In this document: positions 1-32,391 of the stretch, piece by piece | How positions within the stretch are numbered: position 1 is the first letter of the stretch | Layout: each line of letters starts with the position of its first letter | Virus record (IMG/VR): IMGVR_UViG_3300045988_068295 | Strand: one strand, 5' to 3' | Source of the DNA: a virus | DNA: 32,391 bases | Notes under the pieces: generated by a model | Seen by the model: only the letters and a program-made list of their open reading frames with translations | What the model was told of the DNA's origin: nothing | Database searches by the model: none | Translations under genes and position numbers: made by a program

Positions 1-312
1 ATGATCGACGAAAGCCTTGTGGTGCTTTTGCAGTGCATCCGGGAGCACTTTGGCAAGCCCATCACGATCACCAGCGGCTACCGCACCGGAACCCACAACA
101 CCGCCGTCGGCGGCTCCAGATCCAGCCAGCACCTGCTGGGCAAGGCAGCGGACATCCAGGTGGCGGGCGTGTCCGTCGAGGACGTGGCCGCCTACGCCGA
201 GAGCCTGATGCCCGCCTGGGGTGGCGTTGGCCGCTACCCCGTCAAGGCGGGCCGCGCCAAGGGCTGGGTGCATGTGGACACCCGGCCCAACAAAAGCAGA
301 TGGACGCAGTGA
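1..312 (+). CDS. Endolysin, zinc peptidase M15 (Peptidase_M15_3 / YcbK-like). This is the C-terminal 103 aa; the N-terminal 34 codons lie at 32213..32314 across the circular junction.
   Basis: Motifs SGYRTGTHNTAVGG, SSQHLLGKAADI (H-x6-D metal ligands) and GWVHVDTR. The reading frame is continuous with the ATG at 32213. A holin gene follows directly. Confidence 0.85.
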   Translation: MIDESLVVLLQCIREHFGKPITITSGYRTGTHNTAVGGSRSSQHLLGKAADIQVAGVSVEDVAAYAESLMPAWGGVGRYPVKAGRAKGWVHVDTRPNKSRWTQ

Positions 313-323
313 GGAGGTGGCGC

Positions 324-749
324 ATGAAAGATTATTTTTGCATGGCGATCGGCGCGATCGGCGGCGTGATCGCCGGTCTTTTTGGCGGCTGGGATGCCGC
401 CATGCAAACGCTGGTGATCTTTATGGCCGTCGACTACATCACCGGTCTAATTGTGGCCGGTGTGTTTCACGCATCGCCCAAAACCAAGACCGGGACACTG
501 GAAAGCCGGGCAGGCTGGAAGGGCCTGATCCGCAAGGGCGAAACGCTCCTGATCGTGCTGGTGGCCTGCAGGCTGGATGCCGTGATGGGTTCCACCTTTG
601 TGCGGGATGCCGTTGTGATCGGCTTTATCTGTAACGAGACCATTTCCATCATTGAAAACGCGGGCTTGATGGGACTGCCGATCCCGGCAGCGCTCACCAA
701 GGCTGTGGACATTTTAAAGCAGCGCTCGGAAACCGAGCAGAAAGGATAA
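324..749 (+). CDS. Holin (Phage_holin_4_1 / toxin-secretion-phage-lysis holin family)
   Basis: ATG at 324 is preceded by GAGGAGG (312..318). There are several TM segments and the family-typical DYITG...SRAGWKG...NETISIIENAGLMGLPIP pattern. The ORF-track start at 33 overlaps the endolysin and lacks an RBS. Confidence 0.8.
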   Translation: MKDYFCMAIGAIGGVIAGLFGGWDAAMQTLVIFMAVDYITGLIVAGVFHASPKTKTGTLESRAGWKGLIRKGETLLIVLVACRLDAVMGSTFVRDAVVIGFICNETISIIENAGLMGLPIPAALTKAVDILKQRSETEQKG

Positions 750-755
750 GCTCTT

Positions 756-1136
756 ATGAATGAATTTCTGAAAGTCGCTCTTACTGCCTGCATCCCCGCA
801 ATGACAGTTATCTTTGGCTGGGGCCTGAACAAGGGTGTCAGCATTGCAAACGGCTACATCAACAACAAGTTTGCGCAGACCTGTCTCCAGAATGCCGCCA
901 ACGCGGTGTTCAATGCTGTCCAGTATGTCAACCAGACCTACGTTGATGCCCTGAAGGAACAGGACAAGTTCGACGAGGACGCGCAGCGCATTGCCTACAA
1001 CCGCGCACTGACCGCAGCGAAGAAAGCCCTGACGCAGGAGACCATCACGTTCATCAAGGAGACCTTTGGCGACCTCGACAGCTACCTGAAGCCGATGATC
1101 GAAGCGCAGGTGCGCAGCCAGAAGACCTATATGTGA
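756..1136 (+). CDS. Holin_LLH-like protein / second lysis-cassette membrane protein
   Basis: N-terminal TM (ALTACIPAMTVIFGWGL) followed by a helical region (QTYVDALKEQDKFDEDAQRIAY...LKPMIEAQV) resembling LL-H type holins. Its position is directly after the holin. Confidence 0.55.
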   Translation: MNEFLKVALTACIPAMTVIFGWGLNKGVSIANGYINNKFAQTCLQNAANAVFNAVQYVNQTYVDALKEQDKFDEDAQRIAYNRALTAAKKALTQETITFIKETFGDLDSYLKPMIEAQVRSQKTYM

Positions 1137-1171
1137 TGTTTCTGTAGTGCCAACAAAATCATAGTATCGCA

Positions 1172-1215
1172 ACAGCCCCGGGGAGCCTGACGGTTCCACG
1201 GGGCTGTTTTTGTTT
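1172..1215 (+). terminator. Rho-independent terminator ending the lysis cassette
   Basis: ACAGCCCCG (1172..1180) pairs with CGGGGCTGT (1199..1207) and is followed by TTTTTGTTT. Confidence 0.7.
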
Positions 1216-1309
1216 GCAGCGCATTCCGACATGTTGCGACACATTTTAACACTTTCGGCACATTTCCGGCATTTTCCAGCTAGAGTTGTACCGGAAGGAA
1301 GTGTAAAAA

Positions 1310-1660
1310 ATGACCACTTATGATATGACCGATTTTGCCGCACAGGTGGACGGGGTGCTGCGCCCGCTGGGCATCACCCGCAATATGCGGGCTTACCACA
1401 CTCTGAGCGAGGCGCTCCGGCTGATCTGCGAGCAGGAGGACCGGCTGGAAGCCGTCCAGAAAGAAATTTACGAGCCCATTGCAGACCGCCATTGCTGCGA
1501 CTGGACCGCCATTCAGAGCATGATCCGCCGTGCCGCGCAGACCGCATGGGCCACCAACCCTGCGCAGGTGCAGCATCTGGCTGGCTACCCGCTGACCGGC
1601 TGCCCCAGTGCCGTGCAGTTTCTGGAGCTGTTGTATAATGGGATGGTGAGAGGGGTGTAA
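1310..1660 (+). CDS. Stand-alone Spo0A C-terminal (Spo0A_C) DNA-binding domain protein with no receiver domain
   Basis: Aligns by eye along its length to the B. subtilis Spo0A effector domain: LGITRNMRAYHTLSEAL vs IGVPAHIKGYLYLREAI, VQKEIYEPIADRH vs ITKVLYPDIAKKF, IQSMIRRAAQTAW vs VERAIRHAIEVAW, and GYPLTGCPSAVQFLELL vs GYTV..KPTNSEFIAMV. RBS GGAAGGAAG. Confidence 0.8.
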   Translation: MTTYDMTDFAAQVDGVLRPLGITRNMRAYHTLSEALRLICEQEDRLEAVQKEIYEPIADRHCCDWTAIQSMIRRAAQTAWATNPAQVQHLAGYPLTGCPSAVQFLELLYNGMVRGV

Positions 1661-1674
1661 ATCGCCTTAGCCCA

Positions 1675-1697
1675 AAAAGTGGGTTGCGAAGTGGGTT
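1675..1697 (+). repeat. Putative integrase arm-type site, copy 1 (AAAAGTGGGTTGCGAAGTGGGTT; contains 2x AAGTGGGTT)
   Basis: 23-nt direct repeat, 22/23 identical to 1882..1904, flanking the tRNA-derived core. Confidence 0.6.
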
Positions 1698-1710
1698 TGC
1701 ACAAAAGAAA

Positions 1711-1747
1711 AGCACCCGGAAACTTACGTTTCTAGGTGCTATTTCTT
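1711..1747 (+). terminator. Possible terminator after the Spo0A_C-like gene
   Basis: Interrupted hairpin AGCACC-cg-GAAAC-ttac-GTTTC-ta-GGTGCT followed by ATTTCTT. The U-tract is weak. Confidence 0.35.
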
Positions 1748-1770
1748 GGTGGGCGCGGGTGGATTCGAAC
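1747..1770 (-). other. attP core: 3' fragment of a tRNA gene (T-loop, T-stem 3' strand, acceptor 3' strand, CCA)
   Basis: The minus strand reads GTTCGAATCCACCCGCGCCCACCA. Sequence 5' of the T-loop cannot form a T-stem, so only the 3' part of a tRNA is present. It lies 130 bp beyond the integrase stop in the same orientation. Confidence 0.7.
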
Positions 1771-1881
1771 AACTATTCTTTCGGCCTGTCCATTCCTGCC
1801 GTGTCAGAAAATGCAGCATTCAAGCCACTTTTCGGGCACGGCACGGAATGCGCGGTGCACCGCCGGAATGGCTCGAACATT

Positions 1882-1904
1882 AAAAGTGGGTTGCAAAGTG
1901 GGTT
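1882..1904 (+). repeat. Putative integrase arm-type site, copy 2 (AAAAGTGGGTTGCAAAGTGGGTT)
   Basis: Direct repeat of 1675..1697 with one mismatch. It overlaps the integrase stop codon. Confidence 0.6.
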
Positions 1905-3060
1905 ATTTTTCGGGACCCGGCGCGTACTCGGACAGCACGCCGGAGACGGCCTGCGCGGTGGCGTCATCGCGGCCGGTGACGGCGTGGGAGTACCAGCCGT
2001 AGGTGTCCATGCTCTTGCTGTGGCCCACGATGCGGCGCAGCTGTGCGGGCGGCACGGCGTCCTCGATCATGCTCACAAAGGTGTGCCGCAGCTCGTACAG
2101 GCTGACCGGCGGGTCGATGCCGTTGCAGCGCTGGTAGACCCTCCAGTAATTGTACAGGCTCTGCTGGTTGGACAGCAGAAAAAGCGGGTCATCGTCCCGC
2201 AAGGGGCGCTCCTCTTCCTGCGTGCGCTGCTGCAGCTGGGCGCGGATTTCGGCCACAGCTAGAGGGTGCAGCACCACCGTTCGGATGGCGTTCTCGTTCT
2301 TGCCGCTGGTCTCTTCGTTCTGGCGGTTGATGGCCCGCCCGATGTGCACCCGGTCACCATCCAGATCGCCCACACGCAGGCCCAGCAGCTCACCAGGGCG
2401 CAAGCCGGTCATGACCGCGATGCGGTAGGCGTGCACGTTCTCGTCCTGCTCCACTTTTCCACGCACCACACGGGTGTCTGTGGATAAGAGCACCCGCAGA
2501 CTGTCCGGCTGCAGGATTTTCCGGCCCTTCAGGCGGGCACCCTTCGGCACGGTCAGATCCTCGTCCTCCGGGCGCAGGGAGGTGTATTTATGCTGGCGCG
2601 CCCACTTGACAAAGGCCACCTCCACGCCACGGATGCCCTGCAGCGTTTTGCGGGACAGGTTGCCCCGGCTCTTGCGCTTGCTGTCCGGATTCAGACAGCC
2701 TTCCTTATAGGAGCGGTTCAGCACGTCCTGCAGCATGCCGGTGGTCAGGTCGCCGATGCGCCGCGCACCGATCACCGGCAGGATGTAGTTGCGCCCGAAC
2801 TTCTCCACCTGCTCGATGTTGCTGGTGCCACCCGTGGCTTTGACCGAAATCATGTACTCGGCCCACACGTCTGCGCAGCGTTTTGTGGTGCTGCTGATGC
2901 CCTCGTCCAGCCAGACGTCCGCCTTGCGGTTCGCTTCGCGCTGGCCTGTCCGGCCGGGCTTAGTGCTGGTAAAGGTGCGGCGCACGCCGTCCTTCTGCAC
3001 CTTGATCTGCCAGCGGTTCTGGTTCGGCAGCCACACCGCCGTATTGGTTCGCAATCCCAT
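1903..3060 (-). CDS. int: Tyrosine recombinase / phage integrase with an AP2-like arm-binding N-terminus
   Basis: Catalytic-region motifs LRPGELLGLRVGDLD, ELRHTFVS and VGHSKSMDTYGWYSH. The N-terminus WQIKVQKDGVRRTFTSTKPGRTGQREA is typical of arm-binding domains. The start at 3060 has GGAGGTG 8 nt upstream; the ORF-track start at 3153 lacks an RBS. Confidence 0.9.
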   Translation of the reverse strand: MGLRTNTAVWLPNQNRWQIKVQKDGVRRTFTSTKPGRTGQREANRKADVWLDEGISSTTKRCADVWAEYMISVKATGGTSNIEQVEKFGRNYILPVIGARRIGDLTTGMLQDVLNRSYKEGCLNPDSKRKSRGNLSRKTLQGIRGVEVAFVKWARQHKYTSLRPEDEDLTVPKGARLKGRKILQPDSLRVLLSTDTRVVRGKVEQDENVHAYRIAVMTGLRPGELLGLRVGDLDGDRVHIGRAINRQNEETSGKNENAIRTVVLHPLAVAEIRAQLQQRTQEEERPLRDDDPLFLLSNQQSLYNYWRVYQRCNGIDPPVSLYELRHTFVSMIEDAVPPAQLRRIVGHSKSMDTYGWYSHAVTGRDDATAQAVSGVLSEYAPGPEK

Positions 3061-3085
3061 AAAAATACACCTCCATGGGTACACT

Positions 3086-3114
3086 TTGACAAGCCTGCCC
3101 GGAGGTGGTACAAT
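3086..3114 (+). promoter_or_regulatory. Near-consensus sigma-A type promoter: TTGACA, 17-nt spacer, TGgTACAAT
   Basis: TTGACA at 3086..3091, a 17-nt spacer and an extended -10 TGgTACAAT ending at 3114. It points away from int and into the int/cargo intergenic region. Confidence 0.6.
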
Positions 3115-3120
3115 ACAACT

Positions 3121-3194
3121 GCTGGATTGGATTGTTCCTCGTGAGCAAGCCATTCTTTCGCGCCCTGCCGGTTGCCGCCGGTGGGGCGTTTTTT
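3121..3194 (+). ncRNA. Candidate small RNA of about 74 nt, cis-antisense to the cargo-int intergenic region
   Basis: Bounded by the consensus promoter (3086..3114) and a strong intrinsic terminator (3161..3194). No RBS or credible ORF is present. It contains a UUCCUC anti-SD-like stretch. Confidence 0.45.
3161..3194 (+). terminator. Rho-independent terminator, plus-strand polarity
   Basis: An 11-bp stem (CGCCCTGCCGG / CCGGTGGGGCG, two G-U pairs), loop TTGCCG, then TTTTTT. On the minus strand no U-tract follows the hairpin. Confidence 0.75.
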
Positions 3195-3203
3195 ATTCAA
3201 AAA

Positions 3204-4217
3204 TCAGGATGCCTTCCGGCCTTCGCTCTTGCCGGAAGAGATATAGTGCTCATAGTATTTCTGGTTATCTTCGCCAAAAGCGGCAACCAAATCAGGATTA
3301 TTTGCTTTGTAGGCGGCAAGGCTAAATGTACTGCTGCCCTGACGGCCCTCCTTCATGCCGCTGTTTACGAAATGCTCCAGATACTTCCACTGGTTATCTC
3401 CAAACAGGGCAGCCAGATCGGCGTTGTGCTCTTTGTAATACTGATAATCGTAAACAGGGGCGTATTTGCTGGTCAGCACATAGTAAGGCTGATTCGTCGG
3501 GTCGCTTCTGAAGTGACCCGAATACAGGGCTTTTTGATTGACGGTCTCTTTGCTTCCGTCCATATAGATGATATCCGCCTTAGTCACGGCAATCTCGTCG
3601 ATCGTGCTGTTGTACCAAAGGCAATCCCATTCCACTGCTGCATTGTAAATTGCATTCTGAAGTTCGTCATCTGTCAGATAAGTAGTGGAATCCAACTGAC
3701 CCTGCATCTTGGAATGATCAATCACGGACAGAACAGAGGACGGAGTGTAAGAATCAGCATAATAGGCATTACCGTCCTTGTCCAAAAAGATTCTATGCCC
3801 GTTGCGCTCTTCTGCGCCAAAGTAATAGTTCGTTGCAAGCTGCTGCTGTGCCTGGAACGGTCCAAAATCCCCCATGGACGCGGGAGAAGTCACCGTGTTT
3901 GCGACCGTTCGGTCAAATCTTGTCGGAGCAATCGGCCCTACTACCTGGGCCGTCACCGTCGAACGGCCGCTGATCGTGCAGGAAGTTCTATCACCGACCG
4001 CATTAAGCGGAACCAGCGTGAACGTAACGTATTTAATGGTTTTGTTTGAATTATTCCGGAAGCAGACCGTGGGGCTGACGCCGTCAAAATCGTCGACCGT
4101 AAAATAGACGTCGGTGAGCTCGACCGCAGGCTTTGCCGCAAAGGCACCGCATGCGAGAATCGTCATCAGCGCCAGTGTAAAAACAACGCCTAAAAGCCTT
4201 TTTACTGACTTTTTCAT
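3204..4217 (-). CDS. Secreted protein of unknown function (prophage cargo / moron) with two C-terminal repeats of about 38 aa
   Basis: RBS GGAGAG. Sec signal peptide MKKSVKRLLGVVFTLALMTILACGAFA followed by AKP. Tandem C-terminal repeats YKEHNADLAALFGDNQWKYLEHFVNSGMKEGR and YKANNPDLVAAFGEDNQKYYEHYISSGKSEGR. GC is visibly lower than the flanking DNA. Confidence 0.75.
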   Translation of the reverse strand: MKKSVKRLLGVVFTLALMTILACGAFAAKPAVELTDVYFTVDDFDGVSPTVCFRNNSNKTIKYVTFTLVPLNAVGDRTSCTISGRSTVTAQVVGPIAPTRFDRTVANTVTSPASMGDFGPFQAQQQLATNYYFGAEERNGHRIFLDKDGNAYYADSYTPSSVLSVIDHSKMQGQLDSTTYLTDDELQNAIYNAAVEWDCLWYNSTIDEIAVTKADIIYMDGSKETVNQKALYSGHFRSDPTNQPYYVLTSKYAPVYDYQYYKEHNADLAALFGDNQWKYLEHFVNSGMKEGRQGSSTFSLAAYKANNPDLVAAFGEDNQKYYEHYISSGKSEGRKAS

Positions 4218-4293
4218 GATTCTCTCCTTTTTTCTGTTGAAAAAATCCCAGTTTTCTGCGATTTTTTCGTTTGTTTTCAGTTGTCAAAAATTG

Positions 4294-4322
4294 TTGCAAT
4301 TAACGCCGAATGGTTGTATAAT
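4294..4322 (+). promoter_or_regulatory. Near-consensus promoter: TTGCAA, 17-nt spacer, TATAAT
   Basis: TTGCAA at 4294..4299, a 17-nt spacer and TATAAT at 4317..4322. Confidence 0.65.
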
Positions 4323-4358
4323 GTTCTTGGACATAAAACCGAATCGGAGGATTGCCAC

Positions 4359-4463
4359 ATGACACGACAAGATTACATCAACGCCATTCTGAAACTGCTG
4401 GAAAAAGCCGATTTCCGCCAGCTGCGGCTTGTGTGGGTGTACGCAAGCCACCTGATCGGATGA
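4359..4463 (+). CDS. 34-aa micro-ORF (MTRQDYINAILKLLEKADFRQLRLVWVYASHLIG), function unknown
   Basis: GGAGG (4346..4350) lies 8 nt upstream of the ATG at 4359. The ORF sits between a consensus promoter and an intrinsic terminator. The longer track ORF (4281) starts upstream of the promoter -10. Confidence 0.4.
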   Translation: MTRQDYINAILKLLEKADFRQLRLVWVYASHLIG

Positions 4464-4482
4464 GCCGCCAGCCACCATGCGA

Positions 4483-4514
4483 GGGAAGCCTTTACAGGCT
4501 TTCCTCTTTTTTTT
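4483..4514 (+). terminator. Rho-independent terminator, plus polarity, overlapping the 3' end of the repressor CDS
   Basis: GGAAGCC / GGCTT(T)CC stem with one bulge, followed by TCTTTTTTTT. Confidence 0.6.
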
Positions 4515-4869
4515 GCGTCAGTTTTTCGGCCATGCGTTCCAGCAGTTCCCAGTCTGCCGGGCTCAAGCCTGCCAGCATTTCGATAAAACGCTTTTTAAAG
4601 GTGTCGCTGTCATCTTTGGTCAGGTCAGCCAGAAAGGCCGCCACCTGCTCGGACTGGGTGTCCTGTACAAACATTTCACCCTCGCCTTCGCGCAGCCATG
4701 CTTCCCGGACGCCGAACTCCCGGCAGATGTCGCTGATCGTGCGGTCGCTGGGGGCTTTTGCACCAGAGCAAAGTTCTGATGCAAAAGGTTGTGAGATGTG
4801 CAAGCGGTTTGCAAAATCCACCTTTTTCAAACCGAGTTCTTCAATGATTTTCTTTATACGCTCGTTCAT
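4492..4869 (-). CDS. CI-like repressor, XRE-family HTH
   Basis: N-terminal HTH (RIKKIIEELGLKKVDFANRLHISQPFASELCSG). The ATG at 4869 has GGAGGTG 6 nt upstream; the track start at 4878 is a GTG inside the RBS. It is divergent from the early operon. Confidence 0.85.
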   Translation of the reverse strand: MNERIKKIIEELGLKKVDFANRLHISQPFASELCSGAKAPSDRTISDICREFGVREAWLREGEGEMFVQDTQSEQVAAFLADLTKDDSDTFKKRFIEMLAGLSPADWELLERMAEKLTQKKEESL

Positions 4870-4893
4870 TTGTATCACCTCCTTCTATTTCGG

Positions 4894-4922
4894 ATTGTAC
4901 CACGTGGGTGCTACTGTGTCAA
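4894..4922 (-). promoter_or_regulatory. Leftward (repressor) promoter: TTGACA, 17-nt spacer, TGgTACAAT
   Basis: The reverse complement of 4894..4922 reads TTGACAcagtagcacccacgtggTACAAT. Confidence 0.65.
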
Positions 4923-4932
4923 GAATAAAATT

Positions 4933-4943
4933 TAGCTCAGCTA
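4933..4943. promoter_or_regulatory. Operator O1: TAGCTCAGCTA (core of the perfect 13-bp palindrome TTAGCTCAGCTAA)
   Basis: Perfect inverted repeat, 10 bp upstream of the repressor promoter -35. Confidence 0.6.
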
Positions 4944-4955
4944 ATAATTTTACGC

Positions 4956-4984
4956 TTGACATTGTAGCAGAGCTATGCTATAGT
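4956..4984 (+). promoter_or_regulatory. Rightward early promoter (PR-like): TTGACA, 17-nt spacer, TATAGT
   Basis: TTGACA at 4956..4961, a 17-nt spacer and TATAGT at 4979..4984. Confidence 0.7.
4965..4975. promoter_or_regulatory. Operator O2: TAGCAGAGCTA, inside the PR spacer
   Basis: Matches the TAGCNNAGCTA pattern. Its centre is 32 bp from O1 and 21 bp from O3. Confidence 0.55.
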
Positions 4985-4985
4985 A

Positions 4986-4996
4986 TAGCCAAGCTA
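4986..4996. promoter_or_regulatory. Operator O3: TAGCCAAGCTA, at the PR start-site region
   Basis: Matches TAGCNNAGCTA. A further half-site, TTAGCC, lies at 5005..5010. Confidence 0.55.
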
Positions 4997-5041
4997 AGGC
5001 GAACTTAGCCGGCCAAGTCAACCAGAAGGGAGGTGAAGAAG

Positions 5042-5227
5042 ATGAATCACTATCCCCGCACACCGGAAGAACAGGAACGGCTTAACAAGAAGATGCAGGA
5101 ACTCGACCAGAAGATGCTGGAGGAAACCGAGCGATACTATGCACGCCTTGACCTGAAATACGGTATTGCTTTCGCTCTGTCCATCATTGCGCTGCTCATC
5201 AACGTCATCAACCTTTTAAGGCTGTAG
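5042..5227 (+). CDS. 61-aa tail-anchored membrane protein, first gene downstream of PR
   Basis: GGGAGG lies 8 nt upstream of the ATG at 5042. The N-terminus is a charged helix and the C-terminus is a TM segment (YGIAFALSIIALLINVINLL). No HTH is present. Confidence 0.5.
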   Translation: MNHYPRTPEEQERLNKKMQELDQKMLEETERYYARLDLKYGIAFALSIIALLINVINLLRL

Positions 5228-5543
5228 CAATGGCAACAAGCAGGCTCAAAACCGACAAACTAAGAGCAATGTTGGCACGCCTTTCAGTTTTTGTGAAATG
5301 CTTTTGTTCTTCCAGAGCAACACGGCCACCAGCATTGATCTGGTAGGTATACTCCGGTTCTTCGTACTCATACCGGAACGCATCTTCATCTTCATATCGA
5401 AAGACCATATTCTTATCCGTCAGCCATTGCATGGTTTCAAAGTTGACGGTCATGCCGTACTTTCCCATCTGATAAATAGAAAGAGCCTCATCCTGATGCT
5501 CGTTCAGGAATTCCAGAACCTTCAGCGTTTTTACGTCCAGCAT
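5208..5543 (-). CDS. 111-aa tail-anchored membrane protein on the lysogeny strand, embedded in the early region
   Basis: The ATG at 5543 has AAAGGAG 8 nt upstream. C-terminal TM (IALSLSVLSLLVAIATAL). Possible promoter TTGTGG, 17-nt spacer, TATACT (the -10 is the reverse complement of 5566..5571). GC is lower than the surroundings. Confidence 0.55.
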   Translation of the reverse strand: MLDVKTLKVLEFLNEHQDEALSIYQMGKYGMTVNFETMQWLTDKNMVFRYEDEDAFRYEYEEPEYTYQINAGGRVALEEQKHFTKTERRANIALSLSVLSLLVAIATALKG

Positions 5544-5689
5544 TTGCAACGCTCCTTTCTCTGCAAGTATACCGCAGAAGGGAGCACACCACAACCCACC
5601 CGATGATGGCCGCATGGCAGCGGCCGAAACCATTCCGGTGACGCCGCCGGGATGGTCGTGGGAGCTACCCACAGAAAGGAGTGCTTAGT

Positions 5690-5881
5690 ATGGCACGCAA
5701 AAACGATTCCCTGAACCCCGCTGTGTATGGCCTGACGCAGCAGGACGTAGAGCGCGTGATCCGCATCCACACCATGTGCAAGGACATGGACGAGGACGCA
5801 TTCGAGCAGATGGAGACCGCTGCGGCATCCATCAATCTGGTGGCCAGCCTGAAGAAGCTGGACAACCGCCCCGTGGCATGA
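5690..5881 (+). CDS. Hypothetical early protein (63 aa)
   Basis: AAAGGAG RBS, ATG at 5690. Confidence 0.5.
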   Translation: MARKNDSLNPAVYGLTQQDVERVIRIHTMCKDMDEDAFEQMETAAASINLVASLKKLDNRPVA

Positions 5882-5896
5882 AAGGAGGACTGACCC

Positions 5897-6133
5897 ATGG
5901 CAAAGAAACAGTTTCTGAAGCTCCGGCGGCTGGCCGAGGATCAGGACATCACCACGGATGAGCTGGCCGCAAAGGCGGGCATCGTGCCCCGCACGCTGCG
6001 CAAGCGCTTTGCCGCGCCGGAGAGCTGCGGCACATGGAACTGGGAAGAGATCGACGGCATCTGCCGCGCGCTTCACATCCCGCAGGAGCAGATCGGAGAG
6101 TATTTCTTCCCGAAGGTTGAGAAAGGAGCATGA
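5897..6133 (+). CDS. Small HTH DNA-binding protein (Cro / early-regulator candidate)
   Basis: AAAGGAGG RBS. HTH-like segment ITTDELAAKAGIVPRTLRKRF. Confidence 0.55.
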   Translation: MAKKQFLKLRRLAEDQDITTDELAAKAGIVPRTLRKRFAAPESCGTWNWEEIDGICRALHIPQEQIGEYFFPKVEKGA

Positions 6134-6135
6134 AC

Positions 6136-6360
6136 ATGAACGACAAAAACAAGCCATTTGTGCACGTCCAGTTCGGAGATGATGGCAATCCGGAGGTCAA
6201 AGTCGCAGGCAGCATGGGAGATCAGGGAGCCCTTTGCATTGCCCTGATGGCAGGGCTGGCGATGATGTATGGTGCCAACGATCCGACCAAGGTGCTGATG
6301 TTTCTCATGACGAGCGCCGCTGAACTGGTAGACCAACTGGAGGATGACGATGAAGATTAA
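6136..6360 (+). CDS. Hypothetical protein with an acidic C-terminus
   Basis: The ATG at 6136 is 7 nt from AAGGAG; the ATG at 6130 is too close to the RBS. Confidence 0.5.
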   Translation: MNDKNKPFVHVQFGDDGNPEVKVAGSMGDQGALCIALMAGLAMMYGANDPTKVLMFLMTSAAELVDQLEDDDED

Positions 6361-6613
6361 ATCCACAGTCTGGCAGGTGCTGGCCGCCGGGAGCTTCGGC
6401 GCGGGCCTGCTGTATGCCCTGGGCATCGAGGGCACCGCACAGGTGGGCGGTGTGATCTCGGACGGCCAGTTCATCACCGCCATGGTGCTGATCCTGCTGG
6501 CGCTTTTCCTGATGCGACTGGGCTTTGCCGCTGAGGCACGGGAGCAGGCCGAAAAGCGCAAGGTGCACAAGCCCCAGCGCAACACCGTCAAGCGTGACCG
6601 GAGGGCCGGATGA
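6350..6613 (+). CDS. Small membrane protein with 2 predicted TM segments
   Basis: GGAGGA RBS. Hydrophobic segments VWQVLAAGSFGAGLLYALGI and FITAMVLILLALFLMRLGF. Confidence 0.5.
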   Translation: MKIKSTVWQVLAAGSFGAGLLYALGIEGTAQVGGVISDGQFITAMVLILLALFLMRLGFAAEAREQAEKRKVHKPQRNTVKRDRRAG

Positions 6614-6614
6614 G

Positions 6615-6935
6615 ATGGCCGACTACATCCACAACGTCATGTGGTACACCGTGTGGGATGCCAAGACCGGAGATCTGGTAGCATCCGGCACGGCGGCAAT
6701 GTGCGCCCGACGGCTGGGGTATTCCAGCTCCGGCAGCTTTGCCAGCGCGGTGAGCCACTGGCTGTGCGATGGCCGCCAGCACGTCAAGTACACCATCCAG
6801 CGGGAGTACATCCCCCGCAGTGAGGTGGACAGCCTACCGCAACGCCGCAAGTACAAAAAACAAAAAGCCCGCCGGTGCGCCAACACCGACGAGCTGCAAG
6901 GGATGATGGATTCGCCAATCACATCGCCCCGATGA
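6615..6935 (+). CDS. Hypothetical protein (106 aa)
   Basis: The in-frame ATG at 6615 follows GGAGGG. No recognisable motifs. Confidence 0.45.
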   Translation: MADYIHNVMWYTVWDAKTGDLVASGTAAMCARRLGYSSSGSFASAVSHWLCDGRQHVKYTIQREYIPRSEVDSLPQRRKYKKQKARRCANTDELQGMMDSPITSPR

Positions 6936-6959
6936 TATCACAAAATCGGAGGTTTTACA

Positions 6960-7256
6960 ATGAAAGGAATCCTGATCGAGCCGGGCAAGGTCCCGGTGGT
7001 CACCGCCCTGCCGGACACACTGCAGGGCATCGAAGCCATGCTGGGCTGCGACTGCACGCAGGAGGTGCTGCCCCGCACCCCGGCGGTGCTGCTGTTCGGC
7101 GTTCTCGGCAAAGGGCTGAACCGCATCTATCGCGGCCATAACATCTACGGTGCCATCCTCTGCTACGGCTGGAAGAACAACAGCCTTGTGCCCATGGGCA
7201 AGGGCCTGCAGGCCGAGATGCTGGACCGCCTGAAGGACACGGAGGTGCGGGTATGA
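6960..7256 (+). CDS. DUF3846-like protein
   Basis: The N-terminus MKGILIEPGKVPVVTALPDTLQGIEAMLG matches the usual DUF3846 opening. GGAGG RBS. Confidence 0.6.
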   Translation: MKGILIEPGKVPVVTALPDTLQGIEAMLGCDCTQEVLPRTPAVLLFGVLGKGLNRIYRGHNIYGAILCYGWKNNSLVPMGKGLQAEMLDRLKDTEVRV

Positions 7257-8893
7257 TCATCAGCCAGAACAGCAACGATGTTTACTACGCCTATACCCGT
7301 GGGCGCTTCTGGCGCTGGGACGGATCCGCACAGACCTGGAAGGAAAGCCATCTGCTGGCCCAGAAGTTCGACAAAGCCAAGGCCGTTGAAAAGTGGCTGA
7401 CCCCGGAAGCGTTTCTGACCAGCGACGAGTTCATCCCGATGGACGACTACGCGCTTCCGGATCAGATGCTCACCGCCCTCAGGGATGCCAAGCCCTGCAA
7501 AAATGCCCCCATCGACCCAGTGGAAGAGGATTCTTCCTCGGGTGTTCCTGCTCCCTGCATCTGCTCTACCTGCACCTGTGGCGGGTGCAAAGAAGAATGC
7601 TTCGGAAACTGCCACAGTTGCGGCCATCCCGTGCAGGAGTGCAACAGCTACCAGACCGAAGGCGAAAAGCATTTAACTCCCGCTCACTCTGCGGATGTTG
7701 ACAAACCGGAAGTGCCCGGAACCCAGACGACACAGGACAAGCCCCTGACCACCGTGCCGGATGAGATGCGCCCGGCGTTCGATTACTCCGGGCTGGACGA
7801 GCAGACCGTGGAGGACCTGCACTTTGCAGAAAAGGAGTACCAGCACGGCAAGAAACTGGCCGAGCGCGGCCTGATTCACATGGGCGACGCCATCGCCATT
7901 GCGCATGAAGCGCTGTGCGGAGTTGTCGCAAATTGCGACAACTCTGGTGATGGAGCTTGTCGCAATTTGCGACGAGCTCACAACAACCAGCACAGTGATG
8001 ACACCTTCCGGGCGTGGTGCGTGTCCATCGGCATCACCAAAGATACCGCTTACCGGCTGTTACAGGTGGCCACCCTGATGGACCACAGCAACCCGCGCCA
8101 GCAGAAGGTACTGAAAGAGTTGTCTCCATCTCTGCTGTATGCCGTGGCAAAGCCCAGCGCCCCGGCAGAGCTGGTGGCACAGGTCAAGAGCGGTGATATC
8201 ACAACACACAAGCAGTATCAGGAAGCCCTTGCCCAGATCAAGGCCGAAAAGGACCGTGCCAATGCTGCCGAGGCTGAGCGGGACAAGCTGCTGGGTGCCC
8301 AGAATCGGGCTGCCTGGGCGGAAAGCCACATCCAAGATGTCGAAGCCCAGCGGGATGCCGCCCTTGCGGACGTGCAGGGTCTGACCGAGCAGAACGCCAA
8401 GCTCCAGCAGAGTTACCACGATGCGGACGAAAGCCGCATTGCCGCCAATCTCCAGCGCCAGAAGGCCGAAGCCGAACGCGACAAGGCCGAAGCCCGTGCC
8501 AAGGATGCTGAGAATCAGCTGGCCGGGGCCCGGCAGGTGGCAGAGGCCGCAAAGCTGCGGGGCGACAAGCTCAAGGCCGAGAACGACGCGCTGAAAAGTC
8601 AGCCCATCACCGCCGTGGTGGACAAAGAGGAGACCCGGCGGCAGGCAAAAGAAATGGCCGACGCCATGAATGCCGAGCTACAGGAAAAACTGGACGCCGT
8701 CACCGGGGACGCCGAGCAGGACGTCCGGAACGCTTACGACAGCGTCCTGCTGGCCAGCCGGGCCATGCTGAACACCTGGCAGATGGTAAAGCCGCAGTTC
8801 CGCAAACTGCCGCAGGAGCAGCGGGAAGCCGTCGCCAATCAGCTCATCCGTACACTGGGACAAATTCAAGGGGAGGTATCACAATGTCTGTAA
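7253..8893 (+). CDS. DUF3102-like protein with a Cys-rich segment and a long C-terminal coiled coil
   Basis: Cys cluster CICSTCTCGGCKEECFGNCHSCGHPVQEC. DUF3102-like core (AEKEYQHGKKLAERGLIHMGDAIAIAHEAL ... FRAWCVSIGITKDTAYRLLQVATL). About 200 aa of heptad-rich A/E/K/Q sequence. Confidence 0.55.
   Translation: MIISQNSNDVYYAYTRGRFWRWDGSAQTWKESHLLAQKFDKAKAVEKWLTPEAFLTSDEFIPMDDYALPDQMLTALRDAKPCKNAPIDPVEEDSSSGVPAPCICSTCTCGGCKEECFGNCHSCGHPVQECNSYQTEGEKHLTPAHSADVDKPEVPGTQTTQDKPLTTVPDEMRPAFDYSGLDEQTVEDLHFAEKEYQHGKKLAERGLIHMGDAIAIAHEALCGVVANCDNSGDGACRNLRRAHNNQHSDDTFRAWCVSIGITKDTAYRLLQVATLMDHSNPRQQKVLKELSPSLLYAVAKPSAPAELVAQVKSGDITTHKQYQEALAQIKAEKDRANAAEAERDKLLGAQNRAAWAESHIQDVEAQRDAALADVQGLTEQNAKLQQSYHDADESRIAANLQRQKAEAERDKAEARAKDAENQLAGARQVAEAAKLRGDKLKAENDALKSQPITAVVDKEETRRQAKEMADAMNAELQEKLDAVTGDAEQDVRNAYDSVLLASRAMLNTWQMVKPQFRKLPQEQREAVANQLIRTLGQIQGEVSQCL
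7923..7973. repeat. Two 15-bp palindromic sites (GTCGCAAATTGCGAC and GTCGCAATTTGCGAC), 34 bp centre to centre, inside the DUF3102-like CDS
   Basis: The sites are 7925..7939 and 7959..7973. Each has GTCGCA/TGCGAC arms and the two are reverse complements of each other. Confidence 0.8.
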
Positions 8894-10203
8894 AGATCAC
8901 GGCGCTGGAAGCCGAGAACGTCAAGCGCATCAAGGCCGTTGCGCTCACCCCGTCGCCCACCGGGCTCACCCTCGTGGGCGGCAACAACAATCAGGGCAAG
9001 ACCAGCGTGCTGGACGCCCTGGCGTGGGCCCTGGGCGGGGACCGTTTCCGTCCGGACGCCGCACAGCGGGACGGTGCTATCGCCCCGGCGCACCTCAAGG
9101 TCACCCTGTCCAACGGGGTGGTCGTGGAGCGCAAGGGCAAGAACGCCAGCCTGACCGTCACCGACCCCACCGGCCGGCGCAGCGGCCAGCAGCTGCTCAA
9201 TGCGTTCGTGGAGCCGCTGGCCCTCGACCTGCCCCGCTTCATGGAAGCGTCGGACAAGGAAAAGGCCGACATCCTGCTGCGCATCATCGGCGTGGGGTCC
9301 GAGCTGCAGGTCAAAGATCTGGAGATCAAGGGCCTGTACGACAAGCGCACCTTCACCGGCCAGCTGGCCGCCCAGAAAAAGCACTTTGCCGAAGGGCTGA
9401 TCTCCTACCCGGAAGCCCCGGACGAGCCGGTGAGCGCCTCCGAGCTCATCCGCCAGCAGCAGGACATCCTTGCCCGCAACGGCGAGAACCAGCGCAAGCG
9501 CCGGCAGGCGCAGGAGCTGACCCGCAAGCGGGATGAGGCCATGGCCGAGATGCAGCGGCTGGATGAGCGCATCGCCGAGCTGACCGCCCGGCGGGAGGAA
9601 GTGAGCAAGAAGCACACGGCATTGTTCGTGCAGGCGATGGAAGCCAGTAAATCCGCCGAGCAGCTGCAGGATGAATCCACCGCCGAACTGGAAGCGTCCA
9701 TCCGGGACATCGAGGAGACCAACCGCAAGGTGCGTGCCAACCTCGAAAAGGCCCGCGCCGAGGACGAGGCCGCCCAGTACGCCAGCGACTACGACAAGCT
9801 GACCGGCCAGATCGAGGACAAGCGTGCCGAGCGCATGGCCCTGCTGAACGGGGCCGACCTGCCCCTGCCGGGCCTCAGCGTGGAGGACGGCGTCCTTACT
9901 TACAACGGCAAGCGCTGGCGGGACATGTCCGGCAGCGACCAGCTGCGGGTGGCCACGGCCATCGTGCGGCGGCTGAACCCGGACTGCGGTTTCGTGCTGC
10001 TGGACAAGCTGGAGCAGATGGACCTGACCACCCTGCAGGAGTTTTCCGCCTGGCTGGAAGCCGAGGGCCTGCAGGCCATTGCAACCCGCGTGTCTACCGG
10101 CAGCGAATGCCAGATCATCATCGAGGACGGCATGGTCAAGGGCACCGAGCCGCCCGCCGAAAAGCCCCAGCCGAACAAGAGCTGGACGAAAGGAGCGTTT
10201 TAA
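8884..10203 (+). CDS. SMC/SbcC/RecF-like AAA ATPase (AAA_23-type)
   Basis: Walker A GGNNNQGKTS, a central coiled coil, and a C-terminal signature/Walker B region (SGSDQLRVATAIV...GFVLLDKLEQMD). Confidence 0.8.
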   Translation: MSVKITALEAENVKRIKAVALTPSPTGLTLVGGNNNQGKTSVLDALAWALGGDRFRPDAAQRDGAIAPAHLKVTLSNGVVVERKGKNASLTVTDPTGRRSGQQLLNAFVEPLALDLPRFMEASDKEKADILLRIIGVGSELQVKDLEIKGLYDKRTFTGQLAAQKKHFAEGLISYPEAPDEPVSASELIRQQQDILARNGENQRKRRQAQELTRKRDEAMAEMQRLDERIAELTARREEVSKKHTALFVQAMEASKSAEQLQDESTAELEASIRDIEETNRKVRANLEKARAEDEAAQYASDYDKLTGQIEDKRAERMALLNGADLPLPGLSVEDGVLTYNGKRWRDMSGSDQLRVATAIVRRLNPDCGFVLLDKLEQMDLTTLQEFSAWLEAEGLQAIATRVSTGSECQIIIEDGMVKGTEPPAEKPQPNKSWTKGAF

Positions 10204-11301
10204 ATGAGCAAGTATTCCGTGACCACCGGCGTGCAGACCGCGCCGGTCAAAACCGTGCTCTACGGGCCGGAGGGCATTGGCAAATCCACCTTTGCCTCCC
10301 ATTTTCCGGATCCGGTGTTCATCGACACCGAGGGCGGCACCAAGCGGCTGAATGTGGCCCGCCTGCCCCAGCCCACCAGCTGGGCGATGCTGCTGGACGA
10401 GGTGGCAGAGGTGCGCAAGGGCAGTGTGCCCTGCGGCACGCTGGTCATCGACACCGCCGACTGGGCCGAGCGCCTGTGCATCCAGGCGGTGTGCGCCCGT
10501 GCCAAGGTCAACGGCATCGAGGATTTTGGCTACGGAAAGGGCTACACCTACGTCAAGGAGGAGTTCAGCAAGCTGCTGGATGCCCTGGAAGAGGTGCTGA
10601 ACGCCGGCCACAATGTGGTGGTGCTGGCCCATGCCGCCATCACCAAGTTTGAGCAGCCGGACGCCGTGGGCAACTACGACCGCTGGGGCATGAAAACCAG
10701 CAAGCAGGTGGCCCCGCTGCTGCGGGAGTGGTGCGACATGCTGTTGTTCGCCAACTACAAGACCGTGGTGGAAAAGGCCGGCAGCGGCCCCAACGCCAAG
10801 AACAAGGCCAGCGGCGGCCGCCGGGTGCTGTACACCACCCATCACCCCTGCTGGGACGCCAAGAACCGCTTCGGCCTGCCGGAAGAAGTGCCCTTTGAGT
10901 ACGCCAGCATTGCCCACTGCCTGCCCGGCGGCAGCGCACCGGCAGCTACCCAGACGCCGGTGCAGCACGCCCCGGCTCCTGCCCCGCAGCCCAAACATCA
11001 GCCGGATGCCGACATCCTGCCCAGCCCCACACCGCAGCCCCAGCCGCCTCACGAGGAAGTGCCGCCCGCCCTGCTCACGCCGGACCTGATCGCGCTTGGC
11101 GTGCCGGAAAAGCTGGCCCCGCTCATGAGCGCCAACAACGTGACTCCGGAAGAGCTGCAGCATGTAGTGGGAGAGCGGGGCTATTTCCCCGAGGATATGC
11201 CCATCCGGGACTACCCCGCCGATTTCGTGGAGGGTTGCCTGGTGGCCGCATGGCCCCAGGTGCTGCAGATGGTGCTGGACGGCCGTGACCTGCCGTTTTG
11301 A
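10204..11301 (+). CDS. Sak4-like RecA-fold ATPase (AAA_24) with a Pro-rich linker and a C-terminal extension ending in DLPF
   Basis: Walker A YGPEGIGKST and Walker B TLVIDT. Pro/Gln-rich linker PAATQTPVQHAPAPAPQPKHQP...PQPQPP. The terminus reads ...DGRDLPF. Confidence 0.8.
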   Translation: MSKYSVTTGVQTAPVKTVLYGPEGIGKSTFASHFPDPVFIDTEGGTKRLNVARLPQPTSWAMLLDEVAEVRKGSVPCGTLVIDTADWAERLCIQAVCARAKVNGIEDFGYGKGYTYVKEEFSKLLDALEEVLNAGHNVVVLAHAAITKFEQPDAVGNYDRWGMKTSKQVAPLLREWCDMLLFANYKTVVEKAGSGPNAKNKASGGRRVLYTTHHPCWDAKNRFGLPEEVPFEYASIAHCLPGGSAPAATQTPVQHAPAPAPQPKHQPDADILPSPTPQPQPPHEEVPPALLTPDLIALGVPEKLAPLMSANNVTPEELQHVVGERGYFPEDMPIRDYPADFVEGCLVAAWPQVLQMVLDGRDLPF

Positions 11302-11323
11302 CAATTGAAAGGAGAACTTACTT

Positions 11324-11812
11324 ATGAATGACATGAACGCTGAAGGCCGCGCATTCGGCTGGGATGACGAATTTACCAACGAACAGCAGGAGTTCGTCCT
11401 GCTGCCGGAGGGGGACTACCCCTTTGAGGTCACCGGCATGGAGCGTGCCCGCTACGAGGGCGGTGCCAAGCTGCCGCCCTGCTCCATGGCAAAGCTGACC
11501 ATCAAGGTGTTCGGCGGGGCCAAGGGCGACGCCACCGTCACCCACCGCCTGTACCTGCACACCAAGACCCAGGGCCTGCTGGGCGCGTTCTTTGAGAGCA
11601 TCGGCCAGTGCAAGCGCGGCGAGACCTTCCGCCCCCGCTGGAACGAGGTGGTGGGCAGCAAGGGCCTGTGCCGCCTCGGCATCCGGGAGTACACCAAGCA
11701 GAGCGGCCCCCACGCAGGCGAGACCGGCCAGAGCAACGAGGTGACCCGCTTCCTGCCGCCGCCGGAGCCCACGGCCGCGCCTGCGCACGGCTGGACACAG
11801 GGGGCGTTTTAA
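11324..11812 (+). CDS. DUF669-family protein (SSB-like partner of Sak4-type recombinases)
   Basis: FGWDDEF...FVLLPEGDYPFEVTG opening typical of DUF669. It lies directly after the Sak4-like gene. Confidence 0.65.
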   Translation: MNDMNAEGRAFGWDDEFTNEQQEFVLLPEGDYPFEVTGMERARYEGGAKLPPCSMAKLTIKVFGGAKGDATVTHRLYLHTKTQGLLGAFFESIGQCKRGETFRPRWNEVVGSKGLCRLGIREYTKQSGPHAGETGQSNEVTRFLPPPEPTAAPAHGWTQGAF

Positions 11813-13441
11813 ATGGCACAGACGCAAGCCCTGCGCCCCTACCAGCAGGCCGCACGGGATGCCATCCACACCGAGTGGGAGAACGGCCATGCCCGCACCC
11901 TGCTGGTGCTGCCTACCGGCACCGGCAAGACCATCGTGTTCGCGTCGGTGGCCGCTGATCAGGTGCGTGCCGGGGACCGGGTGCTGATCCTCGCCCACCG
12001 GGGCGAGCTGCTGGAACAGGCAGCCGACAAACTGCAGCGCTCCACCGGCCTTGTCAGCGCCGTGGAAAAGGCAGAGTCCACCTGCCTGAACAGCTGGTTC
12101 CGGGTGGTGGTGGGCAGCGTGCAGACCCTGCAGCGCACTGCCCGGCTGGAACGCTTCCCACGGGATTACTTCGGCACCATCATCATCGACGAGGCCCACC
12201 ACGCCATCACCGACGGTTACCGCCGCATCCTGGACTACTTCGAGAGTGCAAAGGTGCTGGGTGTGACCGCCACCCCTGACCGGGGTGACATGCGGAACCT
12301 GGGCGAGGTGTTCGACAGCCTGGCCTATGAGTACAAGCTGACGGATGCCATCAAAGAGGGGTATCTGTGCAAGATCATGGCCCAGACCATTCCCCTGCAG
12401 CTGGACATCTCGTCCGTGACCCTCAGCGGCGGCGACTACGCTGTGGCCGACCTCGGCACCGCGCTGGACCCGTATCTGGAGCAGATCGCCGCCGAGATGG
12501 CCGTGCGCTGCAAAGGCCGCAAGACGGTGGTGTTCCTGCCCCTCATCCGGACGAGCCAGAAATTCCGCGATCTGCTCAACGCCAAGGGATTCCGGGCCGC
12601 CGAGGTCAACGGCCAGAGTGCCGACCGCAAAGAAGTGCTGGCCGACTTCGACGCCGGCAAATACAATGTGCTGTGCAACTCCATGCTGCTCACCGAGGGC
12701 TGGGACTGCCCGTCCGTGGACTGCGTGGTGGTGCTGCGGCCCACCAAGGTGCGCAGCCTGTACAGCCAGATGGTGGGGCGCGGCACCCGCCTTTCCCCGG
12801 GCAAGACCGACCTGCTGTTGCTGGATTTCCTGTGGATGACCGACAAGCACGAGCTGTGCCGCCCGGCAGACCTGGTCTGTGAGGACCGCACTGTGGCCCG
12901 CCAGATGACCGAGCATCTGGCCGAGACCGGCTGCCCGGAGGACATCGAGGAGGCCGCCGCCCAGGCCAGCGAGGACGTGGTGGCCCAGCGGGAAGAAGCC
13001 CTTGCCAAGCAGCTGGAAGAGCAGCGCCGTAAAAAGGCAAAACTGGTGGACCCGCTGCAGTACGAAATGAGCATTCAGGCCGAAGATCTGGCCGGGTATG
13101 TGCCCGCCTTTGGCTGGGAGGCCGGTCCGCCCAGCGACAAGCAGACCGCCGCGCTGGAAAAGCTGGGCATCCTGCCGGATGCGGTGGAATCCGCCGGCAA
13201 GGCGGCCCTGCTGCTGGACCGGCTGCACAAGCGCCAGACCGAGGGCCTGACCACGCCCAAGCAGATCCGCCTGCTGGAACGCTACGGCTTCCGGCATGTG
13301 GGCAGCTGGAGCTTTGACGCGGCCAGCCGCATGATCAACCGCATTGCAGCCGGCGGCTGGCGCGGCGTGCCCAAGGGTGTGGACCCCAAAACCTTCACGC
13401 CTGACGCACAGCCCGCCGTGCCGACGGACTTTGGATGGTAA
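11813..13441 (+). CDS. Superfamily-2 DEAD/DEAH-box helicase (ResIII + Helicase_C)
   Basis: Motif I LPTGTGKT, motif II IIIDEAHH, motif III TATP, motif VI QMVGRGTR. Confidence 0.9.
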   Translation: MAQTQALRPYQQAARDAIHTEWENGHARTLLVLPTGTGKTIVFASVAADQVRAGDRVLILAHRGELLEQAADKLQRSTGLVSAVEKAESTCLNSWFRVVVGSVQTLQRTARLERFPRDYFGTIIIDEAHHAITDGYRRILDYFESAKVLGVTATPDRGDMRNLGEVFDSLAYEYKLTDAIKEGYLCKIMAQTIPLQLDISSVTLSGGDYAVADLGTALDPYLEQIAAEMAVRCKGRKTVVFLPLIRTSQKFRDLLNAKGFRAAEVNGQSADRKEVLADFDAGKYNVLCNSMLLTEGWDCPSVDCVVVLRPTKVRSLYSQMVGRGTRLSPGKTDLLLLDFLWMTDKHELCRPADLVCEDRTVARQMTEHLAETGCPEDIEEAAAQASEDVVAQREEALAKQLEEQRRKKAKLVDPLQYEMSIQAEDLAGYVPAFGWEAGPPSDKQTAALEKLGILPDAVESAGKAALLLDRLHKRQTEGLTTPKQIRLLERYGFRHVGSWSFDAASRMINRIAAGGWRGVPKGVDPKTFTPDAQPAVPTDFGW

Positions 13442-15681
13442 CGCACATGGAACATGAAAACGATCTCAAAGAAGCGCTGGAATTTCTCAGCCCGTCCGCC
13501 CTGACCTATGACGAGTGGGTCGCGGTGGGCATGGCCCTCAAGGACGGCGGCCTGCCGGTGACCGTCTGGGAGCAGTGGAGCACGCGAGACGCCGGCCGCT
13601 ACCACAAGGGCGAGTGCGTCAAAAAATGGGAGAGCTTCCACGGCGGCGGGGGCAGCCCCGTCACGGTGAGCAGCATCTTCCAGATGGCCTACTCCCACGG
13701 GTGGAGCGGCCCGGCGGGCCATGCGCTGGACTGGAACGACGACATCGCCGCAGGGCCGGGCGCACAGCCGGAGGGCCGCGTGGTGGACCCGCGCTGGGTG
13801 GAAGCCCACGAGCTGGCCCTGCCGGAACAGTGGGACCCCGCCGACCAGCTGAAGCGCTACCTGCGAGCCCTGTTCGAGGCGGACGAGTATGTGGCTTATG
13901 TTACCGAGAGCTTCATGGCGGACGACCGCCGCCGCCCCACAAGGGGCTGCTGGGACCGCACCGCCGGGCAGCTCCTTGCCGAGCTGGACCAATGCGGCGG
14001 GGACCTGGGCAAGGTGGTGGGCGACTGCGACCCGGAGGTAGGTGCGTGGATCTGCTTCAACCCCGTGGACGGCACCGGCCGCAAGGACGCCAACATCACC
14101 GCTTATCGCTACGCCCTTGTGGAGTGCGACAACATGGAGCTGGGCAAGCAGCAGGCCATCATCCGGCAGCTGGAACTGCCCTGCGCGGCCCTCGTCTACT
14201 CCGGCGGCAAGAGCGTCCATGCCATCGTCAAGGTGGATGCCCCGGACTATACCGAGTACCGCAAGCGGGTGGATTACCTCTACGCCGCCTGTCAGAAGAA
14301 CGGCCTGACCATCGACCAGCAGAACCGCAATCCTTCCCGCCTTTCCCGGATGCCGGGCATCCCGCGCGGAGACAAAAAGCAGGTGCTGCTGGAAACGAAC
14401 ATCGGCAAAAGCTGCTGGGACGAATGGCGGGACTGGCTGGAAGCCGAGACCGACGAGCTGCCGGACACCGAGAACCTTGCTGCCGACTGGGCCAGCCTGC
14501 CGCCGCTGGCCGACCCGCTCATCTTCGGGGTGCTGCGCAAGGGCCACAAGATGCTGCTGGCAGGCCCCAGCAAGGCCGGCAAGAGCTTTGCCCTCATCGA
14601 GCTGTGCATCTCCATTGCCGAGGGCAAGCCGTGGCTGGGGCAGTTCAACTGTGCACAGGGCAAGGTGCTGTACATCAATCTGGAACTGGACCGGGCGTCC
14701 TGCCTGCACCGCTTCAAGGATGTGTATGCGGCCCTCGGCCTTGCGCCGGAGAACCTTGCAAACATCGACATCTGGAACCTGCGCGGTGCGTCCGTGCCCA
14801 TGGACAAGCTGGCCCCCAAGCTCATCCGCCGGGCAAAGAAAAAGGGCTATACCGCCGTCATCCTCGACCCCATTTATAAGGTCATCACCGGCGACGAGAA
14901 CTCGGCCGACCAGATGGCAAAGTTCTGCAACCAGTTCGACCTAGTCTGCCGGGAGCTGGACTGCGCCGTCATCTACTGCCACCACCACAGCAAGGGTGCC
15001 CAGGGCGGCAAGCGCAGCATGGACCGTGCGTCCGGCTCCGGCGTGTTCGCCCGTGACCCGGACGCCATGCTGGACATGACCGAGCTGGTGCCTACCGATG
15101 CCATCCGCCAACAGCTGCACAATAAGGCCGCCTGCCGGGTCATCAAGGCCATGCTGGACAAGCGCGGCCATGCGGACGCCTACGGCCCGGACGATACCCT
15201 CAGCAGGAGCCGGATGCTGGCCGTGGCCAAGGAGTGCCTGGGCCTGGCCGACCTGCGGGCCATTGACGCCGAAGTCGCCGCCGCCCAGAAGCAGGCCGAC
15301 GGCATGACTGCCTGGCGCATCGAGGGCACGCTCCGCGAGTTCGCCCGCTTTGACCCGGTGAACCTCTGGTTTGACTACCCGGTGCACAAGCCGGACAGCG
15401 GTCTGCTGGAGGATCTGCAGCCGGACAGCGACTTCCGCACCCTGGGCAACCGCGGTGCCGCCAAGCGCTGGGGCGACAAAGGCAAAGTGACCAAGGACAA
15501 AAAAGCCGAACTGGACACCGCCTTTGAAGCCTGCACCATGGACGGCGAGGTGACCGTCTATGCTCTGGCCGAATACATGGACCTAAAGCCCCGCACCGTC
15601 AAGACCCGCCTGAAGGATGACGGGCGGTTCTGGATCGACGGTGAGAAAGTTGGACGCAAGGAACCCGGCAGCAACGGTTAA
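13435..15681 (+). CDS. Bifunctional primase-polymerase / replicative helicase (PriCT-2-like N-terminus, AEP-like core, AAA_25 RecA-type ATPase, C-terminal wHTH)
   Basis: YDEWVAVGMALK...WEQWS (PriCT-2-like). ALVECDN and YSGGKSVHAIV (AEP motifs). Walker A GPSKAGKS and Walker B AVILDP. The start could be 13435 or 13447. Confidence 0.8.
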   Translation: MVTHMEHENDLKEALEFLSPSALTYDEWVAVGMALKDGGLPVTVWEQWSTRDAGRYHKGECVKKWESFHGGGGSPVTVSSIFQMAYSHGWSGPAGHALDWNDDIAAGPGAQPEGRVVDPRWVEAHELALPEQWDPADQLKRYLRALFEADEYVAYVTESFMADDRRRPTRGCWDRTAGQLLAELDQCGGDLGKVVGDCDPEVGAWICFNPVDGTGRKDANITAYRYALVECDNMELGKQQAIIRQLELPCAALVYSGGKSVHAIVKVDAPDYTEYRKRVDYLYAACQKNGLTIDQQNRNPSRLSRMPGIPRGDKKQVLLETNIGKSCWDEWRDWLEAETDELPDTENLAADWASLPPLADPLIFGVLRKGHKMLLAGPSKAGKSFALIELCISIAEGKPWLGQFNCAQGKVLYINLELDRASCLHRFKDVYAALGLAPENLANIDIWNLRGASVPMDKLAPKLIRRAKKKGYTAVILDPIYKVITGDENSADQMAKFCNQFDLVCRELDCAVIYCHHHSKGAQGGKRSMDRASGSGVFARDPDAMLDMTELVPTDAIRQQLHNKAACRVIKAMLDKRGHADAYGPDDTLSRSRMLAVAKECLGLADLRAIDAEVAAAQKQADGMTAWRIEGTLREFARFDPVNLWFDYPVHKPDSGLLEDLQPDSDFRTLGNRGAAKRWGDKGKVTKDKKAELDTAFEACTMDGEVTVYALAEYMDLKPRTVKTRLKDDGRFWIDGEKVGRKEPGSNG

Positions 15682-15845
15682 ACGATTTGTAATTTTTGCA
15701 ATTACAGTTTGTTGTAAAAATGCAGTTATAGCCGCTATTTTGCACGACACGAAAAACTGCAATTTTGCAGTTATAGCCGCTATGACTGCAGATTTTGCAG
15801 TGCAACATAGCCTATATATAATAGCTAAAACTGCAACTGCAATTG
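15682..15845. repeat. AT-rich non-coding iteron/palindrome cluster (candidate origin of replication)
   Basis: An 18-bp perfect direct repeat TGCAGTTATAGCCGCTAT (15721..15738 and 15766..15783). TTTTGCA occurs four times (15694, 15738, 15763, 15793). ACTGCA occurs at least four times. Inverted repeat TGTAATT/AATTACA (15688..15706). The 18-bp palindrome AACTGCAATTTTGCAGTT (15755..15772). Confidence 0.6.
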
Positions 15846-15910
15846 TGATGGGGTTTCCCGAAGGATGGGGCGACCACAGCCCCCATCCATTCGGAGACCC
15901 TCCCCATCAC
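15845..15910 (+). other. Compound three-segment hairpin (9 + 5 + 8 bp) upstream of rusA
   Basis: GTGATGGGG (15845..15853) pairs with CCCCATCAC (15902..15910). CCGAA pairs with TTCGG. GGATGGGG (15863..15870) pairs with CCCCATCC (15881..15888). No U-tract follows. Confidence 0.6.
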
Positions 15911-15948
15911 GTTGGCGAACTGAAAAAAAGAAAAACGAGGTGAACCCC

Positions 15949-16362
15949 ATGTACACGCAATTCTTTATCCCCATGCAGCCGCCCACCACCACCCACAACG
16001 CAAAGCAGCTGCACGCTTACATGAAGGGCGGCAAGCCCTGCGCCGTGCTGCACGACAGCCCGGAACTCAAAGCCACCCGTGCCAAGCTCCATGCCCATCT
16101 GGCACCCCACGCCCCGGCAAAGCCCATCCCTGCCGGCAGACCGGTGCGCCTGCTGGTCAAGTGGTGCTTCCCCTCCGAGGGGCGCAGGAACGGTGCGTGG
16201 CGCACCAGCAAGCCGGACACTGACAACCTGGAAAAGGCCCTCAAGGATGAGATGACCCGCCTGCACTTCTGGGACGACGATGCCCAGGTGTGCAGCGAGA
16301 TTGTGGAGAAGTTCTGGTCGGACCCCTGCGGGGTGTTCGTCCGGGTGGAGGAGCTGGCATGA
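15949..16362 (+). CDS. rusA: RusA-family Holliday junction resolvase
   Basis: KPDTDNLEKALKDEMTRLHFWDDDAQV matches the RusA catalytic-Asp region. GAGGTG RBS lies 6 nt upstream of the ATG at 15949. Confidence 0.85.
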   Translation: MYTQFFIPMQPPTTTHNAKQLHAYMKGGKPCAVLHDSPELKATRAKLHAHLAPHAPAKPIPAGRPVRLLVKWCFPSEGRRNGAWRTSKPDTDNLEKALKDEMTRLHFWDDDAQVCSEIVEKFWSDPCGVFVRVEELA

Positions 16363-16766
16363 CCTACGAAGAGAAAAGACGCTGGCTCAGTCGGTACGGG
16401 GACGCTATGGTAAAGGCCAAGCACCTGCGAGATGATTTAGATGAAGCAGAACGTGACACCGGTTGTACCACGCAGCAACTGACCGGAATGCCGGGCGGCA
16501 GCGGTGATGGGCAGAGTCTGGCACGAACAGTAGAACGTATTGAACGAGCCGAGAAAGCCTTGAATGCACAGATCATGCTGTGTGATGATCTCCACGCCGA
16601 ACTTATGGCCCGACTGGAGGATGTGGACGACCCGAAGGACTACGAGGTCCTGCGGCTGAAGTATCTCCGCTTTCAGGACTGGGAGCAGATTGCACAGAAG
16701 ATGAGCATCTGTGTACGGCAGGTTTACCGTCATCACCGTAAAGGTGTGGATGCTTTGGAACTGTGA
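16359..16766 (+). CDS. Sigma-70 region-4-like HTH protein (RinA/ArpU/DUF1492-type late transcription regulator candidate)
   Basis: The C-terminus YEVLRLKYLRFQDWEQIAQKMSICVRQVYRHHRKGVDALE resembles sigma region 4. The N-terminus has a TGMPGGSGDG loop typical of these phage regulators. An ATGA overlap couples it to rusA. Confidence 0.6.
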   Translation: MTYEEKRRWLSRYGDAMVKAKHLRDDLDEAERDTGCTTQQLTGMPGGSGDGQSLARTVERIERAEKALNAQIMLCDDLHAELMARLEDVDDPKDYEVLRLKYLRFQDWEQIAQKMSICVRQVYRHHRKGVDALEL

Positions 16767-16769
16767 CAG

Positions 16770-16802
16770 ATGTCAGTAAAACGTCAGTACGACGTCAGTG
16801 AC
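16770..16802 (+). repeat. Three contiguous 11-bp tandem repeats: ATGTCAGTAAA, ACGTCAGTACG, ACGTCAGTGAC
   Basis: Read directly. The 11-bp period is about one helical turn. Flanked by the palindromes TGACAgaTGTCA and GACATGTC, with a TAAAAT -10-like hexamer at 16821..16826. Confidence 0.8.
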
Positions 16803-16840
16803 ATGTCTTTGATTTCATGATAAAATAGTATCATCGCAAG

Positions 16841-16885
16841 AGCCCGCAGGAAAGGTTTACTCCCTTCAATCCTGCGGGCTTTGTG
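16841..16885 (+). terminator. Hairpin / possible terminator
   Basis: An 11-bp stem, AGCCCGCAGGA / TCCTGCGGGCT, with an 18-nt loop, followed by TTTGTG (weak U-tract). Confidence 0.45.
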
Positions 16886-16966
16886 CTGCCCGGCTGCGAC
16901 AGGGGAACACACATTTACTCACCCAACAGCCTGAATGTACCAGCCGGGCCTTTTTTGATATTTTCC

Positions 16967-16990
16967 GCCGTCCGCAGGGGCGGCTTTTTT
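16967..16990 (+). terminator. Rho-independent terminator
   Basis: GCCGTCC-GCAG-GGGGCGGC (7-bp stem, tetraloop) followed by TTTTTT. Confidence 0.65.
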
Positions 16991-17054
16991 CATACCCCCG
17001 GGGCCTGCAAAGACCCCCGGGGTCATTTTGTACCCCGGCCTTTCAAAACACCCC

Positions 17055-17099
17055 CTGCCTGCAAAAGGCCTCCTCCCCCTTGAGGAGACCGGCAGGCAG
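17055..17099 (+). other. Long imperfect hairpin just upstream of the HNH gene RBS
   Basis: CTGCCTGC (17055..17062) pairs with GCAGGCAG (17092..17099). It encloses GGCCTCCTC / GAGGAGACC, which has one mismatch. Confidence 0.6.
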
Positions 17100-17119
17100 C
17101 ACACCCCAAGGAGCTGCCC

Positions 17120-17470
17120 ATGGCAAAGACTGTTGCACGCCCGGATCGGGACGGCACCCACCGGCTGGCGTTTGAACGCAACAAGAAAAAGATCTACGCC
17201 ACCCAGACCGTGTGCGGCATCTGCGGCAAGCCTGTGGATTTCAGCTACAAGTTTCCGCATCCGCTTTCGCCGTGCATCGACCACATCATTCCGGTGGCCA
17301 AGGGCGGCCACCCCAGCGACCTCGCCAACCTGCAGCTGGCGCATTTCTGGTGCAACCGGCAGAAGAGCGACAAGCTGTTTACGCCTGTGGAGCAGCAGAC
17401 GGAGCCGGATGCAGATGCCTCCATGGCCCTGCCGCTGAGCACCGACTGGACGGCGTACCGCAGCCGCTGA
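17120..17470 (+). CDS. HNH endonuclease (packaging-associated)
   Basis: CGICGKP ... CIDHIIPVAKGGHPSDLANLQLAHFWCNRQKSDK (Cys pairs plus H-N-H). AAGGAG RBS. Confidence 0.9.
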   Translation: MAKTVARPDRDGTHRLAFERNKKKIYATQTVCGICGKPVDFSYKFPHPLSPCIDHIIPVAKGGHPSDLANLQLAHFWCNRQKSDKLFTPVEQQTEPDADASMALPLSTDWTAYRSR

Positions 17471-17593
17471 GACGGCCCGCAGCGCCGCCGGGACACGCAC
17501 GCAGGGACGGGGGGCATCCCCCTCCCAGGGGGCCCTCTGACCTTCCCAGACCGTACTGTGAATATTTTCTCGTGAAAGGAGAATCCACCGCCC

Positions 17594-18823
17594 ATGACCG
17601 ACCTGAAAGGCATGGCCTATCTGCGCCGCCGCCTGAACCAGAAGCGCAGCCGAGTGCTGACCCGCTACAAGTATTACGAGATGAAGAACGCCGTAAAGGA
17701 CTTTGGCAAGGTCACCCCGGATGAGTTCCGCTTTTTCAGCGAGACGCTGGGCTGGTGCGGGAAAGCTGTGGACGCTCTGGCCGACCGGCTGGTCTGGCGG
17801 GAGTTCCGGGATGATAACTTTGACCTGAACTCCATCTACCAGATGAACAACGCAGACACCCTGTTTGACAGTGCCGTGCTGTCGGCCCTCATTTCCAGCT
17901 GCTGCTTTCTGTACATCAGCCCGGACGGCAGCGGCTACCCCCGGCTGCAGGTCATCGACGGCGGCAACGCCACCGGCATCCTGGACGAGGTGACCGGCCT
18001 GCTCACGGAAGGATATGCCGTGCTGTCCCGTGATCCGGAGACGGACAAGCCCCTGCTGGAGGCCTACTTCACGGCAGACAGCACCTGGTATTACCCCAAC
18101 GGCCAAAAGCCGTATCAGGTGCCAAACCTCGCACCGGCCCCGCTGCTGGTGCCCGTCGTATACCGCCCGGATGCCAAGCGGCCCTTTGGCCACAGCCGCA
18201 TCTCCCGTGCCTGCATGGGCCTGCAGCAGGGTGCCCTGCGCACCCTCAAGCGCAGCGAGATCAGCGCCGAGTTCTATTCCTTCCCGCAGAAATATGTGCT
18301 GGGCACCTCCAACGACGCCGAGCAGATGGACAAGTGGAAGGCCACCATCTCCAGTTTTCTGGAATTCACCAAGGACGAGGACGGCGACAAGCCGGTGGTG
18401 GGCCAGTTCACCCAGCAGAGCATGAGCCCCTACACCGAGCAGCTGCGCACATTTGCCGCCCTGTTTGCAGGCGAGACCGGCCTGACGCTGGATGATCTGG
18501 GCTTCGTCACCGACAACCCCTCCAGCGCCGAGGCCATCAAGTCCAGCCACGAGAGCCTGCGCCTGGCGGCCCGCAAGGCACAGCGCACCTTTGGCAGCGG
18601 CTTCCTGAACGCCGGGTATCTGGCCGCCTGCATGCGGGACGGCATCGCCTACCAGCGTCAGCAGCTCTACCTCACCCGCCCGGTGTGGGAGCCGGTGTTC
18701 GAGCCGGACGCCGCCACCCTGTCCGGCATCGGGGACGCCGTGGGCAAGATCAACACGGCCATCCCCGGTTATTTCGGTGCGGAGAACCTGCGGGACCTGA
18801 CCGGCATCCGCTCCGAGAGCTGA
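17594..18823 (+). CDS. Portal protein (SPP1 gp6-like)
   Basis: Size, position upstream of the MuF gene, and an N-terminal pattern (YLRRRLNQKRSRVLTRYKYYE..., CGKAVDALADRL) typical of gp6-like portals. Confidence 0.75.
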   Translation: MTDLKGMAYLRRRLNQKRSRVLTRYKYYEMKNAVKDFGKVTPDEFRFFSETLGWCGKAVDALADRLVWREFRDDNFDLNSIYQMNNADTLFDSAVLSALISSCCFLYISPDGSGYPRLQVIDGGNATGILDEVTGLLTEGYAVLSRDPETDKPLLEAYFTADSTWYYPNGQKPYQVPNLAPAPLLVPVVYRPDAKRPFGHSRISRACMGLQQGALRTLKRSEISAEFYSFPQKYVLGTSNDAEQMDKWKATISSFLEFTKDEDGDKPVVGQFTQQSMSPYTEQLRTFAALFAGETGLTLDDLGFVTDNPSSAEAIKSSHESLRLAARKAQRTFGSGFLNAGYLAACMRDGIAYQRQQLYLTRPVWEPVFEPDAATLSGIGDAVGKINTAIPGYFGAENLRDLTGIRSES

Positions 18824-18833
18824 GGAGGCACCC

Positions 18834-20168
18834 ATGGCCGACAAGGACATTGCCCCGGAGCTGCTGGAGCGCATCCGGGCCGACTTCCGGGCGCTGCTGG
18901 GCGACGCAAAGCCCGCCGCCGACACCTACGCTGCCGCTGCGGATTACGCCGAGCTTGTGGGCAGTGCCCTGGCCGAGGCCTTCCGCCGCAACCTGACCGC
19001 CGACGCCCTGCCGGACGGCAGGCTGTACTGGAACATTGCCGACCGGGTGGTGCGCCCCCTGCTGGAAGAGGAGCACCTGCTGGTGGCGGACGCTTCCGCT
19101 GCCGTGCAGCAGGCACTGAACCAGCAGGCAAATCTCGGCATTGCCCCGCAGCGGGCCGTGCTGCCCACCGACGCTGTGGACGACCTGCTGAACAAGGTGT
19201 CCACGGCGGAGCAGTTTGCGGATGTGGCGTGGGCACTGGACGAGCCGGTGCGTACCTTCTCCCGCATGGTGGTGGACGACACCCTGAAACGCAACGTGGA
19301 TTTTCAGGGCAAGGCCGGGCTGCGGCCCCGTGTCATCCGCACCGCCGAGAGCCACTGCTGCAAATGGTGCAGTGCGCTGGCCGGCACTTACGATTACCCC
19401 CGTGTGCCCAAAGACGTTTACCGCCGCCACGAGCGCTGCCGCTGCCGGGTGGAATATGACCCCGGCGAGGGCAGGCGGCAGAACGTGTGGAACAAGACGT
19501 GGACGGAGGATGAGGACGCCCGGCAGGCACGCATTCAAAAGATTCAAAACCCATCGACAAACCGAGACGATTCTGCTAAGATAGAAGCACGAAAACAGAT
19601 TGGGCTGCCGCCGGTCGATTCACCTGAGATCAAGGCCATCAAGGCCGCAATGTCCGAGCAGGTGCTTAGTCTGCCGGAAACCGCACAGGAGGCTCTCCGG
19701 CAGTATACCGGCTTTACGGCGACCCGTGTGAACTTTGCCATCCGGAACGGAAAAATCACACCGCAGATCCAGGAGACCATTTCCGCATTGGATAACGCGC
19801 TGGCTTCCGGCGTGATGCCGCAGAGCGTCACCCTGTACCGGAACACAGCGCTTTCTTTTCTAGGGTTCGGGCTTCCCAAAAATCCGACCCTGCAGGATCT
19901 GCAAGACCTTGTGGATCTCACACCGGAATTTCCGATATTTATATCAACCAGTTTTCAGGATCTGCATCTTCCGGGCCGTGACACGCTGATTCAGCTGCAT
20001 GTTCCGGCAGGATATAAGGGCTGCCAGTTCCTTCAGCCTGTAGCGCTTCCCAAATTCAAAAGTCAGGACGAAGTCCTGTTTGCCCGTGGGATGCAGTATC
20101 GTGTGCTGGATGTTGGTAGAAAAGACGACCGATATTTTTTAGAGATCGAGGTGCTCCAAAATGTCTAA
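18834..20168 (+). CDS. Minor head protein (MuF / SPP1 gp7 domain) fused to a C-terminal ADP-ribosyltransferase toxin domain (C3/VIP2-like, R-STS-QxE)
   Basis: MuF signature CCKWCSALAGTYDYPRVPKDVYRRHERCRCRVEYDP. ADPRT motifs LYR (R336, 19839..19841), FISTSF (19944..19952) and SQDEVLFARG (Q411-x-E413, 20064..20072). Confidence 0.85.
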   Translation: MADKDIAPELLERIRADFRALLGDAKPAADTYAAAADYAELVGSALAEAFRRNLTADALPDGRLYWNIADRVVRPLLEEEHLLVADASAAVQQALNQQANLGIAPQRAVLPTDAVDDLLNKVSTAEQFADVAWALDEPVRTFSRMVVDDTLKRNVDFQGKAGLRPRVIRTAESHCCKWCSALAGTYDYPRVPKDVYRRHERCRCRVEYDPGEGRRQNVWNKTWTEDEDARQARIQKIQNPSTNRDDSAKIEARKQIGLPPVDSPEIKAIKAAMSEQVLSLPETAQEALRQYTGFTATRVNFAIRNGKITPQIQETISALDNALASGVMPQSVTLYRNTALSFLGFGLPKNPTLQDLQDLVDLTPEFPIFISTSFQDLHLPGRDTLIQLHVPAGYKGCQFLQPVALPKFKSQDEVLFARGMQYRVLDVGRKDDRYFLEIEVLQNV

Positions 20169-20424
20169 ATTTTTGCGTGAAGAGGATATCAGCATGGGGT
20201 TCCGTGCTCCACTTTACAGCGTGCCGGTCTGTATCCCGGAATGCAATGTCTGTATTCACCGGGATGGACCGGGCAAATGCAAAAAGTTAGGAACTCCCTC
20301 CGATGATCTTCGTTTCGGAAAGCGCCACGATTGCCCGGACGCCGTCCTGAATACCAGCCATTTTTTATATCCCGAATACCAAAAATTGTACCCGGAAGAG
20401 TGCAAGGTCTCTGCCAAAAAGTAA
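20161..20424 (+). CDS. 87-aa Cys-rich protein, translationally coupled to the MuF-ADPRT gene (candidate immunity/antidote)
   Basis: GAGGTG lies 7 nt upstream of the ATG at 20161, which overlaps the upstream stop (ATGTCTAA). Cys pattern C-x3-C-x2-C-x8-C plus two more Cys. GC is lower than the surroundings. Confidence 0.55.
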   Translation: MSKFLREEDISMGFRAPLYSVPVCIPECNVCIHRDGPGKCKKLGTPSDDLRFGKRHDCPDAVLNTSHFLYPEYQKLYPEECKVSAKK

Positions 20425-20494
20425 ACTTTCATCCACGGAATATCCTAGTTTAACCACTGTATGCCCTCAAAAAGGCACAACATGGTTTTTTCAT

Positions 20495-20571
20495 GCCGTT
20501 TTAGCTCATGTTGGCAGGGCCGTGGTCTCCAAAACCACAGGTCACTGGTTCGATTCCAGTAAACGGTGCCA
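20495..20571 (+). tRNA. trnW: tRNA-Trp (anticodon CCA)
   Basis: The full cloverleaf was folded by hand. Acceptor GCCGTTT/AAACGGT (G1-U72), D-stem GCTC/GGGC, anticodon stem GTGGT/ACCAC with loop CT-CCA-AA, T-arm ACTGG-TTCGATT-CCAGT, discriminator G, encoded CCA. Confidence 0.9.
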
Positions 20572-20604
20572 TCATTTTCATGCAAAGGAGGAACCCAGCC
20601 CACC

Positions 20605-22020
20605 ATGCCGCGGACGCGAAAACAGACAGCCCCGGCAAGGCTGGGGCGTCAGACGCCCACCGCTGCCGTGGTGCTGCCCTACACCAAAACCTTCGGCCAG
20701 GACGCCATCGACCTGTACAACTCCACCGGGCGCATCGCCCAGCAGTGGCAGGAGCTGCTGCTGTATGACATCCTTGCCCGCAACGAGGAGGATCTGTGGG
20801 TGCATACCAAGTTCGGCTATGCCGTGCCCCGCCGCAACGGCAAGAACGAGATCGCCGCCATCCGGGAGCTGTACGGCCTGCAGCAGGGCGAGAGCATCCT
20901 GCACACCGCCCACCGCACCACCACCTCCCGGGCCGCCTGGGAGCGGTTGTGCCACCTGCTGGACAAGGCCAAGATCCCCTATAAATCCATTCAGGCCGTG
21001 GGCCGGGAGCACATCCAGCTGGAAGAGGGCGAGGGCCGCATCGAGTTCCGCACCCGCTCCTCCAAGGGCGGCCTGGGCGAGGGCTTTGACCTGCTGGTCA
21101 TCGACGAGGCCCAGGAGTACACCGACGATCAGGCCAGTGCCCTGAAGTATGTGGTCACTGACAGCGAGAACCCGCAGACCCTGTTCTGCGGCACCCCGCC
21201 CACGCCGGTGTCCTCCGGCACGGTGTTCCTCAAAATGCGCAACGCCGCCCTGCGGGGCGACACGCAGAACACCGGCTGGGCCGAGTGGAGCGTGGAGCAG
21301 CAGACCGACCCCCACGACGTGGAGGCCTGGTATCAGACGAACCCCAGCCTCGGCACCATCTTCACCGAGCGCAGTGTGGCGGATGAGATCGGCGATGACC
21401 CCATCGACTTCAACATCCAGCGTCTGGGGCTGTGGCTTCGGTACAACCTCAAATCGGCCATCAGCCGGGCAGAGTGGGACGAACTGAAAACCGACACCCT
21501 GCCCAAGCTCACCGGCAAGCTGTATGCCGGCATCAAGTTCAGCACCGACGGCACCAGCTGTGCGCTGGCCGTTGCGTGCCGCACCAAAGACAACGCTATC
21601 TTCGTGGAAGCCATCGGCTGCCATCCTACCCGGGACGGCAGCGGGTGGCTTCTTGATTTTCTATCCAAAGCCGACCTAGCCGCCGTGGCGGTGGACGGGG
21701 CCAGCGGGCAGCAGCTTCTGGCCGACGCCATGAAGGCCGCCCACCTCAGGTCCCCCGTGCTGCCCACGGTCAAGCAGGTCATCACCGCCAACGCCGCCTT
21801 CGAGCAGGCCCTTTTTGCGCAAGCCCTGTGCCATGCCGGCCAGCCCGGCCTTGCGCAGGCTGCTTCCAACTGCGAAAAGCGGGCCATCGGCTCCAACGGC
21901 GGCTTCGGTTACCGCTCTCTGACCGAGGGCGGCCACATCGAGCTGCTGGACAGCGTGATCCTGGCCCACTGGCAGTGCGCCGAGGGCAAGGGCAAGCGCC
22001 GGCAGCGCATCCGCTATTAA
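20605..22020 (+). CDS. terL: Terminase large subunit
   Basis: Walker A-like AVPRRNGKN, Walker B DLLVIDEAQEY, and a C-terminal nuclease-size domain. The start at 20605 was chosen because the track start at 20566 overlaps the tRNA. Confidence 0.85.
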   Translation: MPRTRKQTAPARLGRQTPTAAVVLPYTKTFGQDAIDLYNSTGRIAQQWQELLLYDILARNEEDLWVHTKFGYAVPRRNGKNEIAAIRELYGLQQGESILHTAHRTTTSRAAWERLCHLLDKAKIPYKSIQAVGREHIQLEEGEGRIEFRTRSSKGGLGEGFDLLVIDEAQEYTDDQASALKYVVTDSENPQTLFCGTPPTPVSSGTVFLKMRNAALRGDTQNTGWAEWSVEQQTDPHDVEAWYQTNPSLGTIFTERSVADEIGDDPIDFNIQRLGLWLRYNLKSAISRAEWDELKTDTLPKLTGKLYAGIKFSTDGTSCALAVACRTKDNAIFVEAIGCHPTRDGSGWLLDFLSKADLAAVAVDGASGQQLLADAMKAAHLRSPVLPTVKQVITANAAFEQALFAQALCHAGQPGLAQAASNCEKRAIGSNGGFGYRSLTEGGHIELLDSVILAHWQCAEGKGKRRQRIRY

Positions 22021-22044
22021 CAGGCCACCCGGGCCTGTTTTTTT
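22019..22044 (+). terminator. Rho-independent terminator between terL and the scaffold gene
   Basis: AACAGGCC-ACCCG-GGCCTGTT followed by a run of 7 T (stem and T-run overlap). Confidence 0.75.
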
Positions 22045-22067
22045 GTTGCCATAAAGGAGGGTATTCC

Positions 22068-22457
22068 ATGGCAGAAGCATTTGAACCCATTACCACGCAG
22101 GAGGCGTTTGAGGCCGCTGTCGCTGACAGGCTGGCCCCTTACGCCGACTACAACGACCTCAAGGCCCAGAACGAGACCCTCGCCGGGCAGGTGGCGGAGC
22201 TGAACACCCGCTGCCAGACCTACGAGACGGACGCGCTCAAGACCCGCGTTGCCCATGAGGTGGGCCTGCCGTTCGACCTGGCGGGCCGCCTGACCGGCTC
22301 CAAGGAGGAGGACATCCGCAAGGACGCCCAGAACCTGCTGCAGCTGATCAAGCCCAAGACCCCGCCCGCACCCCTGCGCGGCGACCCCGACCCCAGCGGC
22401 AGCGGCAAAAAGGCCGCCTGGCGCAGTTTCGCAAACCAGCTGATGAACAACGAGTAA
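22068..22457 (+). CDS. Capsid scaffolding protein (DUF4355-like)
   Basis: AAGGAGG RBS. Helical acidic protein with VAHEVGLPFDLAGRLTGSKEEDIRKDAQNL, typical of DUF4355 scaffolds. It lies immediately upstream of the capsid gene. Confidence 0.65.
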   Translation: MAEAFEPITTQEAFEAAVADRLAPYADYNDLKAQNETLAGQVAELNTRCQTYETDALKTRVAHEVGLPFDLAGRLTGSKEEDIRKDAQNLLQLIKPKTPPAPLRGDPDPSGSGKKAAWRSFANQLMNNE

Positions 22458-22470
22458 AGGAGAACACATC

Positions 22471-23370
22471 ATGGCAGATATTCTGAGCAAAGGCTCCCTG
22501 TTCCCGGAGGAGCTGATCCCCGGCTTTATCCAGAAAACCACCGGCGCGTCCGCGCTGGCCAAGCTCTGCGGCGCAACGCCCATCGCCTTCAACGGCCAGA
22601 AGGAATTCACCTTCACGCTGGACAAGGAAGTGGACATCGTGGCAGAAAACGGTGCCAAGGGCAAGGGCGGCATGACCGTGGAGCCCATCACCATCGTGCC
22701 CATCAAGATCGAGTATGGTGCACGCGTGTCCGACGAGTTCCTGTACGCTTCCGAGGACGCCCAGATGGACGTTCTGAGCGCCTTTGCGGACGGCTTTGCC
22801 AAGAAGGTGGCCAAGGGTCTGGACCTCATGGCCTTCCACGGCATCAACCCCCGCACCGGCTCTGCGTCCGGCGTCATCGGCACCAACCACTTTGACAGCA
22901 AGGTCACCCAGGCCGTGACCATTGCCGCCTCCGACAAGCCCGACACCAACGTGGAGGCCGCCATCGCCCTGGTGCAGGGCGCGGAGCGGGACGTTACCGG
23001 CATGGTGCTGGCCCCCAGCTTCAAGAGCGCTCTGGCGGCCCAGACCACTACCGACGGTGCCAAGCTGTACCCGCAGCTGGCCTGGGGCGCAAACCCCGGC
23101 GAGGTGAACGGCCTGCGGGTGGAATCCACCTCCAACCTGTCCGCCGGTTCCAGCCTGGACCGTGCGCTGGTGGGCGACTTCACCAACTGCTTCAAGTGGG
23201 GCTACGCCAAGGAGATGCCCATTGAGGTGATCCAGTACGGCAATCCCGACAACGATGCGGATCTGGGTGACCTGAAGGGCCACAACCAGGTATACCTGCG
23301 CGGCGAGGCCTACATCGGCTGGGGCATCCTGGATCCGTCCGCATTCGCCCACATCAAGGCCAACGCCTAA
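22471..23370 (+). CDS. Major capsid protein (HK97 fold, Phage_capsid family)
   Basis: Size, position and sequence pattern (ILSKGSLFPEELIPGFIQKT..., DLMAFHGINPRTG). Confidence 0.85.
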   Translation: MADILSKGSLFPEELIPGFIQKTTGASALAKLCGATPIAFNGQKEFTFTLDKEVDIVAENGAKGKGGMTVEPITIVPIKIEYGARVSDEFLYASEDAQMDVLSAFADGFAKKVAKGLDLMAFHGINPRTGSASGVIGTNHFDSKVTQAVTIAASDKPDTNVEAAIALVQGAERDVTGMVLAPSFKSALAAQTTTDGAKLYPQLAWGANPGEVNGLRVESTSNLSAGSSLDRALVGDFTNCFKWGYAKEMPIEVIQYGNPDNDADLGDLKGHNQVYLRGEAYIGWGILDPSAFAHIKANA

Positions 23371-23382
23371 GGAGAACACGCC

Positions 23383-23523
23383 ATGCTGTACCGCAACAAG
23401 CGCACCGGCGCTGTGATCGAGACGCCCTGCCGCGTTTCCGGCGGGGACTGGGAGCCCGTCAAGGCAGAAAAGGCGGCCAAACCCAAGGCTGCCGCCAAGG
23501 AGAAACCGGAGGCTGCTGAATGA
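23383..23523 (+). CDS. 46-aa hypothetical protein (not in the ORF track)
   Basis: AAGGAGA RBS lies 7 nt upstream of the ATG at 23383. An ATGA overlap couples it to the next gene. Translation: MLYRNKRTGAVIETPCRVSGGDWEPVKAEKAAKPKAAAKEKPEAAE. Confidence 0.4.
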   Translation: MLYRNKRTGAVIETPCRVSGGDWEPVKAEKAAKPKAAAKEKPEAAE

Positions 23524-23912
23524 GCTACGCCACCGTGGAGGACATGACCGCTCTGTGGCGTCCCATGACCGCTGCCGAGCAGGCAAGGGCGTTCTCCTTG
23601 CTGGATGTCATTTCGGCCAGCCTGGACGTGGAGGCCCGCAAGGCAGGCAAAGACCTGCCCGCACTGGTGGCCGCTGACCCGGCGCTGGCCATGGTGGCCA
23701 AGAGCGTGGCCGTGGATGTGGCCGCCCGCACCCTGATGACCAGCACGAACCAGGAGCCTATGACCCAGATCACCCAGGCAGCCGGCGGCTACTCGGCGTC
23801 CGGGTCCTTTCTGGTGCCCGGCGGCGGCCTGTTCATCAAAAAATCGGAGCTGGCCCGGCTGGGCCTGCGCCGTCAGCGGATGGGAGTGATCGAACCCTAT
23901 GGCTCTGATTAA
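23520..23912 (+). CDS. Head-tail connector protein (Gp19/Gp15/Gp42-like)
   Basis: The N-terminus MSYATVEDMTALWRPMTAAEQARAFSLLDVISASL matches the family opening motif. Confidence 0.7.
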   Translation: MSYATVEDMTALWRPMTAAEQARAFSLLDVISASLDVEARKAGKDLPALVAADPALAMVAKSVAVDVAARTLMTSTNQEPMTQITQAAGGYSASGSFLVPGGGLFIKKSELARLGLRRQRMGVIEPYGSD

Positions 23913-24237
23913 GGGCATCCCCGTCATCCTCTATGAGCGCACCCAGACCGGCGAGGATGCTTTTCACGCTCCGGTTTACACCGAAACACCGGTCACGGTG
24001 GAAAATGTGCTCATCACGCCGGTGGACAATGCCGCCGTGGTCACCGACCTGCAGCTTACGGGCCGCCGGGTGGCCTACGAGCTGTGCATCCCGAAAGGCG
24101 ACGCTCACCGCTGGGAGGGCTGCACCGTGGAATTTTTTGGCCAGAAATGGCGAGTGTACGGCGGTGCCTCCCAGTACATCGAGGCGCTTGTGCCTCTGGC
24201 CTGGAACAAGAAAGTGCAGGTGGAACGGATTGAGTAA
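23899..24237 (+). CDS. Head closure / head-tail adaptor protein (putative)
   Basis: Called from size and synteny between the connector and the gp10-like gene. Confidence 0.5.
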   Translation: MALIKGIPVILYERTQTGEDAFHAPVYTETPVTVENVLITPVDNAAVVTDLQLTGRRVAYELCIPKGDAHRWEGCTVEFFGQKWRVYGGASQYIEALVPLAWNKKVQVERIE

Positions 24238-24502
24238 GCTGCGCGTGGAACTGAACAGCGCCGGCGTTCGTGCTCTGATGCGTTCTCCGGAAATGCAGGC
24301 CGTGCTCAAAGCCCGTGCGGACACCGTGAAGAACCGCTGCGGCGACGGGTATGAGGCCTATGTGGCCCAGACCCGTGCAGTCGCTGTGGTGGAGACTGTT
24401 TCTCAGAAGGCCTACAATGATAACTCTGCCAACAACACCCTGCTGAAAGCTGTCTCTTCGAGCCGCAGCGGCACCGTGGTACATGAGCATAAGCGCACCT
24501 GA
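24230..24502 (+). CDS. HK97 gp10-like head-tail joining protein with a probable TTG start
   Basis: No in-frame ATG is present. TTG at 24230 lies 5 nt after AGGTGGA. Sequence LNSAGVRALMRSPEMQAVLKARADTVKNRCGDGYEAY is typical of the family. Confidence 0.55.
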   Translation: MSKLRVELNSAGVRALMRSPEMQAVLKARADTVKNRCGDGYEAYVAQTRAVAVVETVSQKAYNDNSANNTLLKAVSSSRSGTVVHEHKRT

Positions 24503-24545
24503 AAGACGGCAGAGTAATCACCGTGAGGAGCTACCAGCGAAAGAA

Positions 24546-24899
24546 ATGATCGAAGAAATCATCCGCAGCTTTCTGGCCGAGCGGCTGGACGTGCCGGTCC
24601 GGCTGAGCGTGCCAACCCCGGCCCCCGCCCGCTTTGTGGTGGTGGAAAAGACCGGCTCCGGCTATGAGGACGGCATCTATAGCGCCACCATCGCGGTGCA
24701 GTCCTACGGGCCCGCCGCCACCAGCCACGACGGCACCCTGGACGCGGCAAGGCTCAACGAGCTTGTCAAGGCCGCCATGCAGGACGCCGACAGCCTGCCG
24801 CAGCTTGTGCGCTGCGACCTTTATTCCGACTACAATTTCCCCGACACCACCCGAAAACGACCCCGCTATCAGGCCGTTTTCGGCGTGGTGCATTACTGA
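24546..24899 (+). CDS. Tail completion / tail terminator-like protein (DUF3168-like)
   Basis: The opening MIEEIIRSFLAERLDVPV resembles DUF3168 N-termini. An alternative upstream start at 24483 cannot be excluded. Confidence 0.5.
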   Translation: MIEEIIRSFLAERLDVPVRLSVPTPAPARFVVVEKTGSGYEDGIYSATIAVQSYGPAATSHDGTLDAARLNELVKAAMQDADSLPQLVRCDLYSDYNFPDTTRKRPRYQAVFGVVHY

Positions 24900-24917
24900 T
24901 TGAAAGGAGCTTTTTTT

Positions 24918-25472
24918 ATGGCAGATGCAAAGAATGTGACCGCTGCAAAGCCCAAGGTGGGCGGTGCCGTCTGGCGTGCCCCGCTGGGCACCACTTTGCC
25001 TACCGACGCCAAGACCGCGCTGGACAAGGCATTCAAGAGCCTGGGCTATATCTCCAGCGACGGTCTGACCAACGCAAACTCCCCCTCCAGCGAGAACACC
25101 ACCGCCTGGGGCGGTGACACCGTGCTGACCCAGCAGACCGAGAAGCCGGACACCTTCGCTTTCACCCTGCTGGAATCCCTGAACCCTGACGTGCTGAAGG
25201 CCGTGTACGGTGACGACAACGTCACCGGCGACCTGACCACCGGCATCACGGTCAAGGCCAACTCCAAAGAACAGAAGGACTGCTGCTGGGTGGTGGAGAT
25301 GATCATGAAGGACGATGTGAACAAGCGCATCGTCATCCCGGACGCCGCCGTCACCTCGGTGGGCGACATCACCTATTCCAACGGCGCGGTGGGTTACAAC
25401 ACCACCCTGACCGCCGTGCCGGACACGACCGGCAACACCCACTACGAGTACATCACCGCCAAGGGCGTGTAA
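24918..25472 (+). CDS. Major tail (tube) protein
   Basis: [48 protein letters not shown] is typical of TP901-1/phi13-type major tail proteins. Confidence 0.8.
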
Positions 25473-25486
25473 GGAGGACAAAACGC

Positions 25487-25768
25487 ATGATCACTGCAAA
25501 AACCAACGACGGCTTTGAGATCGAGCTGAGCGAGGACGCACTGGACGACGCCGAGCTGCTGGACGCCTTGGGCGGCATGCAGGACGGCAACGTCTTTGAT
25601 ATGAGCCACCTGACCCTGCGCCTGCTGGGCAAGGAGGGCCGGAAGAAGCTGTATGACCACCTGCGCACCCCGGATGGCCGTGTGCCGGTGGCTAAGGTGG
25701 CGGACGCTCTGGGCGAGCTGATGAACAGCTTCACGGCCGGAAAAAACTCTGCATCCTCGCCGAACTGA
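25487..25768 (+). CDS. Tail assembly chaperone G (zero-frame product)
   Basis: Acidic 93-aa protein located between the tube and tape-measure genes. It contains a slippery site near its 3' end. Confidence 0.7.
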   Translation: MITAKTNDGFEIELSEDALDDAELLDALGGMQDGNVFDMSHLTLRLLGKEGRKKLYDHLRTPDGRVPVAKVADALGELMNSFTAGKNSASSPN

Positions 25769-26112
25769 TCGCATCGGACGAGGACGCCCTGATCTGCGAT
25801 TTTGCCCAGTATTACCATGTACTGGACTGGCGCGCCCTGCCGCTGCGTCTGGCCGCCACCCTGGCCGCAGGCCTGCCGGAAACAAGCCGCAGCCTGCGCA
25901 AGGCGGCAGGCCGCACGGTGGACTTTGAGACGGAACTGCTGGCCTATGCCGCCGACCGCCTGACCCAGGTGCTCTGGTGGCTGCACAACGACACGTCCAA
26001 GCCGCCCTCCGTGCTGGCCGACCTGTGCGGCGAGGCGGACACCAGCAACGTGCAGTGCTACGCCAGCGCAGAAGAATTTGATGCCGCCCTTGCGGCGCTG
26101 AAAGGAGGTTGA
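25487..26112 (+). CDS. Tail assembly chaperone GT (-1 frameshift fusion product)
   Basis: The -1 frame is free of stops from 25747 to 26112 and ends 4 nt before the tape-measure start. The track ORF 25918..26112 is in this frame. Confidence 0.6.
25741..25747 (+). promoter_or_regulatory. -1 programmed ribosomal frameshift slippery heptamer A_AAA_AAC
   Basis: The zero frame reads GGA AAA AAC. The -1 frame stays open from here to the TGA at 26110..26112. Confidence 0.65.
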
Positions 26113-26116
26113 CGCC

Positions 26117-29100
26117 ATGGCGGACGGAATCGAACTGGGCAAGGCATATGTCCAGATTGTTCCCTCGGCGCAGGGCATCAAAAGCGCCCTGACTGAGATG
26201 TTTGACGAGGAGACCGACGGCCTTGGCGAGCAGACCGGACAAAGCATCGGCCAGAAACTGGTCGGCACCCTGAAGAACGTCATCGTGGCGGCCGGCATCG
26301 GCAAGATCATCTCGGATTCCATCAACATGGGCGGTGCCTTGCAGCAAAGCCTTGGCGGCGTGGAAACGCTGTTCAAGGACAGTGCCGACACGGTCAAGGA
26401 GTACGCCGCGCAGGCATACCGGACCGTGGGCCTTTCCGCCAACGACTACATGGAGCAGACCACCAGCTTTGCGGCCAGCCTGCTGTCCAGCGTCAGCCAG
26501 GACACCGATGCTGCCGCCCAGCTGGCCAACATGGCCATGGTGGATATGGCCGACAACGCCAACAAGATGGGCACGGATATGCAGGATATCCAGAACGCCT
26601 ATCAGGGCTTTGCCAAGCAGAATTACACCATGCTGGACAACCTCAAGCTCGGCTACGGCGGCACACAGGCCGAGATGCAGAGGCTGTTGAATGACGCCAC
26701 CAAGATCTCCGGCGTGAAGTACGACCTGGGCAATCTGGCCGACATGTACAGCGCCATCCATATCATCCAGCAGGAAATGGACATCACCGGCACCACCGCC
26801 AAGGAAGCAGCCACCACCCTGACCGGCAGCTTTGCCGCCATGAAGGCGGCTGCGGAAAACGTGATGGGCAACTGGTCCACCGGTGCCGATCTGACGGAGC
26901 CGCTGCAGGCGCTGGCCGACACGGCACAGACCTTCCTTGTGGACAACCTGCTGCCCATGATCGGCAATGTACTGGCAGGCATTCCGGAAATCGTTTACAG
27001 CCTTGTGCCGGAGCTCCTGCAGACCGGCACCGAGCTGCTCAGCTCCCTGGCACAGGGCTTCACCGAGGGCATCCCGGAGTTCTTCTCCACCGCTCTGCCG
27101 CAGCTGCTGGCATTTACAGACCAGCTGCGGGACAACGCGGCCAGCTTTGTGGACGCCGGTCTGAACCTCATCACCCAGCTGCTCAACGGTCTGATCGCCG
27201 GTCTGCCGGATCTGATCGCCTATGTGCCGGATATCATCATCAACATCTGCGGCATCATCAACGACAACATGCCCAAGATCCTCGCTGAAGGTGTTTCCAT
27301 CATCGTGCAGCTGATCGCCGGTCTTGTACAGACCGTGCCCAGTCTGCTGGCCAACTGGAAAAAGATCCTGGAGGCGGTGCTGTCGGTCATCTCGGCCATC
27401 AACTGGCTGAACATCGGCAAGACCATCCTCACCGGTGTGGCCAATGGCGTGAAGAGCATGGGCTCCAGCCTGCTGAACGCCTTCAAGGGCGGCTTTTCCA
27501 GTGCGCTTGCCTGGATCAAGAGCCTGCCCTCGCAGGCGGTGCAGTGGGGCAAGAACCTTATCCAGAGCTTTATCAACGGCCTCACCGGCAAAGGCGGTGC
27601 GGTTGGTGCAGGAGCCATCGCAGCCACCGCCGGTGCCACCATTGCTAAAACCGCCAGCGGGAACGACTGGTCCTCCGTCTGGGCGGACGCCAACGCCGAC
27701 GTGGCCGACAGCGCCCAGTCCATGGCGGAGGTGGTCGTCCCGGCCTATACCAAGTCCGGGGACGCCGCCACCAAGGCGGCCAAAAAGACCAAGGCCGCCG
27801 CACAGGCCGCCGAGACCCTGCTGTGGTCCCTGCAGGACGCAGGCCACACCGACACCACCAACGCCCTGGGCAGGGTGACCATCCAGACCACCGAGCTCAC
27901 CGAGCACCTGCGCAAGGGCAGCGAGGAGTATGACCGGCTGACCCGCACCGTGACCGAATCCGGCAAGGAGATGGTGAACGGCGTGGTGAAAAACTACAAG
28001 ACTGTCACCAAGTATGTGACCGAAAACGGCAAGACCACCGCCCAGACCCAGAAGGTCTATGAGGAAATTGCCGCCACTGTAGCCAAGACCGTTACGTCTA
28101 CAACAGATTCCGTGGTCAACGGCATTGCCACCAGCACCAAGACCATCACCGAGACCCTGACCGACAAAACCACGACCCAGAAACAGGTCATCACCGAGAC
28201 CTACAACGACATCGTGGACGGGGCGCTGGTCACGGTGGAGCGGGTCAAGACCATTGCCGCCGACGGTGTCCCGCAGATCACCGAGGAAATCAAGAAGGCC
28301 TCTGCCAATCGCTTTGACGGCCTTGTCAAGGGCTGGCAGGACGAGGCCGACAAGGGCGTGGTGGGCACCTTCAGCACGCTGGTGAACGCAGTGAAAAAAC
28401 AGGACTGGCAGTCTGTCGGCGAGTGGGTGCTGTCCACCCTGTACAACGGCCTTGCCCCGCAGGCAAAGCAGCTCATTGACGACTTCGGCAAGAACCTGAT
28501 CCAGCAGGTCAACGGCTTGCTGGGCAAAGGCGTCAGTGCCGTCTCCAACGGCCTGTGGGATATGGGCGGCGACCTCGCCAAGGGCCTGACCAGCGGCTTT
28601 GCGGACGTGCTCACGCAGGCGCAGGGCCTTGGCACCACCCTCACCGGCATCTTTCATGGGCTGAAAGGCCCGCTCACTGCGGCTGCCGCTGCCATCAGCA
28701 CCGGCCTGAAGGGCGGGCTGATCTCCAGCTTCCCGGAAATTCTGGCCTCCATGGGCACCCTGATCGGCTCCATCGGCAGCGCCTTTGTGGGCATGCTGGA
28801 AGCCGTCGCGGCGGCATTGTTCCCCACCGGATTCGGTGCCCCGCAGGCCCTGCTCATGATCGCGGCCGGTGTGGCCCTGACCGCCGCCATTGCGGCCATC
28901 GTGGCCGGCGTCGGCGGCGCGTTCAAGCGCAAGACCACCCCCGGCATCTCCGGCGGCACTTCCGGCAGCAGCACGACCTCCACGGCCTCCGGCTCCCTGT
29001 GGGATTACGAGAAGCGTGCTCCGCTGCCGCAGCGCACCCAGCGGCCCAACATCGAGGTCAACCAGTACATTTACAGCAAAGCGCAGACGGCTGCCGACCT

Positions 29101-29152
29101 GATGCGCGAGGCACAGTACGAGCAGGAAAGGGCGGTGCTGCAGGGTGTTTGA
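26117..29152 (+). CDS. Tail tape measure protein (1011 aa)
   Basis: Length, position after G/GT, Gly/Ala-rich hydrophobic segments and a helical repeat character. Confidence 0.9.
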   Translation: MADGIELGKAYVQIVPSAQGIKSALTEMFDEETDGLGEQTGQSIGQKLVGTLKNVIVAAGIGKIISDSINMGGALQQSLGGVETLFKDSADTVKEYAAQAYRTVGLSANDYMEQTTSFAASLLSSVSQDTDAAAQLANMAMVDMADNANKMGTDMQDIQNAYQGFAKQNYTMLDNLKLGYGGTQAEMQRLLNDATKISGVKYDLGNLADMYSAIHIIQQEMDITGTTAKEAATTLTGSFAAMKAAAENVMGNWSTGADLTEPLQALADTAQTFLVDNLLPMIGNVLAGIPEIVYSLVPELLQTGTELLSSLAQGFTEGIPEFFSTALPQLLAFTDQLRDNAASFVDAGLNLITQLLNGLIAGLPDLIAYVPDIIINICGIINDNMPKILAEGVSIIVQLIAGLVQTVPSLLANWKKILEAVLSVISAINWLNIGKTILTGVANGVKSMGSSLLNAFKGGFSSALAWIKSLPSQAVQWGKNLIQSFINGLTGKGGAVGAGAIAATAGATIAKTASGNDWSSVWADANADVADSAQSMAEVVVPAYTKSGDAATKAAKKTKAAAQAAETLLWSLQDAGHTDTTNALGRVTIQTTELTEHLRKGSEEYDRLTRTVTESGKEMVNGVVKNYKTVTKYVTENGKTTAQTQKVYEEIAATVAKTVTSTTDSVVNGIATSTKTITETLTDKTTTQKQVITETYNDIVDGALVTVERVKTIAADGVPQITEEIKKASANRFDGLVKGWQDEADKGVVGTFSTLVNAVKKQDWQSVGEWVLSTLYNGLAPQAKQLIDDFGKNLIQQVNGLLGKGVSAVSNGLWDMGGDLAKGLTSGFADVLTQAQGLGTTLTGIFHGLKGPLTAAAAAISTGLKGGLISSFPEILASMGTLIGSIGSAFVGMLEAVAAALFPTGFGAPQALLMIAAGVALTAAIAAIVAGVGGAFKRKTTPGISGGTSGSSTTSTASGSLWDYEKRAPLPQRTQRPNIEVNQYIYSKAQTAADLMREAQYEQERAVLQGV

Positions 29153-30002
29153 CGCGATCTTCAAGGCCAGCAACGGCCTGACCTTTTCCTTTGGCTACAA
29201 AGCGGGCGTGCTGTGGAGCATCACCCCGCTGGGTGGCCTGCCCGTGGATCTGGAGACCAGTCAGGGCTACCAGCAAGTGGGTGCCACCGTGGAGAGCCGG
29301 AGCATTTCCGGCGTGACCCGCACGGTCACCGGGCGCATCTTGCGCAATCAGGACTACTGCAAGCGCCAGCTGCGGGATGTGTTCGCGCCCTACGTCACCG
29401 GTCGGCTGACCGTGGCCGGGGCCTACTGGTGCGACGCTGAGGTGCAGCGCACCCCGGACATCAGCGTGTCCGGCCGGTGGCCCACCTTCTCGTTTCAGCT
29501 CTACTGCCCGGACCCCTACTGGCACAGCGTGAAGGAGCTCACCGTCTCGACCTTGAGCGTAACACCCACCTTCCGCCTGCCGGTGTGTTACGATGTGCAC
29601 AGCTACGGCGTGCGGGAGCAGGCCAACTATTTGCGCATCGCCAACACCGGGCTGGCCACCCAGGACTGGCAGCTGACATTGGAAGCCCGCGGCCCGGTGG
29701 TCAACCCCGGCGTCAAGGACCCGGAGACCGGCGAATTCCTGCGCTTTGTCACCACCCTGCAGGACGGCGACAAGCTCCGGCTGTACCGCGAGAGCGGCCA
29801 GCTGAAACTGGAACAGATCATCGACGGCACCGGCTACAACATCATGTCCACGCTGGACGGGAGCAGCACCCTGTGGACTTTGCGCCACGGGACGCAGGCA
29901 TGGCAGCGCACAGCGGATTCCGGCACGGAATGGCTGTTCCTGACCCTGACCTGCAGCACAGCGTTCTCCACCGTGGTCCTGGAGGTGGGCGGCAATGGCT
30001 GA
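29145..30002 (+). CDS. Distal tail protein (Dit, Sipho_tail-like), GTG start
   Basis: Called from synteny after the tape measure gene, size, and the N-terminus FDAIFKASNGLTFSFGY. The start codon choice is uncertain. Confidence 0.65.
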   Translation: MFDAIFKASNGLTFSFGYKAGVLWSITPLGGLPVDLETSQGYQQVGATVESRSISGVTRTVTGRILRNQDYCKRQLRDVFAPYVTGRLTVAGAYWCDAEVQRTPDISVSGRWPTFSFQLYCPDPYWHSVKELTVSTLSVTPTFRLPVCYDVHSYGVREQANYLRIANTGLATQDWQLTLEARGPVVNPGVKDPETGEFLRFVTTLQDGDKLRLYRESGQLKLEQIIDGTGYNIMSTLDGSSTLWTLRHGTQAWQRTADSGTEWLFLTLTCSTAFSTVVLEVGGNG

Positions 30003-31014
30003 GCGGACAAGTGCCCTGACGGCAGGCGGCCACAAGAGCATCTGCGTCTACGACGGCCAGCTGAACCTGCTGGGCCGGCTGGCAAGCTGGGTGTCGCTGG
30101 TCTGGCCGGAGCGCTACAACGTGTACAGCGGGGTGCAGGGTGCGCAGCTGGAACTGCACGCCTCCACCGACCTGCAGGCCCTGTGCCGCCCGGACCGGTA
30201 CCTCTGGCTCACCGGCTCCGACCGCATCATGCGCATCTGCTCGGCGCAGACCGACCGCTCCGAACACAAGCTCGTGATCGCGGCCAGGGACGCCGCCTGC
30301 ATCCTGGACGAGCGGATCAGCACCCGGACCCTGAGCGGCTTTGCGGTGGAAAGCACCCTGCGCAGCCTTGTGTCCGGTGCGGCTGCATGGCCGGGGCTGG
30401 AGCTGGGCGTGCTTGCAGATCTTGCCGACACCTACACCGGCGAGGTCAAGCCCGGCAGCCTGCTCAACATCGCCGAGCAGGTGTGCCAGGAGCTGGACAT
30501 CGGGTTCCGGGTGCGGTTCGACCAGCAGGCCAAGAAGTTGCTGTTTGAGCTGTACCGGCCCAAGCTGGACCCCAACGCCCGGTATGCGCCCCAGTACGGC
30601 AACCTGACCGGCCTGACCTACACTGAGAGCATCACCGACTACAAGAACATCGTGACCGTGGCGGGCGCGGACGGCACCGTTACCGTGGGTGCCACCGGCA
30701 ACACCGGCTCTGCCCGGCGGGAACTGTATCTGGACGCCACCTCTAAAAAGAAGGAGGACAACCAGAGCCAGGAGGATTATCTGGCCGCGCTGCGGGCGCT
30801 GGGTGAGCAGGAACTGGTCAAGCACACCCGCATTGAGAACTTCCGCTTTACCCCGACCGGAACGGTCACGGTAGGCAAGGTGGTGGCCGCCAGCCTGCCC
30901 GGCACCGACATCCAGGCAGCGGCCCGCATTACCAGCGTGACCCTGAGTTCCCAGAAGGGCGAAAACACGGTCACTACCGAGATCGGCACACCCATTCTCA
31001 GGAGGAAACCATGA
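29995..31014 (+). CDS. Tail-associated / baseplate hub protein (Sipho_Gp37-like)
   Basis: Called from synteny after Dit. GGAGGTG RBS. Confidence 0.55.
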   Translation: MAERTSALTAGGHKSICVYDGQLNLLGRLASWVSLVWPERYNVYSGVQGAQLELHASTDLQALCRPDRYLWLTGSDRIMRICSAQTDRSEHKLVIAARDAACILDERISTRTLSGFAVESTLRSLVSGAAAWPGLELGVLADLADTYTGEVKPGSLLNIAEQVCQELDIGFRVRFDQQAKKLLFELYRPKLDPNARYAPQYGNLTGLTYTESITDYKNIVTVAGADGTVTVGATGNTGSARRELYLDATSKKKEDNQSQEDYLAALRALGEQELVKHTRIENFRFTPTGTVTVGKVVAASLPGTDIQAAARITSVTLSSQKGENTVTTEIGTPILRRKP

Positions 31015-32186
31015 GCATCATCACTTACCCGCTGAACGGCGTCACCTACGACGCGGAGGACGTGAGCACCTATCTGTGCACCCGCACCTCCGGCGTCTAC
31101 GCCAAAGATTCCAACTACGCGGTCAGCGTCACCGGCCCGCGGCAGATCACCGTAGCTCCCGGCCTTGCGTGGATCAACTACGACGACTTCAAGGGCGTCT
31201 CGGCCTGCAGCCGGGAGGCGGTCAACCTGACCGTCCCGGACGCCGACAGCACCCTGCCCCGCATCGACCGGGTGGTGCTGCAGTTCGACACGGCGGCCAA
31301 CCTGACCGCCGTCAAGCTCAAGCCTGGCACGCCTGCCGCCGCCCCGGAGCCGCCCGCCATCCTGCAGAACCACAACCAGTACGAGCTGGGCCTGTGCACG
31401 GTGAGCGTGCCTGCAGGCTCCTCGGTGATCACCGCCGCCGACATCACCGACACCCGCGCGGACGAGGACGTGTGCGGCGTCATGCGGGACGGGGTCAAGG
31501 GCATCCCCACGGCCCAGCTGCAGGCGCAGGCGCTGGCCATGCTGACCCAGCTGTCCACTGAGCTGCACACCAAACTCGACGCCCTGGACGCCGCCATCGC
31601 GGCGGTGGAGAGCGGGAGCTTTTACACCAAGAGCGAGGCGGACAAAAAGTTCGGCACGCCGTACACCCTGCCGCCCGCTACGGCGGACCAGCTGGGCGGC
31701 GTGAAGGTGGGCGACTACCTGGACATCGCTGCGGACGGCACCCTCAGCGGCAAGACGCTGTATGACACCATCGCGGCCAGTGTGGCGGTCAAGTCGGAGC
31801 CCCGGCTGGTGTGGAACTACGGAAAGTTTGACATTGACCGAAATCAAGTGCACACCTATCAGGCTCCATCTGACGTTGACTATTTTGTCTATAAGTATGC
31901 CAGCGTCGATGAGAACGTGACGATTCCTCGCGGAAACACGGTAAAAACATCGGTCGGACAGGAGTTCACGATTACTTTCCAGACAGACGGAACCATCACG
32001 TTCACCAATGCAAAAAGCAGCTACAATAACAGAAATTATGTGTACAACGTCACATTTACCGGCTACCACTACCCCACCCTCGCGGACCTGCTGACCGAGA
32101 CGCAGGCCGCACAGGCGTACTATGACGCACTGGACGCGGAGGACAGCGCGATTGATGCACCGGACGATGTGACGCAGGAAGAGTAA
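31011..32186 (+). CDS. Tail fibre / receptor-binding protein
   Basis: It is the last structural gene. It carries the fibre motif ADQLGGVKVGDYLDIAADGTLSG. The C-terminal ~125 aa are encoded by visibly lower-GC DNA. Confidence 0.7.
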   Translation: MSIITYPLNGVTYDAEDVSTYLCTRTSGVYAKDSNYAVSVTGPRQITVAPGLAWINYDDFKGVSACSREAVNLTVPDADSTLPRIDRVVLQFDTAANLTAVKLKPGTPAAAPEPPAILQNHNQYELGLCTVSVPAGSSVITAADITDTRADEDVCGVMRDGVKGIPTAQLQAQALAMLTQLSTELHTKLDALDAAIAAVESGSFYTKSEADKKFGTPYTLPPATADQLGGVKVGDYLDIAADGTLSGKTLYDTIAASVAVKSEPRLVWNYGKFDIDRNQVHTYQAPSDVDYFVYKYASVDENVTIPRGNTVKTSVGQEFTITFQTDGTITFTNAKSSYNNRNYVYNVTFTGYHYPTLADLLTETQAAQAYYDALDAEDSAIDAPDDVTQEE

Positions 32187-32212
32187 TGCCAAGAAAGAAA
32201 GGACGTGAGAGC

Positions 32213-32391
32213 ATGGCAATCAAACAGTATAGCCTGAAAGCGGACAGAAAAAAGAAACTGTCCCCGAATTTTACGGTCTACGAGTTCCGCTGCCGCGACG
32301 GCAGCGACGTCGTGATGATCGACGAAAGCCTTGTGGTGCTTTTGCAGTGCATCCGGGAGCACTTTGGCAAGCCCATCACGATCACCAGCGG
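32213..32391 (+). CDS. Endolysin (peptidase M15), 5' part; continues at position 78 of the window because 32315..32391 duplicates 1..77
   Basis: The ATG at 32213 encodes MAIKQYSLKADRKKKLSPNFTVYEFRCRDGSDVVMIDESL..., in frame with ORF 1..312. FxxxEFxC is the usual N-terminal motif of Peptidase_M15_3. Confidence 0.85.
   Translation, partial: MAIKQYSLKADRKKKLSPNFTVYEFRCRDGSDVVMIDESLVVLLQCIREHFGKPITITS
32315..32391 (+). repeat. 77-nt exact terminal duplication of 1..77 (circular-contig overlap)
   Basis: Base-by-base identity was checked. Confidence 0.95.

Follow-up and report, generated by a model that had tools for sequence, protein, structure and literature searches.

Classical prophage morons, streptococcal and staphylococcal toxin genes for example, lie between the lysis genes and attP. 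Gut phages also carry spo0A homologues that lack the receiver domain, and an effect of these on the host has been proposed (Schwartz et al. 2023, bioRxiv 10.1101/2023.01.19.524802); in the portion of that preprint considered here, such proteins are proposed to act without signals from the host phosphorelay (10.1101/2023.01.19.524802). The isolated DNA-binding domain of Spo0A binds its targets without phosphorylation (PMC3485338), and the corresponding Pfam domain, PF08769, is over-represented in the chromosomal mobile elements of gut Firmicutes (Jiang et al. 2019, PMC6907783). [quoted passage not shown] Here we describe a receiver-less gene of this kind in a Faecalibacterium phage, the cassette in which it travels and the repeat array that precedes it.

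Results

The window, by which we mean the whole stretch of 32,391 nucleotides that was analysed (IMG/VR virus record IMGVR_UViG_3300045988_068295), repeats its bases 1-77 at 32315-32391 and was therefore taken to be a circularly assembled genome of ~32.3 kb. It is a bona fide temperate Faecalibacterium siphophage genome of the Lugh-like type: its content includes capsid, portal, a minor-head/ADP-ribosyltransferase fusion, helicase, primase and one tRNA-Trp, and its integrase-to-early region is 85% identical at the DNA level to that of Faecalibacterium phage FP_Lugh. The lysis cassette starts with the gene for an M15 peptidase (endolysin), which begins at about 32214 and reads across the circular junction, its 3' part occupying 1-312 (+ strand; Pfam Peptidase_M15_3, E 1.4e-23). 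A holin follows at 324-749 (+; Pfam Phage_holin_4_1, E 9e-37), and the last gene of the cassette, at 756-1136 (+), is a second holin-like gene (PHROG 13712 holin, E 2.7e-22). On the opposite strand, 1903-3153 encodes a tyrosine integrase (Pfam Phage_integrase, E 4e-12) whose true start probably lies downstream of the first ATG of the ORF.

The attP region extends over about 1670-1905. Its 29-nt core (1742-1770, - strand), defined by aligning the integrated loci L004 and L006 with the window, matches the 3' end of host tRNA-Tyr(GTA) at every position; tRNA-Tyr(GTA) is found at the prophage junction in L004, L006 and L008. On either side of the core lies a direct repeat, AAAAGTGGGTTGCRAAGTGGGTT (direct repeat D2), one copy to its left at 1675-1697 (+) with tandem AAGTGGGTT half-sites and one to its right at 1882-1904 (+), abutting the integrase stop codon, and an inverted copy is present at 1821-1837. 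These repeats are probably the arm-type sites of the integrase.

The gene under study, at 1310-1660 (+ strand, ATG start), encodes a stand-alone protein of 116 aa that was examined by Pfam, BLASTP, AlphaFold2 and dN/dS analysis. Pfam matched residues 15-110 to Spo0A_C (PF08769) at E 3.5e-18, covering positions 3-102 of the 104 of the profile, and the score of 65.9 bits compares with a gathering score of 25. No domain besides Spo0A_C, and no REC match, was returned by Pfam for this protein; as it is 116 aa long and aligns solely to Spo0A 152-260, it has no room for a receiver domain. Its residues 8-112 share 20% identity with residues 152-260 of B. subtilis Spo0A (BLASTP), and among solved structures significant sequence similarity is confined to 1FC3 and 1LQ1, both Spo0A effector domains (E ~5e-6 to 2e-5). 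The AlphaFold2 model, computed from an alignment of 17 family members, contains six helices with a mean pLDDT of 87.5. When this model was compared with the PDB by Foldseek, the real matches were again Spo0A-C chains alone (1fc3 and 1lq1; TM 0.73-0.81, rmsd 2.3-3.0 A), and the next-best match had a TM of 0.43. Pairwise dN/dS among homologues was 0.05-0.31, which indicates purifying selection and hence a real gene. The 116-aa protein is thus confirmed to have a complete Spo0A effector fold without a receiver or phosphoacceptor domain. A preliminary description of the locus had claimed both the alignment along the Spo0A DNA-binding domain and the absence of a receiver, and had named a profile search against PF08769 as the check; the match, the fold and the confinement of the alignment to Spo0A 152-260 uphold it on each of these. 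PADLOC gave no defence-system match for the protein or its neighbours.

Although the fold is that of Spo0A, the sequence is not that of a truncated spo0A. The NCBIfam equivalog model for Spo0A, TIGR02875, scored the protein at 39.6 bits against an equivalog cut-off of 200. Together with the 20% identity, this leaves an Spo0A orthologue or a recent truncation of a host spo0A without support, and that candidate was ruled out. Divergence extends to the recognition helix, which is TAIQSMIRRAAQTAW in the phage protein and SRVERAIRHAIEVAW in Spo0A. In the BLASTP alignment, the Spo0A stretch R211-V-E213-R214-A-I-R217-H218-A...W224 corresponds to A67-I-Q69-S70-M-I-R73-R74-A...W80, so that E213 is replaced by Q69 and R214 by S70; opposite Spo0A R217 and H218, the phage helix keeps R73 and R74. 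The Q-S pair is invariant in the 17-sequence family alignment, in which LRP-GIT, E-ED-L-A and A67-x-Q69-S70-x-x-R73-R74-A75...W80 are among the invariant residues; most other stand-alone paralogues keep the E-R pair, as "VERNIRT". We take E213 and R214 to be base-contacting positions of the Spo0A recognition helix, and with both replaced the specificity of the phage protein may differ from the boxes found upstream of its gene. The sigma-A activation patch of Spo0A presumably comprises G227, S233, F236 and V240, and the aligned residues differ in the phage protein (F236, for instance, becomes A91). With this patch not conserved, the constitutive activity suggested at the outset for a stand-alone effector domain is not implied.

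Near-Spo0A copies do exist in phages. In GenBank, Spo0A-C homologues 31-73% identical to the B. subtilis protein are found in 14 records of uncultured faecal phages, 12 of the 14 at 50% or more. These fit a picture of truncated spo0A genes better than the Faecalibacterium-phage clade does; the clade described here is a separate, old one, diverged from the near-Spo0A copies.

Relatives of the phage protein were numerous. A word-indexed search recovered 318 clusters (90% identity), nearly all of 112-118 aa with Spo0A_C as the sole domain, and an exhaustive profile search of 1.84 billion representatives gave 2,095 clusters (50% identity) at E <= 1e-3. Among the best 150 of these 2,095 clusters, nearly all were stand-alone proteins of 100-135 aa and some had three to five tandem Spo0A_C domains. 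No ordinary REC-plus-Spo0A_C protein was recognised among the inspected entries of this best 150; the sole inspected entry with a receiver-like N-terminus, P0246, continues into two Spo0A_C domains. Judged by these profile matches, the phage protein is a member of a large and diverse set of stand-alone Spo0A_C proteins. Database protein names are often assigned automatically, and such names were not taken as a sign of canonical Spo0A. The protein also matched PHROG 24603 (E 1.4e-10), whose function is annotated as unknown. Faecalibacterium MAGs made up six of the ten species-representative genomes carrying the gene, and two of these genomes had two copies each. Single-protein searches for the loci of the stand-alone clades P0143 and P0193 gave no match.

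We then considered the surroundings of the gene. The late/lysis operon is closed by an intrinsic terminator at 1171-1218 (+), a hairpin with 17-nt arms followed by TTTTTGTTTG. By terminator scan, inverted-repeat and folding analysis, the hairpin at 1171-1208 with its T-run has a free energy of -31.9 kcal/mol (z -4.5), and it is kept together with the cassette in other phages. A second terminator hairpin lies 3' of the gene at 1711-1747 (+; AGCACC...GGTGCT, then ATTTCTT); the fold of 1655-1745 reaches -37 kcal/mol (z -5.7) and the 1711-1747 hairpin is conserved in L004, L006 and L009. The gene is clearly bracketed by hairpins predicted to be strong terminators. An Rfam scan of 900-2100 returned nothing but sub-threshold chance matches on the terminator hairpin, and a riboswitch or sRNA explanation was dropped on this account.

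All integrated relatives examined have it as the final gene of the prophage, behind the lysis genes and adjoining the host junction. This terminal position of the gene holds in the myovirus-like L004, which has baseplate J and a sheath initiator, as in the siphovirus-like L006 and L010-L013, and it holds with M15 or GH25 lysins, with different integrases and with tRNA-Tyr or tmRNA attB sites. The cassette adjoins a serine recombinase in the non-integrated contigs L007 and L009 and a tyrosine integrase in the window, and many IMG/VR prophage contigs or predictions stop 3 nt past the stop codon of the gene. No counterpart occurs between holin and integrase in FP_Lugh, where the cassette is absent. 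The location between lysis genes and attP, the absence from FP_Lugh and the recurrence of the same place in unrelated backbones support a moron-type position. The placement originally proposed for the gene, between the lysis terminator and attP with an upstream region of its own and at the prophage end, is therefore borne out by the two terminators, the attP region and the outermost position in all integrated relatives examined. On this comparative evidence the locus is a putative accessory cassette, mobile and insulated, whose terminal location is strongly conserved.

The gene lies immediately beside attP and the integrase, and many recombination directionality factors and phage regulators are, like its product, small HTH proteins. 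The product could also be a regulator or accessory factor internal to the phage, serving attachment-site events or the lysis-lysogeny decision with no effect on the host. We judge such a role improbable. Neither the recombinase family beside the gene (tyrosine integrases or a serine recombinase) nor the attB site is constant, the related phage FP_Lugh is viable without the gene, the terminators insulate it from the late genes and from attP, and the 32-kb genome has no second copy of the repeat array described below. The narrower idea of a dedicated excisionase (recombination directionality factor) was rejected, since the gene occurs with different recombinase families, tyrosine integrases and serine recombinase, and with both tRNA-Tyr and tmRNA attB sites.

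The region upstream of the gene has a layout that alignments show to be conserved in diverse relatives: terminator hairpin, 10-bp repeats, a -10-like hexamer, ribosome-binding site and start codon. The repeats, at 1213-1272 (+), are six head-to-tail 10-bp units with the family consensus ATTnCGACAY, the five strongest lying at 1223-1272; in the window they read TTTGCAGCGC, ATTCCGACAT, GTTGCGACAC, ATTTTAACAC, CTTTCGGCAC and TTTCCGGCAT. Iterative refinement gave the unit A-T-T-n-C-G-A-C-(A/G)-(C/T), in which G6 is conserved at 82% and C8 at 94%. Relative to the -10 element, the units are phased at -68, -58, -48, -38, -28 and -18. Read on the opposite strand, the consensus ATTTCGACA becomes TGTCGAAAT; it thus includes the 0A box TGTCGAA in reverse orientation. 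Repeats resembling 0A boxes directly upstream of the gene make a link to 0A-type DNA sites plausible.

The periodicity was assessed against shuffled sequence. In the 66 nt before the -10 element, autocorrelation at shift 10 was 0.54 versus 0.28 +/- 0.05 after shuffling, a value reached by none of 5000 shuffles; across 11 diverse family loci the mean was 0.505 versus 0.267 +/- 0.014, and a further peak appeared at shift 20. Scanning with a PWM trained on 57 sites, 6 of them from the window's own locus so that the genome scan is partly self-trained, gave 31.5 for the three-unit array at 1223, where Markov-shuffled genomes had a null maximum of 15.3 +/- 1.7 and a largest value of 22. The same scan found no second array above the null in the 32-kb genome, and a phage-internal regulon is therefore not visible. 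When IMG/VR was scanned for a pattern of three phased units, at least 114 new loci came up. Among the matches listed, 26 were the cassette, the array preceding the gene by 71-74 nt, about nine more were copies of it truncated at a contig end, and most of the others were unrelated tandem repeats; gene and array thus travel together in 26 additional viral contigs among the matches listed. Exact TTCGACA is absent from the window's own array. An enrichment of perfect 0A boxes was tried as an explanation and rejected, the genome containing 4 against 2.65 expected by chance and none of them upstream of the gene. The putative upstream signal is a degenerate phased array, not perfect 0A boxes.

Since every unit is T-rich in one half (ATTT) and successive units are exactly one helical turn apart, the 10-bp periodicity might instead reflect phased T-tracts in intrinsically bent promoter DNA, with a protein role unrelated to 0A boxes. 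The conservation pattern makes this very unlikely: the best-conserved positions, G6 and C8, belong to the CGAC core and not to the T-tract, the consensus coincides with the 0A box, and comparable boxes stand upstream of unrelated stand-alone Spo0A_C genes.

Within the family, we noted that an EPKAIQS clade goes with CGACG boxes and a DWTAIQS clade with CGACA. This covariation of helix and box was not used as evidence, since it is confounded by phylogeny and the helix is nearly invariant.

Downstream of the array, alignments of upstream regions identified a -10-like hexamer, TAGAGT, at 1281-1286 (+), which is TAAAGT in most relatives. The ribosome-binding site GGAAGGAAG lies at 1293-1301 (+), 8 nt before the ATG, and is conserved as GAAAGGA in relatives. 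No good -35 hexamer is found at 17 bp from TAGAGT, the repeat units filling its place, and a consensus scan of 700-3400 detected no sigma-70 promoter upstream of the gene. Units at the -35 place fit a putative activator-dependent promoter or a promoter-occluding operator.

Another question is which protein reads the array. Host Spo0A-P could do so, making the gene a Spo0A-controlled output of the prophage, and the phage protein, with its Q and S, would then target other DNA or engage in protein contacts, for instance by joining Spo0A in mixed head-to-tail assemblies or by contacting RNA polymerase. The canonical 0A box within the array consensus is in keeping with this, as are a phage helix without the E-R pair of Spo0A and most paralogues and a poor -35 region overlapped by the boxes, which fits an activator-dependent promoter. 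However, array and gene are always found together, whatever the phage backbone or host, as would be the case for an autoregulatory operator, and the phage helix retains R73 and R74, while Q and S are still able to read bases. We regard host Spo0A-P as an unlikely reader, but as the main rival to an array-bound autoregulator; the data do not separate the two.

Boxes of the 0A type were also sought at other phage genes. Phage contigs with stand-alone Spo0A_C genes of the VERNIRT-helix type were retrieved with a back-translated pattern, and TGNCGAA in either orientation occurred within 127 nt in five of ten distinct upstream regions, four times as exact TGTCGAA. The expectation is ~0.06 per region and the binomial tail ~1e-4, uniform composition being assumed. 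L218 has four boxes at 10-bp spacing, and gut phage contigs of ~105-112 kb have a three-box array, TTTCGACGTTTTGCGACACGTTTCGACA, right after a terminator. Behind this array, the L104 operon encodes a 266-aa protein, a 164-aa Spo0A_C homologue (helix TTASKVERCMRH) and a small third protein; in four further contigs of ~105-112 kb, a Spo0A_C-like ORF lies 1.6-3.1 kb downstream on the same strand. On reading its sequence, the small protein of the L104 operon is ribbon-helix-helix-like. The pairing of 0A-type boxes with stand-alone Spo0A_C genes appears to be a general association.

Discussion

The reading we favour is that the protein is an autoregulator bound to the array of its own insulated cassette, which also acts in trans on host boxes without phosphorylation; we put its probability at about 0.45. 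According to this model, integration into tRNA-Tyr would leave the gene outermost in the prophage and insulated from the late operon. The protein would then bind side by side on one helix face of its own array and so control its own synthesis. Similar boxes on the host chromosome could be occupied in trans, again without phosphorylation, in competition with or as a substitute for Spo0A-type stationary-phase regulation. The array geometry matches the tandem binding of Spo0A in the 1LQ1 complex, in which two effector domains sit head to tail on tandem 0A boxes at 10-bp spacing. That the phage protein, not host Spo0A, is the array binder, that it has host targets and that it is expressed in the lysogen are points we infer.

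A two-part latch would combine this autoregulator with the host regulator: Spo0A-P would switch the gene on through the array, and the product would then hold both the array and 0A-type host promoters independently of the phosphorelay, locking the lysogen state. We consider such a latch improbable. If true, it would mean that a lysogen is held in a stationary-phase or persistence state, or kept from entering one, to the benefit of the prophage in a non-sporulating host, and that stand-alone Spo0A_C proteins with 0A boxes are widespread mobile-element regulators tapping the Spo0A pathway in gut Clostridia.

The preliminary description had listed sporulation among the programmes to be rewired. 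The hosts are mainly Faecalibacterium, regarded as non-spore-forming (PMC13020158), and rewiring of sporulation proper is therefore doubtful. Should the product of the cassette act on 0A-type promoters, prophages of a keystone commensal considered asporogenous would be adjusting its stationary-phase or persistence programmes.

The hypothesis of a receiver-less phage spo0A was already published for gut phages in 2023, and since such homologues and their presumed role are in the literature, the present locus opens no new category. The homologues of Schwartz et al. 2023, as far as the portion of the preprint considered here goes, share the effector-only architecture, the habitat and the proposed phosphorelay-independent control of host sporulation regulation; that portion makes no mention that we found of the cassette position or the repeat array (10.1101/2023.01.19.524802). 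In the literature searched, we found no experimental test of a receiver-less Spo0A-like phage protein. As far as the literature examined extends, we did not find the distinction between a diverged clade and near-Spo0A copies, the terminal position, the altered helix or the phased array of 0A-like boxes. What the present analysis adds is a handle: a defined family with a diverged helix, a fixed prophage-end position and a 60-bp phased array of 0A-like boxes.

Compared with the Spo0A effector domain of Bacillus and Clostridium (1FC3, 1LQ1, PF08769), the phage protein has the same six-helix fold over its full length and conserves W224, R217 and the LxGY motif; it differs from the Spo0A of these genera in having neither receiver nor linker, in its 20% identity and in its altered recognition helix. 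In C. difficile, a 0A box has been reported upstream of spo0A itself (PMC3485338), and the phage gene, with its 0A-type boxes, offers a parallel. The closest cultured carrier is Faecalibacterium phage Aster, whose orf27 (XAI97616.1) is 69% identical and adjoins the integrase; it is annotated as hypothetical in a 172-aa frame, the upstream extension of which runs over the repeat array. The over-representation reported by Jiang et al. 2019 (PMC6907783) is statistical and at the level of the domain, without anatomy, family definition or mechanism. With the classical morons, finally, the cassette shares its position, its own terminators and its presence or absence among related phages; whereas those genes carry a toxin or a surface protein, the cargo here is a transcription factor, whose expression in the lysogen is putative.

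Signs of recombination in and beside the cassette

Two contigs carrying the same cassette as the window, L007 and L009, continue past it into a serine recombinase gene. Despite this, comparison of the stretch 3' of the Spo0A_C gene with window positions 1660-1752 showed that the tyrosine-integrase arm repeat and the terminator are still present, and that in both contigs the tRNA-Tyr core agrees with that of the window for 11 nt from its start, after which the sequences diverge. The protein encoded by their cassette, P0083, is identical to the window protein over its C-terminal 20 residues, with ~64% identity over the remainder. The shared downstream elements and the uneven protein identity both point to recombination inside the cassette and adjoining it.

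The annotation of the cassette gene in phage Aster (L001) also deserves comment. The GenBank product of Aster orf27 (4818-5336) is 172 aa long; homology begins only at about residue 58, and the N-terminal extension overlies the 10-bp repeat array, so the start codon has probably been annotated too far upstream. The pattern recurs in several database entries of 173 aa (P0067, P0068 and P0106).

Host genes at the tRNA-Tyr junction

In three loci with a prophage integrated at tRNA-Tyr, the first host protein gene past the prophage end is of the phosphorelay type: L004 has a gene for an Hpt-domain protein (7740-8198), and in L006 (8179-11058) and L008 (3285-5069) the gene encodes a hybrid histidine kinase that includes a receiver domain. 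The Spo0A-like prophage gene thereby adjoins phosphotransfer genes in these loci, a proximity that may be coincidental.

Genome ends and other genes of the window

Positions 1-77 of the window are an identical copy of 32315-32391, which shows it to be a complete, circularly assembled phage genome of ~32.3 kb; an M15 peptidase gene crosses the circular junction. Next to the portal gene lies a gene (18834-20168, plus strand) encoding a 444-aa fusion, whose N-terminal part corresponds to a minor head protein (PHROG 2494) and whose C-terminal part is an ADP-ribosyltransferase exoenzyme domain (PF03496, E 4e-17). The product may be an ADP-ribosyltransferase delivered with the virion. A tRNA-Trp(CCA) gene (20495-20571, plus strand) directly precedes, and nominally overlaps, an ORF (20566-22020) with a weak match to a terminase-large-subunit nuclease.

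A minus-strand gene (3204-4217) that lies between the integrase gene and the early region encodes a 337-aa protein with a C-terminal repeat and, as judged by eye from the translation, an apparent N-terminal signal peptide; it had no match in Pfam, PHROG or PADLOC. G+C content around it is clearly reduced (0.48-0.51 across 3001-5000, versus ~0.63), and this is possibly an additional accessory gene (moron).

Spo0A_C domains and 0A boxes elsewhere

Six database proteins of 340-850 aa (P0135, P0138, P0140, P0221, P0248 and P0262) each contain 3-5 stretches matching Spo0A_C. In P0135 and P0138, the two whose sequences were inspected, the domains stand in tandem without a receiver domain, an architecture of which we know no earlier description, and several of their repeats retain recognition helices resembling that of Spo0A.

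A three-unit 0A-box array, TTTCGACGTTTTGCGACACGTTTCGACA, directly follows a terminator in gut phage contigs including L104 (3370-5440, minus strand) and the similar L112, L132, L148, L151, L153, L161, L202, L206, L209 and L212; those with listed lengths measure ~105-112 kb. In L104, the one contig inspected in detail, the array lies upstream of an operon whose last gene encodes a 164-aa Spo0A_C homologue with the canonical TTASKVERCMRH helix. Exact TGTCGAA boxes were also found 57-107 nt upstream of stand-alone phage Spo0A_C genes in L218, L229, L276 and L277. The gene in L218 is preceded by four boxes at 10-bp spacing, which are in forward orientation, whereas those of the window's family are in the opposite orientation.

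Follow-up and report, generated by a model that had tools for sequence, protein, structure and literature searches.

ADP-ribosyltransferases (ARTs) make up 14% of the 191 MuF toxins reported by Jamet et al. (2017, BMC Biol 15:75), and according to Iyer (2022) 'many Alt/VIP2 ARTs are fused to MuF'. For the MuF3 branch, which HHsearch tied to MuF1 and MuF2, the seed was the first 250 aa of gp35 from the Streptococcus phage SM1 (Jamet 2017). An ART is also found in the head of phage T4, in which Alt is injected together with the DNA (Iyer 2022). Toxicity and immunity have been demonstrated for the MuF-Apk2 toxins, and the experiments we found in the literature concern this Apk2 class of MuF toxins only and no MuF-ART.

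Here we describe a gene from the head module of a phage, found in a window of 32,391 nucleotides (the whole stretch of DNA that was analysed). The gene is complete at 18834..20168 on the plus strand, starts with ATG and encodes 444 aa, as the preliminary description of the window had it. With a probability of about 0.72, we consider the product to be a polymorphic 'MuF toxin', the phage being a temperate cos siphophage of the Aster-like kind whose host would be a Faecalibacterium/Gemmiger-type gut Firmicute. The protein is identical to the representative of a 654-member cluster from gut metagenomes, one member of which carries the NCBI name 'ADP-ribosyltransferase [Gemmiger sp.]'. The portal protein gene (17594..18823, plus strand; PHROG 104, E=4e-113; Pfam SPP1_portal) lies directly upstream, and this portal-first order was seen in every related locus examined; the place directly after the portal gene helps to define MuF genes. 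Downstream is the gene of the terminase large subunit (TerL; 20605..22020, plus strand; PHROG 9, E=1e-74), which probably starts at 20605 with an ATG that an AAGGAGG motif precedes, and which has orthologues of 471 aa in the related loci L002 and L006. The order of the whole head module (HNH, portal, toxin gene, small ORF, TerL, scaffold, capsid) is the same as in SM1. The phage is temperate, since an integrase gene is annotated in the window at 1906-3153 on the minus strand and Aster, the isolate that stands closest to it, is an inducible prophage. This kinship and the match to the published architecture bear out the earlier placement of the gene among the polymorphic MuF toxins that temperate phages of Firmicutes carry. 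NCBIfam gave no match for the toxin, the small ORF of 87 aa behind it, the portal or TerL, and PADLOC none for the toxin or the 87-aa ORF.

The N-terminal domain (residues 1-225, 18834..19508, plus strand) is a minor head protein domain, and by BLASTP to the published seed it is a member of the SM1-gp35 MuF3 branch; the identity to the SM1 gp35 N-terminus is 35% in an alignment of 268 positions (E=5e-61). PHROG 2494 'minor head protein' matches it at E=4e-88, and the BFVD matches were Gp35, minor capsid and head morphogenesis proteins, together with one named MuF-ART fusion. Conservation ends at about residue 225; the alignment has 41 invariant columns among 52 relatives, and a CCxWC...HxxCxC motif (nt 19356-19370 and 19428-19445) is invariant. 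Residues 1-210 were modelled by AF2 with a pLDDT of about 80-98. The preliminary description had seen a MuF/SPP1-gp7 domain of about 215 aa here and had proposed to look for it with Pfam Phage_Mu_F. The MuF assignment stands in the form of MuF3, through SM1 gp35 and up to about residue 225, but the Pfam part does not, as neither Phage_Mu_F (PF04233, MuF1) nor Phage_min_cap2 (PF06152, MuF2) matched the full protein at E<=0.1 or residues 1-255 at E<=10. The sole Pfam match of residues 1-255 was a weak one to PF25310 'VG15' (E=0.033), and the MuF3 branch lies outside Pfam coverage. Alignment by hhalign of the N-domain profile (76 sequences, Neff 2.4) with 19 MuF1 N-termini gave a probability of 48% (E=2e-4, 199 columns), with a CxxC...HxxCRC motif in register. 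Among the MuF1, MuF2 and VG15 groups no higher value was reached, MuF2 giving 1%, and the profiles were too shallow (Neff 2.1-2.4; VG15 1.2). A search with the SM1 gp35 N-terminus added little diversity, because the best 120 of its 1,932 relatives were all 77-96% identical to SM1 gp35. The domain had no match among PDB sequences at E<=10, and a counterpart of it was absent from the top 50 Foldseek matches in PDB, which were all to the ART.

The C-terminal part (residues 262-444, 19617..20165, plus strand) belongs, judged by its sequence, to the C3/VIP2/Alt clade as an R-S-(Q)xE mono-ADP-ribosyltransferase. Pfam ADPrib_exo_Tox (PF03496), the other model that had been proposed for searching, matches residues 279-429 with E=4e-17, its 62.6 bits exceeding the cut-off of 23.4. 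The three catalytic elements that had been read from the sequence were located in the named order: LYR at residues 334-336 (nt 19833-19841, the codon of R336 being 19839-19841), STS at 371-373 (nt 19944-19952) and Q-D-E at 411-413 (nt 20064-20072; Q411 20064-20066, E413 20070-20072). Residues Y291, N300, R336, S371, T372, G393 and E413 are conserved in the relatives of the domain, and R336, S371, T372 and E413 at a level of at least 90% among 95 of these. Sequence matches in PDB (HMMER) were to C3stau2, VIP2 and Lmo0066, and the three elements align with the corresponding motifs of C3stau2 and VIP2. In the HMMER alignment 'SQDEVLFARG' pairs with the 'GQQEVLLPRG' loop of C3stau2, which we take to be its ARTT loop, in agreement with the C3-like variant claimed before. 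A structure comparison with C3 and VIP2 had also been suggested, and Foldseek against PDB gave 114 matches at E<=1e-3, with 8za7_B, CDTa, VIP2, C3larvin and C3bot on top (E about 1e-10 to 1e-8) and a TM(target) of 0.64-0.71 for single-domain targets; the ART part of the AF2 model is of moderate confidence (pLDDT about 45-85). The domain is thus intact, with a predicted fold of the C3/VIP2 type, and its dN/dS of 0.10-0.18 shows that it is under purifying selection. Among the phage families, PHROG 3895 'exoenzyme toxin' (E=1.8e-13) matches far more strongly than PHROG 802 'Alt-like', a weak match (E=4.8e-4) which spans only the 105 residues 234-338.

Between these two domains lies a probably flexible linker (residues 226-261, 19509..19616, plus strand; AF2 pLDDT mostly 40-55), in which an insert may be present and which holds AKIEARK, a junction motif that is conserved (KIEARK being nt 19578-19595). 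In the alignment R253 is nearly invariant, and beyond it the C-termini of the relatives are unrelated. The preliminary description had noted a fall in GC from about 19550 and had read the toxin as a grafted domain. GC does fall, from 0.66-0.71 over 18700-19500 to 0.47-0.58 over 19500-20500, and is back to 0.65 at 20600, and the graft could be given exact breakpoints by comparison with the near-identical prophage L002: blastn of the window finds 97.1% identity up to 19533 and 97.8% from 20585 with no match between, L002 having an unrelated segment of 591 bp in place of 19534-20584. Against phages of 82-97% identity the homology breaks were sharp at 19533/19594 and 20413/20584, and both 19533 and 19594 fall inside the linker. 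The replaceable cassette (19534..20584, plus strand) contains linker sequence, the ART domain, the 87-aa ORF and, on the 3' border of the variable region, a tRNA-Trp(CCA) (20495..20571, plus strand; ARAGORN). L006, where the toxin is a different one, has this tRNA too, and L001, L002 and L004 lack it. The GC of the cassette is 0.50 compared to 0.61 in the window, and GC3 is 0.85 in the N-domain, 0.63 in the ART domain and 0.55 in the 87-aa ORF, compared to 0.87 in both portal and TerL. The ART domain and the 87-aa ORF, which is translationally coupled to it, came jointly as a lower-GC cassette, and the locus swaps toxin modules among nearly identical phages.

The same picture is given by the relatives of the N-domain. 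The 104 proteins with the same N-domain fall into 16 C-terminal clusters (at least 16 unrelated C-termini), among them CdiA_C-like, Ntox50, DUF6883, DUF4258 and a second ART type, many of them nuclease-like, and even N-domains which are 95% identical carry a different C-terminus. Seen from the other side, 47 of the 99 ART relatives scanned are fused to Pfam-recognised head-protein domains (Phage_min_cap2 23, Phage_Mu_F 22, VG15 2), which strongly implies selection for the head-protein fusion; one more is fused to PT-HINT. Three proteins in which the ART is fused to unrelated proteins (P0003, P0009 and P0059) were treated as assembly chimeras and excluded. The gene therefore has the layout of a polymorphic toxin, with a conserved trafficking N-domain, unrelated C-termini, a toxin domain that occurs on other carriers and a small linked ORF.

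In the mechanism that we propose, the protein would be made late in infection along with the head genes, and the 87-aa protein would bind the ART and silence it in the producing cell. The head domain would bring a few copies into the procapsid beside the portal, and at the next infection the protein would leave the capsid together with the DNA and, in the cytoplasm of the recipient, ADP-ribosylate its target in an NAD+-dependent manner. The QxE loop, by analogy to C3, speaks for an acceptor that is not arginine. Protection would extend to cells in which the 87-aa protein is expressed, which could be lysogens or bacteria whose chromosome has a copy standing alone, and the pay-off for the phage could be the killing of competitors that lack immunity or the conditioning of the host.

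It is possible, if somewhat doubtful, that the enzyme is instead an Alt-like effector for takeover or anti-defence, in which case the injected ART would modify a host protein (e.g. RNA polymerase or a defence factor) in favour of the phage or bias the choice of lysis or lysogeny, and the 87-aa protein would restrain it during assembly only. Jamet et al. propose such a takeover role for low-toxicity MuF effectors such as ARTs, Iyer et al. see head-packaged ARTs as host-hijacking enzymes on the model of T4 Alt, and the weak PHROG 802 match (E=5e-4) points in the same direction; a stand-alone copy of the 87-aa gene in a defence-like neighbourhood would then be an anti-phage factor. However, the Alt-like match is limited to the short stretch given above, and since at least 16 unrelated C-termini occupy one slot in near-identical phages, many of them nuclease-like, diversifying conflict cassettes fit the locus better than a dedicated takeover function.

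The preliminary description had missed the downstream ORF of 87 aa (20161..20424, plus strand), which is the most informative new feature of the locus. It overlaps the toxin stop by 8 nt (ATGTCTAA), with a GAGGTG Shine-Dalgarno-like motif inside the last toxin codons, and both overlap and motif are repeated at five other loci (six in all). The encoded protein is Cys-rich, with conserved C28, C31, C40, C58 and C81, and has a dN of 0.17-0.39 with dS saturated. The ORF lies behind the ART on four carriers (MuF3-type, MuF1-type, VG15-type and truncated VG15-type) and is absent from related loci with a different toxin, where it was seen beside none of the other toxin domains. From the overlap, the linkage and the conserved cysteines it is likely that this candidate inhibitor is the cognate immunity protein, from an undescribed family. 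The identities of ART and 87-aa ORF co-vary (Spearman 0.89, n=7), yet linkage and co-variation prove no interaction, as both are expected of any adjacent gene pair. An immunity gene is also not obligatory at the locus, since Aster and L002 have a toxin-like C-terminus with no small ORF downstream.

Intact copies of the 87-aa ORF also occur where there is no toxin (L018-L020), one of them in a bacterial chromosome adjoining Mrr-like and Fic genes. The copy in L011/L012 was rejected as an orphan immunity gene, being in the alignment a 5'-truncated remnant without the CxxC motif, and a 64-aa ORF that lies upstream of the copy in L018 was rejected as a toxin stub after tblastn found no ART remnant there. 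A scan of 19400-20700 for promoters gave a count equal to chance and no signal for expression of the 87-aa ORF in lysogens; the terminator-like sites in the same interval were all on the minus strand. We tentatively propose that the ORF founds an undescribed family of small, possibly metal-binding inhibitors of C3/VIP2-type ARTs and that gut Oscillospiraceae may keep toxin-less chromosomal copies against phage-injected ART effectors, a suggestion which is rather doubtful. If true, hosts would have in the 87-aa ORF an 'anti-effector immunity' gene that counters a toxin delivered by virions, and the copies kept by hosts would show that a MuF-ART really acts in recipient cells.

The alternative that the 87-aa ORF has nothing to do with immunity but is a small regulator, a chaperone, an adaptor for packaging or simply an unrelated moron, and that it accompanies the ART cassette by chance, we regard as unlikely. 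It agrees with the lack of any match for the protein in Pfam, PHROG, NCBIfam or PADLOC and of resemblance to a known immunity family, and with an AlphaFold monomer of pLDDT 39 without a confident fold; the toxin-less copies show that the ORF can exist without the ART, and neighbouring genes may co-vary independently of function. Against this, the 8-nt overlap is kept behind the same ART on the four carriers in different phage lineages and never behind another toxin domain at the locus, the Cys pattern is conserved under purifying selection, and intact toxin-less copies are the classical pattern of 'orphan immunity'.

A further possibility concerns the chemistry of the enzyme, which could be chiefly an NAD+ glycohydrolase or ADP-ribosylate nucleic acid instead of acting as a mono-ADP-ribosyltransferase on protein. 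The ART fold supports NADase and nucleic-acid-modifying activities as well (general knowledge; Iyer 2022), and the acceptor is beyond the reach of sequence alone, but the proteins which the domain matches best (C3, VIP2, CDTa, iota and Lmo0066) are without exception R-S-E enzymes that modify protein, and the ARTT-type Q-x-E loop is complete, making this quite improbable. That there is no delivery at all, with the N-domain serving head assembly only and the ART acting late in the producing cell or being a neutral passenger, gains something from the indirect tie of the N-domain to the MuF superfamily but is very improbable given the 47 of 99 ART relatives on head-protein domains, the purifying selection on the ART and the one precedent that we found in the literature, a MuF toxin detected in the virions of StB12.

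Because MuF-ART fusions have already been published (Jamet 2017; Iyer 2022), the polymorphic toxin described here is a well-documented new example and not a new kind, and it leaves the current understanding of MuF toxin systems unchanged. It is a clean natural case of toxin-cassette exchange within a phage head gene among the abundant Faecalibacterium/Gemmiger-group commensals of the human gut, and it provides precise breakpoints, a conserved junction motif and a matched pair of toxin and partner for testing delivery and modification by a MuF-ART.

Compared to the known systems, the enzyme shares an R-S-E-type ART with T4 Alt, but in sequence the two are only marginally related (PHROG 802, E=5e-4, 105 residues), and Alt is a separate head-internal protein of a virulent myovirus with no MuF fusion and no swappable cassette. 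Alt targets arginine, and to our knowledge it has no immunity partner. The clostridial and staphylococcal C3 exoenzymes and C3larvin share with it the fold and the Q-x-E variant of the ARTT loop, at 17-21% identity; C3 enzymes are secreted single-domain toxins with eukaryotic Rho GTPases as targets, whereas here the context is a phage head fusion and the target is presumed to be bacterial and cytoplasmic. The best structural match, the Listeria monocytogenes ART Lmo0066 (PDB 8za7; E=2.8e-10, TM 0.71, 26% identity), which is also a significant sequence match, is an ART toxin from a bacterium and has an immunity protein as its partner. That partner is an ADP-ribosylhydrolase (ARH) by the title of the entry, in contrast to the 87-aa Cys-rich protein found here, and Lmo0066 has E-x-E where the phage protein has Q-x-E (HMMER alignment) and no phage head fusion.

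Among the phage systems, the MuF toxins of Jamet et al. likewise have a variable C-terminus and a temperate host phage. The MuF3 prototype, gp35/gp36 of the Streptococcus mitis phage SM1, has a homologous N-domain and the same synteny, with (cos) after HNH and an overlapping small ORF. The gp35 C-terminus is, however, reported as a putative nuclease (close relatives carry Ntox50) and not an ART, its partner gp36 is a Cys_rich_CPCC protein and not a member of the unannotated family seen here, and its host is a streptococcus instead of an Oscillospiraceae-type gut anaerobe. The same two-part architecture and ART Pfam family are found in actinobacteriophages, Microbacterium phage Percival being one case, under the name 'ADP-ribosyltransferase domain and MuF-like fusion protein', and in the MuF1/MuF2-ART fusions P0164 and P0176. 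In all of these the N-domain is recognised by Pfam Phage_Mu_F or Phage_min_cap2, unlike the one described here, and the P0164-type proteins combine an ART of the same clade (64% identical) with a homologue of the 87-aa ORF.

The C-terminal part of the 444-aa protein encoded at 18834-20168 (+ strand, ATG start) carries the ADP-ribosyltransferase (ART) domain suggested in the preliminary description. Pfam ADPrib_exo_Tox matches residues 279-429 (E=4e-17, 62.6 bits; cut-off 23.4 bits), and an independent PHROGs match bears the name 'ADP-ribosyltransferase exoenzyme toxin' (E=1.8e-13). All three catalytic motifs are located where they had been proposed (LYR at 334-336, STS at 371-373 and Q-x-E as Q411-D-E413), and in an alignment with 95 relatives Y291, N300, R336, S371, T372, G393 and E413 are at least 90% conserved in the domain. 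HMMER aligned SQDEVLFARG to the GQQEVLLPRG loop of C3stau2 and to the E-x-E loop of VIP2, and a crude count at the position equivalent to Q411 gave Q in 74 relatives and E in 44. If C3 enzymes are a guide, this Q-x-E loop suggests an acceptor other than arginine, which we regard as a lead. The AlphaFold2 model (mean pLDDT 75, about 45-85 in the ART part) matched 114 PDB chains at E<=1e-3 in Foldseek, the best being the Listeria Lmo0066 ART (8za7_B, TM 0.71), CDTa, VIP2, C3larvin and C3bot, and the predicted fold is C3/VIP2-like. In three of four comparisons with orthologous loci the dN/dS of the domain was 0.10-0.18 (dS was saturated in the fourth), so selection maintains the enzyme. Three metagenome-derived database proteins (P0003, P0009, P0059), in which toxin parts are fused to unrelated sequence such as an SRP54/FtsY-like GTPase, look like assembly chimeras and were rejected.

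Judged by sequence comparison, the N-terminal domain is a well-defined phage head protein. Residues 4-255 match PHROG 2494 'minor head protein' (E=4e-88), the gene begins 11 nt downstream of the portal gene's end, and the N-terminus of gp35 from Streptococcus mitis phage SM1 is 35% identical to the protein (E=5e-61). The search with Pfam Phage_Mu_F that had been proposed was negative: neither Phage_Mu_F (MuF1) nor Phage_min_cap2 (MuF2) matched the whole protein or residues 1-255 even at E<=10, and PF25310 'VG15', matched weakly, was the sole Pfam result for the domain. To define the MuF3 branch within the MuF superfamily, Jamet et al. (2017) started from the first 250 aa of gp35, and with HHsearch they tied this branch to MuF1 and MuF2 of Pfam. 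In our profile-profile comparison, made with shallow profiles, the domain reached 48% probability against MuF1 N-termini (E=2e-4) and 1% against MuF2, and its CCxWC...HxxCRC was in register with the MuF1 segment 'C..C...H.nCRC'. This CCxWC...H-x2-C-x-C cluster (19356-19445, residues 175-204) is invariant in 52/52 aligned relatives and looks like a metal-binding site. Structural neighbours in BFVD include Gp35, 'minor capsid protein', 'head morphogenesis protein' and 'ADP-ribosyltransferase domain and MuF-like fusion protein', many of the alignments covering both domains with high rmsd. The domain is filed here under MuF3, and its tie to Mu gpF and SPP1 gp7 is taken from the literature.

The gene order at 17120-23370 is HNH, portal, MuF, TerL, scaffold and capsid, the same as in SM1 (HNH, cos, portal, gp35, an overlapping small ORF, terminase, scaffold, capsid). 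A TerL gene placed after the portal and MuF genes is unusual, and this arrangement is common to SM1 and Faecalibacterium phage Aster. The closest isolate is Aster (85% nucleotide identity from portal to capsid), a temperate cos prophage that is inducible by heat and encodes a lambda-type integrase. The remainder of the window looks like an almost complete genome of a temperate phage, with a tyrosine integrase (1906-3153, - strand) and, within 33-749 and 8884-15681, a holin and replication genes, the latter encoding an AAA_23/SMC-like ATPase, AAA_24, a ResIII/DEAD helicase and a PriCT_2-AAA_25 primase-helicase.

The ART domain lies in a cassette that is swapped between related phages. The reported fall in GC is real, from 0.68 in the N-domain to 0.53 in the ART domain and 0.485 in the next ORF, and GC3 follows with 0.85, 0.63 and 0.55 (0.87 in the flanking portal and terminase genes). 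A related prophage (L002) matches the window at 97.1% identity up to 19533 and at 97.8% from 20585 on, with no alignment between these points, where 1,051 bp of the window are replaced by 591 unrelated bp; these breaks and the GC drop bear out the idea of a grafted domain. In another locus, L006, homology ends at 19594, at the end of the AKIEARK codons, and restarts at 20414, shortly before the next ORF ends, so the tRNA-Trp(CCA) at 20495-20571, between this ORF and the terminase gene and inside the variable region, is common to L006 (5704-5779, beside a different, DUF6883 toxin) and the window. The tRNA is absent from Aster, L002 and L004. A mechanical TerL call from the GTG at 20566 takes in the 3' end of the tRNA; TerL probably begins at the ATG at 20605 instead. 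In L004, whose ART is an orthologue (64% identity across the domain), homology extends through the entire toxin gene.

Among protein relatives, N-domains that are as much as 95% identical are joined to other C-termini (CdiA_C-like, DUF6883, Ntox50, DUF4258, a second ART type and a weak colicin-D-like match at E=0.07, under the Pfam threshold), and the 104 proteins with a complete N-domain fall into 16 C-terminal clusters. Conversely, among 99 relatives of the ART domain that came from searching 1.84 billion representative proteins, the carrier was Phage_min_cap2 in 23, Phage_Mu_F in 22, VG15 in two and PT-HINT in one. One N-domain with many C-termini and one ART with many carriers is what defines a polymorphic toxin system. 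AKIEARK (19578-19595, residues 249-254), in which R253 is nearly invariant, is conserved right before the point of divergence (relatives P0013, P0040, P0048, P0080, P0094, P0084, P0105); it is reminiscent of pre-toxin junction motifs in other polymorphic toxins and may serve as a joint for recombination or as a processing site. Between the portal and capsid genes we saw no gene for a prohead protease. Aster (1279-2487) and L002 (4001-5209) have a different C-terminus of about 150 aa with a weak CdiA_C match (E=2e-4) and no small ORF in the gap of about 100 nt in front of terminase; such toxin-like modules would lack an obvious immunity gene.

Directly after the toxin gene, an 87-aa ORF (ORF87; 20161-20424, + strand) overlaps its stop by 8 nt (ATGTCTAA), with a Shine-Dalgarno-like GAGGTG inside the final toxin codons, a geometry also found in L004, L009, L013, L015 and L018. 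With 41 clusters at 90% identity, the family is small; it has no match in Pfam, PHROG, NCBIfam or PADLOC, and conserves C28, C31, C40, C58, C81 and aromatics (dN 0.17-0.39, with dS saturated). ORF87 follows this ART domain in all phage contexts examined, whatever the carrier: MuF3-type in the window, L004, L021 and L023, Pfam Phage_Mu_F in L013 and L014, VG15 in L015-L017, and untyped in L022, a MAG contig with an ART 55% identical. It is absent from L001 (Aster), L002 and L006, which have a different C-terminus. ART and ORF87 identities co-vary over seven loci (Spearman 0.89), as linkage alone would also produce. L021 (CAVIXY010000048.1; toxin 92%, partner 85% identical) is binned as 'Bacteroides sp. 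CAG:545', probably a binning or naming artefact; the other named relatives are all Faecalibacterium, Gemmiger, Ruthenibacterium or Clostridia.

The pair also occurs on a bacterial chromosome, among ordinary genes with no phage genes nearby (L009/L010, 4013-5264), where ORF87 follows a 331-aa protein in which a VG15-type head domain is cut down to its C-terminal half and joined to an intact ART (73% identical); this may be a retained prophage remnant. In the chromosomal loci L018/L019/L020 (6001-6270), an intact ORF87 homologue, 71% identical with all cysteines kept, overlaps an unrelated 64-aa ORF by 8 nt, and there is no ART anywhere in the locus. Its neighbours are an Mrr-like nuclease gene (ZorD-like nuclease matches) and a Fic gene (matches to the PADLOC candidate system PDC-S23). 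This toxin-less copy shows the classical 'orphan immunity' pattern. L011 was rejected as a second orphan, being a 5'-truncated remnant. AlphaFold gave no confident fold for ORF87 (pLDDT 39), and its assignment as a candidate immunity protein is therefore made by gene context.

The best-supported model for the fusion is delivery as described by Jamet 2017 and Iyer 2022. The head domain would bring a few toxin copies into the procapsid beside the portal, the toxin would exit with the DNA at the next infection, and the ART would use NAD+ on a cytoplasmic target, silenced by ORF87 in the producer and in any cell expressing it. The pay-off may be killing of non-immune competitors or an Alt-like conditioning of the host. 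The fast turnover of unrelated, often nuclease-like cassettes at this slot speaks for a role in conflict or as a toxin; takeover is compatible with ART chemistry and the literature.

MuF toxins with ART domains are already published, making up 14% of 191 MuF toxins (Jamet 2017), and the present toxin adds one more. Actinobacteriophage proteins among the BFVD neighbours are already annotated as this fusion, and one member of the toxin's 90%-identity cluster is named 'ADP-ribosyltransferase [Gemmiger sp.]' at NCBI. Work on the Apk2 class of MuF toxins has demonstrated both toxicity and immunity; we found no such demonstration for the ART class in the literature. New here are the cassette boundaries at base-pair level, the AKIEARK junction and the unannotated Cys-rich partner family with its toxin-less chromosomal copy. 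In SM1, gp36 (L008, 4291-4470), which overlaps gp35 and matches Pfam Cys_rich_CPCC (E=1.4e-8), is, like ORF87, a small partner rich in Cys, but the two belong to different families.
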